DNA of 59,160 nucleotides, from NCBI GenBank assembly GCA_002269645.1, contig NIVC01003108.1, positions 1 through 59,160 of the forward strand, read 5' to 3'. The stretch is from Macrostomum lignano. Taxonomy: Eukaryota. Shown here piece by piece: positions 1-59,160 of this stretch (its first letter is position 1; each line of letters starts with the position of its first letter). Below the pieces are notes generated by a model. That model was not told the DNA's origin. It saw nothing but the letters and a program-made list of their open reading frames with translations, and made no database searches. Made by a program: the position numbers and the translations under genes.

Positions 1-900
1 ATGGAGCTCACGTTATCGAAGGTAGAGTTGAATTTTCCTTTCCAGGCCAGGCGGCTGTCTCGCCAGTACTGTAGTGAAAGTGCAAATTAAATGAATCGAT
101 AGCTCATGGCTGCACGTGAGTATGATGCAATAAAACTCGATATGTCAATGTCTCTGCGGCAGCACTGAACTTATGAGTCACGTACAGGGGGGGCCGTAGC
201 CCAGCGGTAGCGCAGCTGCTCTGGTGTGCCGCGACCCAGGCTCGATTCCAAGTGCAGCCACATTAATTTGGGGCTGGATTGGAATCTTGGCTTGGCTCGC
301 TTGTGCAATTAACGGCCTTGAGAGCCAACCCCCCCAAGGCGCAGTGAAGTGTACATGCCTAACAATAAATAATGTTGGTGCCGCTGTACACTCCTGTGTG
401 AGTGTGTGCCTGCGTAACGTATCCGCGCGCTTGTATGCCTGCTCAGGGGAATCGGCGGAATGGGCAGTAATGCCTCTCGCCGGTTGTGTGCCTATGTCGC
501 TTAAATTGCGCCAGGGTGCACACAACCCCCTGCCTCTAATAAAAAGAATGAGTCACGTACCAAATTGAACCAGGGTTGCAGCACGATCTCCTGCGTTGCC
601 GAGTCCTTCATTGTTTGGTTAGAAATAATTTAATGCTCACGATCTGCTCGAAAATTCAACATTGTTCTCACAAAAAATCGACAAAGCCGAAGTACTCACC
701 ACATGAGCCAGGCTTTTCAAGTTGAACAAGACGGTCACCAAGTTGGCTGAGCCGTTGTCCGGTGGCGGCCGGACGTCTTTGTTGTAGTCGGAATTTAAAT
801 TCAGCGCCGTTTTCAGGGCCTCATCCGGGGACACTGAGGCAGCCGCCGCGGCACGGCAGAGCAAGAAAACTATGAAGCTTGATAGCGGAGACTGCGGCAT
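1..900 (-). CDS. Cys-loop ligand-gated ion channel (nAChR-like) copy A, 5' part; exons 700-900, 561-605, <1-68; runs off the left edge
   Basis: Signal peptide plus SPDEAL...YNKDVRPPPDNGSANLVTV; 45-nt exon DSATQEIVLQPWFNL; exon YWRDSRLAWKGKFNSTFDNVSSI; GT-AG boundaries match paralogs C and D. Confidence 0.85.
187..546 (+). mobile_element. tRNA-derived SINE-like element in intron 2 of copy A
   Basis: Head GGGGCCGTAGCCCAGCGGTAG (A box) ... GGCTCGATTCC (B box-like); body segments CGTATCCGCGCGCTTGT and GGCGGAATGGGCAGTAATGCCTCTCGCCGGTTGTG shared with the copy at 31705-32012; A-rich tail. Confidence 0.7.
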
Positions 901-2431
901 GCTAATGAGCTGGAGTCTGGACGCGGCTCAGACAGGTGGTTTGGGCTCATTATTTATCCAGCAGTTGCAGCCCCTCCATTCCCCACTTCCCCAGCCAACT
1001 TGGACATCCCCGGTAGAGTCTGCCTCGGTAATTATTTCTCTTTTAAAACCTCTAAAAGCGTTGACAGCTTGAGCTGCAGCCAATAAATTCCTGCCCGTTA
1101 ACAACCCGATAGGGGCAATTATTATTGGATGCGAAGACAAATTGAGATAATAAAATTTATAAAAAGAGTTAAGACTATTTATTGAATTTTTGACAAATAG
1201 AGTTTGCAGGTAGTTACGCTACGGAGCAGCTAAGTAGGTTTTATTACCTCTACGTTGCTCAAAGCCCATTTACGTAATTGACAAAGTAGTTACAGACCAC
1301 TAATTGCACAGAGGGTGGCTCACTCGCATTAGGTTTTGTTGTGGAGTGCGTATTAAAAATTAAAGCATTTTGATGGGGCAGCTGCAGGCCTATGGCTGCC
1401 AAAAAAAGTATGAGAAGTATGTCACCAAGGATATATTATTAGCTAAACTCAAGAAACTATTTTTAACTGTCAGACAGACACGCTACTCATAGCAGAATCT
1501 AAGCCAGCGTCAGGCCGAAAAAGATCGCGAAAAAGCAGCGGTCAGCAGTGGCCACGACAGCGCTCCAGCTGTTGACATCAGTGGCCCGGCAACGCGAAGG
1601 CTGCTCCAACTGCGAGTCGAAGTTGACGGTTCGTCGCGACGAGATGTCGCTCATTTCTTTGCTGTCAGCATCACTGACCTGTGGGACCGTGACACATTTG
1701 GTTTGGCTTCTCCTGATAAAACGGCACTAGCAGTAAACGAACACTTACTCCGATGGAGCTTCGTTGCGCAACACTGTTAAAATTTTTACTTCTGGACGGC
1801 TCTCGACAAAATCGGCGCCCGCAGACGAATCTATTGAGAAACAGCAGCCGAGTCAGACGATTGGGGACTCGAGCATGCTCAGAAAACTGCTCAAAGTGGC
1901 AACTCAGAACGAAGGCGTTAGCAACCAGATTAGCCATGGTCAGAAGTACCGCGATGCTGAAGTACCAGCCTGCAGAATTTCACAGGAGCAGGTCCTTATT
2001 CAACAGACACTATTTTTAATCTCAATAAAATAAAAGAGTCCGGCCGCGACACTCACTGAGCAGCGGTACAGAATCTCCTTGAGTTGGTATGTAATTGTCA
2101 GTGAGCTGCAGGAACACGCACATCGACAGCACGATGGTGACGCTCAGTGACATTCTCTCGCCGCATTCCGGCGGCAATCGGAATACCAAAGAGGAGATGG
2201 CGAGCAGCATGAGGTTCACGACAGAATGCTGTCCTTCGCTGCAGTTTGAAATGCATGACAAACTTGTATTGCCTATCAGCATAGAATACAAAGTGAAAAG
2301 AACCTGAGCACCAAACCTACATAGCAACTCGGAGCTCCACATATTCGTATTGCACATCTACTGACTTGGCTGTGCTGACGTTGACAATGCAGAAATCACT
2401 GTTCCTATCCAGGTAGGTTGTCAGCGAGTCC

Positions 2432-2754
2432 AGTAGTATATACGATACAAAATAGCCAGCAAACCGTTCTCACCATTGCAAACAATTTAACCCTTTATCA
2501 GTGTGAAATGACTTGTTTTCCCTTCATTTTCGCTCGTCTTCACTTCGCTCAACTCGCTTCGCTCATCCTCGCTTCATTTCGGTCAAACAAGTCATTTCAC
2601 ACTTACAACGATTAATTCTCTTTGAATGGTGAGAACACGCTCTCGTCGAACGCTTTGGTTTGCTGGCTATTTTGTATCGTCAACGCTTCCAACTCTCCCC
2701 AATACACACAAACTCTCTATAACCCGTCGCACGCGCCGCAGGCGCGAAGGGTCT
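2432..2754 (+). repeat. Left terminal inverted repeat (323 bp)
   Basis: Reverse complement of 19444-19766 by eye; the ORF track gives the identical peptide VVYTIQNSQQ...FHTYND from both ends. Confidence 0.97.
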
Positions 2755-2770
2755 TTTTCTGTTACTAAAA

Positions 2771-3085
2771 ATGACCCGAGTTTACACCTTTTCTGTTAGT
2801 GATACTTTTGAGACTGTTGCTAAAAATGCAGAGATAATAAAACAACATATCTTGAACGGAATAATTGATGAAGTTTATTTAAAATATGACGATAAACATG
2901 ACCTAAAACTTTATCCATTAGAGTTAGATGAGATGTATGATTTAGAACAAGAGGGAGAGTTAATATTTCAACTTGGAGATTATTTAAATTCGGATGATTG
3001 GGAGGTTAGATCAACAGATTCCGAATCAACAAATAGTTCATATGAAACCAGTGATTCTGAGAATGAAATTGAAATTTTTATGTAA
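2771..3085 (+). CDS. Viral hypothetical acidic protein, 104 aa
   Basis: ORF with TAAAAATG start context immediately inside the left TIR. Confidence 0.6.
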   Translation: MTRVYTFSVSDTFETVAKNAEIIKQHILNGIIDEVYLKYDDKHDLKLYPLELDEMYDLEQEGELIFQLGDYLNSDDWEVRSTDSESTNSSYETSDSENEIEIFM

Positions 3086-3100
3086 AAAAATATTTAAAAA

Positions 3101-3325
3101 ATGAATTATTATTCTATAACAGAAACGACGTTTATTATGAAAAATATATATAAAAAAATGAAGGTAAATTATTCCTACATCGGAAATGTGCCGGTTAATG
3201 AACTTAATCAAAATTTAAGTTTGATATCTGTTGAACAAATGTCAATAATAATCTTAGTAACAATAATAGTAATAATATTGTTTTTGTTTGTTATAAAAAA
3301 TTTACTACCCTGTTGTCTTAAGTAA
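3101..3325 (+). CDS. Viral small membrane protein, 74 aa
   Basis: C-terminal hydrophobic stretch IIILVTIIVIILFLFVI; AAAAATG start. Confidence 0.55.
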   Translation: MNYYSITETTFIMKNIYKKMKVNYSYIGNVPVNELNQNLSLISVEQMSIIILVTIIVIILFLFVIKNLLPCCLK

Positions 3326-3335
3326 CTGTTCAAAC

Positions 3336-4214
3336 TTAGTTCGCAGACATTAGCTGGTTCTCATAAAAAGAACCCAATATTTCTTCACCGTCCTTATCAG
3401 CAATTATATAGGTTGTAGGATTGGTATTTAAAACTTTACTGATAGTAAATTTCTCACTTATTTTCCAATATCCTTTTCTTCCCTTTTCAAACTTATCTTT
3501 CCATTTATAGATATAAACAGAATCACCAACCTTAAAACCTTTAGTTTTCTTTTTTTCAAATTCTCCAAAAGTAACTTTAACTTTTTCAGGATTGTTATAA
3601 GCTTGTTGAGGAGTCATCTTTATAGCCGAATGATATGAATTGTTATAATCTTTCACAACGTCTGGTAATATTTTTACCCACTTTTGATTTCCATTCAGAC
3701 TAAATTGAAACCACAATTTCTTACCTAAAGTTCGATTAAATCTTTCTATTAATGCGTTTTTACTTTCGCCGTAAATAGAATAAATTTTATTAATATACTC
3801 CCCATTCGCGTCTTTTTTCCTTTCTTGTCCTTTTTCAAAATGATATAATTTATACATATGAGGATTGTAAAATTCTTTTCCTTCATCAACACACAACCTT
3901 TCACTTTTTTCTCCAAGACTTCTAAAAGCAGCCGCAACATCCTCTCCTTTTTTGGATTTTAAAGGAACAGCCCACGCATATCGAGTAAAACCATCTAATA
4001 TGGTTAAGATATATTTATATCCTCTTTCGTTCGGCATCGACATTAAATCAGCATACCAAATTTCATTCTTTTTGAAGTTCATGATTTTTCTATAAAATTT
4101 AGGTTTTCGATATTCTTTATGAAGAATCTTTGCCTCATCAGAACTTAACCCGCCGCCACTTAATAATAAACACTCAACACAATTATTTCCATGTTGATTG
4201 TAATTAATTCCCAA
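3336..4214 (-). CDS. Retroviral-type (rve) DDE integrase of the Maverick; probably the C-terminal part of a PLA2-integrase fusion
   Basis: IWYADL (D), YILTILDGFTRYAWAVPLKSK, VDEGKEF (D), IERFNRTL (E), YNNSYHSAIKMTP, C-terminal FKVGDSV...GSFYENQL. Confidence 0.95.
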   Translation of the reverse strand: MGINYNQHGNNCVECLLLSGGGLSSDEAKILHKEYRKPKFYRKIMNFKKNEIWYADLMSMPNERGYKYILTILDGFTRYAWAVPLKSKKGEDVAAAFRSLGEKSERLCVDEGKEFYNPHMYKLYHFEKGQERKKDANGEYINKIYSIYGESKNALIERFNRTLGKKLWFQFSLNGNQKWVKILPDVVKDYNNSYHSAIKMTPQQAYNNPEKVKVTFGEFEKKKTKGFKVGDSVYIYKWKDKFEKGRKGYWKISEKFTISKVLNTNPTTYIIADKDGEEILGSFYENQLMSAN

Positions 4215-4940
4215 TCCAAATTTAACTTTAGACTGTAAGATTTTTTAACCATCCACCGAGTTAATCTTTGGCTTACCGATAACCCCTGTAAGTTATCTAA
4301 TCCTTGAATCATTTTTCTATCAGCTTCATGTTTTAATCTTAATGCTTCCTCGGGTGAGTTCTTATCAGCATCTCTGTATGCTAAGTCATGATAGTATGCT
4401 AACCAATCAATACCGTTAATGGGAATTGAATCGGCTTTTGGTGTATTATCAGGATTTAATCTCAAATCTAACCTAGTACCGGCAGTTTGCCCTAAATCTT
4501 TCGAAATAGGCTGGAGCACACCTTAAGCGGATAAATTACCGCCCACCTCCGTCTGCTCTCTGAACCTTCTCCATATCTGCCGACTTAGGAGCTTGGCTGC
4601 GCATTGCCACCGTGTCTTCAAGCTTGTTACCTTTGGGAAGAGGAGTTACCTCTGTTCCTTCAAAAGATTTCTCAATTGAAGTGGTACTTGAAGCTGTATG
4701 ACGGGTTTCGCGCAATTTGAAGGTGTCGCCACAAATAGTGACTAGCAAGGACATTGCCTTCCTCACTCAGGCCACGGGTTAACCTGCGAAGTTGTAAGAC
4801 GGGATGTGTAATTCATTTGTATACCTTCCAGTAGTAAAGATTGGTGGTAAGCTTGTTAATCCTTTTTGAACATCTAACAATCCTCCTTCAAATACTAATT
4901 GTTCGAACCTTCGGTTCGCATGCGTCGCATGATCGCTCAT
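4160..4940 (-). CDS. Parvovirus-type phospholipase A2 (PLA2X) domain gene split by a group I intron: exon 1 4782-4940, exon 2 from 4482; joins the integrase frame near 4241-4246
   Basis: Exon 1 ends ELHIPSYNFAG; exon 2 continues GTRLDLRLNPDNTPKADSIPINGIDWLAYYHDLAY...HEADRKM (HD dyad, later D); the conserved end ILQSKVKFGLG lies in the integrase frame. Confidence 0.85.
4483..4781 (-). ncRNA. Group I intron, subgroup IC1 (self-splicing ribozyme type), ~299 nt, no internal endonuclease ORF
   Basis: P1 exon CAGGU / IGS GCCUG (4772-4768) with U.G; P3 CACCUUC (4725-4719) / GGAGGUG (4550-4544); P AAAUUGCGCGAAA and Q AAUGCGCAGC forming P4; P5abc with GAAA loop; R GUUCAGAGAGCAGA and S UAAGGUGUGCUC forming P7 GAGCA/UGCUC; P8 GGGCGG/CCGCUU; P9 GAAA loop; terminal G at 4483. 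Confidence 0.92.
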
Positions 4941-5489
4941 TTTTAATAGCCTTAAAAATACATGAAAGCACCAATTGTTTTGCAAATTCTTCAATGGTTG
5001 GTTGCTTAACTTTTTTATAGTTATTATCTACGCTAGTTAAGTATCTTTTATTTCTCCAATTTTCAGACTTTTTAATCTGATCTTCGTCTTTGTAACTAAA
5101 TGAAGAAGCGGGAATGAAATGATCAATATCTAACTTTCCAGTATAATTTTTTGGAACATAATAATTTCTTGTGAAATTTAACCAATCAAAAAGAATTCTT
5201 TTGTGCAACCAAGATAGGAGATATAATGCTTGTCATGAAAAGTTCTCAATGCCCAATTTATTCTACCTCTAATTAGACTAATATTTTTGTAATTTTCATC
5301 AGTGCGATATTTATTTTTTGCATATTTATTACATTTATCTTTATTGTTTATTCTCCACATAGTACATTTAACTTTCTCACAAGATCGACAAAGATTTTTA
5401 ATTTTTTTTGTGTCATTTCTCCAACAAAAAAATTCTTTAGTCATCGGTTTCTCAATTTTACACGTAGTACAAATCTTTTTAGATTCCAT
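4888..5489 (-). CDS. HNH-type endonuclease with N-terminal CxxC-CxxC zinc module (two ORFs joined by a one-base frameshift at 5188-5192)
   Basis: KICTTCKIEKP...LCRSC; KYRTDENYK...IRGRINWAL...YLGCTKEFF then FDWLNF...LDIDHFIPASSF...NWRNKRYL...NNYK, resembling HNH proteins of large DNA viruses (from recall, not a search). Confidence 0.75.
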
Positions 5490-5516
5490 TTTATAAAAAA
5501 TAAATTTAACAATTAA

Positions 5517-6188
5517 TTAAATACCTGTATGTCCAGCAGCTTTCGCGGCAGCTAAAACAAGTTTTCTAGGAGTTTTAAATCCTTCACCAACAGCCGGCAT
5601 GTTATTTATAGAATTAACAATCCTTTTATACAAGCTGGTATTTTTAACATGGGCTACTCCTAACTCATCGTAAAAATTTTTAGCACTTACTAATTCGTCT
5701 CTAGTATATAAATCAGGGTTAAATTTTACCCTAGGGTTCGTAATAATATTAAATGCTCCACCCAATTCTCTATATAGTTCATTTCGATTTTTATCAACTC
5801 CACCAATTCGATAATTACCACCACCTAAATCTGTCACAGCAATACTACGTGGCGCATCTCTTGGAAATTCTACCCGATTACCCCGATCTGCAGCCCTAAT
5901 CTCTGCAACTCTCAATTGAGCTTGATCAACATCATAAGCAGGTGGCTCATCCAAAATTTCATCCTCTTTTGGCTCCGTATTTTTAGCAATTTTTTCCAGA
6001 AGGTCTTTATCTGTTTTTTCTAGTTCACTAATTTTCCCCGTAATAGGATTAACAAAAGGAGCAGCAAATTTTTCACCAGCTAATTGTATTCCTAACTTTC
6101 TTTTTTGTAAATTTCTAACAAAATCAGAATATCTTTGTTTCTCTTTATAAATCGCTAACTCTCCATCAACGTCCATAAATTGGCTCAT
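5517..6188 (-). CDS. Viral hypothetical protein, 223 aa
   Basis: Long ORF with AAAAATG start, divergent from MCP. Confidence 0.7.
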   Translation of the reverse strand: MSQFMDVDGELAIYKEKQRYSDFVRNLQKRKLGIQLAGEKFAAPFVNPITGKISELEKTDKDLLEKIAKNTEPKEDEILDEPPAYDVDQAQLRVAEIRAADRGNRVEFPRDAPRSIAVTDLGGGNYRIGGVDKNRNELYRELGGAFNIITNPRVKFNPDLYTRDELVSAKNFYDELGVAHVKNTSLYKRIVNSINNMPAVGEGFKTPRKLVLAAAKAAGHTGI

Positions 6189-6222
6189 TTTTTAACATAA
6201 AAAACTTTTTTAACATAAAAAA

Positions 6223-7695
6223 ATGGCTGAAACAAAAACTATATGGAGTGATAAATTTCATTTCAAAAAGCACCGTCAGTATATTAATGAGGTCAGAGCG
6301 AGAGATTTAAACTATACTCTACCAACAAGCGATAATACAAATAACTTTACTAGCGGAACGGTAGCTTTTGACATCGGCGCAACCAACACCATATTGGATA
6401 TGAAAAATGCATTTTTCCGCGTTAGATGGTTGTATACTAGAAATGATGGAACTGCTCTAGCAGCCGGAGATATCGCAGATCGATCTGGAATAATAATAGA
6501 AAATGATTGGTTTTATAAATGTTTTTCCCAAGCTCAACTAACTGTTAATGGTGCCGAGGTTGAGACATCATCAAACCCCGCAGAGATTAATGGAGTTTTG
6601 AAACATTTAAATTATACTTATTTATCAAAACAAGTTGGTGATAATGTTGGGTGGATGCCGGATAAGGGCAATGGTCAAGCAGTAGTTTTCCCTAATGTAC
6701 AAAACGCAGCTGGTGCAGATACTGCAGCTCTTATTGCTTACATTAATACAAACATAGTTCCAGTTGTAACCACCATGACTAATACAAAAGATATTAATAC
6801 TGGTTATATAGATAGACAGAATAAATTCCCAGTTGCAGTTTTAACCACGGCAACGGCATATGAGCAGGACTTTTCAATCTTTCCACTATTTGGATTCTTC
6901 TCACCAAATCGGGTATGGAAAGGATTAAAATTTGGGGTACAGTTGCAAATATCTGGTGGATATCAGCCTAGGATACTTTATGGAACCTCTATTTCAACCG
7001 ATATAGCAGTTCGCATAGCATCAATACAATTAGTCGTGCCAACTATTGAGGTAACAGCACCACTTTTAAAACATGTCGATAATCAGTTAACGCATGATCA
7101 AGAAATATTTTATTTGAATCGTAGACATTTTATGCGAACCATTAATAATAATCAAGATTCATTCCAGTGGCAAATACTGACATCAAAACGTCGGGTGAGA
7201 TATATTTTTGTTTGGTTTAAGATAACAAATAGAAGGAGTAAAAGAGCAAATGGGGATTTATATTGGCTTCAATCAGGTGATGTAGCAGCACAGGGTGCCA
7301 CTGCAACAGACAATGCGGTTGCGGCCATTAACGAGTTTAATGTTCAGAATATCCGCCTGCAGGTTGATGACCAATACTATCCGGTTAAAGATCCTCTTAA
7401 TCTAAATATTGCAAATAATGATGTTAATGATTTTATAAAATATTATCAAGATTATGCCAAAAATGAAGCGTTTGCCGTCCCTCAGTACACACCCACAGAG
7501 TTTCTAAACATTCATCCAGTAGTTGTTTATGATCTAACGGCACAGAAAGAAAATGTAGCCAATGTTGGGCTTAATTATATGTTAGAGATTAATAAAACCG
7601 GTAATCAGGCAATAGACGCCCACGCTTTGTTTCTAGAGGAATATATGTCAATTGCTAAAGCCGACGGCACCATCGTTCGGGACGCCCCGCTGTAA
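6223..7695 (+). CDS. Major capsid protein (double jelly-roll), 490 aa
   Basis: Size and position; motifs LDMKNAFFRV, FSQAQLTVNGAEVE, PRYIF-like VRYIFVWF, YP...LNL, PVVVYDLTAQ typical of Maverick MCP. Confidence 0.85.
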   Translation: MAETKTIWSDKFHFKKHRQYINEVRARDLNYTLPTSDNTNNFTSGTVAFDIGATNTILDMKNAFFRVRWLYTRNDGTALAAGDIADRSGIIIENDWFYKCFSQAQLTVNGAEVETSSNPAEINGVLKHLNYTYLSKQVGDNVGWMPDKGNGQAVVFPNVQNAAGADTAALIAYINTNIVPVVTTMTNTKDINTGYIDRQNKFPVAVLTTATAYEQDFSIFPLFGFFSPNRVWKGLKFGVQLQISGGYQPRILYGTSISTDIAVRIASIQLVVPTIEVTAPLLKHVDNQLTHDQEIFYLNRRHFMRTINNNQDSFQWQILTSKRRVRYIFVWFKITNRRSKRANGDLYWLQSGDVAAQGATATDNAVAAINEFNVQNIRLQVDDQYYPVKDPLNLNIANNDVNDFIKYYQDYAKNEAFAVPQYTPTEFLNIHPVVVYDLTAQKENVANVGLNYMLEINKTGNQAIDAHALFLEEYMSIAKADGTIVRDAPL

Positions 7696-7744
7696 GCGGT
7701 GCAGGTCTCCGACCGTCGCACCAATTTAAATTTTATCTTTAAAA

Positions 7745-8509
7745 ATGGCAAAAGCAAAACACAATAAGATATTTCCAAATGATCCTTTTCTTTGTTTAGT
7801 AATTGGTGGGTCGGGTAAAGGAAAAACACACTTTGTTTATGACCTGTTAACAACGGATGGAATGATAGACTATAATAATTTAATAATTTATACTAACAAA
7901 CCTAGAATAAAATATTATGAATTTCTTAAACATGGATTAAAAAACAAATTAAAAAAAGATGTCTTGTTTAGAATGTTAAGAGCATATGAGCAATATGAGG
8001 ATGATGACGAACCGCGATTTACACTCGATGACATTGAGGATTTATGTAAAACAATGGCACAACAACCGGAAAACATCACCGAACGAGCCCCAACCGTTAG
8101 AGTATCAACCCGATTACCCTATCATCAAATTCCAAAAAATGATAAAACACTAATTATTTTTGATGATTGTATTAACGACAGTGATCAAGAATTGCAAAAG
8201 GATATTTTTGTTAGTGGTAGAGGGGATGGAATTGGCGCTTTTTATCCAACACAGTCCTTTAGAGAATTAGAATCGATTATAAAAAAGAATGCAAGTTGTT
8301 GTGTAATGTTTGATTTAGATAATTATGATTTACAAAATATACACGCTAGATTTAATCCCGGGTTGGATATAAAACCATTTAAAAGTATGTGTAAAAAAAT
8401 TTGGGATGACAGCCAATACAAACATATATATATCAACCCTAGGTTAGAAAGGAAAAATCGAATCTTAAGAGATCTGATAAAAGAAGATAATGAGGAAGAA
8501 GAGACTTAG
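7745..8509 (+). CDS. FtsK/A32-like DNA packaging ATPase
   Basis: Walker A LVIGGSGKGKT, Walker B LIIFDDC, downstream SGRG...YPTQSF. Confidence 0.93.
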   Translation: MAKAKHNKIFPNDPFLCLVIGGSGKGKTHFVYDLLTTDGMIDYNNLIIYTNKPRIKYYEFLKHGLKNKLKKDVLFRMLRAYEQYEDDDEPRFTLDDIEDLCKTMAQQPENITERAPTVRVSTRLPYHQIPKNDKTLIIFDDCINDSDQELQKDIFVSGRGDGIGAFYPTQSFRELESIIKKNASCCVMFDLDNYDLQNIHARFNPGLDIKPFKSMCKKIWDDSQYKHIYINPRLERKNRILRDLIKEDNEEEET

Positions 8510-8557
8510 TTCGTTCCGAAGGAACGCGACCCTACGGGGCGATTTACCACTATAAAA

Positions 8558-9343
8558 ATGGCAACAAATTTAAATACTATAAAACAATTGGTAGATAGAA
8601 CTAATTCAAAATTTAGTACAACCTTACAGTTTATAATGACAACCAGTGAGCAACGGATTCAATTGCGCGATCCGTTACAACTCGATCAAAGCCTAAGTTA
8701 TCAAATAGGTTTGATATTATTTTCGGTTTTTAACATGCCTCAATTAATTAATGCAACAAATAATCAATTTAGATATTCTAAAGATTCAGGAGCCAATTGG
8801 ACAACATTTAGTGTTAGCCCGGGTGCGTATAGCTATACCGATTTGAATGCTTATATCGAAGGAGAATTAACAGCTAATGGCGATTGGGTAGCGGGCGCGA
8901 TTGTTATAGGTGTGGATTTACCGTCTGGAAGATTCACACTATCACTAGAATCCGGATATCAGGTTGATTTTACAATTGCAAATTCACTCAGAACCATACT
9001 TGGATTTAATTCCCGAATAGTTACCACATCAAGCACCGGCGATACAGTTGGAAATATTGAGGGTGGAGTCAACACAATTAATATAACAACCGACATATCA
9101 AACGGCGGTTATATAACAGACGATAACGGAGTTTTGGTTCAACGTGGAATTATATATTCAATACCATTTCTTGCTGTTCCAATTGGAGAGAAAATGATTG
9201 TTTCACCTCAAACCCCAATATATTACCCATTAAATCAATATAGTGTTCAATCAATTTATATTAGGATTGTAGATGAAAGCGATAGATTAATAAGTTTTGG
9301 TGGGCAGTCAATAACAGTGATTTTACGTATAAAACAGGTTTAG
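8558..9343 (+). CDS. Minor capsid (penton, single jelly-roll) protein
   Basis: NNQFRY, PGAYSYTDLNAYI, LGF, INITTDI...GIIYSIP, PIYYPL, IRIVDESDRLISFGG, typical of Polinton mCP. Confidence 0.85.
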   Translation: MATNLNTIKQLVDRTNSKFSTTLQFIMTTSEQRIQLRDPLQLDQSLSYQIGLILFSVFNMPQLINATNNQFRYSKDSGANWTTFSVSPGAYSYTDLNAYIEGELTANGDWVAGAIVIGVDLPSGRFTLSLESGYQVDFTIANSLRTILGFNSRIVTTSSTGDTVGNIEGGVNTINITTDISNGGYITDDNGVLVQRGIIYSIPFLAVPIGEKMIVSPQTPIYYPLNQYSVQSIYIRIVDESDRLISFGGQSITVILRIKQV

Positions 9344-9353
9344 TACTGTAAAA

Positions 9354-9524
9354 ATGGGTAACAATAGTTTAAAAAAGCAATCATATAAAGTTCAAAATGC
9401 AAAAGATAATTATGAAATCGAATTAACAAAATTAAAACAATTACAGGCAGAAAAAATCCGAAAGGAGCTGTTAAAATCCAAACCTACAAAACTAACTAAA
9501 ACCAAGAGTTTTTCAGGAACATAA
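9354..9524 (+). CDS. Small basic viral protein, 56 aa (below ORF-track cutoff)
   Basis: MGNNSLKKQSYKVQNAKDNYEIELTKLKQLQAEKIRKELLKSKPTKLTKTKSFSGT; TAAAAATG start; fills the mCP-protease gap exactly. Confidence 0.55.
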   Translation: MGNNSLKKQSYKVQNAKDNYEIELTKLKQLQAEKIRKELLKSKPTKLTKTKSFSGT

Positions 9525-9525
9525 A

Positions 9526-9966
9526 ATGACCATGACGTGGGATGATTTTAAACAAAGATATGGAACAGACACAACAAGCAATATCGAATTAACAAATTGG
9601 GCGCGGCAACTAAAGATAAAACCATTCAGATGTGTTATGCGGGATGAGATAAAAAATTTACCAATATATGGATGTTTCATTGTTAACATCGAAACGACAA
9701 AAGAAAATGGTGTTCATTGGTCAGCAATTTATTCAAAACCTAAACTTGTTTATTTTTTTGATTCATACGCGCTTCCTCCGTTACAGGAAATAAAAGATAA
9801 ATTTAATCATACTAAAAATCGTTTATGTGGAGATCATCACGAACAATTTCAAACTTTTGATAAAAGTTATTGCGGACAAGCGGCGTTGTATTTTTTATAT
9901 AGGGTCGAAAAGGTAAAACAGGTAACTCCCGAAGTATTTAAGATAATTTTAGATTCTATAAAATAG
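9526..9966 (+). CDS. Adenain-like cysteine maturation protease
   Basis: GVHWSAI (His), YFFDSYA (Asp), QTFDKSYCG (Gln, Cys). Confidence 0.93.
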   Translation: MTMTWDDFKQRYGTDTTSNIELTNWARQLKIKPFRCVMRDEIKNLPIYGCFIVNIETTKENGVHWSAIYSKPKLVYFFDSYALPPLQEIKDKFNHTKNRLCGDHHEQFQTFDKSYCGQAALYFLYRVEKVKQVTPEVFKIILDSIK

Positions 9967-9975
9967 ACAGTAAAA

Positions 9976-12021
9976 ATGTTATTTTCTGGAACGCCCTCAT
10001 GGAACGGAACAACAAGTACTGGTGGTGGTACGTCTGGTGGAATAAGCGTCACATTCGGAGATAACCGATATATTAATGAAGATGAAGGTTATAAAAAAAG
10101 TGAAGTTGATACTAAACTAAATTTAAAAAGAAATGTTGCAGATTCCTATACCAAAACTCAAATAGATGATTCATTAAATTTAAAACGCAATACGGCCGAT
10201 TCTTATACCAAAACCGAAGTTGACAATGGGTTAAATTTAAAAAGAGATATAACTGATTCTTATTCTCGAACTCAAATCGATGATTCATTAAATTTAAAAC
10301 GCAATACGGCCGATTCTTATACCAAAACTGAAATAGATAATTCATTAAATTTAAAAAGAGATATTGCTGATTCTTATACCAAAACCGAAGTTGATAATTC
10401 CTTAAATTTGAAAAGAGATATAACTGATTCTTATACCAAAACCGAAGTTGATAATTCCCTAAATTTGAAACGGAATGTTGCCGATTCCTATACCAAAACC
10501 GAAGTTGATAATTCATTAAATTTAAAACGGAATGTTGCCGATTCCTATACCAAAACGGAGGTTGATAATTTAGTTGGAGGTGGAGCCCCAAAACAAGATC
10601 GATTCCAAACGGTTGAAACTGGTCACATACCTACCATGGCAGATTGGAGTGGAAATGGTTTTGCAATAACCGCAAGCACCGCATTTAATACAACCGATTT
10701 TGCAAGCTGGAAAGCGTTTGATGGTGATGATTCAACAGATTGGGCAACAAATAATACTCAAACCGATTATTGGATTCAAGTCCAATGCCCTTCCGCAATA
10801 ATGTGTTATAAAATTGATTTGCGTGGTAGGCCATCGCCATCAACCGAACACCCAGCATCATGGCGATTTGAGGGGAGTAACGACAATACAAGTTGGGACG
10901 TATTAATACCTGCGGATAGTTCTGTAGTAATAAATAACTCAACTCAAACAATTAATGTCACACAAAATTTTGATAAAACATATTCATATTTCAGATTGTT
11001 CTGTCTTACATCAACCTCGGGTTCAACCAACCCCGGCTTGTCAACCTTCCAGATTTATAGACAGACGTTTACAATTCTTGATTTAAATTTAGGAGTGGTT
11101 AATCAATCAATTGATATGGGTAATAATACAATTACTAATATCTCTACAATAAACGATAACACTTCTGTTGTTACTAAAGGTTATGTTGATACGCGAGTAA
11201 CCCAAACGGCGGATGGCCGAATGTCTTTTAACGATAAAATAAAATTGGATGGAATACCCGCGATTGATGCCGCTTTGTACGAGCCTGTGATTTTCAATTG
11301 GACTGGATATCAAAACCCAACCACAGCCGGCGATATTTTTCCAACTGGAAGTTTTGTTGGTGACGCTACTTATATTGATTATCAAAATGGAGCTAGAATT
11401 ACTGATGAAGCAAGTGGTCAGTCTGGAGCGTTGCAATTTAATTTCACCCATTTTCGTAATATATCCGCCTCCTTCTATTTCCGAGTTATTAATGCCACAG
11501 GAAGTGGTGCTGATGCGGTTTGGTTTTATGCATATTGTCACGAACGTCCAACAAGTGAATTTGGATCCGGGTTAACAACCAACGCCGGCTTGATTGTGTT
11601 TGCGAGTGAATGGCATGATAGAGTTGGAGTTGTTTGGAGTAATATAAAATCAGACGGAGCAACAGTTCGTAATGATGTTCTTAATGATGCTGATCAAACT
11701 ATAACTTATGCAAATATTGATAACGGCGATTGGCATTTATTTGAAATTAATATTTTAAATCAAAGAGTTTGGTATCAAATAAGCACATACAATGTTTCAG
11801 CTAAAACATATACGCTAATTGGGCAAAACTTTTTTACATATGATAGTGGAACTTGGGGAGAGTTAGATAAAACGGGAACTCTTATGGGGTTTGGTGCTAG
11901 AACTGGAGGGGCAGATGCTGCACATTTTATTCGTGGCGCTGCCGTTTGTGGTAGCACATCAGCAGGATCTGATTTTGCTGCGACCGCATATTTGGAACAG
12001 CCACAAGCCGAAATAGCCTAA
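9976..12021 (+). CDS. Fibre/spike-like protein, 681 aa: 8 x 19-aa repeats, discoidin (F5/8C)-like domain, C-terminal L-type lectin-like domain
   Basis: Repeat NLKRxxxDSYTKTEVDNSL (~10119-10570); ITAS...WKAFDGDDSTDW...WIQVQ...FEGSNDNTSW...YFRL; VVTKGYVD linker; QSGALQF...GADAVWF...GFGARTGG..H. Confidence 0.75.
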   Translation: MLFSGTPSWNGTTSTGGGTSGGISVTFGDNRYINEDEGYKKSEVDTKLNLKRNVADSYTKTQIDDSLNLKRNTADSYTKTEVDNGLNLKRDITDSYSRTQIDDSLNLKRNTADSYTKTEIDNSLNLKRDIADSYTKTEVDNSLNLKRDITDSYTKTEVDNSLNLKRNVADSYTKTEVDNSLNLKRNVADSYTKTEVDNLVGGGAPKQDRFQTVETGHIPTMADWSGNGFAITASTAFNTTDFASWKAFDGDDSTDWATNNTQTDYWIQVQCPSAIMCYKIDLRGRPSPSTEHPASWRFEGSNDNTSWDVLIPADSSVVINNSTQTINVTQNFDKTYSYFRLFCLTSTSGSTNPGLSTFQIYRQTFTILDLNLGVVNQSIDMGNNTITNISTINDNTSVVTKGYVDTRVTQTADGRMSFNDKIKLDGIPAIDAALYEPVIFNWTGYQNPTTAGDIFPTGSFVGDATYIDYQNGARITDEASGQSGALQFNFTHFRNISASFYFRVINATGSGADAVWFYAYCHERPTSEFGSGLTTNAGLIVFASEWHDRVGVVWSNIKSDGATVRNDVLNDADQTITYANIDNGDWHLFEINILNQRVWYQISTYNVSAKTYTLIGQNFFTYDSGTWGELDKTGTLMGFGARTGGADAAHFIRGAAVCGSTSAGSDFAATAYLEQPQAEIA

Positions 12022-12077
12022 GGCTAAAGCCTAAGTCGCGAACCAAAGGTTCGATAACTTAAATATTTCTATATAAA

Positions 12078-12407
12078 ATGGCTTTTAGTAGAACTCCATC
12101 GATGCGACAAAATAACAATGTTATTATTCCTATTCCTAAACAAGAATCAAATATAAAAACATACAAATCTCATACCAAATATTTATTTAGCCATGTGAAT
12201 GTTCAGGATAATAAGAAACTTCAAGAATTAATTAAATTGTTAAAAAACCATATCATACTTCAAGAGTTTTGGAAAATAGGATTTAAATGGGAGAAAAAAG
12301 AAAGAATCACTCCGATACAATACCTATTGAGCTCCGGACAAATACCCAAAGAGCGTGGGGAATTCATTTTGGTGCTATTAAAAATAGACGAAAATGTCGG
12401 TGTCTGA
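12078..12407 (+). CDS. Viral hypothetical protein, 109 aa
   Basis: ORF with TATAAAATG start. Confidence 0.6.
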   Translation: MAFSRTPSMRQNNNVIIPIPKQESNIKTYKSHTKYLFSHVNVQDNKKLQELIKLLKNHIILQEFWKIGFKWEKKERITPIQYLLSSGQIPKERGEFILVLLKIDENVGV

Positions 12408-12536
12408 GGCAGATAAAAGGGAACGTGACCATTTTAACCAACGTAAAGGTCACATGTTAAGTAATGTTGATCGTATTAACTATGATTATATTTATATGTT
12501 AAAAAAGTAAGAAGGATTTCAAACCATATCAGAAAT

Positions 12537-13045
12537 ATGGATTTTTTCAATATTGGTTTTGGAAGCTTATCGATGTTATGTGTAATCGTTTTAGGTATTT
12601 TACAATCTATTCCAACTCTTAATTTATCTCAATTATTTTTAGGTATTTCAATTGGCTCAATATCAGGATTTGAATTAATCAGAAATTTATCAATACTTAT
12701 GGCAATTAAATTATATCTTAAAAAACGAAAGGATAAATATAAATCATTAAGAGATATTGCAAAACAATATAAAAATCAGTTGTATTTATATGTGCAAAAA
12801 TATTGGATGATGGAGAGATAACAATTCATGAGTTATCAACGGCGGTTGAATTATATGAAAAATATTTAAAAGATCGAAATAGAATTTTAGATGTTGAAAC
12901 TTTTACCGATATGGAGTTAAAAGAGTTGAGACTCGATAAACCCAAAGCTCCGCCGATAGAAACTATTGAATACAAACCAGAAACTATGGCTATGGGGGTA
13001 CAAAGCCCCCGATCAGGTAGCGCTGTAGAACTTCAAGTTGTTTAA
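12537..13045 (+). CDS. Viral two-TM membrane protein (~169 aa after joining two ORFs at the A5 run 12796-12800)
   Basis: Two hydrophobic segments, then KKRKDKY...VQK(I)LDDGEITIHEL...EKY; adding one A makes a continuous ORF. Confidence 0.6.
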
Positions 13046-13525
13046 TTTTTCTAACGCATACGTTATATATTCTTCCCAAAGTGGTAATTCTCTTGTAATT
13101 CTAGGTTTAAATTTTTTATCAATACATAAAAATTCCAATGACTTTTTCAGTAACATTTCGTTAGGTATGTTACCTATCCTTATAAACTTTGTATTCTCTC
13201 GAATAAGAAAATTAAAATAATATCCAACTAAAATTAAAATCCTTTCGGAGTCTTTCGAACTTAATCCCTTTCCTTTATTTAAATTGAAAAAGTTGTTATA
13301 TAAATAAACATTATTTCCGGGAATTAAAATTGGATGAGAAATGTCTCTTGTAAGATTTCTTAATATTGTGTTTTTAAAATAGTAATATGAATTTTCAATC
13401 TTTTTTGTTTTTTCAAATTGATATATTTTAGAACATGAATAGCACATATGATATATATCTCCGCTTGCTGTTTGAGCTCTATGCATAGTCACGTTACATT
13501 TTTTACATTCGTAAATGTCTTTCAT
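13013..13525 (-). CDS. Viral hypothetical protein with N-terminal CxxC...CxxC zinc ribbon, 170 aa
   Basis: YECKKC...MCYSC; AAAAATG start. Confidence 0.65.
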   Translation of the reverse strand: MKDIYECKKCNVTMHRAQTASGDIYHMCYSCSKIYQFEKTKKIENSYYYFKNTILRNLTRDISHPILIPGNNVYLYNNFFNLNKGKGLSSKDSERILILVGYYFNFLIRENTKFIRIGNIPNEMLLKKSLEFLCIDKKFKPRITRELPLWEEYITYALEKLNNLKFYSAT

Positions 13526-13551
13526 TTTTTTGTTATTTTTTTAGATTAAAA

Positions 13552-13884
13552 ATGGAAAGTTGGTTGAAAACCGATTCTAATGTGATTAATTATGTCACCC
13601 CCAATATGTTGGAGAATAAAGAATATAATATTATATGTTTGAGACAGGTTAAATTTATTGGACTTCAATCGATATTTTTACAATTGGATTCACATACAGT
13701 TCTATGTCTAAGTGGGAATGATGTTAAAAATTTTCCAGTTTTAGTTATTAATAAACCTAAAGCGTTCATTATAAAATACAGCACCGAGGGTGGGTTGCAA
13801 TTTAAAATAAAACAAACAAAAAATAAAAAGAGTGACAGGACTGTAAAATTAGCTTCCGTTTGGGAGACTGACGAAGATGACTAA
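13552..13884 (+). CDS. Viral hypothetical protein, 110 aa
   Basis: TAAAAATG start; compact packing. Confidence 0.6.
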   Translation: MESWLKTDSNVINYVTPNMLENKEYNIICLRQVKFIGLQSIFLQLDSHTVLCLSGNDVKNFPVLVINKPKAFIIKYSTEGGLQFKIKQTKNKKSDRTVKLASVWETDEDD

Positions 13885-14245
13885 ATTTTTTTATAAGAAA
13901 ATGGAGATACAAATTATCCTTATCACTAAAGAGCGTGAACTTAATTATATTAATAAAAAAATAAATACTATGTTTTATAGTGATTATGGGGACGATATGT
14001 TTCCTATCCGATACGACTTGGATAAAAGAAAGCGTTTTATACAAAAAGCAATTGATTATGCTGAAACAGTAATTGAAATTGAAATAGATAGATTGGTTAG
14101 ACGAATAAAAAAACTTAGGAAAAAAATAAAGGAATGTTTAAGTTACCCTGCCGACTGCGAGGACAATTGGCCTTCAATAATATATGAAATTGAAGTTAAT
14201 GATATGGTCAAACAATTACATGCTTTGGTTTTTTTCAAGTGCTAA
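13877..14245 (+). CDS. Viral hypothetical protein, ~110-122 aa
   Basis: ORF overlapping the previous one; converges on PolB. Confidence 0.55.
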   Translation: MTKFFYKKMEIQIILITKERELNYINKKINTMFYSDYGDDMFPIRYDLDKRKRFIQKAIDYAETVIEIEIDRLVRRIKKLRKKIKECLSYPADCEDNWPSIIYEIEVNDMVKQLHALVFFKC

Positions 14246-17200
14246 TTCATCAATATCAAACTCAAAACAATTATAATCAACATCAAATAGTAAACTGTTA
14301 TAATATGCAATTGAATTTTCGTGTTGTGGTTTGTCATCAAAATAGTTTTTAAAGAATGGTTTCATAACTCCGTTTTTATCCGGTTTTTCTCTTTTAAATG
14401 TGTTTATCGTAGAGGTATATGTTTTTGATATTGTTGATCCACTTTGGGGATTATTATGCCTCCTTCAAACGATCGTTTCCATGGGGCATTATTATTTACT
14501 TTTATTGACTGCCCATCATATAACGTTTTAAACGATGCAAAATTAATCTTATCATTTGCACATCCTTTAAATGTTTTTTTCTCTTCCATAATAAAATCGT
14601 CTTTCAATAAAAGACAATATTTAATTTTAGGAGCGATAAAATAACCGAATATAATTCCACCCTCTCCATAATCATTTTTTCCTTGACTTAAATTATTTCC
14701 AACATGCCCGTTTTTATTTAATGTGTCCCAATATTTTTTATGTATATATAACGAATCTGTATCGCCGTAATAAATTTCTGGAGTCTTTGAGCCGTCTATA
14801 GAGGTGATAAAATTATTCATGATCCTTCTTGAATGAGCTAAGATAAATATTCCTAATTGTGCTGGACAAAGGCTTGTTATAGGACAATCCTCTTCCTCAT
14901 CTACATATTCTTGCGTGTCTTTATTTTTTTCAACATAATATAAATCGTCACATATTTTCTCATATGATTTGATTGTGTCATCGTATTCTGTTTTTAATGT
15001 TTGCAAATTCCAGAGATGTGTTGTGAAAGTAATGTCTCTTTGAACTGTTTTGCCATATAATGAATTTAATAGTGTTTTTACCAATTCAGAACCTGCCTCG
15101 TTATTTTCTTTTTTAAATACTTTTCTCCTTTCAAAAAGGCTTGTAATATAATTCTGAAACGGAGAGAAATCGTAATTTTTTTCATATACAATTCCACTAT
15201 ATATCTTTAATATTTTTCCACCCATTCTTACAATTTCTTGTATATCTACGGAACATAAGGTGTCAATTACCTTTCCGTTTTTAAACCTATTTAATGTTTT
15301 TGTTTCGTTTGCTTTTGTTTCCGGATTATAAAATTTCTCTTTATCTTTCGATGGGAGATGTTGAAGAAAAACGGTGTTAGGATTCTCATACATAATCTTT
15401 AAAACCGCTGTTTTTGGTCGAAAGGTTTGTGAATTAAATTGTGATAAGAAATCTTTTTCCTCGCTTATATCAAACACCCTGGCTGTTTCTGCTCTTGGAT
15501 ATTCGCTATCCTTATCAGACATGGCGGATGGGTACAATGAGACCCCATCAAAATTCATTAAACAATCTGATACGGTACCCAATTGATTTTTTAGTTTAAT
15601 TGCGATTTTCTTTTTTTCTTCCATATCGCTTTTGAGATAAGATGATATAACCTCGCATGGGTCGCTTGTTGGTGTTTTTAAATGGTCTTTTACAACGTCT
15701 ACTATTGTTTGAAAACAATCACTTTCGTATTTATTTATTAGTGCAAATACTCTACCTCCTTTGACTGCGTCCCGCATAAACCTTCTTATATAAGGATTGG
15801 TATGAGAGTGAACTGAAAATTCTTTTCTTAATAGTGTTTGGTATTTCGCTTTTTCAAGATTGCTTAAGTCAAAATAATCTTCTATTTTCAACGGAGATAT
15901 TATTTCTTCAACTTTTTTAATGTAATTAGTTTTTTCTTCTGTCTTTAGATATTGTTTCATTTTGTCTTCAACTCTAACAAAATCTTTAAACCAACATTTT
16001 AATGTTAAACTTGAACACGTAAGAGTATCAAACATTGTCATTCCTCCAATTTCATATGCTATTTCGTTATATTTATGAATACAGGCACATAAAGAAATAA
16101 GATCAAATTGTAAATATTCATACCATTCGTCTATGCGTTCTAGATAATCGTGCTCGGTAATGTCATGAACCATTGAGGTTTTTCGCAAATCCTCTCTAAT
16201 TGTCATTGATGAGCAAAACTTTTTTAAACTCATTGAAGCGTGTTGATATGAACAAAGCATCGTAATGGTTTGTTTCGAATCCTTGTGATTCTTCTTCTTA
16301 TCTTTATTTATAAACGCACTAACCTCTTTTGACGCGTAATCGTTTACAAAAGTGATTGATAATATTCCTCTTGGGGTTTTGAGAATTTTAATTGGTTTTA
16401 TATTACAAAATAGTGGTATGTATGAATCAAAGCGGGATGAGTTGTGTGCGATCAAAACAATCTTTTTTGACCTAACTGTACCAAGGTATTTAAACATTTT
16501 TCTAACGCAGTCGGTCTTAGCTCCGTCTGTTTGAAAATCACAACCGCGATCTGATATCAAGATCTTAGTTAGTTTCTTTATTTCCTCTGGGGTTTCGTTA
16601 CAATTATTAGAAAAGTCATTATAATTTAAAAGACCAACCGCATACGGGCATGCTTGTTGATTATAATTTAAATATGTTTCAAAATCAAATATATATACAT
16701 TTGATTTATTGGGATTTGTGGGTGTGTTGAATATTTTTAACTCCTTAACATTTTCGGGTGTTGGGTTTTTAAACACTACTTTATAATTGTCTTTTATCCG
16801 TTCGAGGGCGATTCCTCGTTGTTTATTTGATATAAGACAATAATGCCCAATGTGGTAATCGGGTGTGTGAAATAATTTATTAATAACCAATCGTGGTGAA
16901 TCCCTCTTTGAGACTTTGGTTCAATGCCGCGATTTTTGGTGTTGTACAGCCCTATATTAAGATTAAAATATTCATTGAATCTTCCAATTCTTGAATTTGT
17001 CATTAAACCTCTTTGGGTTCTTGAGTCGTACAACCAAGCACCATATTCGTCTTTGCGTGGGGCTTTATCACCATATATAAATTTAACGCACTTATAGAAA
17101 CAATTTCCATCACTAGGTATGTAACAGTACTCATCTTTATACTCTGCAATTTCACACATGACATTTGTTCCCATACCCTGCTTTGACCTTTCGTGTTTAA

Positions 17201-17812
17201 TTGTAATTTCATTTGGTGTCATTTTAAGTCTTCCAGAAAACATACTTAAATTCATGTTATAGTTTTCTACCAAATGCTTAATCCAAGCTTGAAACTGTTT
17301 TATATTATAAAATGTTGCTAAGTATTGATTAATCTCTTCGCGATCATCGCCGCTATCGTTATAAAAATATTGTACACTAGCATTAGTAATTTCAACACTA
17401 TATCCGTTTGAAAGTTGGGTTTCAATAAAATCTAGCACCTTCTGCATTGGTTCAAATCGATAAACCCTAATAAACTCTTCTAATGGTTTTTCATCCGATT
17501 TATTCTTAGTTTTCCGACGTGTTTGTTTCTTTTGGTTTTTTCTAATTCTGCTATTCTTTTTTCATATTCAACCTTTTCTACTAAACGCTTAAAAGCTTCT
17601 TCTGCCCTTATACTATTTGCTAATTCGTTTATTTGTTGTTCTTGTATTTCTCTTTCTCTCTGCCTTTCTCTCTGTCTTTCTCTTGCTCTTCGCCGAAGTT
17701 GCTGTCTTTGGCGCCGTTCAATTTGTTCAATCTGTCTTTGTAATAGATTGAACTGTTGGCGCTCATTTGCAAGAAGTTGTCGAATCTGATCTGGGGTCAA
17801 TCTTTGTTCCAT
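14216..17812 (-). CDS. Protein-primed family B DNA polymerase with N-terminal region and vOTU domain; split here by three one-base frameshifts (17536-17541, 16876-16878, 14422-14426)
   Basis: ExoI IFDFET, ExoII AHNSSRFD, ExoIII YLQFD; Pol A DGVSLYPSAM, B KTLLNSLYGK, C YGDTDSLY, KxY APKIKY; OTU IPSDGNCFYKC...GHYCLI; restored C-terminus STINTFKREKPDKNGVMKPF. Confidence 0.93.
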
Positions 17813-17896
17813 TTTATAGAATATAATTTATATAATGTTTGAATTATTGGTTTTTTAATTTTATGTTTTTAGCGTCCTGACCCACCTCCCAGGAGC

Positions 17897-18871
17897 CTAT
17901 TCGAGATCTGCTTTTGGTAACAGTAGTCCATTGCCCATAACGTTTGAATTTAAGAAAATTCCTGAACCTGCTTTTGGTCTCATTTCGAGATATAATCCGC
18001 TTCCGTCGTGTTTTTCAATTATGTTAAAATCTTTTCCTAACTTAGTAAAAATCTTCTGAACTGCCGGCCTAAAATTAGCTCCAATATTATCAAAAAACCC
18101 TTTAGCTTTCTCACCCGTTTTTTCTAAAGTTTGACCAAATTCCTGTAGTTTATCTGCTACAACTCCACTTCCTTGGGTTGTTCCTTTTAGTACCAAGCCG
18201 CTGCCATTTAACAGTAAACCTTTTCCGGCTGCTAACCTAGCTTCTGCATTTCTTTTTTGCTCTGCTGTTGCTGAACTACTATTAATGGTGTCAATAAGTT
18301 TCTGTTTGAATTGAGCATCCTGCGTTATTTGCTGTCTTTGAAATTCGGCCTCTCTTTTAGCTTTTTCATCCGCAGCTTTTTTGTCATTTACTGCTTTTGC
18401 AATTCCAGCTGCTCCACCAGCAACTCCTCCAGCTGCTCCTATTCCTGCAAAAATTATTGGTAACAAAGTTGCAAGTGGTAATATGCCTCCCTGTTTTGCC
18501 TTTAATTCTGCTAACTGTTTTCGGTTATCATGAATTCTTTTGCCTGCTAAACCGGCTGCTCCGGCTGCTCCGAGGCCTAAAAGAATTGGTAAAATAGGTA
18601 GTAAACCACCGTCCTTTTTAGTGTGAGTCTCCAATAAAAATTTTACATCGGACTCTGTCAGCCTATAATTTCTACCACGATTCTTAAAGGATATTGGCCT
18701 TCCTTCTTGTGCATATTTTGCAGCAAGTTTAAATGTATCGATGTCGTAGTCAAGTTTTTTACCTAAACGATCCAATCTTTTTAACATTGTGTGGCTATGT
18801 TTATTATCATCTAGATTTAAAGTATCTACAATTTCTCCTATAAAATGTAGCCGTTCATTATCCGTGTCCAT
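17897..18871 (-). CDS. Virion core / membrane-active protein with Gly-Ala-rich amphipathic segments, 324 aa
   Basis: DGGLLPILPILLGLGAAG; QGGILPLATLLPIIFAGIGAAGGVAGGAAGIAKAVND; repeated GKGL/GSGL motifs, as in Maverick/adintovirus core proteins. Confidence 0.75.
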   Translation of the reverse strand: MDTDNERLHFIGEIVDTLNLDDNKHSHTMLKRLDRLGKKLDYDIDTFKLAAKYAQEGRPISFKNRGRNYRLTESDVKFLLETHTKKDGGLLPILPILLGLGAAGAAGLAGKRIHDNRKQLAELKAKQGGILPLATLLPIIFAGIGAAGGVAGGAAGIAKAVNDKKAADEKAKREAEFQRQQITQDAQFKQKLIDTINSSSATAEQKRNAEARLAAGKGLLLNGSGLVLKGTTQGSGVVADKLQEFGQTLEKTGEKAKGFFDNIGANFRPAVQKIFTKLGKDFNIIEKHDGSGLYLEMRPKAGSGIFLNSNVMGNGLLLPKADLE

Positions 18872-18881
18872 TTTTATATTG

Positions 18882-19322
18882 TTAAAATTTTTTTAATCCT
18901 TTTCCGCCTTTAATGGTGGTTAGCATTTTATTAAAATCCTGAATATCTTTATTACTTATTGGAGTGCTTTTCGTAGGGGTTTCTGTTGGTTGTGCGGCTT
19001 GTGCCAGCTTTAAATCTTTTATTGCATTTATTTGTGAGAGGGTGTCGTTAAATTCTCTCAATTTCTTTAGTTCTTCTGCTGCTCTAGCTGCTTCAATTCC
19101 TCCTTTTACAGCATTTGTTATAGAACCTGCTGCGGAGCCTGCTTGCCCTATAAGACCCATATTGTCTTTAACAAAATTTGCTGCTGTTCCAACCACATCA
19201 AAAAGACCCTCACCTCGGTATTCAACTGGATCTCCTACCTGCAATTCATTCAGATTTTGCATATTAGTAACGTGTGTCATTTTTTGTTCTATTTTTAGTA
19301 ACAGAAAAAAGATTGTCTGCAT
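18882..19322 (-). CDS. Probable virion core protein (~130-146 aa)
   Basis: RGEGLFDVVGTAANFVKDN..., C-terminal KGGKGLKKF; likely true start at MTHVTN (AAAAATG). Confidence 0.6.
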   Translation of the reverse strand: MQTIFFLLLKIEQKMTHVTNMQNLNELQVGDPVEYRGEGLFDVVGTAANFVKDNMGLIGQAGSAAGSITNAVKGGIEAARAAEELKKLREFNDTLSQINAIKDLKLAQAAQPTETPTKSTPISNKDIQDFNKMLTTIKGGKGLKKF

Positions 19323-19443
19323 TCCATTTAGACCAGATTTTTGAAAACGAAAACCAAAACGAAAAATCTGGTCTAAATGGAATGTTGAGTGGGTGGGTGA
19401 GCTGACTATAAATAGCTTCTATTCTTTCTCTACCAAAACTTCC

Positions 19444-19766
19444 AGACCCTTCGCGCCTGCGGCGCGTGCGACGGGTTATAGAGAGTTTGTGTGTATTGGG
19501 GAGAGTTGGAAGCGTTGACGATACAAAATAGCCAGCAAACCAAAGCGTTCGACGAGAGCGTGTTCTCACCATTCAAAGAGAATTAATCGTTGTAAGTGTG
19601 AAATGACTTGTTTGACCGAAATGAAGCGAGGATGAGCGAAGCGAGTTGAGCGAAGTGAAGACGAGCGAAAATGAAGGGAAAACAAGTCATTTCACACTGA
19701 TAAAGGGTTAAATTGTTTGCAATGGTGAGAACGGTTTGCTGGCTATTTTGTATCGTATATACTACT
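19444..19766 (-). repeat. Right terminal inverted repeat (323 bp)
   Basis: Reverse complement of 2432-2754. Confidence 0.97.
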
Positions 19767-21473
19767 GAGTCCGCTGATTTTGTTGGACGAATGAACAGCT
19801 TAGCGGTGTCACTCGTGTGCACCACTGAGGACACGAGCTGGCGACAGCTCTGCGTGTCGTAGGGAAACCTGGCCATATTCATTGCGCACTTGGACTGGGT
19901 CAGAAACTCCGCAGTGTGCGACACCCAGCCGTTGTTTTCGACAACTAGAACAATTTTGTCGCTGGAGGTCCGACGGAACGCCAAACTAGAGGAGCATTTT
20001 ATTCAAATTTTCTCTAATTACCCAGAATTGTTGAGTTTACCTTGGCCACTTTATGTGTACATCTGCTGCAACCTCGGGGTGGGAAAGTTTAACAGAAACT
20101 TATTCATTGCAAATTAGTCATACCAAATTAAACCAGACTTGCAGAGTCATCTCCCCTGTCGCTGAGTTCTGTGGGCAGTGAAATCGGTCATCAATGGTCT
20201 TGGATACAATTTTGTTGTGTCTTACAGACAGCGGCTTAATTATTTGCGGTCCGTACAGAAAAATTGGCCTGCAGGAGCCTGTCGTGCGATTCACGACCAT
20301 AAGGGACAGCATCCAACGCGCAGAGTGTGCTATATGCATGCTTGCCAATGAGTAAATCGGGGCTGATGTACCCCATGGGGTGTGCCTTGATTTTTGGCTG
20401 TAACTACAGGTAACTATAACCAATTATGCCGATGAAGGACGATTAAAAGCGATCAATCTGACCACCCTGGCGAGGTTGTTCAGGTTAAAGAAAACGCCGA
20501 TTCGATTCGCTGAGCCAGCATCGGGCGGAGGACGCGCGTCCTTGTTGTAGCTGGTCTTCAAGCCCAGTGCCAATGACAGAGCTTCGTCAGGCGAGGTCGC
20601 AGCGGCAGTGAAGGATACAAAGTACAGAATGGCAACGATGAAGCCTTGGGGAGTCTGGTATGACATTGTTTTCAGTCTGACTGAGCTGCTATGTTTGTGT
20701 AGACACTCTGGGGTTAACGTCACTCGTTTTATGCATCTTTCCTTTCAACTTAGACCCGATCGTGATAGGCTTTTCCCGTCGATTTTGCAAGGTTAAGAGC
20801 ACTAGTAGCCAATTGGGTCTCAATTAAATTAAGATCAATTCTAGCAGGAACAAATCAATTTGACGCGCTGAGCGAGAATTAGCCAGGAGTGAAAGACAAT
20901 GGCTGGGACTCTATTTTATTCACGGCTCTGCTTATCGCATAGTGCTCACGCGAGAAACCTGACCCACGTATCGATCAAGCCAACTATTGGCGTGAGGCCA
21001 ACATAACTGCATGTATGAAAAGAGAAACTGTTTTCCAGGCTTTTGGGTGCTCAAACATTGATCTACTCTCTCTGCTCCTATCACATAGAGTGTCCATCTA
21101 ACATGTTTAGCAAGTCCATTTCCATGGTTCCGCTCTACTTTATGCTCTCGGCTTCAGTAGAAAGAACCAAGTGTGCAAAACCACACGTCTGCTACTAACT
21201 GCGACTTCAACAGTCTTTTGAAAATCATACTTTAGAGCTTTTCACTGATAAAGGATATCTGATGCGGTAATCTGTCTGAAAAATGAGCAAAATGTTTAGC
21301 CAAGACATTTTCAAAGCTGTCGAGTCAAAAAGTGGCTTTTTTATTCCCGGAGCCGGACTTATTATTTAGGCAGAAACTATTACCATACAATCAACATCCT
21401 TGATTGAATCCGACAGCAACCCTGGACTCAGAGGACAGTCAACAAACTATTTGTTAGCAAGAACCATAGTTTC

Positions 21474-24359
21474 TTAATTATTCTTGCCCACGATGCAGCT
21501 GGTCTTGGAGTTCATGGCATCCAGAATCGCAATCGCCAGCGCTAGCGACATTGTCAACGAGAAAAAGAAGGCAAAAAAGCAGCGGTCAGCGGCGGTCACA
21601 ACGGCGCTCCAGTCACTTTTGAAACTTGGGTGTTGCATCGTTGTTTCAGATTCGGCTTTTCCTAACCTTCGTTGGGAGATGACGCGAAGTTCCGTTCCGT
21701 CGGAGTACGTGTTCTAGAGTTGGAATGAAATATGTGAATGCATGCACCTGTGCAAAAGCTAATCAACAATCCACAGTGAATGATTGTTGGTCACGCACTT
21801 CAGCAGCAGTTGGCTCGATCACCACATTGGAATTTCGTGCCGACGGAGATTCTGTACGAGACGGATGGCCGCAGAAGAGCCTATTGAGAAACAGCAGCCG
21901 AGTGAGACGGCCGGGGACTCGAGCGTTCTCAGAAAACTGCTCAAAGTGGCAGCTCAGAACGAAGGCATTGGCAACCAGGTTAGCCATGGTCAGAAGCACC
22001 GCGAGGCTGAAGTACCAGGCTGCAATGTTGCAAGCAATTTCTTCTAATAGCAACACACTTTCTGCTGCTGTTCTTTAAGAAGATTTAGACTGCAACTAGC
22101 AATTTCGTCTGCCCCCCCGTTGGGGAGGCAACAAAGGAAAGAATCTTTTTTTGAATAAACTACGTGTGGCTTTTAACCTTGTACAGTCACTATTGTCAAT
22201 CTTTTAAGGAAAATGATGTTTGAACCAAAAAAGCATCCGCCCTGAATATCTAGCCTAAAAGATCAGATCCCCTATGGGCTTTGGCTCAAAGCATCTGAAC
22301 ACATGAGCCACAGAATTTCAGCAATTCCCCCCATGAACCGTGGCATTTCATCGATTCTCCATGAGCCCAAGAATTCCTGCAGTTCCCTATGAGCCTTTGA
22401 AATCTTAGCAACTGCCCTATGAGCCCTCCATGAGCCCCATGACACTTGACACATTTCTACTGCGGCAAAACGAAGAACTCACTTAGAAGAGGCACCGAGT
22501 CTCCCTGTGTTGGCGTGAAGTTTCCAGTCAGCTGCAGAAACACGCACATGGACAGCACGATGGTGATGCTCAGGGACAATCTCTCTCCACATTCCGGTGG
22601 GAGACAGAAGGCCAGAGTTGAGATGGCGAGCAGTAGGAAGCTGGGCAGAATTAGGTTCATCATGTAGAACGTAGTTTTCCGCTGTCAATAATTTTCGGGA
22701 GTTAAGAATGAATGCAAAATTATTCTCATTAAAATTTGAACCTTGAGCTAGATATGGAAAATTCTGGAATTCTCAGTAAGTCCTACATTATGTGACATCT
22801 TTTCGCTAGCCCACAGATGCTCTAGTACAGTGCTATGCTATCTAAATATCTGCATGCATGATCACTCCATCAGCCTCTTGTTATGCATCAAAGAAATCCA
22901 TCACAAAGACATCCATCACAGAGACATCCATCACAAAGACATCCATGCATCAAAGACATCCATCACAAAGGCATCCATGCATCAAAGACATCCATCACAA
23001 AGACATCCATCACAGAGACATCCATCACAGAGACATCCATCACAAAGACATCCATGCATCAAAGACATCCATCACAAAGGCATCCATGCATCAAAGACAT
23101 CCATCACAAGGACATCCATCACAGAGACATCCATCACAAAGGCATCCATGCATCAAAGACATCCATCACAAAGACATCCATCACAGAGACATCCATCACA
23201 GAGACATCCATCACAAAGACATCCATGCATCAAAGACATCCATCACAAAGGCATCCATGCATCAAAGACATCCATCACAAGGACATCCATCACAGAGACA
23301 TCCATCACAAAGGCATCCATGCATCAAAGACATCCATCACAAAGGCATCCATGCATCAAAGACATCCATCACAAAGACATCCATCACAGAGACATCCATC
23401 ACAGAGACATCCATCACAAAGACATCCATGCATCAAAGACATCCATCACAAAGGCATCCATGCATCAAAGACATCCATCACAAAGGCATCCATGCATCAA
23501 AGACATCCATCACAAAGACATCCATCACAGAGACATCCATCACAAAGACATCCATCACAAAGGCATCCATGCATCAAAGAAATCCATCACAAAGGCATCC
23601 ATGCATCAAAGACATCCATCACAAAGGCATCCATGCATCAAAGACATCCATCACAAAGACATCCATCACAGAGACATCCATCACAAAGACATCCATCACA
23701 AAGACATCCATCACAAAGACATCCATCACAAAGGCATCCATGCATCAAAGACATCCATCACAAAGACATCCATGCATCAAAGACATCCATCACAAGGACA
23801 TCCATCACAGAGACATCCATCACAAAGACATCCATCACAGAGACATCCATCACAAAGACATCCATCACAAAGACATCCACCATTAAAGACATCTATCACC
23901 AACGGACCGCATCAAACAAGCATTCATGGGCCAATGTAACCTCTAACTGGGTCCGAACCTTGATATCAACACGGAGCTCCACAAAATCGTAGATCACGTC
24001 AATGGACTTAACAGTACTGACGTTCACAATGCAGAAGTCGATATTTTTGACCAGAAAGTCCGTCAGCGAGTCCCCGGGTTTCGATTCCCTAATGCGCAAC
24101 GCGATTGTCTCGTTCGTGTGCACCACCGAGGACACCCGCTGGTGACAGCTCTGCGTGTCGTAAGGAAACTCAGCCATATTCATTTCGCACTTGGAATGGG
24201 TGAGCAGCTCCGATGTGTACTGCACCAGGCCGTCGCTTTTGACAACCAACACGATCTTTTCGCTGGATGTTCGACGCAGGTCCAGACTAGAATGCATTGT
24301 TCATTACGATGCTAATGAGCTTAAGAAAGTCCTTTCTGATTATTTGTGTGTGTGTGTGT

Positions 24360-24415
<56 letters not shown>

Positions 24416-27400
24416 GCACGGGGCATTTGTTGGGCCATACGCATACAACGGGACCCGCGCTGTTGGGCCAAAAAAAATGTTGGGACTGTCCCATCAAGTC
24501 CGTCCAACACTTCCAAAAAACTTACAATAGCAGCTCAAAAAAATACTCTATGGATTCAGCTCGACAGCCTCTTTTTGATGGTGCAACTCATTTTTAATAA
24601 TTTTACTTTCTGAGTCCATAATTAAGCAAAAACTGGCGTCCCAATAATGAAAAATGATACAAAATTCGACCAAATCACTATTGGGACACTGAAATGGCTA
24701 ATCTGCTCCCGTATATTTTTATTGGTTTTTTCTCATATTTTTACTAATAGTAGATTTCAAGCGCATTCATTTGCTGCAGTCTTTATTTCAAGACTTATAT
24801 ACATAGCATACATTAAATACATACAAAGCAAAGCATAGCAAAACACTTTTAAGGGTATTTTATTGTCAAAGGATGGTTCTGGATGGAGATAAACCTAAAG
24901 AAATGACAAGGGCTTACATGTACTTCTGACTGTGATGGGCATCAGTAGTACTCTACACGAACTAAATTGTTAGGACAGTGTTGCAGTGTTTAATACAACA
25001 GCCTACTCTTGTTAGGACTTGCTATTGACTGCTGCGTGCATTCGATATTCTATAAATTGTTGGGACTGTGTGCTACAGTGTCGTTTACAATAGCCCACTT
25101 CTATTAGGACTTACCCCGTACATGTTAGGACTAAGCCCTACCCCCCTGTGTACATGGCTCCAATTTACCAGAGTCCCCTTGCTAGTTAAGTGTACATTTA
25201 TTTTGGTCTATTATTGACGCCACCCCGCAAACTTACGGTAAACAAAATTGGCATGTACTCGCTATGCTGAAATCAATGGTCAACTCTGCCTCTGCCATGG
25301 CACCCGAGTCACCATGGTATGGAAAGAACAGCATGGAATGGCACAGCGATAAAAATGTAAGTGGTATTAAAAGAAATTGTCGGAAACAAGAAGCATTTAT
25401 ATTTAAATGCTATAAAAAATACTGCTCCTACTTATTTCTATCTCTACTTCAGGGATATCATCTTTGCTCAACTGTCATGTGGCGCAATTGCCAAAGGATC
25501 CGTCGACTTTAACCGGTAGGCTGTAAAAGCTTTGAGTAAAACTTGACATTTCGTCTGAATCCATTGACATTCAATAGCCTACGTGTCCAACCACAAAAAT
25601 TATAAGTTTTTTACTTTTAACTCTCAGATTGGGTCTTAGCAGATTCTATAGCTATGCATGCAAGGGCCCCTCAGAGGAGATGCTTAAACACTGCAGTGCA
25701 TTTTTCCTAGCAATTATTGGGACACGAAGTGTTGGGCCACTGTGTGTGTGTGTCTAGTTTTTTCCGCATTTGTTAAGTCACCTAAAGAACTCAATTAATA
25801 AAGGGCTCCAGAACAAATTGATGGGCAAACGGATGACACACTGCACAGAGACTTGTTGGGACATATTAAAAACAGCTTATTTTAGAATGGGTACACTTTA
25901 CTAAAGTAGAATGCTCCTACAGAAAGCTGCAAGCAAACTAGCATCTTCTGGAGCTGACATGCAGAGAAGAATGATTTTGTCGTCCTTGAAATCACTAAAT
26001 AGATATGCGAAATCGATCTTTTGCTAATCCCACCACAGGTTCCAGTGAAAAGAAGAAACGAAACCCATTGACTAAATTGGCAGTCGACTCAATCGATGCC
26101 GACTGCAACGGACCTGTCAGCTTCGAACTCAGGAGAGCAGCTAATAGTCTACGAGAGTAATGCTAGATGCCAGAATGCTTCACAGCATCAAAGTCTTTAA
26201 AGCAGAAGCTTCAATGAAAGGTTAGTTCATGCTGTGGCTGCATTCGTTTTCGTGTCTAGAAGCGTTATAACTTTTTGTACTTTTAACTCTCAGATCGGGT
26301 CTTAGCAGATTCTATAGCTATGCTTGCAAGGGCCCCTCAGAGGAGATGCTTAAACACTGCAGTGCATTTTTCCTAGCAATTATTGGGACACGAAGTGTTG
26401 GGCCACTGTGTGTGTGTGTCTAGTTTTTTCCGCATTTGTTAAGTCACCTAAAGAACTCAATTAATAAAGGGCTCCAGAACAAATTGATGGGCAAACGGAT
26501 GACACACTGCACAGAGACTTGTTGGGACATATTAAAAACAGCTTATTTTAGAATGGGTACACTTTACTAAAGTAGAATGCTCCTACAGAAAGCTGCAAGC
26601 AAACTAGCATCTTCTGGAGCTGACATGCAGAGAAGAATGATTTTGTCGTCCTTGAAATCACTAAATAGATATGCGAAATCGATCTTTTGCTAATCCCACC
26701 ACAGGTTCCAGTGAAAAGAAGAAACGAAACCCATTGACTAAATTGGCAGTCGACTCAATCGATGCCGACTGCAACGGACCTGTCAGCTTCGAACTCAGGA
26801 GAGCAGCTAATAGTCTACGAGAGTAATGCTAGATGCCAGAATGCTTCACAGCATCAAAGTCTTTAAAGCAGAAGCTTCAATGAAAGGTTAGTTCATGCTG
26901 TGGCTGCATTCGTTTTCGTGTCTAGAAGCGTTATAACTTTTTGTACTTTTAACTCTCAGATCGGGTCTTAGCAGATTCTATAGCTATGCATGCAAGGGCC
27001 CCTCAGAGGAGATGCTTAAACACTGCAGTGCATTTTTCCTAGCAATTATTGGGACACGAAGTGTTGGGCCACTGTGTGTGTGTGTCTAGTTTTTTCCGCA
27101 TTTGTTAAGTCACCTAAAGAACTCAATTAATAAAGGGCTCCAGAACAAATTGATGGGCAAACGGATGACACACTGCACAGAGACTTGTTGGGACATATTA
27201 AAAACAGCTTATTTTAGAATGGGTACACTTTACTAAAGTAGAATGCTCCTACAGAAAGCTGCAAGCAAACTAGCATCTTCTGGAGCTGACATGCAGAGAA
27301 GAATGATTTTGTCGTCCTTGAAATCACTAAATAGATATGCGAAATCGATCTTTTGCTAATCCCACCACAGGTTCCAGTGAAAAGAAGAAACGAAACCCAT

Positions 27401-30400
27401 TGACTAAATTGGCAGTCGACTCAATCGATGCCGACTGCAACGGACCTGTCAGCTTCGAACTCAGGAGAGCAGCTAATAGTCTACGAGAGTAATGCTAGAT
27501 GCCAGAATGCTTCACAGCATCAAAGTCTTTAAAGCAGAAGCTTCAATGAAAGGTTAGTTCATGCTGTGGCTGCATTCGTTTTCGTGTCTAGAAGCGTTAT
27601 AACTTTTTGTACTTTTAACTCTCAGATCGGGTCTTAGCAGATTCTATAGCTATGCATGCAAGGGCCCCTCAGAGGAGATGCTTAAACACTGCAGTGCATT
27701 TTTCCTAGCAATTATTGGGACACGAAGTGTTGGGCCACTGTGTGTGTGTGTCTAGTTTTTTCCGCATTTGTTAAGTCACCTAAAGAACTCAATTAATAAA
27801 GGGCTCCAGAACAAATTGATGGGCAAACGGATGACACACTGCACAGAGACTTGTTGGGACATATTAAAAACAGCTTATTTTAGAATGGGTACACTTTACT
27901 AAAGTAGAATGCTCCTACAGAAAGCTGCAAGCAAACTAGCATCTTCTGGAGCTGACATGCAGAGAAGAATGATTTTGTCGTCCTTGAAATCACTAAATAG
28001 ATATGCGAAATCGATCTTTTGCTAATCCCACCACAGGTTCCAGTGAAAAGAAGAAACGAAACCCATTGACTAAATTGGCAGTCGACTCAATCGATGCCGA
28101 CTGCAACGGACCTGTCAGCTTCGAACTCAGGAGAGCAGCTAATAGTCTACGAGAGTAATGCTAGATGCCAGAATGCTTCACAGCATCAAAGTCTTTAAAG
28201 CAGAAGCTTCAATGAAAGGTTAGTTCATGCTGTGGCTGCATTCGTTTTCGTGTCTAGAAGCGTTATAACTTTTTGTACTTTTAACTCTCAGATCGGGTCT
28301 TAGCAGATTCTATAGCTATGCATGCAAGGGCCCCTCAGAGGAGATGCTTAAACACTGCAGTGCATTTTTCCTAGCAATTATTGGGACACGAAGTGTTGGG
28401 CCACTGTGTGTGTGTGTCTAGTTTTTTCCGCATTTGTTAAGTCACCTAAAGAACTCAATTAATAAAGGGCTCCAGAACAAATTGATGGGCAAACGGATGA
28501 CACACTGCACAGAGACTTGTTGGGACATATTAAAAACAGCTTATTTTAGAATGGGTACACTTTACTAAAGTAGAATGCTCCTACAGAAAGCTGCAAGCAA
28601 ACTAGCATCTTCTGGAGCTGACATGCAGAGAAGAATGATTTTGTCGTCCTTGAAATCACTAAATAGATATGCGAAATCGATCTTTTGCTAATCCCACCAC
28701 AGGTTCCAGTGAAAAGAAGAAACGAAACCCATTGACTAAATTGGCAGTCGACTCAATCGATGCCGACTGCAACGGACCTGTCAGCTTCGAACTCAGGAGA
28801 GCAGCTAATAGTCTACGAGAGTAATGCTAGATGCCAGAATGCTTCACAGCATCAAAGTCTTTAAGCAGAAGCTTCAATGAAAGGTTAGTTCATGCTGTGG
28901 CTGCATTCGTTTTCGTGTCTAGAAGCGTTATAACTTTTTGTACTTTTAACTCTCAGATCGGGTCTTAGCAGATTCTATAGCTATGCATGCAAGGGCCCCT
29001 CAGAGGAGATGCTTAAACACTGCAGTGCATTTTTCCTAGCAATTATTGGGACACGAAGTGTTGGGCCACTGTGTGTGTGTGTCTAGTTTTTTCCGCATTT
29101 GTTAAGTCACCTAAAGAACTCAATTAATAAAGGGCTCCAGAACAAATTGATGGGCAAACGGATGACACACTGCACAGAGACTTGTTGGGACATATTAAAA
29201 ACAGCTTATTTTAGAATGGGTACACTTTACTAAAGTAGAATGCTCCTACAGAAAGCTGCAAGCAAACTAGCATCTTCTGGAGCTGACATGCAGAGAAGAA
29301 TGATTTTGTCGTCCTTGAAATCACTAAATAGATATGCGAAATCGATCTTTTGCTAATCCCACCACAGGTTCCAGTGAAAAGAAGAAACGAAACCCATTGA
29401 CTAAATTGGCAGTCGACTCAATCGATGCCGACTGCAACGGACCTGTCAGCTTCGAACTCAGGAGAGCAGCTAATAGTCTACGAGAGTAATGCTAGATGCC
29501 AGAATGCTTCACAGCATCAAAGTCTTTAAAGCAGAAGCTTCAATGAAAGGTTAGTTCATGCTGTGGCTGCATTCGTTTTCGTGTCTAGAAGCGTTATAAC
29601 TTTTTGTACTTTTAACTCTCAGATCGGGTCTTAGCAGATTCTATAGCTATGCATGCAAGGGCCCCTCAGAGGAGATGCTTAAACACTGCAGTGCATTTTT
29701 CCTAGCAATTATTGGGACACGAAGTGTTGGGCCACTGTGTGTGTGTGTCTAGTTTTTTCCGCATTTGTTAAGTCACCTAAAGAACTCAATTAATAAAGGG
29801 CTCCAGAACAAATTGATGGGCAAACGGATGACACACTGCACAGAGACTTGTTGGGACATATTAAAAACAGCTTATTTTAGAATGGGTACACTTTACTAAA
29901 GTAGAATGCTCCTACAGAAAGCTGCAAGCAAACTAGCATCTTCTGGAGCTGACATGCAGAGAAGAATGATTTTGTCGTCCTTGAAATCACTAAATAGATA
30001 TGCGAAATCGATCTTTTGCTAATCCCACCACAGGTTCCAGTGAAAAGAAGAAACGAAACCCATTGACTAAATTGGCAGTCGACTCAATCGATGCCGACTG
30101 CAACGGACCTGTCAGCTTCGAACTCAGGAGAGCAGCTAATAGTCTACGAGAGTAATGCTAGATGCCAGAGTGCTCTAAATAACGAGACTCCTGTTTTCTC
30201 ACTCGACCGGAATTTGTTGTTTAATCTGCTTAACTAATCTCTGCGTTTCAGTTTTTCAGTTTCACTGTCAATTTTAGGTTTTTTCCTAAGCGCAAGTGTA
30301 ATTGAATTTTTTATTCATATTAGTCAGGCATATTGCGTACAGCATTATAGCGTATTAGTAAAGGTAAAGGTAAATAGACTGCTTATAACTAGTTTTTCCT

Positions 30401-30691
30401 TCATGTGGATTGGCTTTAACGAAACCTTTTGTATTTCAAGTAATGCTGAATTCGCTGGACTGAGGACAATATAGTTACACGATGATATGCTATTCCTTCA
30501 CTTTCAATAGATCATACTATTAGTATGGGGCGTGCTTTTTTGTTTCAATGCATGCTTTTTTTCATCATTTAAATGCAAAAAATACTTAATAGGTCATTGC
30601 ACTGTGTGTATGTGTGTGTTTTCGTGTGTCAAAAAAAATTGCAAAATAAGTGCCCACCATTGTATACCGTACCAACAAGTGCCCGGTGCGT

Positions 30692-30741
<50 letters not shown>

Positions 30742-32415
30742 CGACCCTCCCATTTCCTTGGACTGAATAGCCGTACGCGCCTTCAGATAGCAATGACTGA
30801 AAATAGCTGAGCAGTCAGTTGCACATCTGCCTATTGTGGCAGGTGTAATCAATTATACTATATATTATATATCTTATATTTAGGAAGCATAGAAAATAAA
30901 AGATATCGTAAAATGACAAAAAAATGAAAACGTAAATAAGCGTGTAAAGACGCGGTCGGAAGATTGAGAGGGGCTAGGGGTGAGTCTTGACCTAAACTAC
31001 ATTTAAGTGCTTCTAATTATCTCATACTCAACTCAAAGTTTATACTCAAATGTACTGAGTGGCCTATCCAGGTACTATAGTGTCTGGGATCTACAAGTGA
31101 CTTCTCTACATTTATCAGTGCCATCAATCGTTCGTACGGACGAACTTACAGGTCATAAAAGGCCACGTCGGGTTGCCAGAGCAGGTCGGCTGGCACGAAA
31201 ATGGAGCTCACGTTGTCAAAGCTGGAGTTGAATTTTCCTTTCCAGACCAAGCGGCTGTCAAACCAGTACTGCAGGGAATAGTGTTGGCACGTACGAGTAC
31301 GTAAACAAGCTTCCGTGATGCCATGCAAACCCATTGAATTGTCTTTCATGAGATATTTATTCGAAAAAATCGATAGTTTTTACATACGCTGGAAGCGCTA
31401 ATGCACTTACCCAAGTATCGTCTCGTAGTTAGAAGGTTGTTGCTATCTATGAGAGTCTCAACTCTTGTATTTGTTACTTTTTAACTCTTATCATGCAGAT
31501 TCGGATATTGTGGAAAACTGGGAAGGAAAAAAGCGTAAATACTTGACAGTTGCAGATAGGCGTCCATCCAAAGCCTCGTTGTTTCTTTAAAAATGCTAGT
31601 TGCTTGAGATATTTGTGTGTTGGTAAATTTTACTGCTGTGAGCTCTAATACACTTAACCTATGAAATGGTCGCGTATCATCCGACGTAGATGAAATATTT
31701 ATAAGTTTAGTTTTTTAGTTAGAGGCAGGGACTCGGGGGCTGTGTGCACCCTGGCGCACTTCAGGTGAACATTGTCGCACAACCGGCGAGAGGCATTACT
31801 GCCCATTCCGCCGACTCCTCTGAGCAGGCACACAACAAGGACCACTGTAGCACCCCCTAAAATTACGCAATCTTTGAATTTTTCGTCCTGTACACTACAG
31901 TGATCCTTGGCACACAAGCGCGCGGATACGTTCGCATTCATACGCACAGGGATCGAGCCTGGGCCGCTGGCACATAAGAGCACCGCGCTAGACCCACTAG
32001 GCTACGGCCCCCAAATCTTAATAAGACATTTTTCGACTTTATTACGAGATTGCTGCGCATCGAATAACAAGAAGTCTCACCAGGCTGAACCAGACCTGCA
32101 GCATGATCTCCTGCGCTGCCGAGTCCTGCGGGTTGGAAAGATCCAAGCTCGACCACATGCTCAGAGCAATGATATTGGCTCACAAACACATTAAAATTGG
32201 AGGCTCACCACTCGAACCAAATTATTCAGGTTGAAAAAGACGGTCACCAAGTTTGCCGAACCGTTGTCAGGTGGCGGCCTGGCGTCCTTGTTGTAGGCGG
32301 ATTTCAGTTTCAGCGCCAATTCCAAGGCCTCATCTGGAGAAGCCGAGGCAGCCGCTGCCGCTGCGGCACGGCAGAGCAAGAGAGCGATGAAGCTTGATAG
32401 TGCAGCCCACAGCAT
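21474..32415 (-). CDS. nAChR-like copy C, apparently intact, ~452 aa; exons 32209-32415, 32081-32125, 31150-31268, 23959-24286, 22483-22681, 21799-22019, 21474-21713
   Basis: All GT-AG junctions are phase-compatible; Cys-loop CEMNMAEFPYDTQSC; TM1 FYMMNLILPS; TM2 GERLSLSITIVLSMCVF; TM4 WSAVVTAADRCFF. Confidence 0.88.
22884..23881. repeat. Minisatellite of 15/17-bp units (CATCCATCACAAAGA / CATCCATGCATCAAAGA) in intron 4 of copy C
   Basis: Direct tandem repeats visible. Confidence 0.95.
24344..24410. repeat. (GT)n microsatellite
   Basis: Direct. Confidence 0.95.
25612..30168. repeat. Tandem array of a 666-bp unit, ~6.9 near-identical copies
   Basis: CTCTCAGAT recurs at 25621, 26287, 26953, 27619, 28285, 28950, 29616. 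Confidence 0.97.
30696..30739. repeat. (GT)n microsatellite
   Basis: Direct. Confidence 0.95.
31705..32012 (-). mobile_element. tRNA-derived SINE-like element in intron 2 of copy C
   Basis: Minus strand GGGGGCCGTAGCCTAGTGG...GGCTCGATCCC; body shared with 187-546; A-rich tail. Confidence 0.7.
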
Positions 32416-32719
32416 GCTAGTGAGTCACAGTCCGCTATATTCTGTTCAGTTCTGGCTGGCAGCCAAGGTGTTGGAGAAACTATTTCGTGAATAACTATCT
32501 GCTTCAAGGATGCGGCCCACTCACACTGTCTGAAGGGATCTCATTGGGTCTCTCTTTGCTGTCACTCCTGCTTGCCTTCTTCAAACAATGTGACTATAGC
32601 CGTTAAAGTACGGATGCTACTTGAGAAACAAGGCCAAAAAGAGACTGGAATCAACACAAATTGTCTGTCAGACCTTTATTTGCGAGGTCACTAGCGAGAT
32701 AAACCTGAATCCCTTTTAC

Positions 32720-33270
32720 AATGCTCTCAACAACAACAACTATAATAACAAAATACATTGTCAGCCAGTAAAGTGTGGGACAATGTCACAGGTCGCGTTT
32801 CAGGGCCTGGGCGTGAACGTAGGCCGCACCGCCGGCAGTGTCCGGGGCGCCGGCATCAGACAGCAGGCAGTCAACAAAGCGCCGAGTGTGCACCTGTCCC
32901 CGTCGATAGTAGGGTGTCTGCAGCGTCAGCAACAGCACCTCCTGCACCGGCTGTGGGTAGTACGACTCGGCTCGGATGATGGCCTGCCAGCTGGAGTCGC
33001 TGATGGCGCAACAGTTCGCTGGGACGGAACAGGTCGGTGCGGTGATAGAGTGCCGCATTGGTCTCGGCGTTGTACAACAGGACGGTCTCGATCACCGCCT
33101 GGAACAACGCCACCCTCAGGCGGTCAGGCAACGCGCCGCCGCTGCCAAACGATCTGAGGCTGCCGCCGGAGATGCCGTTGCCGTCAGAGGAGAGTTTTAA
33201 TGCAATCAACAACCACAGTTGCTCTTGGCATATATCTACACTGTGCAAGTACAAATTTTGCTTGGCGGAT
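32720..33270 (-). mobile_element. 5'-truncated non-LTR retrotransposon (LINE) 3' end
   Basis: LFQAVIETVLLYNAET, LQLAGH(I)IR, RRGQ..RRFVD.L..D, typical of the RT C-terminal region; (TTG)n-like tail near 32730. Confidence 0.7.
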
Positions 33271-34824
33271 AGTGTTCCAGACATCAAGATTGTCTTGAGA
33301 TCAAGATTAGCCACATTTTCAAGCACTCTCTTAGACTTAGACTTAGGATATGGGAGATAAAAAGATTATTATTTGCCTGGAAGCCGAAGGTCCATGAGCC
33401 GCGTAGATCTCAACTTTAGGCCTATCGATTGATGGAGCGCTCCGATATTTGTCGAAATGCTGACGAAGGGCTTCGACAGGGCTTCAATCGTATTTATTTC
33501 CCATTTATTTACTGACAATGTCAGTGAGACTGTCTGTTACAAGCGGTATTTGCCTAGTTCTCTACAGCCTCCGTTTCTCAAGGACGATGGCAAACAGCGA
33601 GGCTTTAACAAGTCTGATACAGCTCTATAGAAAAATGAATTGTAACTTTTTTAACATTAAAGTGTGTCCCTGCCTATGCATTCTCACCTGATCTCTTCGG
33701 CTACGTTTGTCGAAAGACTCAAATTTTGTATTTGCTCTTGAACAACATGTATGAGTTCTAAGATTTTTTTCTGAACACGACAAAGAAGAACTTTTCCGTT
33801 GTACCAGCAACTATGACCCTCTCGTTGCCATGACAACTGATGCAAAAGGAGTTTTTTCCTCAGCTGCCTTCAATCGTACAATTTCACTGGATAACTGCTC
33901 TGTCTTCAAAATAATCAGACGCAGAGAGAGGAGTGGTAAATTCAAGCAATTCATTCCGTGGTGGGCTTCGGTACATTCGTACATTTGCGTACATTCTGGG
34001 TACATTTCATCTTGCACTGGTACTTGAATTTGTAGTTAGGCTCGAGCTAGGAATAGGAATCTAGTAAAACAACTGGGAACATTTTGTCCTTAAATTGATT
34101 CATTGGTAGATGTATGTTTGGAAGATTTTCAAACTGTTCAACCAAGTTATTAGGAACAATACAGATAAAGTTAATGGGATTACGGAGGCAGTGGAAATTC
34201 TGTCCTGAATGCCCTTTCATGACAACTACTGTCCACTCAGTTAAACTAAATAAATCAGTTCAGTCAATTTCCGTCCAGGTCCGACATAAAGCTACTTTCA
34301 GATTTGCCTTGATACTCGTCCAAACCATGAGCATTTTCCGGACCGACTCGTGGGGGGAATTTGAAGCATTGTGAGGGCTGGTTGCTAACCGGAAGTGCGT
34401 AATTAAGCCTTTCTAACTCTCATTTTGTCATGTGATTGTGAAAAGATACGGCTTTTAGTTGGAAATCTATTTAACGGCTGCTCAAAGTTCAATTTCAAAC
34501 TCCAAACAAAAAAGTATGGGATTTGTTAAGTAGCTGGGCCATTTAATATAAAGTTTTCGCGAACACGGAAAACAAGATATGGTATTTGAAAGGTTGTATA
34601 GAGGAGTTGGAGACGATTTGAAAGATAAGATTCAAGTCATGGGATTTCGGCTGATGGATTTCAGGGAATGGAATTCTGGCGATGGGAGTGCCACCCCCTT
34701 TCTCTTCCAGAGGAGGAGTTCCACTGGAACAATTAACTAGCATAGACAAATTAAATCGCTTTATTGGCCTTTGATGCGAAAAAATCATCTTTTTCCGTTT
34801 CTACGTACCCAAAAGTCCAGGTAA

Positions 34825-37722
34825 CTATAAAAGCACACACGTGAGACATCGTGCGCATTGTTCCATCAAAGAGTAGATTTCTAACAACATCAAATCTACT
34901 ATATATACTGCTAGCCAGTGCACATGCGGGCACCCTCTTGGAACTAAAGTTCCTACGCAAAATACAATTTCACTTTTGACATTTTCATAGGCCTGGAGCA
35001 AACGCATGCAGTGCGCTATAAGGAGATTTTGCACATATCAGATAGCTAGCTTGAAAAAACCAGACAATGTCCCAGGGATCGGGTAGCATTTGAGCTATTC
35101 CCCATGAACTTTTGACATCTTTGCTATTCCATCAGCAATGGTTAGCAATTGCTGGGCCTGAGTGTGTCGCCGCTCACCGAATCGATGCCAAACAGCCGCC
35201 TGCGACGGGCCACGAACCGGTTGAGGAACAGCAGGCGGATCAGCCAGTTGGAAACCCGGGGCTGCGTCAGCCGGCGGTAGTGGCAGTTCAACACGAACGC
35301 ATTCGCTAGAACATTGACCATCGTCATGCCGACTGCTAGGCTGCAGTAGTAGGCTGGCGGAAAAGGAAATTCGGTGTTCGGTAATGTTTCCTGGCATTGA
35401 GTTTGGGGCACTACCTTTGAGATTATTGCTTAGCTGCCATTAGCTGTTAGTTAGCCATACAGCAGAGGTCAAGGGGAAGTTAGCCACTCAGAAGGTAGAG
35501 AAGCAGAAGGTAGCTGTGCCTGTGAACGAAGTACTTATTCTCTGGCAAAACAGGTCTCAGGTTAATTAAGTGCTCGCGGCGATGGGCTCGAGTGAGGGGA
35601 GTAAATAGTCTGGGGGTGCTCAGCTGGTCAAGTCCCCAAAAAACACCTGCCTTCGGCGCTTAAACATTACTGCCAAAAATGACTCTTGGCTCAGGGTAAA
35701 ATTTTATTCTGATGCAAAATTACATTCGGGTGACAGTGAGCAGAGATGCTAAATGAAAAAGTGCTGAAGCTGCACTCACTGAGTAGAGGCACGGAATTGC
35801 TTTGAGCAGGTATGTAGTTGCTAGTGAGCTGCAGGAACACGCACATGGACAGCACAATGGTGACGCTGAACGAGATTCGCTCGCCGCAGTCTGGCGGCAG
35901 GCAGAAGGCCAGAGTTGAGATGGCGAGCAGGAGGATGCTGGGCAAGATGAGGTTCATCACGTAGAAAGTGGTTCGACGCTGAAATACACAGTAAGCATTT
36001 TTCTGTAGCGTTACCATCAGTGACTTTTAAATTTCAGGAGTTTTCAGGAGATTTTATTGAAATCCGATCGCTTTGCTGCTAGATTTCGTGCTTTTACTGT
36101 CATTGGACTCTTTTTGGCTTTTGACTAATTGAGGTGCATTCGTTACTTCGTTAGCGGGGCTTTTTGAACATTTCTGCCGTATCAAGGCGATATGACGGTT
36201 GACCCACAGCCAGCCAGGACACAAAACCTTGAGAACGCATACGGATAGCAACACAAAATTTGTGTGACCGCTCACGGAACCGAATCCAGACAGGTACTTT
36301 TCGCGAGAGAGTCAAACGCGTTGCAGTTCTGCCCTTTGATTCGTGGCTTAGATAATACTTTTATTCCCTTGCCAATACTCTCAGCCAGTTGGGCACTGAA
36401 CAGATAGTTAGCTTTCTTTTTCATAGTTGAACTCACCTTGATCTTTATAGTAAAGTCGATCTTGTCGTACTCAACATCGACCGTCTGTTTCGCTGTCACA
36501 TTCAGAATGCAGAAGTCGGTATTCTTAGCCAAATCGGTAGTTATAGTATCCCTCTCGCTCTGAATTTCCAACTTGAGCCTGATTGTCTCCGTTGTCTGGA
36601 CTGCCGAGCCCACCTGCTGAGTGCAGGTCTGCGTGTCGTAGGGAAACCCGGCCATGTCCATCTCACACTTGGACAGAGTGAGAACCTCGATTGAGTACTG
36701 CACCATGCCATTGTTTTTCAGAACAAGAACTACTCGCTCACTTGATGTTCGCTTGAAATCTAATCTAGAATGCGAATGAAGCTTTAAATTTCGGACAAGG
36801 ACAACTCGTAAAATGAGTAGTAGCATTTCAAAATGCATTGAAAAAGTTTCATATCCAAAAATTGGAAAATGTTAAATCAAGCGACTTCAGGTGATGATAA
36901 TTTTATAATTTAAAAGTGTTCCAAGTACATCCTTCTGAATGCACTGCCCGTGGGCCTTGGAAATTTGTTTAAAAATGATGAAGTCAGCAGGTTCCTCGTA
37001 AAGTTTCTCTAAAGAATGATGCAGAAGGGTCTCACAGATCGAAGAAGCCGACATCGGACTGCCAGATCAGGTCTGCCGGCACGAATATCGAGCTCACATT
37101 GTCGAAAGTTGAGTTGAATTTTCCCAACCAGGCCAGCCGAGGGTCCGTCCACTCCTGCCGGGGTTTGGGGCGAAGATCTTTGCGCTCGATCAAATCTTCA
37201 TGAGGGAATTGTAGAGCCTACCCAACTAAGTCTATTGGATGAAGACTCACCAAGTTGAACCACATCTGGAGCATAATTTCTTGAGCAGCGGAATCCTGAA
37301 AAGCATGAAAAGAATTTGCGATGAATATGAATGACTTGTGTGTCAATGACCTTTGGGATCCCAAGTAGGACCCCAAACTCCAGCGAAAATCCAGAAAAGA
37401 AGGAGAATATTGGATTTTGATTGCTAAAAAACTAAGAAAATCTTTATTAAAAATCTAAAAATCTGGTTTATGTAAGATCCTTATTCAGGCAAGAGTTTCA
37501 GAAGTTCGATTACGAGCGTACCACTTTAACCAGCCTGTTCAGGTTGAATGACACATCAATGAGGTTGGCATTGTCCAGGTCTGGCTCCGGGCGAACCTCT
37601 CGATTGTAGATGGACTTGAGACCCATTGCTTTTAGAAGAGCCTCATCAGCAGAGATTGCTTGGACAAGACTATTCAGTGCCAGGCAGCAGACGGCGAGGC
37701 CCAGCAGCAGAGTGCAGTTCAT
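34825..37722 (-). CDS. nAChR-like copy D, apparently intact, ~411 aa; exons 37522-37722, 37251-37295, 37036-37154, 36437-36764, 35780-35978, 35178-35353, 34825-34992
   Basis: Phase-compatible junctions; Cys-loop CEMDMAGFPYDTQTC; TM2 GERISFSVTIVLSMCVF; the last exon (HWLAVYIVDLMLLEIYSL) is the least certain. Confidence 0.82.
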
Positions 37723-38261
37723 GACTGAGTTCAGCTCTGTGCTTGCAATCCTGTGACTCAACCTGTGATGAACAGAACTCCAAGCTTTAATAGAAAAATC
37801 CGACAACAGCCTTGGAGCTGCTATAGGCTAGAAAATGTTCTTCTCTCTGTTCTGTTCGGGTGGTCAGGAAATGAGTTAAATGGATTCGCCTCCAATGAAG
37901 TGGCAGAAAGCGCAAGTGCTGCTTTACCAGGTAGAGAACTGCTTGAACAAAGCTTCCCGTAATCCAATCATGCGCTCACCTAGTCAATTTGCGAAGCGGA
38001 TTCGAAGCGACTAAAGGCTACTAACTTTAAGTAGTATAAGTTGTTGAAGAGTAACCAAATTTTGGTTGACAAAACACCAACAAAGAACAGGGCTAGTTTT
38101 GAAGTCCTACCCAAATTTCCGTGTCCTGCATGCATGTACCTAAAGTCCAACCCTATCCCTAATGCTTTGCCAAAAACTAATAAAGAATACCTAGATAATC
38201 TTCGCCAAAGCACCACATCAGCACATCAAAATAACAATAGCATGTACTATCAGACAGACCC

Positions 38262-38450
38262 TCATACAATTGCTTCACAATCATGCACCCTGTTGAACTC
38301 GTCGCTGAATTCCCAAACATGCTCAATGGGGTTCAAGCCTGGACTGACTTGAATGACCTGTTGAAATGTGCGAATTGCGCTGAGCAACGCCCCCAGTTCC
38401 CATATGCCGCACTTGCGTTGGCGACTGGCAGCGGCAGCCGATGTTGCCAA
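38262..38450 (-). mobile_element. Possible Tc1/IS630 transposase relic
   Basis: SPGLNPIEHVWE resembles the SPDLNPIEHxW motif; no other motif or TIR found. Confidence 0.3.
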
Positions 38451-40027
38451 GTGTGTTTGTCTAACGAACAGCTGGAAAAATTCTCTTTCTTGAGCAGGAA
38501 GGCCGAGTTAGAAACGGTTTCTTAGCTTCCTCGCCAGCCTGACTGCAACCGAAGTCCCATGAAATCTCTCGGCTTTACAGAACTGCACTTATTGGTAGTT
38601 CTTCATATTGTGAATTTCTGCGAAGCCAGAAAGCCAGAGAGTTTTCTTGCCGCAACTCTTTTTCGCGGAATGGCGATGCAAGTAACCACTTCAACAGTAG
38701 TATATGCCTATTGCTTAAACCACTTTAAAAGTAATTCCATGAAAACTGTTCCTCGTAGGTACCTTTTTTCTATCAATTTCACATCAAACAACATCGTCGC
38801 AGCTAGTCTAACATCCCGAAGCAATGTGGGACAAAATAGCGAGAGAATACATTATGGAGAAAGAGTCTGGCAGAGAAGGAAAGAAGTCTAATGTAGGAAG
38901 CCGCAATATGCGATGAGGAATAAAGCTTATTTGAAAATTAGTTGGTTGCTAAGGACGAAAAACTTCGTTGCTGAGAGCGTACAGCTGTCCACGACCCTGT
39001 CATTGCCAAAATGAGCATCCTAAAGGAAAACAAGCAAACCATGGCCCCCTTTAAGTAGAGTCTTTGACGGTCTTTCTCTATGGCGTGGTTACACGAGTGA
39101 GTTTAGCCAATGCAAGCTGCTTCTTTAATTTTGACGTTGTCGAACAGGACTTCCTGCCTTTTGGAGGCTGAGCGCATGCAGGTTGCTATGGGAGCACGCC
39201 ATACCGGTAGAACACTGCTTCTAATGTCTCCCTTAGTTGAACTTTCTGCTGGCTGGTTCGTGGCAAAGAAATCGGTTCTGCTTTTTAAGCAAACACGACG
39301 TGCAAACACAGGACATCTTATGAAAGCGTCTCCATTCCACTCAGGTCTCTATGGTAAGATTCTTGAAATTAAAATATCAGATGTTCACCCGCGAACCTCT
39401 TAGACGTTGTTTTACTAACCAAGTGAATTTTGCCACCAAGGCTGAAACTCTCTTTGAAAAAATAAATTTCTATTCATACATTCGTTGGGATAAATCAATG
39501 ATTTCACAAGGAAAACAGCCATACTCTCTCTTCTTTGCTACGAGCTACATCATGAGACTGCAGTGTAAATTTTGCTATGAATTCTGCATGCACGGATCAC
39601 CTGCAGTGCTTTTATTTTGCAGAAACCTTAAACGGAATTATTAATGATGTTGACAGTATGGAGCAGGGAAGGACTTGGCTACTTGTGCGTATGTATGAAG
39701 AAATCATGGACTTCTCTAGCTAGCATCTGGACTGCTGCTCAGGAAATCAAGATGCATTCCACCGATGCTCACTCCCTTTGTCTCGTGTCGTAGCTTTGCC
39801 TCCCGGGAGCACAAGGAAAACGCCCCATCGGGCCACAGTGTTTGCCATTTTCGCACAAGGAAACGAAGGAAGGTTTCAATATATACGCGAATTTGAATTG
39901 GTGCCATTTCGTGGCAAGGATGACTTGATTCCGGGGCTTTGCGCTTGGGGTTTTCAAACAGATATCTATGGTCAAAACTGGGTGCATAAAGCTTATGATA
40001 AGAAAGTCGGTTCCGCCTACTTGATCT

Positions 40028-40586
<559 letters not shown>

Positions 40587-40602
40587 CACTCAGCGGTACA
40601 AC

Positions 40603-42563
40603 TCAGGCGATGAGAATCTCTATCTCCATCAGCGAGTACGCTGGCCCGAATCCGTAGCGCCACACGATGCCTTTCCAGTCCGGAGCGCTCAGAGCAGTCG
40701 GATAGTTGAAGAACTGCCCATTCGGAAAGATATTGGAGCAGCAGCTGAACCACCAGCCGTTGTAGTGGGCTGCGCAGTTGAAGTTTCTGTTGCTGCATTC
40801 GTCATTGTTGGCGTCCCTGGCGGAGAACAGCTGGCCATTAGCGACAGACATCGAGTTTCCAATTGTTGAGTGGCTTTTTGAGTAAGAGCTGGAAAAGCTG
40901 ATCTTGTATTTGCCGGACTCCGGGCCCACCTTGAAGTTGGAGTATTCGGCCCAGAACTCGGTGCTGTTCCACGACTTCATCAGAATTCGAAGCTTTCGCG
41001 ACTGAGTGCTTGAGTTGGTGAGAGAGTGCAGCTGCTCCAGTCCTGTTAACAGGCATAATGTTGGAGTGCGAGTCTTTTAAGTGGAGCGGCTGTGCTCAGC
41101 GTGTCTATCATCATAGACTAACAACTGACATCACCATAGACTAACAACTGACATCACCATAGACTAATAACTGACATCACCATAGACTAATAACTGACAT
41201 CACCATAGACTAACAACTGACATCACCATAGACTAACAACTGACATCACCATAGACCAACAACTGACATCACCATAGACTAACAACTGACATCACCATAG
41301 ACTAACAACTGACATCACCATAGACTAACAACTGACATCACCATAGACTAACAACTGACATCACCATAGACTAACAACGGACATCACCATAGACTAACAA
41401 CTGACATCACCATAGACTAACAACGGACATCACCATAGACTAACAACTGACATCACCATAGACTAACAACTGACATCACCATAGACTAACAACTGACATC
41501 ACCATAGACTAACAACTGACATCACCATAGACTAACAACTGACATCACCATAGACTAACAACTGACATCACCATAGACTAACAACTGACATCACCATAGA
41601 CCAACAACTGACATCACCATAGACTAACAACTGACATCACCATAGACTAACAACTGACATCACCATAGACTAACAACTGACATCACCATAGACTAACAAC
41701 TGACATCACCATAGAATAACAACTGACATCACCATAGACTAACAACTGACATCACCATAGACTAACAACTGACATCACCATAGACTAACAAACTGACATC
41801 ACCATAGAAATTTGGACTATTTCACGAACATCATATATAGAAGACGTATCTCAATTATGACGACGCTATACTTCAAAAGCATCTCAACCATAGACAAGTT
41901 TGAGACACATTAAGAGGGAAAGGCAAACAAGCAGCAGTGCAGCAAGAACAGTTCGCACCGATCCAGAAGTTGCCAGCCGGTCCCTCGCCAAAGCCGGCCT
42001 TGTATTCGGCCCAGCTGCGGTTGAAGTCCACGGAGTCGGACACTCGGTGCTGCACCGTGATCCAGCACTGGTCGGCGAAGGGCTTCGGGGTCTGCGGTGT
42101 TAAAAAAACTGTACAATGAAGTCTTCTGGCTCACTTGATTGTCAAGACAGGAAAGCGATTTCTAAATGAAGATCTGCGCCAAACTTTCTCGAGATTAAAG
42201 TTGAAACAGTCGGTAAAGGCTTCAACTCACCTAGACCTCCGTGACATTGTTCGCGCCCGAGCCGCCCAGTGACAAGCTGCGGCACTTTCGGCAGTTCGGC
42301 AGACCCAGTCGACACCGGAACTCCTTGCAGGTTCTGTCAGTCTCATTGTAGGTGACCAGGTGAGCTGCCTCGGAGGCGTCAAACAGGCAAAGTTTTATCG
42401 AGTATACAGGTGTTCGGTTTGACGTCTCCTCGTAGTCGCTGAGGTTGTCGAAACCCCTCAGCCAGGCGCGCGAGTTTTCGAGGCCGTCAGCTGCAGGCAG
42501 GCGGGCAGACAGGAACAGCAGCAGCAGCAGCAGAGAGTACAGAGCTTCCGAGTGAAGTAGCAT
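40603..42563 (-). CDS. Secreted fibrinogen-related domain (FReD) protein with a Cys-containing PAN-like N-terminal segment; exons ~42231/42237-42563, 41959-42091, 40603-41042
   Basis: Signal peptide; [26 protein letters not shown]...NFWIG|LEQLHSLT...[13 protein letters not shown]...FSARDANND...NCA...GWWFSCC...GIVW. Confidence 0.85.
41112..41807. repeat. 23-bp minisatellite (CATCACCATAGACTAACAACTGA), ~30 copies
   Basis: Direct; lies in a FReD intron. Confidence 0.95.
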
Positions 42564-45500
42564 GACTCAAGAGGTTTGGTAGTCCCTCCTTATGCTCCTT
42601 GGTAGAAAGCAAGCTCGTCTGAGCCAACCTAATGCATATTTCCTATGTGTGCGCAGTGTGATTATAAGCTTCTTTGCCAGTTAGTTTGGTTGCCACAGCA
42701 ACACTCCAAGCTTTGAGTGAAAAGCAATCATTGGAATTTCTCACCTTTTCCGAACAAAGAAATCCACTTAGTGCCGCTTTGAGACGTTGCCGGCTTCTCC
42801 TAAACTCATGCACTGGCCGCTGTTCTCTCCTTCCTGAATCTTCTATTGTAAATAAGGTTCATTTTAGCATATAGATATAGAGATTTATTGGTATTTTAAC
42901 TGCTGCTACACTAGAGATTCTGGGAAAAGCTTTTTGATCTTATTTATGATCTAATTCTTTCTTTGAATGTACTTTTTGTCGTACGCGTTATAAATTATGG
43001 CTGATCCCCCCCCCCATAATTTAACTGGCTGTCGACAAAGAGGCTGCTTATTGAGCCAATAAACTGACCTACATGTACATGTATAATTTAGAAATATGAT
43101 ATGATTCTGACGTGGGGAGCTTAAGGGTAATCAACTTTCCGTATCAACTTTTATAAATATCTATTTTAGACGAACGCCGAAGTTTACTTTTTTAGATTAT
43201 CTTTCAGTCTTTGATTGCTTGATTGCTATAGTATATGGAGGAGTCGCTTTGGAACTGCAGTCTATCTCGCAGCGATGCGCCCCTATCTCGTATTATAAGC
43301 ATGGTTTGACCCTACAGACGAGCAAAATCTGTCAGTCATGTGATTCTCCCATATCATCTGGCGCCAACTAGATTGGCGCCTGAACAAAGGAAGGAATTAA
43401 TAATGGTAATGGGGAACAAAATCGAGGAAGAAGAAAATGACATTACCACTGGCAGTAGGCAGTAAAGTACATTAGAAAGAGCTTGGGAAGGTGCATAAAT
43501 TCCGTCCTCAATAATTAATATACTCAAATATGATTTAAGCAATAATCAACATGGTAAGACGTCCGTGTTCGTCACTTTGCTTTATCAGTAATTGAATTTA
43601 TCATCCTGTATACAAATGTTTTATAGATTATCAATATTTTCAAAAATCAACTGATAAAGAAAAGCAAGCTTGACAGTCGAAAAGAATATAGTTTTGTTTT
43701 GATGAACTTATTATTTACGCACACATTTTTAAACGCAAAAATTCGTCCTGATTTTTAAAATTTAGAGATTATTACCGCCGTTTATAAAAAATGATTGCCA
43801 ACATATTTTTTTGCAAATTTGTATTCACAGACGTCGTTAATACTCACTCAAAACAAAATATTATCGTGCGTTGCGCGACACGAAGCGTATACAAAGAGCA
43901 ACTTTATAAATGATATGGGTTACTAAGTAAACAATTGCAAATCTAAATTTTGACTTCTAACCACCATGACTAAAATCTAGAGCAGAGAATGTATAAAATC
44001 GTTGTTTTGTAATTATACTAATATTAGATACTAAAATCTAGATAAGCTAGATAATTTCGATAGATAATACATAGATGGATTGCTAACTGTCCATCAAGAA
44101 TAGTCTTTTTTAATTTTAATATGTAGTGTAGTGTAGGACTACACCATGCAAACAATAACAAAATATCTAGTAATTATTTGTTGATACTTAATAAAAATTA
44201 ACAGTCAAAGAACTATATGAAATCTAATTTAATGATTAGACTACAATTATGAACTAAAAATAAAAAAGAAATGAGCAACATTTAAATTTTATATATTTTC
44301 TTAACCTTGCTTTTTTAATCATTTGATTGACATTTATTTCTTATGTGACTCAAATCAATTGTAATTTCACAATGAAGCACAAAACTATGCTATAGTTAAG
44401 TTGCTCAAATTTAAAAGAAAGCATACCAAGTTAAATTTTTAATCAATGGCAAAAATGTTTTAGAGTCATTAGCTTCTAGAAGGACTATTTAAGCTACAAA
44501 AAGTCTATAGGAAGCAACTAACAATATTAGAGTTTTTGACAATGTCCTAGTTTCTGTTTTTTTATTATTTTGACACGGAGTTTTTTTAACAAACTTAGAA
44601 AATGAGTATATTAAAGGATCATTAAGCCATTCAAGTCTTTAAAGTTCAATATGCAAAATTTAAGACTTTCCAACATTAAGAAGACAATGTATGAACTATA
44701 TTTTTACAAACTTTTTTAGTTTGTTTGTTTAAAATTTGATGCCAAAATTACTTCATGCAGAAAAATAAGACATTGCTAAGTAGTAAGTTTTTTAAAGTTT
44801 GTAAGAATGCAAGGATAAATAGGCCCCTATGCCTAATCATATTAGATAAGCATCTAACTCTAATGCAAAATGATCTTTGCAGTCTTCTGATAGCCTAAAA
44901 TTATGTTTTGTTAGTAACTATATAAAATTCCCTATAAACACATATGCAAATGTACTTGTGACATCTCTATGTCACATCTGCTTTCTCTATATTATAAAAT
45001 AATACAAACAAGATCAAAGCAATTTAAAAGGTTGAAAATGCTTGTTTCATTTGCATATTGCATTTTAGGCTAGCTTTATAACTTCCCTCTTTTCTATAGT
45101 GTCTATCTGACCTATTAATAATAAAACTCAATCAACACTACAAATTGCCAGCCTAGTCAAAGGTTCATAAAACCCCTTAACTTTTATTGATAATGTACAT
45201 TCTATATTGTGCATTGGCCAAGGAGAGACTTAAATTATTGAACTAAACAAACACAACACAAATGTATACAAAATTCAAATAGAATGCCCATTGAAAGCAT
45301 TAAGAAACATCAATTCTCAAATATTTGACCTACTTCTAATTCAAATTTTTCATCAAAAAAGATATGCATGACCACCAAAGAATTACAAATTTTTAAAAGC
45401 TTAATTTTAAAAAAATTTGGCAAATGTACACATTGTGTTATAAGATTTTTTACAAGCAATCATGCCAGTATTACAAGTGCTTGTATTTATGGTAGTAAAC

Positions 45501-46223
45501 CCAAGACAAAAGATAAGAACTTGCTATGCAACAGAATCACAGAACTGTGACATGAAGCAGGCCTACAGGTCTTGAGGCCTGGAGCCTGTTTGCAGGGTCT
45601 GTTTATACTTATATTGTGCAGTCTTAGATCTTGATTATGTGCTTGCAGTGTGCAGTGCCTTTGCAATCACATTTCTGGAATTATTTGTGCCTGCGAGACT
45701 GTTGCTGATTTCAATCAGTTTACTCTACACTGCGCTGGCAGCAAGCAGCACTTGTTGGTCTGTCCTATCCTCTGTCTGTTTGTCTTAGTGTCTGTCTGTA
45801 TGTCGATACCAATGTCTATCTGTCACGTCTTTTATTCGATAATTTCAGCATACATGCGCAACCGTCCTGATTTACAACAGCCGTGCGACCTACTTCTTAA
45901 CGAAAAATGCAACATATGAAACAAACCTTAACAATTTAATTTTTTAGTAACCGGCAGGAGTAACGAAGACTGTATTTATAAGGCTAAATGCCTCGTCATC
46001 TAGTTAGTTTTTAGTCTATTTTTGATGGGGAATTTCTGCGACTTACCTTGGCTGGGCCCCTCGCCGGGTGTTGCGCATGTATGGTTTCAGCCAGGTCTAT
46101 AACTGCGAGCGTACCTTCATCTAAACATTAAAAAATCAATTTCGCATTTCAGTCCGAGTCCGGATTTTGACATCTCTATTTATCGATCTGTGATACCCAA
46201 AGCTACAAATAAAGCGGACAAAA

Positions 46224-52033
<5,810 letters not shown>

Positions 52034-53215
52034 AGCCGTTGACTGATCGATTTGTTTTTCTAAGAAACAACATTTTTCTGGGAGTTGAAAAAAATAATTT
52101 TACAACCCGTTTTCTCCGAGAGAAAAATATATTAAGGCAGGCATAAGCAAAGGTGACTACTATTGCTTGGCCTGAGTAGTATGGAAAGTATATCGCGAAG
52201 AGAACATTTTAACGATAAAAATTTCCCCTCTAGTTAGCTCTCTATTAATTATTTTCTCAGTTAAACGAATTTTTTATGAAGCCGCCAGTTTTTTTACCAA
52301 TTTACGATTCTGTTTTATTTGCCGTATTCTATATATTGCTTATTCATTAAAAAGATTCGTGTGATTTTTCACAGTAGTATGTTAACAAATGTTTAATCCT
52401 AAATTTCGACGCAAAAATTAATTTTGCAAACAATAACCTTAATTTTAAAAAATTCCATTTTGCCGTGTTTCAGGAACATTTCTGCTTTTTTCTCCTGTCT
52501 AACCAAATCTTAGTCGCTAGCTGCTGTTCTGCTTTTTGCTTTTCTGTCTTTTCTGCCTGATTTGCTAGCCATATGGTTCGATCAATTTTCGTCGCATTAT
52601 TCTCACGAATTACCAAATCAGATTCGCTACAGACTACTACTCAGTTGATAATCTATCTATACTACTAACTCTGGTGATTGTGTTGTTTACTCCCCAAGTG
52701 TCACAGCCATGACTTTTTCAGCGTCAGTAAATGATTAATTATTAATTAATTGGTCACAAAGCTGTTTATTTGATCTTTTCTCGCATCGAATATTTAATTC
52801 ATTTATTTGTTGTCATTTTTGTTGTCCCCCCACTCATCCCAAAGCGCACTTTAAAAAACCTCGACCGCATTCGCTACGGCTGTCCGCCTGTCATAAATTC
52901 CTTAGATAATTTTTATATTAAATAAACTTTTTTACAACAGGCATGGAATGCACAAGGCAGTAATCAACTACTAATATTATTAGCTGGCGAATATTGCCAT
53001 TCATATTTACAGTGGCATTATATGGTTAATGAAAGAAGACGGCTGCTGTTCGAGTTTCTAAATTATTTTGTGAAACCGAATATTTAATTAATATTTTAGG
53101 CTAGTTCGTATGTTTCATTCGAAAGATACAAATTAGAAATGATGCAAGCCAAATAATCAGGGATTTACCTACAATTTAGACTTAATGATGCGTGTACACT
53201 AACACTCGTACACGG

Positions 53216-53840
53216 GACCGCATCATTGTGTTCACGATTGTAGTTGGGATAACTGGACCGCATCATTGTGTTCTCGATTGTAGTTGGATAACTGGACCGC
53301 ATCATTGTGTTCACCGATTGTAGTTGGGATAACTGGACCGCATCATTGTGTTCTCGATTGTAGTTGGGATAACTGGACCGCATCATTGTGTTCTCGATTG
53401 TAGTTGGGATAACTGGACCGCATCATTGTGTTCACCGATTGTAGTTGGGATAACTGGACCGCATCATTGTGTTCTCGATTGTAGTTGGGATAACTGGACC
53501 GCATCATTGTGTTCTCGATTGTAGTTGGGATAACTGGACCGCATCATTGTGTTCACCGATTGTAGTTGGGATAACTGGACCGCATCATTGTGTTCACCGA
53601 TTGTAGTTGGGATAACTGGACCGCATCATTGTGTTCACCGATTGTAGTTGGGATAACTGGACCGCATCATTGTTTCACCGATTGTAGTTGGGATAACTGG
53701 ACCGCATCATTGTGTTCACCGATTGTAGTTGGGATAACTGGACCGCATCATTGTGTTCACCGATTGTAGTTGGGATAAACTGGACCGCATCATTGTGTTT
53801 TCGATTGTAGTTGGGATAACTGGACCGCATCATTGTGTTC
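53216..53840. repeat. 40/41-bp minisatellite, ~15 copies
   Basis: GGACCGCATCATTGTGTTCACCGATTGTAGTTGGGATAACT repeated. Confidence 0.95.
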
Positions 53841-54137
53841 TTATTTACCGTAACAGACGAGTCACACAAGATACACAGTAGTGAAAATTGGAAGCTTTTA
53901 AGGCTGTGTCGGAGTTCCCGTGATATTTGGAGCACAATAATCATCAATAATTAATTATATTTGTAGAAGCCATAAACAATATACGAGCTAGCTAATATAG
54001 CTATTGGCCGCGTATAATTTTAGCCTGATCAGCTGACGCGCATTGATAAAAACTCAATAAGCAGTATTGTTACGAGCGTATGCAACCATTACCGATTATA
54101 TACAATTTAATGGTCAGTCCAATCTGCTCGCGTCCGT

Positions 54138-56039
54138 CTACCTGCGCTCATCAAAGGTGACAACCGGCTGACTCGCAGCCCCGGCTCCGTTCTGCTGCTC
54201 AGCCCGCCAGCTGTTCCGCTTCTTCCGGCCGCAGCAGCCGCCGCTTTTCGATTTCTGTTTTCTCGTCCTTGTCTCCGTGACGGAGCCACCGTTCGCCGTC
54301 GTTGTCGTAGTCGTTTCTCGGTGATCACGGCGCCGTCGGGGCCGCGCCGGCTGCTCCAGCTGGACTGCTGGGCCGCTGCCTGCTGCTGCTGCGGCTGGGC
54401 CGTCTCTGGCACCGATTTGTAGCGCTTGTGCCGCGGTAGCAGCAGGCAGCGGCGCTTCTTGGGGCGCCGGACGGCGCGGTTCCCGTCTTCTGTGACAACG
54501 ACTGTCTTGCTGCTGCTGCTGCCGGCGCCGCCGCCGCTGCTGCTCCACTGCCACTGGCTGCGGTGCTCGCTGATCTCCCGCTGCTCGGCCTCCGTCAGGC
54601 TGGCCACCTCTTCCTTCTCGTTCACCAGCTTGCCATCCGCGTAGCGGCGTCGCTTCACCGCCTTCCTCAGCCGTCGCCGTCCATGAAGTAGCTGACCTCC
54701 TCCTCCTCCTTGTCGTTCTGCACCGACACCCGCGACATGGTGGACTGCTTGCGCTTCAGTGCAGCAGCTGCCGCCGCCGCCGACGTCTCCTTGGACTCGC
54801 CGCTCTGCACAGTCTGTGTCGTAGTCTTTGTTGTTTTAGTCTCTGTAGTCTCCTCATCCCTGGCCGCCTTCGCTCAGCTCCAGCCTGCTCAGCGCCGCCT
54901 CCAGCTCGTCGTCCTTGAACCCGGCCGACTTCTCCGTGCCAGATGCTGCTGAATGGTGCCCTCCCTGATGGTGCCGCCGTAGTTGTCCGATGTCTTTGTA
55001 TGGGTCTGGACGATCGCCGATGCCTCTGGCGACTCGGCTCTGGCGCCATAGATGAACCGCTGCTGGCTGAACTGTCGGACGGCGCCACCGTCGCCGCCGA
55101 AGCCACCGACGACGCTCTGCCTGCCGTGCCGGCCGCGGTACAGGTCGCTGGCGAACCTCTCTCTGACCGAGGACTCTTCGGCGCTGCCGCTGCTGTACAC
55201 TGCGGGCGGAGCCTCCTTGCTCATGAGAAACTTCATCTTGTAGGGCTGGTGCACCTTCAGCACCGGGTAGTCGGCGTTCTGCTGTCGCTGAAATCTCTGC
55301 TGCTCCTCTTGTTCGCTGATGGCCGTCCGCTGCTCCCGGCTGGCGATGCCGCCGCCGTCGCCGCCGCCCCACGCCGATGGACCGGCGCTGAACTAGGAAG
55401 CCCTCGGAGTGCACGTTCTCGTCCGGCTGCCGGGCCTCCACCTGACGGGCGTGTGGGGGGAGGAAGCCGGTTCACAATGATAACCGCGGATTTCACGGCT
55501 CGACTCTAGATTGGTTCTCTAGATGCGGCCATTCAGACGCAATTCTAGATACTAACCACAGCCAGTTCTGCTTAACTTACAGCAGCTCTGGCCGTGAATG
55601 CATCAGCCTACTCGGGTCTAAAGATACCGCGAAGCCAATTAGTAGCATTCACCTTATTACTGCCGGCTGCCGCCGCTGTCTCGCTGCTGATAGCGCAGCA
55701 GCTCCGCTCCACGCTGCCTGTGGAGTCGCGTCGAAACAGCTGCTGGTGCTGCTGGTGCTGCTGGTGCTGCTGGTGCTGCTGGTGCTGCTGGTGCTGCTGC
55801 TGCTGTTGCTGCTGCAGCATGGCCGAGCTGGCTGACGCACCGCCCGGCTTGATGACCAGACCCTCGGAGAAGTACGCGCCGCCCGCCGACGACTGCCGTC
55901 CGCTGATACCGCCGCCGCCGCCGCCGACACCGCCCGCGGACGACGTCTCAGTGTGACAAAGTAGCTCCTGCTGTTGGTGCGCTACTTCCCAGAGCGGCTG
56001 ACGGAGGTCGGTGTGCTGCAGCCAGCCTGCCCGCCGCCT

Positions 56040-56070
<31 letters not shown>

Positions 56071-57780
56071 GCTGCTGCTGTAGGAGTAGAAAGACTGCTG
56101 GCGACCGCCCGTCAGCACAGGTGGGCGCGCCTGGCAAAGAGGAGTGGACTTGTTTGAGGTCCAGGCAGACCCAGGGCTCGGCAAACTCCGACCCGCGAAG
56201 CCTCTTCATCCGGCCCTCGGGTCCTTTGAAACTTCACAATAGCAATCCGGCCCGCTCAAGTTTGTGTCTTCTCAGCTCTCTTTTTGCTCCCCTCTCCCCC
56301 TTTCACTCCCTTCTCTCCTTTCTCCCCTCTCCTCTCTCCCTCTCCTCTCTCCCCTCTCCTCTCTCCCCTCTCCTCTCTCCCTCTCCTCTCTCCCCTCTCT
56401 CTCTCTCCTCTCTTTCCTCTCTCTCTCTCCCTCTCCTCTCTCCCTCTCCTCTCTCCCTCTCCTCTCTCCCCTCTCCTCTCTCCCCTCTCCTCCTCTCTCC
56501 CTCTCTCCTCTCTCTCCTCTCTCCCCTCTCCTATTCTCTCCCCTCCTCTCTCTCCTCTCTTTCCTCTCCTCTCTCCCTCTCCTCTCTCTCCTCTCTCCCC
56601 TCCTCTCTCCCCTCTCGTCTCTTTCCTCTCCTCTCTCCTCTGTCCTCTCTCCCCTCTCTCCTCTGTCCCCTATCCTCTCTCCCCTCTCCTATTCTCTCCC
56701 CCTCTCCTCTCTCTCCTCTCTCCTCTCTCCCCCTCTCCTCTCTCCCTCTCTCCTCTCTCCCTCTCCTCTCTCCTCTCTCTCCTCTCTCCCTCTCTCCTAT
56801 TCTCTCCCCCTCTCCTCTCTCCCCTCTCCTCTCTTTCCTCTCCTCTCTCCTCTCTCTCTCCTCTCTCCCCTCTCTCCTATTCTCTCCCCCTCTCCTCTCT
56901 CCCCTCTCCTCTCTTTCCTCTCCTCTCTCCTCTCTCTCCCTCTCCTATTCTCTCCCCTCTCCTCTCCCCCCTCCTCTCTCTCCCTCTCTCCTCTCTCCCT
57001 CTCCTCTCTCCTCTCTCTCTCTCTCCCCTCTCTCCTATTCTCTCCCCCTCTCCTCTCTCCCCTCTTTTCTCTTTCCTCTCCTCTCTCCTCTCTCCCTCTC
57101 CTATTCTCTCCCCTCTCCTCTCCCCCCTCTCTCTCTCCCTCTCTCCTCTCTCCCCTCTCCCTCTCTCCTCTCTCTCCTCTCTCCCTATTCTCTCCCCCCT
57201 CTCTCCCTCTCCTCTCTTTCCTCTCCTCTCTCCTCTCTCTCCTCTCTCCCCTCTCTCCTATTCTCTCCCCTCTCCTCTCTCCCCTCTCTCTTCTTTTTCC
57301 TCTCCTCTCTCCCCTCTTCTCTCTCTCTCTTTCTTTCCCTCTTCTTTCTCCCGTCTTCTCTCCTCAAATCTTTTCTCTCATCTCTTCCCACGTCCCATCT
57401 CCCGACTCTCCTCTCTTCATTCATATATCATCCATTCCCTCTCCTTTCCACTCATCTGGCCTGCAGCCATGAGCAGGATTCTCTATCAGGCCCTTGAGGT
57501 AATAAAGTTTGCCGACCCCTGATACACACCAACCCGACCATCCCAGCTTACAGCCTGCCGGAAGCTCTGCCGGAACACCTGCCGCTGGTAGCCGGAACTG
57601 CGCCGCTGCGCCCGCCGTCCGAGCTGATTGAATGAGTTCGCCGGGGTAGAGCGAGGCCGGTGCCGAAGCCGCCTAAGCCGCCGCCGCCGCCGCTGCTGCT
57701 GGTGGAGACCCTCTGCCGGCTGTACTGCTGGAAGCTGCTGTCAATAGTGGGCCGCGGTTTGAGTGCATGAACTTTTTGTC
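54138..57780 (-). CDS. Uncharacterised low-complexity/disordered host protein, fragmented into several frames; boundaries approximate
   Basis: GC-rich coding-like segments LKVHQPYKMKFLMSKE..., KRRRYADGKLVNEKEEV..., C-terminal KSKSGGCCGRKK; poly-Q/G/P tracts; exon structure not resolved. Confidence 0.4.
56290..57350. repeat. CT-rich low-complexity tract
   Basis: Direct. Confidence 0.9.
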
Positions 57781-58039
57781 CGATTATCGCCAAATTTGTG
57801 TGGTCATGCGCGTTCAAGCTACTGACGAAATGCGTCTGCACTACTGATTTTATTTTTCCCACTCGCTGCCTCTTTCAGTTTCTAAAAATGCTGTCGTTAA
57901 TAGTGGATCTGCAAGCTATGCGGATCCATGCAGTGAGCTTATCTGAGATCCAGCTACTCAAAGATGCACCTGAAGTCTAACTAGAGATCTTCTTAAGTAT
58001 CATATTCATATATCCATGCTTCATCCGACATACTGCTCA

Positions 58040-58606
58040 TGAGATCTAGGATATCTAATCGAGATCTAGCAGAGATCTACTGAGATTTACCTGAGATCAA
58101 GCAAAGATCTACTAGGTTCTACCTGAGATCTAAGAGATCTAGCAGAGATCTACTGAGATCCAGCAGATATCTAGCAGACCTTACTGAGATCCAAGCAGAG
58201 ATCTACTAAGATCTAGCAAGATCCAAGCAGAGATCTACTGGATCTAGCAGAGATCTAACTGAGATCTACTGAGATCTAGCAAAGATCTAACTGAGATCTA
58301 CTGAGATCTAGCAGAGACCTACTGAGATCTACTGAGATCCAAGCAGAGATCTACTGAGATCTACTGAGATCTAGCAGAGATCTACTGAGATCTACTGAGA
58401 TCTAGCAGAGATCTACTGAGATCTACTGAGATCTACTGAGATGTAGCAGAGATCTAACTGAGATCTATTGAGATCTAGCAGAGATCTACTGAATCTACTG
58501 AGATCTAGCAGAGATCTAGCAGAGATCTACTGAGATCTAGCAGAGATCTAGCAGAGATCTAGCAGAAATCTACTGAGATCTAGCAGAGATCTACTGAGAT
58601 CTAGCA
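58040..58606. repeat. GAGATCTACT / GAGATCTAGCA 10-11-bp tandem repeat
   Basis: Direct. Confidence 0.9.
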
Positions 58607-59160
58607 AAAACTCTACTTGCAATCCGACTCCCGCAGCGACACGCACCGGCTCATGTCTTCTTCTCCTAGCTGGCTGGTCTCTTCAATCTCAGCCAGTCGG
58701 TTATCGCTGCTGCTGAACCTCTTCCGCTGGATTATCGGCTTATTTTGCAGCTTTTGACGACGGGGACGGTTCTGCTGTCGAAGCTGCCGCGCCTTGAGCT
58801 CGAAAATTGCTGCTCGAAACCGATCAGAGCCTTGTCGAATATGTCCAAGTTGCGGTCTCTGCTGGGGGCTGATGCCAAGGCCGGGGCGCTCCTGCATGCA
58901 GCAGTAGGCTGCTAGTCAACACCCAACTAATCTGCCTGCGCTTGAGAAAACTTCCGAGCCGAGCAGGGGCGGGGGAGATTCGAGAAAAACTCCAGAAGCC
59001 TCGGCCGCGCGCTCTTATGAACGGAACCGAAGGGAGCACCCGGACTGAGCGACCGCTACACTGGGTGTGGCCGTCACGAGAAATTTCCCACGGAGTGGCA
59101 GCTCGCACCCGACTGCAGCGGGCCATGCAGCCAGCCAGATTTGGCAAATTTTACCCAATG

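Follow-up and report, generated by a model that had tools for sequence, protein, structure and literature searches.

Group I introns at a single glycine codon in the PLA2-integrase gene of a Maverick family in Macrostomum lignano

A Maverick integrated in the nuclear genome of the bilaterian Macrostomum lignano carries a 299-nt insert in a gene that fuses a PLA2 domain to an rve integrase. That this insert is a genuine group I intron (here type A) we regard as close to certain. Judged from the sequences of its many copies, it belongs to a well-supported family of group I introns, apparently under selection, within a nuclear element of a bilaterian. We propose, with a probability of roughly two in three, that the intron is spliced and that it shields Gly-Pro codons from a GGNCC-cutting nuclease that would also drive its spread. 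A first-pass annotation of this DNA had pointed out the insert. The predominance of copies ending in A, a second intron (type B) at the same site, an exchangeable nuclease slot upstream and the absence of GGNCC are new relative to it, apart from the terminal G of the window copy, which it had noted. The window is the whole stretch analysed, contig NIVC01003108.1 of assembly GCA_002269645.1 (59,160 nt); coordinates are window positions unless a locus is named.

Host element, intron and gene

The Maverick is 17.3 kb long (2432-19766) and runs from AGTAGT to ACTACT. A 6-bp target duplication, GAGTCC, lies at 2426-2431 and 19767-19772, and the inverted terminal repeats measure 334 nt and are 99% alike. 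These AGT-starting repeats with a 6-bp duplication are the ends of a Maverick/Polinton (adintovirus), and a protein-primed DNA polymerase B (pPolB), an rve integrase and a packaging ATPase are all present as its genes. The main features are as follows.

2022..2357, minus strand: exon of a host Cys-loop ligand-gated channel beside the insertion (PF02932, E 4.3e-11)
2432..2754, plus strand: left terminal inverted repeat, beginning AGTAGT, with the GAGTCC target duplication alongside
3336..4482, minus strand: exon 2 of the PLA2-integrase gene, the rest of PLA2 (His-Asp motif) fused to the rve integrase
4483..4781, minus strand: type A group I intron, 299 nt, no ORF, IC1-like (RF00028 60 bits; intron-less alleles; pair counts)
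4782..4940, minus strand: exon 1 of the PLA2-integrase gene; its last codon is the Gly of the PLA2 loop (in an intron-less allele, PF08398 extends across the junction)
4891..5489, minus strand: nuclease slot, with its end about 109 nt upstream of the intron; here an HNH-like ORF, broken near 5185
6223..9966, plus strand: virion module with the packaging ATPase gene and probable major capsid, minor capsid and protease genes
6223-7695, plus strand: probable major capsid gene, assigned from size and order without a family match
7745-8509, plus strand: packaging ATPase (Pox_A32)
14404..16497, minus strand: C-terminal piece of protein-primed DNA polymerase B (PF03175, E 6.6e-19)
19444..19766, plus strand: right terminal inverted repeat, ending ACTACT, with the target duplication at 19767-19772
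20424-20666: N-terminal exon of the same kind of Cys-loop channel, on the other flank of the Maverick

Profile searches with Pfam and PHROG gave no match to the capsid and protease ORFs; the minor capsid and protease genes are probable assignments from ORF size and order. A fibre-like ORF of 681 aa at 9976-12021 contains tandem repeats of 19 aa together with an F5/8 type C domain, and its end is lectin-like. The left terminal repeat has internal inverted repeats and short CTTCGCT-type repeats inside it. Tandem paralogous Cys-loop channel genes occupy 637-2357 and 20424-22078, and the Maverick sits between exons of one of them. The 764-Mb assembly also contains Prospero (PROS) homeobox genes (35 PF05044 matches above cut-off), which PMC6125248 describes as bilaterian-specific. 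A search for mir-124 gave no match, and neither did its control. The annotated setting, a Maverick in an animal genome, thus agrees with the element's ends, its genes, the channel exons on both flanks and the Prospero genes. In the assembly, Prospero exons come in pairs or triplets that are nearly identical; the same is true of some Maverick loci, and the copy counts given here may therefore include duplicated haplotypes.

RF00028 covers the type A intron end to end with 60.0 bits (E 7.3e-15; permissive filters, 461 bases scanned), above the Rfam gathering score of 50 bits, and so backs the annotated group I intron at 4483..4781. A whole-window Rfam scan with fast filters overlooked it, and scans over longer sequence overlooked both intron types. 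The insert is richer in GC than the element (48% versus 34%) and its first codon in the exon frame is UAA, which closes the frame at once; both points had been annotated correctly. Its folding free energy is ordinary (z -1.03), as expected for a pseudoknotted core. The P3-P7 pseudoknot core, P4-P6 and the G-binding G-C pair are all present, a U.G pair in P1 marks the 5' splice site, and removal restores the host frame. Every helix from P1 to P9.0 in the first-pass annotation can be drawn as standard pairs:

4768..4786, minus strand: P1, the 5' exon end pairing with the internal guide; splice-site U.G, with U at 4782
4766-4745, minus strand: P2
4742-4728, minus strand: P2.1
4725/4544, minus strand: P3
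4715/4597, minus strand: P4
4607..4704, minus strand: P5/P5abc with A-rich bulge and GAAA loop, nearly letter-for-letter the same in the type B intron of sister copies
within the intron, minus strand: P6/P6a
4513..4560, minus strand: P7, P3 3' strand and P8; P7 (4560/4513) is GAGCA/UGCUC with the G-binding G-C pair kept
4484..4512, minus strand: P9.0 and P9 with GAAA loop, just ahead of the terminal nucleotide; one P9 pair shows a two-sided change
4483, minus strand: terminal G of the window copy, the end of the type A intron

The P5abc of type A is Tetrahymena-like. Features of subgroup IC1 include P5abc with an A-rich bulge, P2, P2.1 and P9; all of these were drawn and counted in type A, which by this anatomy appears IC1-like, as annotated. 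Among sister copies, the P5abc of L042 and L044 has a hairpin-like 30-nt insertion at the P5c/P5a junction, and L047 and L053 have longer P6b loops.

The minus-strand frames around the insert end in ...YNFAG and resume with GTRLDLRL. We analysed 66 distinct loci, which are the best matches in the assembly and not a random sample: 45 carry type A, 18 carry type B and three have no intron. A genome-wide search with the junction pattern likewise gave three intron-less junctions. The three intron-less alleles read (A)GPGT, which places the splice sites after 4782 and after 4483, and the distance from intron end to Thr codon is exactly two codons (Pro-Gly class) in 42/45 type-A copies. Two 5' sites had been put forward. 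The insertion between Gly and Pro with a site after 4782 is confirmed by the intron-less alleles, for which a survey of sister copies had been proposed, and by the type-A copies. The site after 4781, giving FAGSGT, is rejected: the intron-less alleles read GPGT, and at 4479-4482 the window copy does not stay in register. The exon 2 frame of the window copy is broken at this 3' junction and again near 4240.

The gene had been labelled PLA2X. PMC8502044 defines PLA2X as PLA2 plus a pX tail. The sister-copy frame runs past the junction into the integrase (at least 379 open codons in 44/66 loci), so the gene is not PLA2X in that sense, and we reject the label in favour of a PLA2-rve integrase fusion, of which public proteins provide further examples. 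A weak adenovirus pX match falls in a separate Gly/Ala-rich ORF (17897-18871). With pN/pS of 0.08 in PLA2 exon 2, 0.10-0.12 in the integrase and 0.31 in exon 1, the gene is under selection on both sides of the intron. Gly-Pro is found at the PLA2 loop in 9/9 public PLA2-integrase relatives. Three relatives in metagenome contigs all lack an intron in the stretch examined; the search of viral contigs found no relatives.

GGNCC avoidance and the nuclease slot

GGNCC does not occur in the element, against 16.7 sites expected by an order-2 model and about 9 by an order-3 model, and the host flanks hold 104 against 111 expected. It is the most depleted of 256 patterns. Codon shuffles of the element expect 14.9 sites and reach zero in 0/1000 cases; synonymous shuffles expect 5.8 and reach zero in 1/1000. 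The dipeptide Gly-Pro is likewise absent from the element's 18 ORFs (7.9 expected). Across the 66 loci there are 9 sites against about 139 expected: six lie outside the element-aligned parts, and the other three are the intron-less junctions, the only GGNCC within the PLA2-integrase gene. Gly-Pro codons always spell GGNCC, which leaves the intron-less junction as the only site. Two of the three junctions have the longer form RGGNCCY, in which an EcoO109I-type cut would fall 2 nt from the insertion point. Another, more distantly related Maverick family in the same genome is intron-less and has the GGNCC site intact (821 bases examined). Within 2755-19443, CCNGG (9 versus 22) and CANTG (34 versus 51) are partly depleted and may mark other nucleases, such as HNH-like variants.

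The gene in the slot upstream of the intron is exchangeable: 51 of the 66 loci have an HNH-like ORF (pN/pS 0.48), 12 an Eco47II-like ORF (pN/pS 0.30), and three are unclear. The HNH-like ORF has no Pfam or PHROG match and a low-confidence structure model (pLDDT 55); we call it HNH-like from its motif and its atlas neighbours at 0.87-0.88, which are unnamed viral proteins near HNH clusters. The Eco47II-like ORF matches PF09553 with E 4e-5 to 8e-5 (23.8 bits, below the family cut-off of 25.9), and its atlas neighbours are Eco47II and EcoO109I. Its model (pLDDT 85.5) has EcoO109I (PDB 1wtd) as the top fold, with Z 8.8 and rmsd 3.9 over 166 aligned residues; PDB sequence searches returned nothing useful. 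EcoO109I cuts RG^GNCCY (PMC3089450), and an Eco47II homologue has been assigned GGNCC ‘without certainty’ (PMC10305163). GGNCC specificity of the Eco47II-like protein is predicted from this homology.

Six of 153 nuclease relatives, in five clusters, run on into a translation of the type A intron core (for P0013, E 2e-19 with 64% across 58 residues). Such continuous tails suggest that the nuclease is probably intron-borne elsewhere. Searches of viral and genome contigs yielded no nuclease relative with DNA context. One public protein of the same nuclease family (P0035) is a fusion between a C5 DNA methylase and an Eco47II-like nuclease. The slot region of one locus (L004:891-1355) holds a third ORF, acidic, 155 aa long and without a family match.

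In the proposed mechanism, the element would be transcribed, G would attack at the U.G pair after 4782, and ligation of the exons would follow the last intron nucleotide, G or A; host RNA chaperones would probably assist in the A-ending majority. Self-removal of the intron would yield the PLA2-integrase mRNA. In part of the element population, a nuclease of the Eco47II/EcoO109I kind, encoded just upstream, would cut GGNCC. The family would have purged every GGNCC from its own genome, Gly-Pro at the PLA2 loop being the one place that could not be encoded without it; there the intron would split the junction GGNCC in the DNA and restore it in the RNA. Intron-less copies would be cut and then lost, or repaired from intron-bearing copies by collaborative homing. 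Such loss or repair would explain why intron-less copies are rare, why intron states are scattered on the gene tree and why a second intron occupies the same spot. Against the model, the Eco47II-like gene is present in a minority of loci (12/66), the window copy itself has the HNH-like ORF, and type B copies may do without Gly-Pro. As a 5-bp cutter would cut host DNA about every 400 bp, the enzyme would have to be silent, confined or more specific.

A bolder version, to which we give somewhat less than even odds, sees a virus with a methylase-free restriction system that purges its own GGNCC, arms itself against host or rival DNA and uses the intron to encode the one Gly-Pro it needs. The germline of the animal would then harbour an active family of viral ribozymes, mostly lacking a terminal G, that process protein-coding mRNA in the nucleus, and two competing intron cores would swap peripheral modules.

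Purging and spread might also have separate causes. The intron could be spliced while spreading through the HNH-like neighbour or by plain recombination, and an outside nuclease, from a co-infecting giant virus or a past host, could have removed GGNCC, the intron merely benefiting. The prevalence of the HNH-like ORF, its pN/pS and its viral neighbours near HNH clusters fit this account, as do the restriction systems that giant viruses carry according to PMC12220804 and the free recombination among Maverick copies. We nevertheless consider it unlikely, given that the Eco47II-like gene resides in the element family itself and has relatives reading into the same intron. Nor does the HNH-like enzyme obviously cut the empty site: all three intron-less alleles adjoin an HNH-like ORF, unbroken at 189 codons in two of them. 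That 0/3 intron-less copies have the Eco47II-like gene is expected by chance.

Copies, selection and splicing

The assembly contains 114 occurrences of the exact P7 core of the type A intron. For the 23 type-A copies whose frames are open, the p-distance is 0.053 in the intron and 0.296 at flanking synonymous sites, about 5-fold higher; recent spread could be another cause of the low intron divergence. Pairing was counted in an alignment of 28 of the 33 distinct type-A sequences, excluding five with long insertions or assembly-like indels. Here 99.7% of 2462 cells are paired, compared with 38-48% in slid controls, the P1 U.G pair is kept in 28/28 copies, and 2/65 core columns vary. The P7 5' strand and its G-C pair are the same in 45/45 type-A copies. 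Changes on both sides affect 7/88 pairs, a count that does not exceed shuffles (105/500), and four of the seven, all in P2, represent one swapped module. Variable columns have similar frequencies in paired (34/171) and unpaired (28/128) positions. Covariation in type A is modest and partly inherited.

The terminal G in the first-pass annotation is correct for the window copy but is the minority state in the family: with exact patterns, 82 of 95 scored type-A copies end in A and 13 in G. A terminal A in place of G should slow exon ligation, and natural A-ending group I introns exist; our literature search found no paper on the latter. The G-binding pair is unchanged in 45/45 copies although most end in A, and frames are open in 19/33 A-ending and 8/12 G-ending copies. 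It thus seems that A-ending copies have increased in number while selection on them continued, a sign that they may splice. We think it quite likely that the type A intron is spliced in vivo. Contigs over the intron are found in 4/4 sequencing runs from four studies (three presumed RNA, one presumed DNA). These contigs contain no join across 4482-4782, which is neutral on splicing as a many-copy family fragments contigs.

In about 24 copies (for example L039:1167-1500) the same Gly codon is followed by another group I intron, type B. It differs from type A in P1, P3, P4 and P7 (GACUGU/ACAGUC) and scores 31.4 bits with RF00028, below the cut-off. Its P2.1 and P5abc are near-identical to those of type A, and P2 variants are common to both. 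Splicing type B at the orthologous 3' site leads to a stop, and in-frame alternatives alter the loop and lose Gly-Pro, so Gly-Pro may not be essential. A search of viral contigs with the type B core pattern gave 0 matches. Loci L103, L105 and L106 hold old, decayed, 5'-truncated type-B relics before a decayed PLA2 exon, and the P9 of these relics shows two-sided changes relative to young type B.

Intron states are scattered across the integrase tree and cluster no more than in shuffles (33/200). On the starred branches of this tree, type B requires at least 5 changes, and so does A-ending type A. This scatter suggests that introns or gene parts move between copies; general recombination would give the same pattern.

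The possibility that type A is a dead or near-dead passenger of non-autonomous elements, with integrase supplied by intron-less copies or from an internal start, draws on the A-ending majority, an ATG at 4082 ahead of the rve core and the three intron-less copies with open frames. We consider it improbable. The core is near-invariant with its pairing kept while synonymous sites are about 5-fold more diverged, open frames are similarly frequent in A-ending and G-ending copies, and PLA2 exon 2 is strongly selected in intron-bearing copies; the decayed type-B relics show what a dead intron looks like.

Excision by the host spliceosome is far less probable still. The 5' junction, CAG|GUUAAC, resembles a donor and the host nucleus has a spliceosome, but removal by this route cannot yield the conserved junction, and we reject it. 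In L002, eight AG acceptors lie between 80 nt before and 12 nt after the Thr codon; seven are out of frame and the sole in-frame one deletes the conserved PGTRL. Spliceosomal excision would also not preserve a ribozyme core, and type B lacks the CAG|GU donor. Contamination of the assembly by a protist or giant virus, suggested by the nearest intron relatives being in giant viruses, is equally remote and is rejected given the target duplication inside an animal channel gene, the 114 sites, many on contigs of 0.2-1.5 Mb, the Prospero genes in the assembly and the coverage of the intron in 4/4 runs.

Origin, significance and comparison with known systems

A pattern of the rare P7 variant (GAGCA/UGCUC) matched 10 viral stretches (IMG/VR loci L091-L100). 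Going by their flanking frames, at least five are in giant-virus RNA polymerase genes; another comes after a giant-virus capsid gene. One viral contig (L094) has several group I cores in a row beside a capsid-like frame. The intron and nuclease probably reached the Maverick family jointly, in an intron of giant-virus or Polinton-like-virus origin with the nuclease inside it.

Group I introns are held to be missing from bilaterians and, where nuclear, to be limited to rRNA genes of microbes. A large family of them, under selection in a virus integrated in an animal genome, overturns both limits. It offers a natural system for a standing question in intron evolution and ribozyme tools: are such ribozymes able to splice mRNA of the polymerase II type in animal cells? 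With more than 100 natural variants, the majority A-ending, it can be tested directly how dispensable the terminal G is. The GGNCC finding suggests how an intron could concretely benefit the virus that hosts it, by hiding a restriction site that cannot be avoided, and points towards the recruitment of a restriction enzyme for homing. The case would also link animal Mavericks to the giant-virus gene pool. In practice, default Rfam filters miss such introns.

In our literature search, which covered few subscription papers, no group I intron was reported from an animal Maverick, nor any intron that hides a restriction site. The accessible parts of PMC11296320, PMC10748475, 10.64898/2026.10.13.758929 and PMC8502044 mention no group I intron in animal elements. 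The first-pass annotation knew of none in any Polinton. This does not hold: PMC12220804 describes such introns from Polinton-like viruses in a few groups of protists, and the novelty is limited to the animal part.

Those protist viruses (Rhodomonas lacustris cluster C3, Paulinella, Desmodesmus; PMC12220804) are among the closest parallels. They too are integrated and have RF00028 introns, of about 300-380 nt, and their genomes have free-standing homing nucleases, a further likeness. According to the same source, their introns are confined to few protist groups and lie in a short gene before the capsid gene. The M. lignano Maverick differs in its bilaterian host, the PLA2-integrase gene, the two intron types, the A-ending majority and the site avoidance.

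The polr2a/polr2b introns of Bodo saltans virus (PMC5871332) and those of L091-L100 resemble type A in R/S elements, the GAGCA/UGCUC P7 and a similar P5abc. As here, the giant-virus introns in PMC5871332 are ORF-less, thought to be mobile in trans and inserted in an invariant motif. Giant viruses, as described there, replicate in protists and have HNH or GIY-YIG nucleases, whereas the Maverick is inherited vertically in an animal nucleus.

Nuclear rDNA IC1 introns of the Tetrahymena type (PMC3679873) share P2/P2.1, the A-rich bulge of P5abc, P9.0 and the U.G site. According to that source, rRNA genes of microorganisms are the only place where nuclear group I introns occur, whereas type A interrupts a protein-coding gene of a virus integrated in an animal genome. 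PMC11835236 reports animal group I introns only from placozoans, corals and sponges, and they are mostly mitochondrial; the accessible part of PMC9240083 lists bilaterians only with group II introns. The introns in these two sources also occur in animals but are mostly IB4 and non-bilaterian.

For mobility, the cyanophage psbA/F-CphI collaborative homing system (PMC11296320) likewise pairs an ORF-less intron with a separate nuclease beside the host gene; in the Maverick, too, such a nuclease is predicted to cut the site that lacks the intron. The Maverick differs in a predicted short-site enzyme of the restriction type and genome-wide site avoidance instead of a long target. Eco47II and EcoO109I (PF09553, 1wtd) have in common with the Maverick protein the fold, the PD-(D/E)xK motif and, by inference, a GGNCC-type target. 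In contrast to these two enzymes, the Maverick has no methylase in the element and a shorter protein of 168 aa, and protection appears to come from loss of sites together with the intron.

Follow-up and report, generated by a model that had tools for sequence, protein, structure and literature searches.

Mobile group I introns have been proposed to originate through collaborative homing. Its defining features are cleavage at the intron site and protection from that cleavage by the intron (PMC6083498, PMC3984707, PMC2988022, PMC10448857). In cyanophage S-PM2, for example, the ORF-less intron of psbA is paired with F-CphI (PMC6083498), and further cases come from T3/T7-like phages and ICP1 (PMC10448857); the demonstrated cases that we found come from a few phages. 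Bodo saltans virus, a protist virus, has group I introns with HNH or GIY-YIG endonucleases, encoded within introns of its polymerase and capsid genes, for which trans-homing has been proposed (PMC5871332). Polinton-like viruses of protists harbor RF00028 introns of ~300 nt as well as HNH genes; the text of that report places these introns only in Paulinella, Desmodesmus and Rhodomonas, in a short gene that precedes that of the capsid, and assigns no endonuclease to them (PMC12220804). An HNH domain in the pPolB2 of nematode and oomycete Polintons has been suggested to originate from group I introns (10.1101/2023.08.22.554363), and collaborative homing has been raised speculatively for replicases and helicases (PMC11296320, 10.64898/2026.10.13.758929). 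Our literature search, which covered mainly open main texts, returned no published report of a group I intron, or of the arrangement described below, in an animal Maverick; PMC12859917 and PMC10120064 likewise offered nothing on the subject.

The locus analyzed here resembles the phage systems in that a free-standing nuclease gene adjoins an ORF-less intron, but it differs from them in that it lies in a Maverick integrated in an animal genome, that two unrelated nucleases alternate beside the intron and are both also found inside introns, and that cleavage is something we infer. With giant viruses it shares the HNH family, by a fold match to Bodo saltans virus, and a related intron, that of contig L237 (see below), whereas its enzyme is free-standing and its intron sits in a PLA2 loop. 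It is like the introns of PMC12220804 in matching RF00028, in its length of ~300 nt and in residing in a Polinton-like element. Unlike the slot HNH, which is free-standing, the HNH of pPolB2 is PacI-like and fused in the polymerase, and the source describing it reports no intron in the text available (10.1101/2023.08.22.554363).

The element occupies positions 2432-19766 (17.3 kb) of the window, that is, the whole 59,160-nt stretch of Macrostomum lignano DNA that we analyzed. It is a Maverick/Polinton with terminal inverted repeats ending in AGTAGT, a 6-bp target-site duplication, and pPolB, integrase and ATPase genes; putative capsid and protease genes are also present. Its insertion (at 2432) breaks an exon of a Cys-loop receptor gene (flanks 637-2431 and 19767-22056), which is a member of a tandem cluster of such genes and marks the host as an animal. 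A 681-aa ORF at 9976-12021 contains tandem repeats of 57 nt as well as an F5/8 type C domain; it varies between copies and probably encodes a fibre or attachment protein. On the minus strand, a conserved 223-aa ORF (5517-6188) forms the upstream border of a slot, which in the window is occupied by a free-standing zinc-finger and HNH gene (4888-5489). This is followed by a gene in which a PLA2 domain is fused to an rve integrase, with exon 1 at 4782-4940, an ORF-less type A group I intron of 299 nt at 4483-4781, and exon 2 at 3336-4482. The frame of exon 2 breaks in the window but is continuous elsewhere, and the fusion protein comprises 424 aa in an intron-less copy. The original prediction, a zinc-finger and HNH-like gene ending at 4888 and overlapping the PLA2 start at 4940, is borne out: the gene starts at 5489, its stop codon is at 4890-4888, the overlap is 53 nt, and a CxxC...CxxC segment lies at 5379-5471. 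The distance from its stop to the 5' splice site, which follows the GGT at 4782, had been put at about 100 nt and is 106 nt. In the window this gene is frameshifted near 5190 and split over two frames (5489-5178 and 5208-4888), whereas it is open throughout, with 200 aa, in two near-identical copies (L002 and L003). Since these differ from the window by gaps only (0 substitutions and 3 gaps over 4364 nt; 0 substitutions and 9 gap openings over 3291 nt), the frame break is most likely an assembly indel.

The intron matched Rfam RF00028 in a local scan (60 bits, cut-off 50, E 1.6e-14), and was missed by the whole-window Rfam scan with gathering and fast filters. As predicted, it has no endonuclease ORF, containing only short ORFs composed of ribozyme-core sequence; a short P2.1-like hairpin marks the place where relatives carry a nuclease ORF. 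The insertion point is a Gly-Pro-Gly loop of the host gene, exon 1 ending in ...YNFAG at the U of P1. This U at -1, which forms the U-G pair of P1 at the 5' splice site, is found in 111/111 tabulated type A alleles. P1 pairs CAGGU with GCCUG in type A and, in compensated form, CGGGU with GCCCG in type B, and the P7 strands likewise differ in a compensated manner between this family of elements (family 1) and a second one (family 2), whose intron copies score 73-91 bits with the covariance model. The last intron base is G in the window and in 29/113 type A copies, and A in the other 84, with P7 strands unchanged. Where A stands before the Pro codon in place of the usual G, the 3' splice rule may be an unusual one, a different 3' site may be used (which adds three codons), or the copies may not splice. 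No spliced joint was seen in the contigs of four sequencing runs, whose RNA status is itself a guess, and the minimum-energy folding is unremarkable (z -1.7). Type B (L034 and 23 other loci) is 326 nt long and 78% identical to type A, over 133 nt only; it shares the 5' site with type A, but its apparent 3' junction is shifted by 2 nt relative to that of type A. Exon markers are perfectly linked to type B (r2 1.0), which points to co-conversion. Some family-1 copies (L007, L012 and others, with intron A) share a 30-nt insertion in the P5 region with family-2 introns, which suggests exchange between the families.

We used the protein of a naturally open HNH copy (P0001) as a query. An exhaustive search found 1437 relatives at E up to 0.001; of the 44 candidates from a word-indexed search, none was a homologue. 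In an alignment of 84 rows (P0001 and 83 of the 150 relatives listed), H124 and N156 of the motif D123-H124...N147...N156...K159 (P0001 numbering; positions 5014-5124 of the window, minus strand) are invariant, and D123, N147 and K159 are at least 90% conserved. The catalytic residues on which the original prediction depended are thus present, and D-H, N, N and K are kept in 70/70 open slot copies, although the filter used for picking these copies demanded a D/E/N-H/R pair; the other 30 of the 100 HNH-slot loci are broken or truncated. Calculated from 53 distinct sequences, dN/dS is lower in the nuclease part (0.42) than in the N-terminal part (0.56). The structure model of P0001 (pLDDT 93) has a strand-strand-helix at residues 120-159. 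In a viral structure library it matches HNH proteins down to E 1e-9, including an 'intron encoded endonuclease' of Bodo saltans virus (E 5e-9) and mimivirus L246; matches in the PDB are weak and mostly to Cas9 HNH domains (best E 0.06), and comparison with GVE2 HNH gives Z 4.2. The zinc-binding segment resembles the N-terminal region of Hpy99I (E 1e-3; structure Z 5.3, rmsd 2.5, 42 aligned). Pfam and PHROGs gave no named family for P0001; the C-terminal piece of the window protein reaches Pfam HNH_4 at only E 0.48, PF01844 is matched by 4/84 homologues at E up to 0.01, and in the ESM Atlas the clusters at 0.95 were viral but unnamed, those of HNH scoring only 0.87-0.88. Taken together, the homologues, motif and modeled fold point to an HNH (beta-beta-alpha-metal) nuclease with a predicted activity. 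In a tree of 56 rows (6 were skipped since the anchor motif is missing), family-1 copies group with P0002 (100/96), and P0009 falls in a wider group with the family-1 clade at weak support (88/60). The ~100 copies share the nuclease end and vary in the N-terminal half (57-100% identity), and one subtype is found with intron B only, in its 13 loci that have exon 2. In L031 (1872-2339) and L137, most of the HNH gene has given way to a 155-aa ORF similar to the variant upstream gene found in L094 and L095, and ~42 HNH codons remain.

For a census of the slot, we searched this genome with PLA2 exon 2 (150/463 candidates scored, giving 138 of family 1 and 12 of the second family) and with HNH (134/134 scored). 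After removal of 16 of the 156 exon-2 loci (13 of the other family, 2 truncated and 1 duplicate), 140 family-1 copies remained; they are counted as loci and not as independent events, since many occur in near-identical pairs. The intron is present in 137/140. The slot holds HNH in 100 copies, a PD-(D/E)XK nuclease in 37 and something else in 3; by intron type, A occurs with HNH in 81 copies and with PD-(D/E)XK in 30, B with HNH in 16 and with PD-(D/E)XK in 7, no intron with HNH in 3, and the other 3 make up the rest. In the PD nuclease the motif E..ID..ExK is invariant and dN/dS is 0.23; its fold resembles that of EcoO109I (Z 9.4, rmsd 3.8, 169 aligned), and RE_Eco47II is matched weakly (E 2e-4, which is below cut-off). 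Therefore, the partner of the intron is a swappable slot, not one fixed gene. T4-like phages are said to have a comparable site, where SegH and Hef replace mobC and mobE; there too, different homing endonuclease families occupy one intergenic place, and we know of no demonstration that both occupants also exist in intron-encoded form.

These counts do not bear out an exclusive pairing of HNH and intron. As to the expected co-occurrence, 97/100 HNH copies have an intron, but so do 37/37 PD copies; slot type shows polar linkage toward the intron site, but within HNH alleles the correlation favors the upstream flank (see below). Intron-less alleles that could serve as targets do exist in the same genome, 3/140 in family 1 and ~20 in family 2. 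The three in family 1, representing two independent haplotypes, all carry HNH, with an open ORF in two. HNH in intron-less relatives had been named as a possible objection, and it is indeed found there, but the intron-less share among HNH copies (3/100) does not differ significantly from that among PD copies (0/37; Fisher p 0.56). Of the predicted homing pair, it is supported that relatives of the HNH are intron-encoded, once at the same PLA2 site, that intron-less alleles exist and that slot type is linked to sequence on both sides of the intron site; the fixed HNH-intron partnership is not supported. The arrangement is richer than predicted and its connection with homing is still strong, while collaborative homing itself is what the sequences suggest.

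Family 2 provides an intron-encoded counterpart. Its exon 2 is ~64% identical to that of family 1, its PLA2-integrase gene lies at the element end, and the slot is absent; ~20 copies are intron-less, and ~30 have the same intron at the same site with a PD nuclease inside it, in the loop of the hairpin before P3. The PD ORF was intronic in 26/26 loci fetched by the PD query and was found nearby in 23/24 exon-2-only matches, and it is ~62-64% identical to the slot PD. Neither HNH nor PD was found upstream in the 11 intron-less family-2 loci read. Six of nine PD homologues from outside run on into intron-like sequence (five by alignment). We also considered whether the free-standing PD gene keeps intron remnants, which was rejected as the alignment covers the ORF alone. 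The family-2 junction reads Thr-Gly with C at -1 in intron-less copies (L168-L179) and Ala-Gly with T at -1 in intron-bearing ones (L189-L214), reflecting either co-conversion or an immune allele. As to the polymerase, the pPolB of the window (14404-16890) has no blastp match to that of the family-1 copies L223, L227 and L232, which resembles the family-2 polymerase, a replicase swap inside family 1.

The HNH search of this genome (134 candidates) found no HNH inside an intron, but such forms occur elsewhere. Metagenome contig L244 has a PLA2 gene with a related group I intron (101 bits; 75% over 199 nt to the window intron) at the identical G|PGT position, and the same hairpin loop of that intron holds a broken HNH homologue (27% over 199 aa, E 5e-13); in the tree, this HNH is placed elsewhere, with the giant-virus-like type, as is P0052. 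Two of the 150 listed representatives, P0009 and P0052, end in translated intron core, as seen from the protein alone; P0009 is 37% identical to P0001 (E 7e-28) and 43-45% identical to the intron-B-associated subtype. In IMG/VR contig L237, an HNH homologue (32%, E 6e-13) resides in an intron of a giant-virus capsid gene that is 88% identical over 67 nt to the window intron. Scans for DNA around P0002, P0009, P0152 or an intron-less PLA2 gave no loci. A search with the junction pattern yielded 28 matches versus 56 in the control, so that most are due to chance; among the 28 were one family-1 intron-less allele and one degraded distant PLA2. In pattern searches of viral and metagenome sequence, introns were present at the match in 1/8 and 2/7 hits, and in a further set of loci in 1/80. 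Relatives of the intron also occur, several per gene, in giant-virus-like capsid and RNA polymerase genes (L237, L269 and L242), and introns of these groups have HNH or GIY-YIG-like ORFs; such introns are a likely source of the Maverick intron.

We examined how slot type is linked to its flanks in 128 of the 140 loci, 12 having no upstream anchor. On a tree of 450 nt upstream, slot type changes 22 times (23.4 when shuffled) and is hence unclustered, whereas it is clustered on the intron tree (13 vs 17.2) and the exon-2 tree (14 vs 21.6). Nearest-neighbor tests on 78 collapsed intron-A haplotypes associate slot type with exon 1 (z 5.1), with the middle of the intron (z 3.1) and, over its initial ~250 nt, with exon 2 (z 3.7 and 4.4), but not with the two intron ends (z 0.8), exon 2 beyond (z 0.9) or the upstream flank (z 0.2-1.3); when all 96 haplotypes are taken, two windows of the upstream flank reach a marginal p of 0.04. 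Such a polar tract is the expected trace of repair from a break at the intron site, although the statistics ignore ancestry, exon 1 overlaps the slot gene, and the test does not name the driving nuclease. Within HNH alleles, HNH distance correlates best with the distance in the upstream flank (rho 0.49), less with that in the intron (0.33) and least with that in exon 2 (0.22), and recombination is free across all segments of the family-1 copies. In the 450 nt upstream and the first 370 nt of exon 2, no site diagnostic of slot type or HNH immunity was found (max r2 0.28). At the junction, 93/97 HNH intron alleles read xxN-F-x-G versus 20/37 PD alleles, and 15/37 PD alleles have GYS, as in family 2; the collapsed junction types are 25:4 for HNH versus 8:9 for PD (p 0.007). 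Both intron-less HNH haplotypes deviate from HNH intron alleles at near-invariant positions: L094 and L095 have GYSYAG, which otherwise accompanies PD alone (5 copies), and in L041 the base at -1 is C. These differences would fit immunity, as judged from two haplotypes.

We consider it about an even chance (roughly 0.5) that the slot is a swappable place for free-standing homing endonucleases serving the intron site, with HNH and PD-(D/E)XK as alternative partners of the same intron, each also intronic in relatives. Where intron-bearing and intron-less elements meet in one cell, the slot nuclease would cut or nick the intron-less allele near the Gly-Pro-Gly junction, and repair off the intron-bearing allele would copy the slot gene, exon 1, the intron and the start of exon 2, while the donor would be protected from self-cleavage by its intron; that HNH itself cuts the intron-less PLA2 junction is a prediction from sequence comparison. 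This homing interpretation is favored because an HNH homologue sits in the L244 intron at the same PLA2 site; because the P0009, P0052 and L237 homologues and the Bodo saltans virus fold match are intron-linked; because the slot PD resembles the family-2 intronic ORF while intron-less family-2 alleles co-exist; because the motif is intact in all open copies at a dN/dS of 0.42 in the nuclease part; because slot type tracks exon 1, mid-intron and early exon 2 and not the upstream flank; and because the intron-less HNH haplotypes differ at the junction as immunity needs. It is weakened because all three intron-less family-1 copies carry HNH and none of the 37 PD copies is intron-less (a difference without significance), because PD was found inside the intron in this genome and HNH was not, because the L244 HNH is broken and of another tree type with P0009 grouping only at 88/60, because within-HNH distance follows the upstream flank best, because two of four tests over intron windows and distal exon 2 are unlinked and upstream reaches p 0.04 with 96 haplotypes, and because flank sites diagnostic of slot type are absent. 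A wider version, in which the Mavericks of one animal genome would hold the whole mobile-intron cycle at one site, with HNH and an EcoO109I-like PD-(D/E)XK competing, is somewhat less probable; it would comprise intron-less alleles, an intron that has no ORF and is moved by a free-standing nuclease, a form with the nuclease inside the intron, differing junction preferences, homing between integrated or co-infecting elements in animal nuclei, and a self-splicing RNA mostly ending in A.

Alternatively, HNH may spread by intronless homing or compete with PD for the slot, cutting elsewhere than at the intron site; PD would then move, or have moved, the intron, and the adjacency would reflect turnover at a hot spot, as with SegH and Hef in T4-like phages, an origin that Barth et al. 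propose for such loci (PMC10448857). Slot swaps are frequent (the 22, 13 and 14 changes on the three trees), PD is the nuclease found in introns here and has no intron-less family-1 copies, HNH tolerates intron-less alleles (3/100), and its distances track the upstream flank above the intron. Yet no polymorphism marking HNH alleles as immune was found from 450 nt upstream to 370 nt into exon 2; HNH homologues do occur inside this intron, at the same site, in other sources; and a single junction type is shared by 93/97 HNH intron alleles but by only 20/37 PD alleles. We regard this explanation as less likely than the first and more likely than those that follow. Purifying selection on both slot genes (dN/dS 0.42-0.56 and 0.23) and the rarity of homing targets, with the intron already in 137/140 family-1 copies, could also mean that the slot holds nucleases that came from giant-virus introns and are maintained by selection acting on the virus, for conflict with co-infecting elements, giant viruses or host DNA, or for packaging; intron adjacency would then reflect origin, and mosaicism ordinary recombination, in keeping with the free recombination of segments. 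A packaging or restriction role has been suggested for the HNH of Polinton-like viruses (PMC12220804). However, two unrelated folds alternate in the slot and both also occur inside the neighboring intron family, the function seems dispensable (0/11 intron-less family-2 elements have either gene upstream), and linkage is polar toward the intron site, which makes such a role improbable. Least probable of all, and by a wide margin of doubt, is that HNH is a former homing partner, now idle with its targets saturated and decaying slowly as a passenger: 30/100 slot copies are broken or truncated, L031 and L137 have had most of HNH replaced and dN/dS is only moderately low, but 70/100 are open with an intact motif, many breaks look like assembly indels, and intron-less alleles persist.

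Read as homing, the slot arrangement would be a new setting of a phenomenon already known from phages. It locates group I introns, together with candidate homing endonucleases, in the nuclear genome of an animal, for which we found no precedent in print, and offers two new candidate site-specific nucleases. For the PD nuclease, a single genome contains the free-standing and the intron-encoded form at one insertion site, alongside alleles that could act as donor or recipient; HNH shows the same two states across genomes. This allows direct tests of which way the transition ran and of what governs the choice of target. The element probably captures a stage in the spread of a selfish intron that has so far been described mainly in bacterial viruses.
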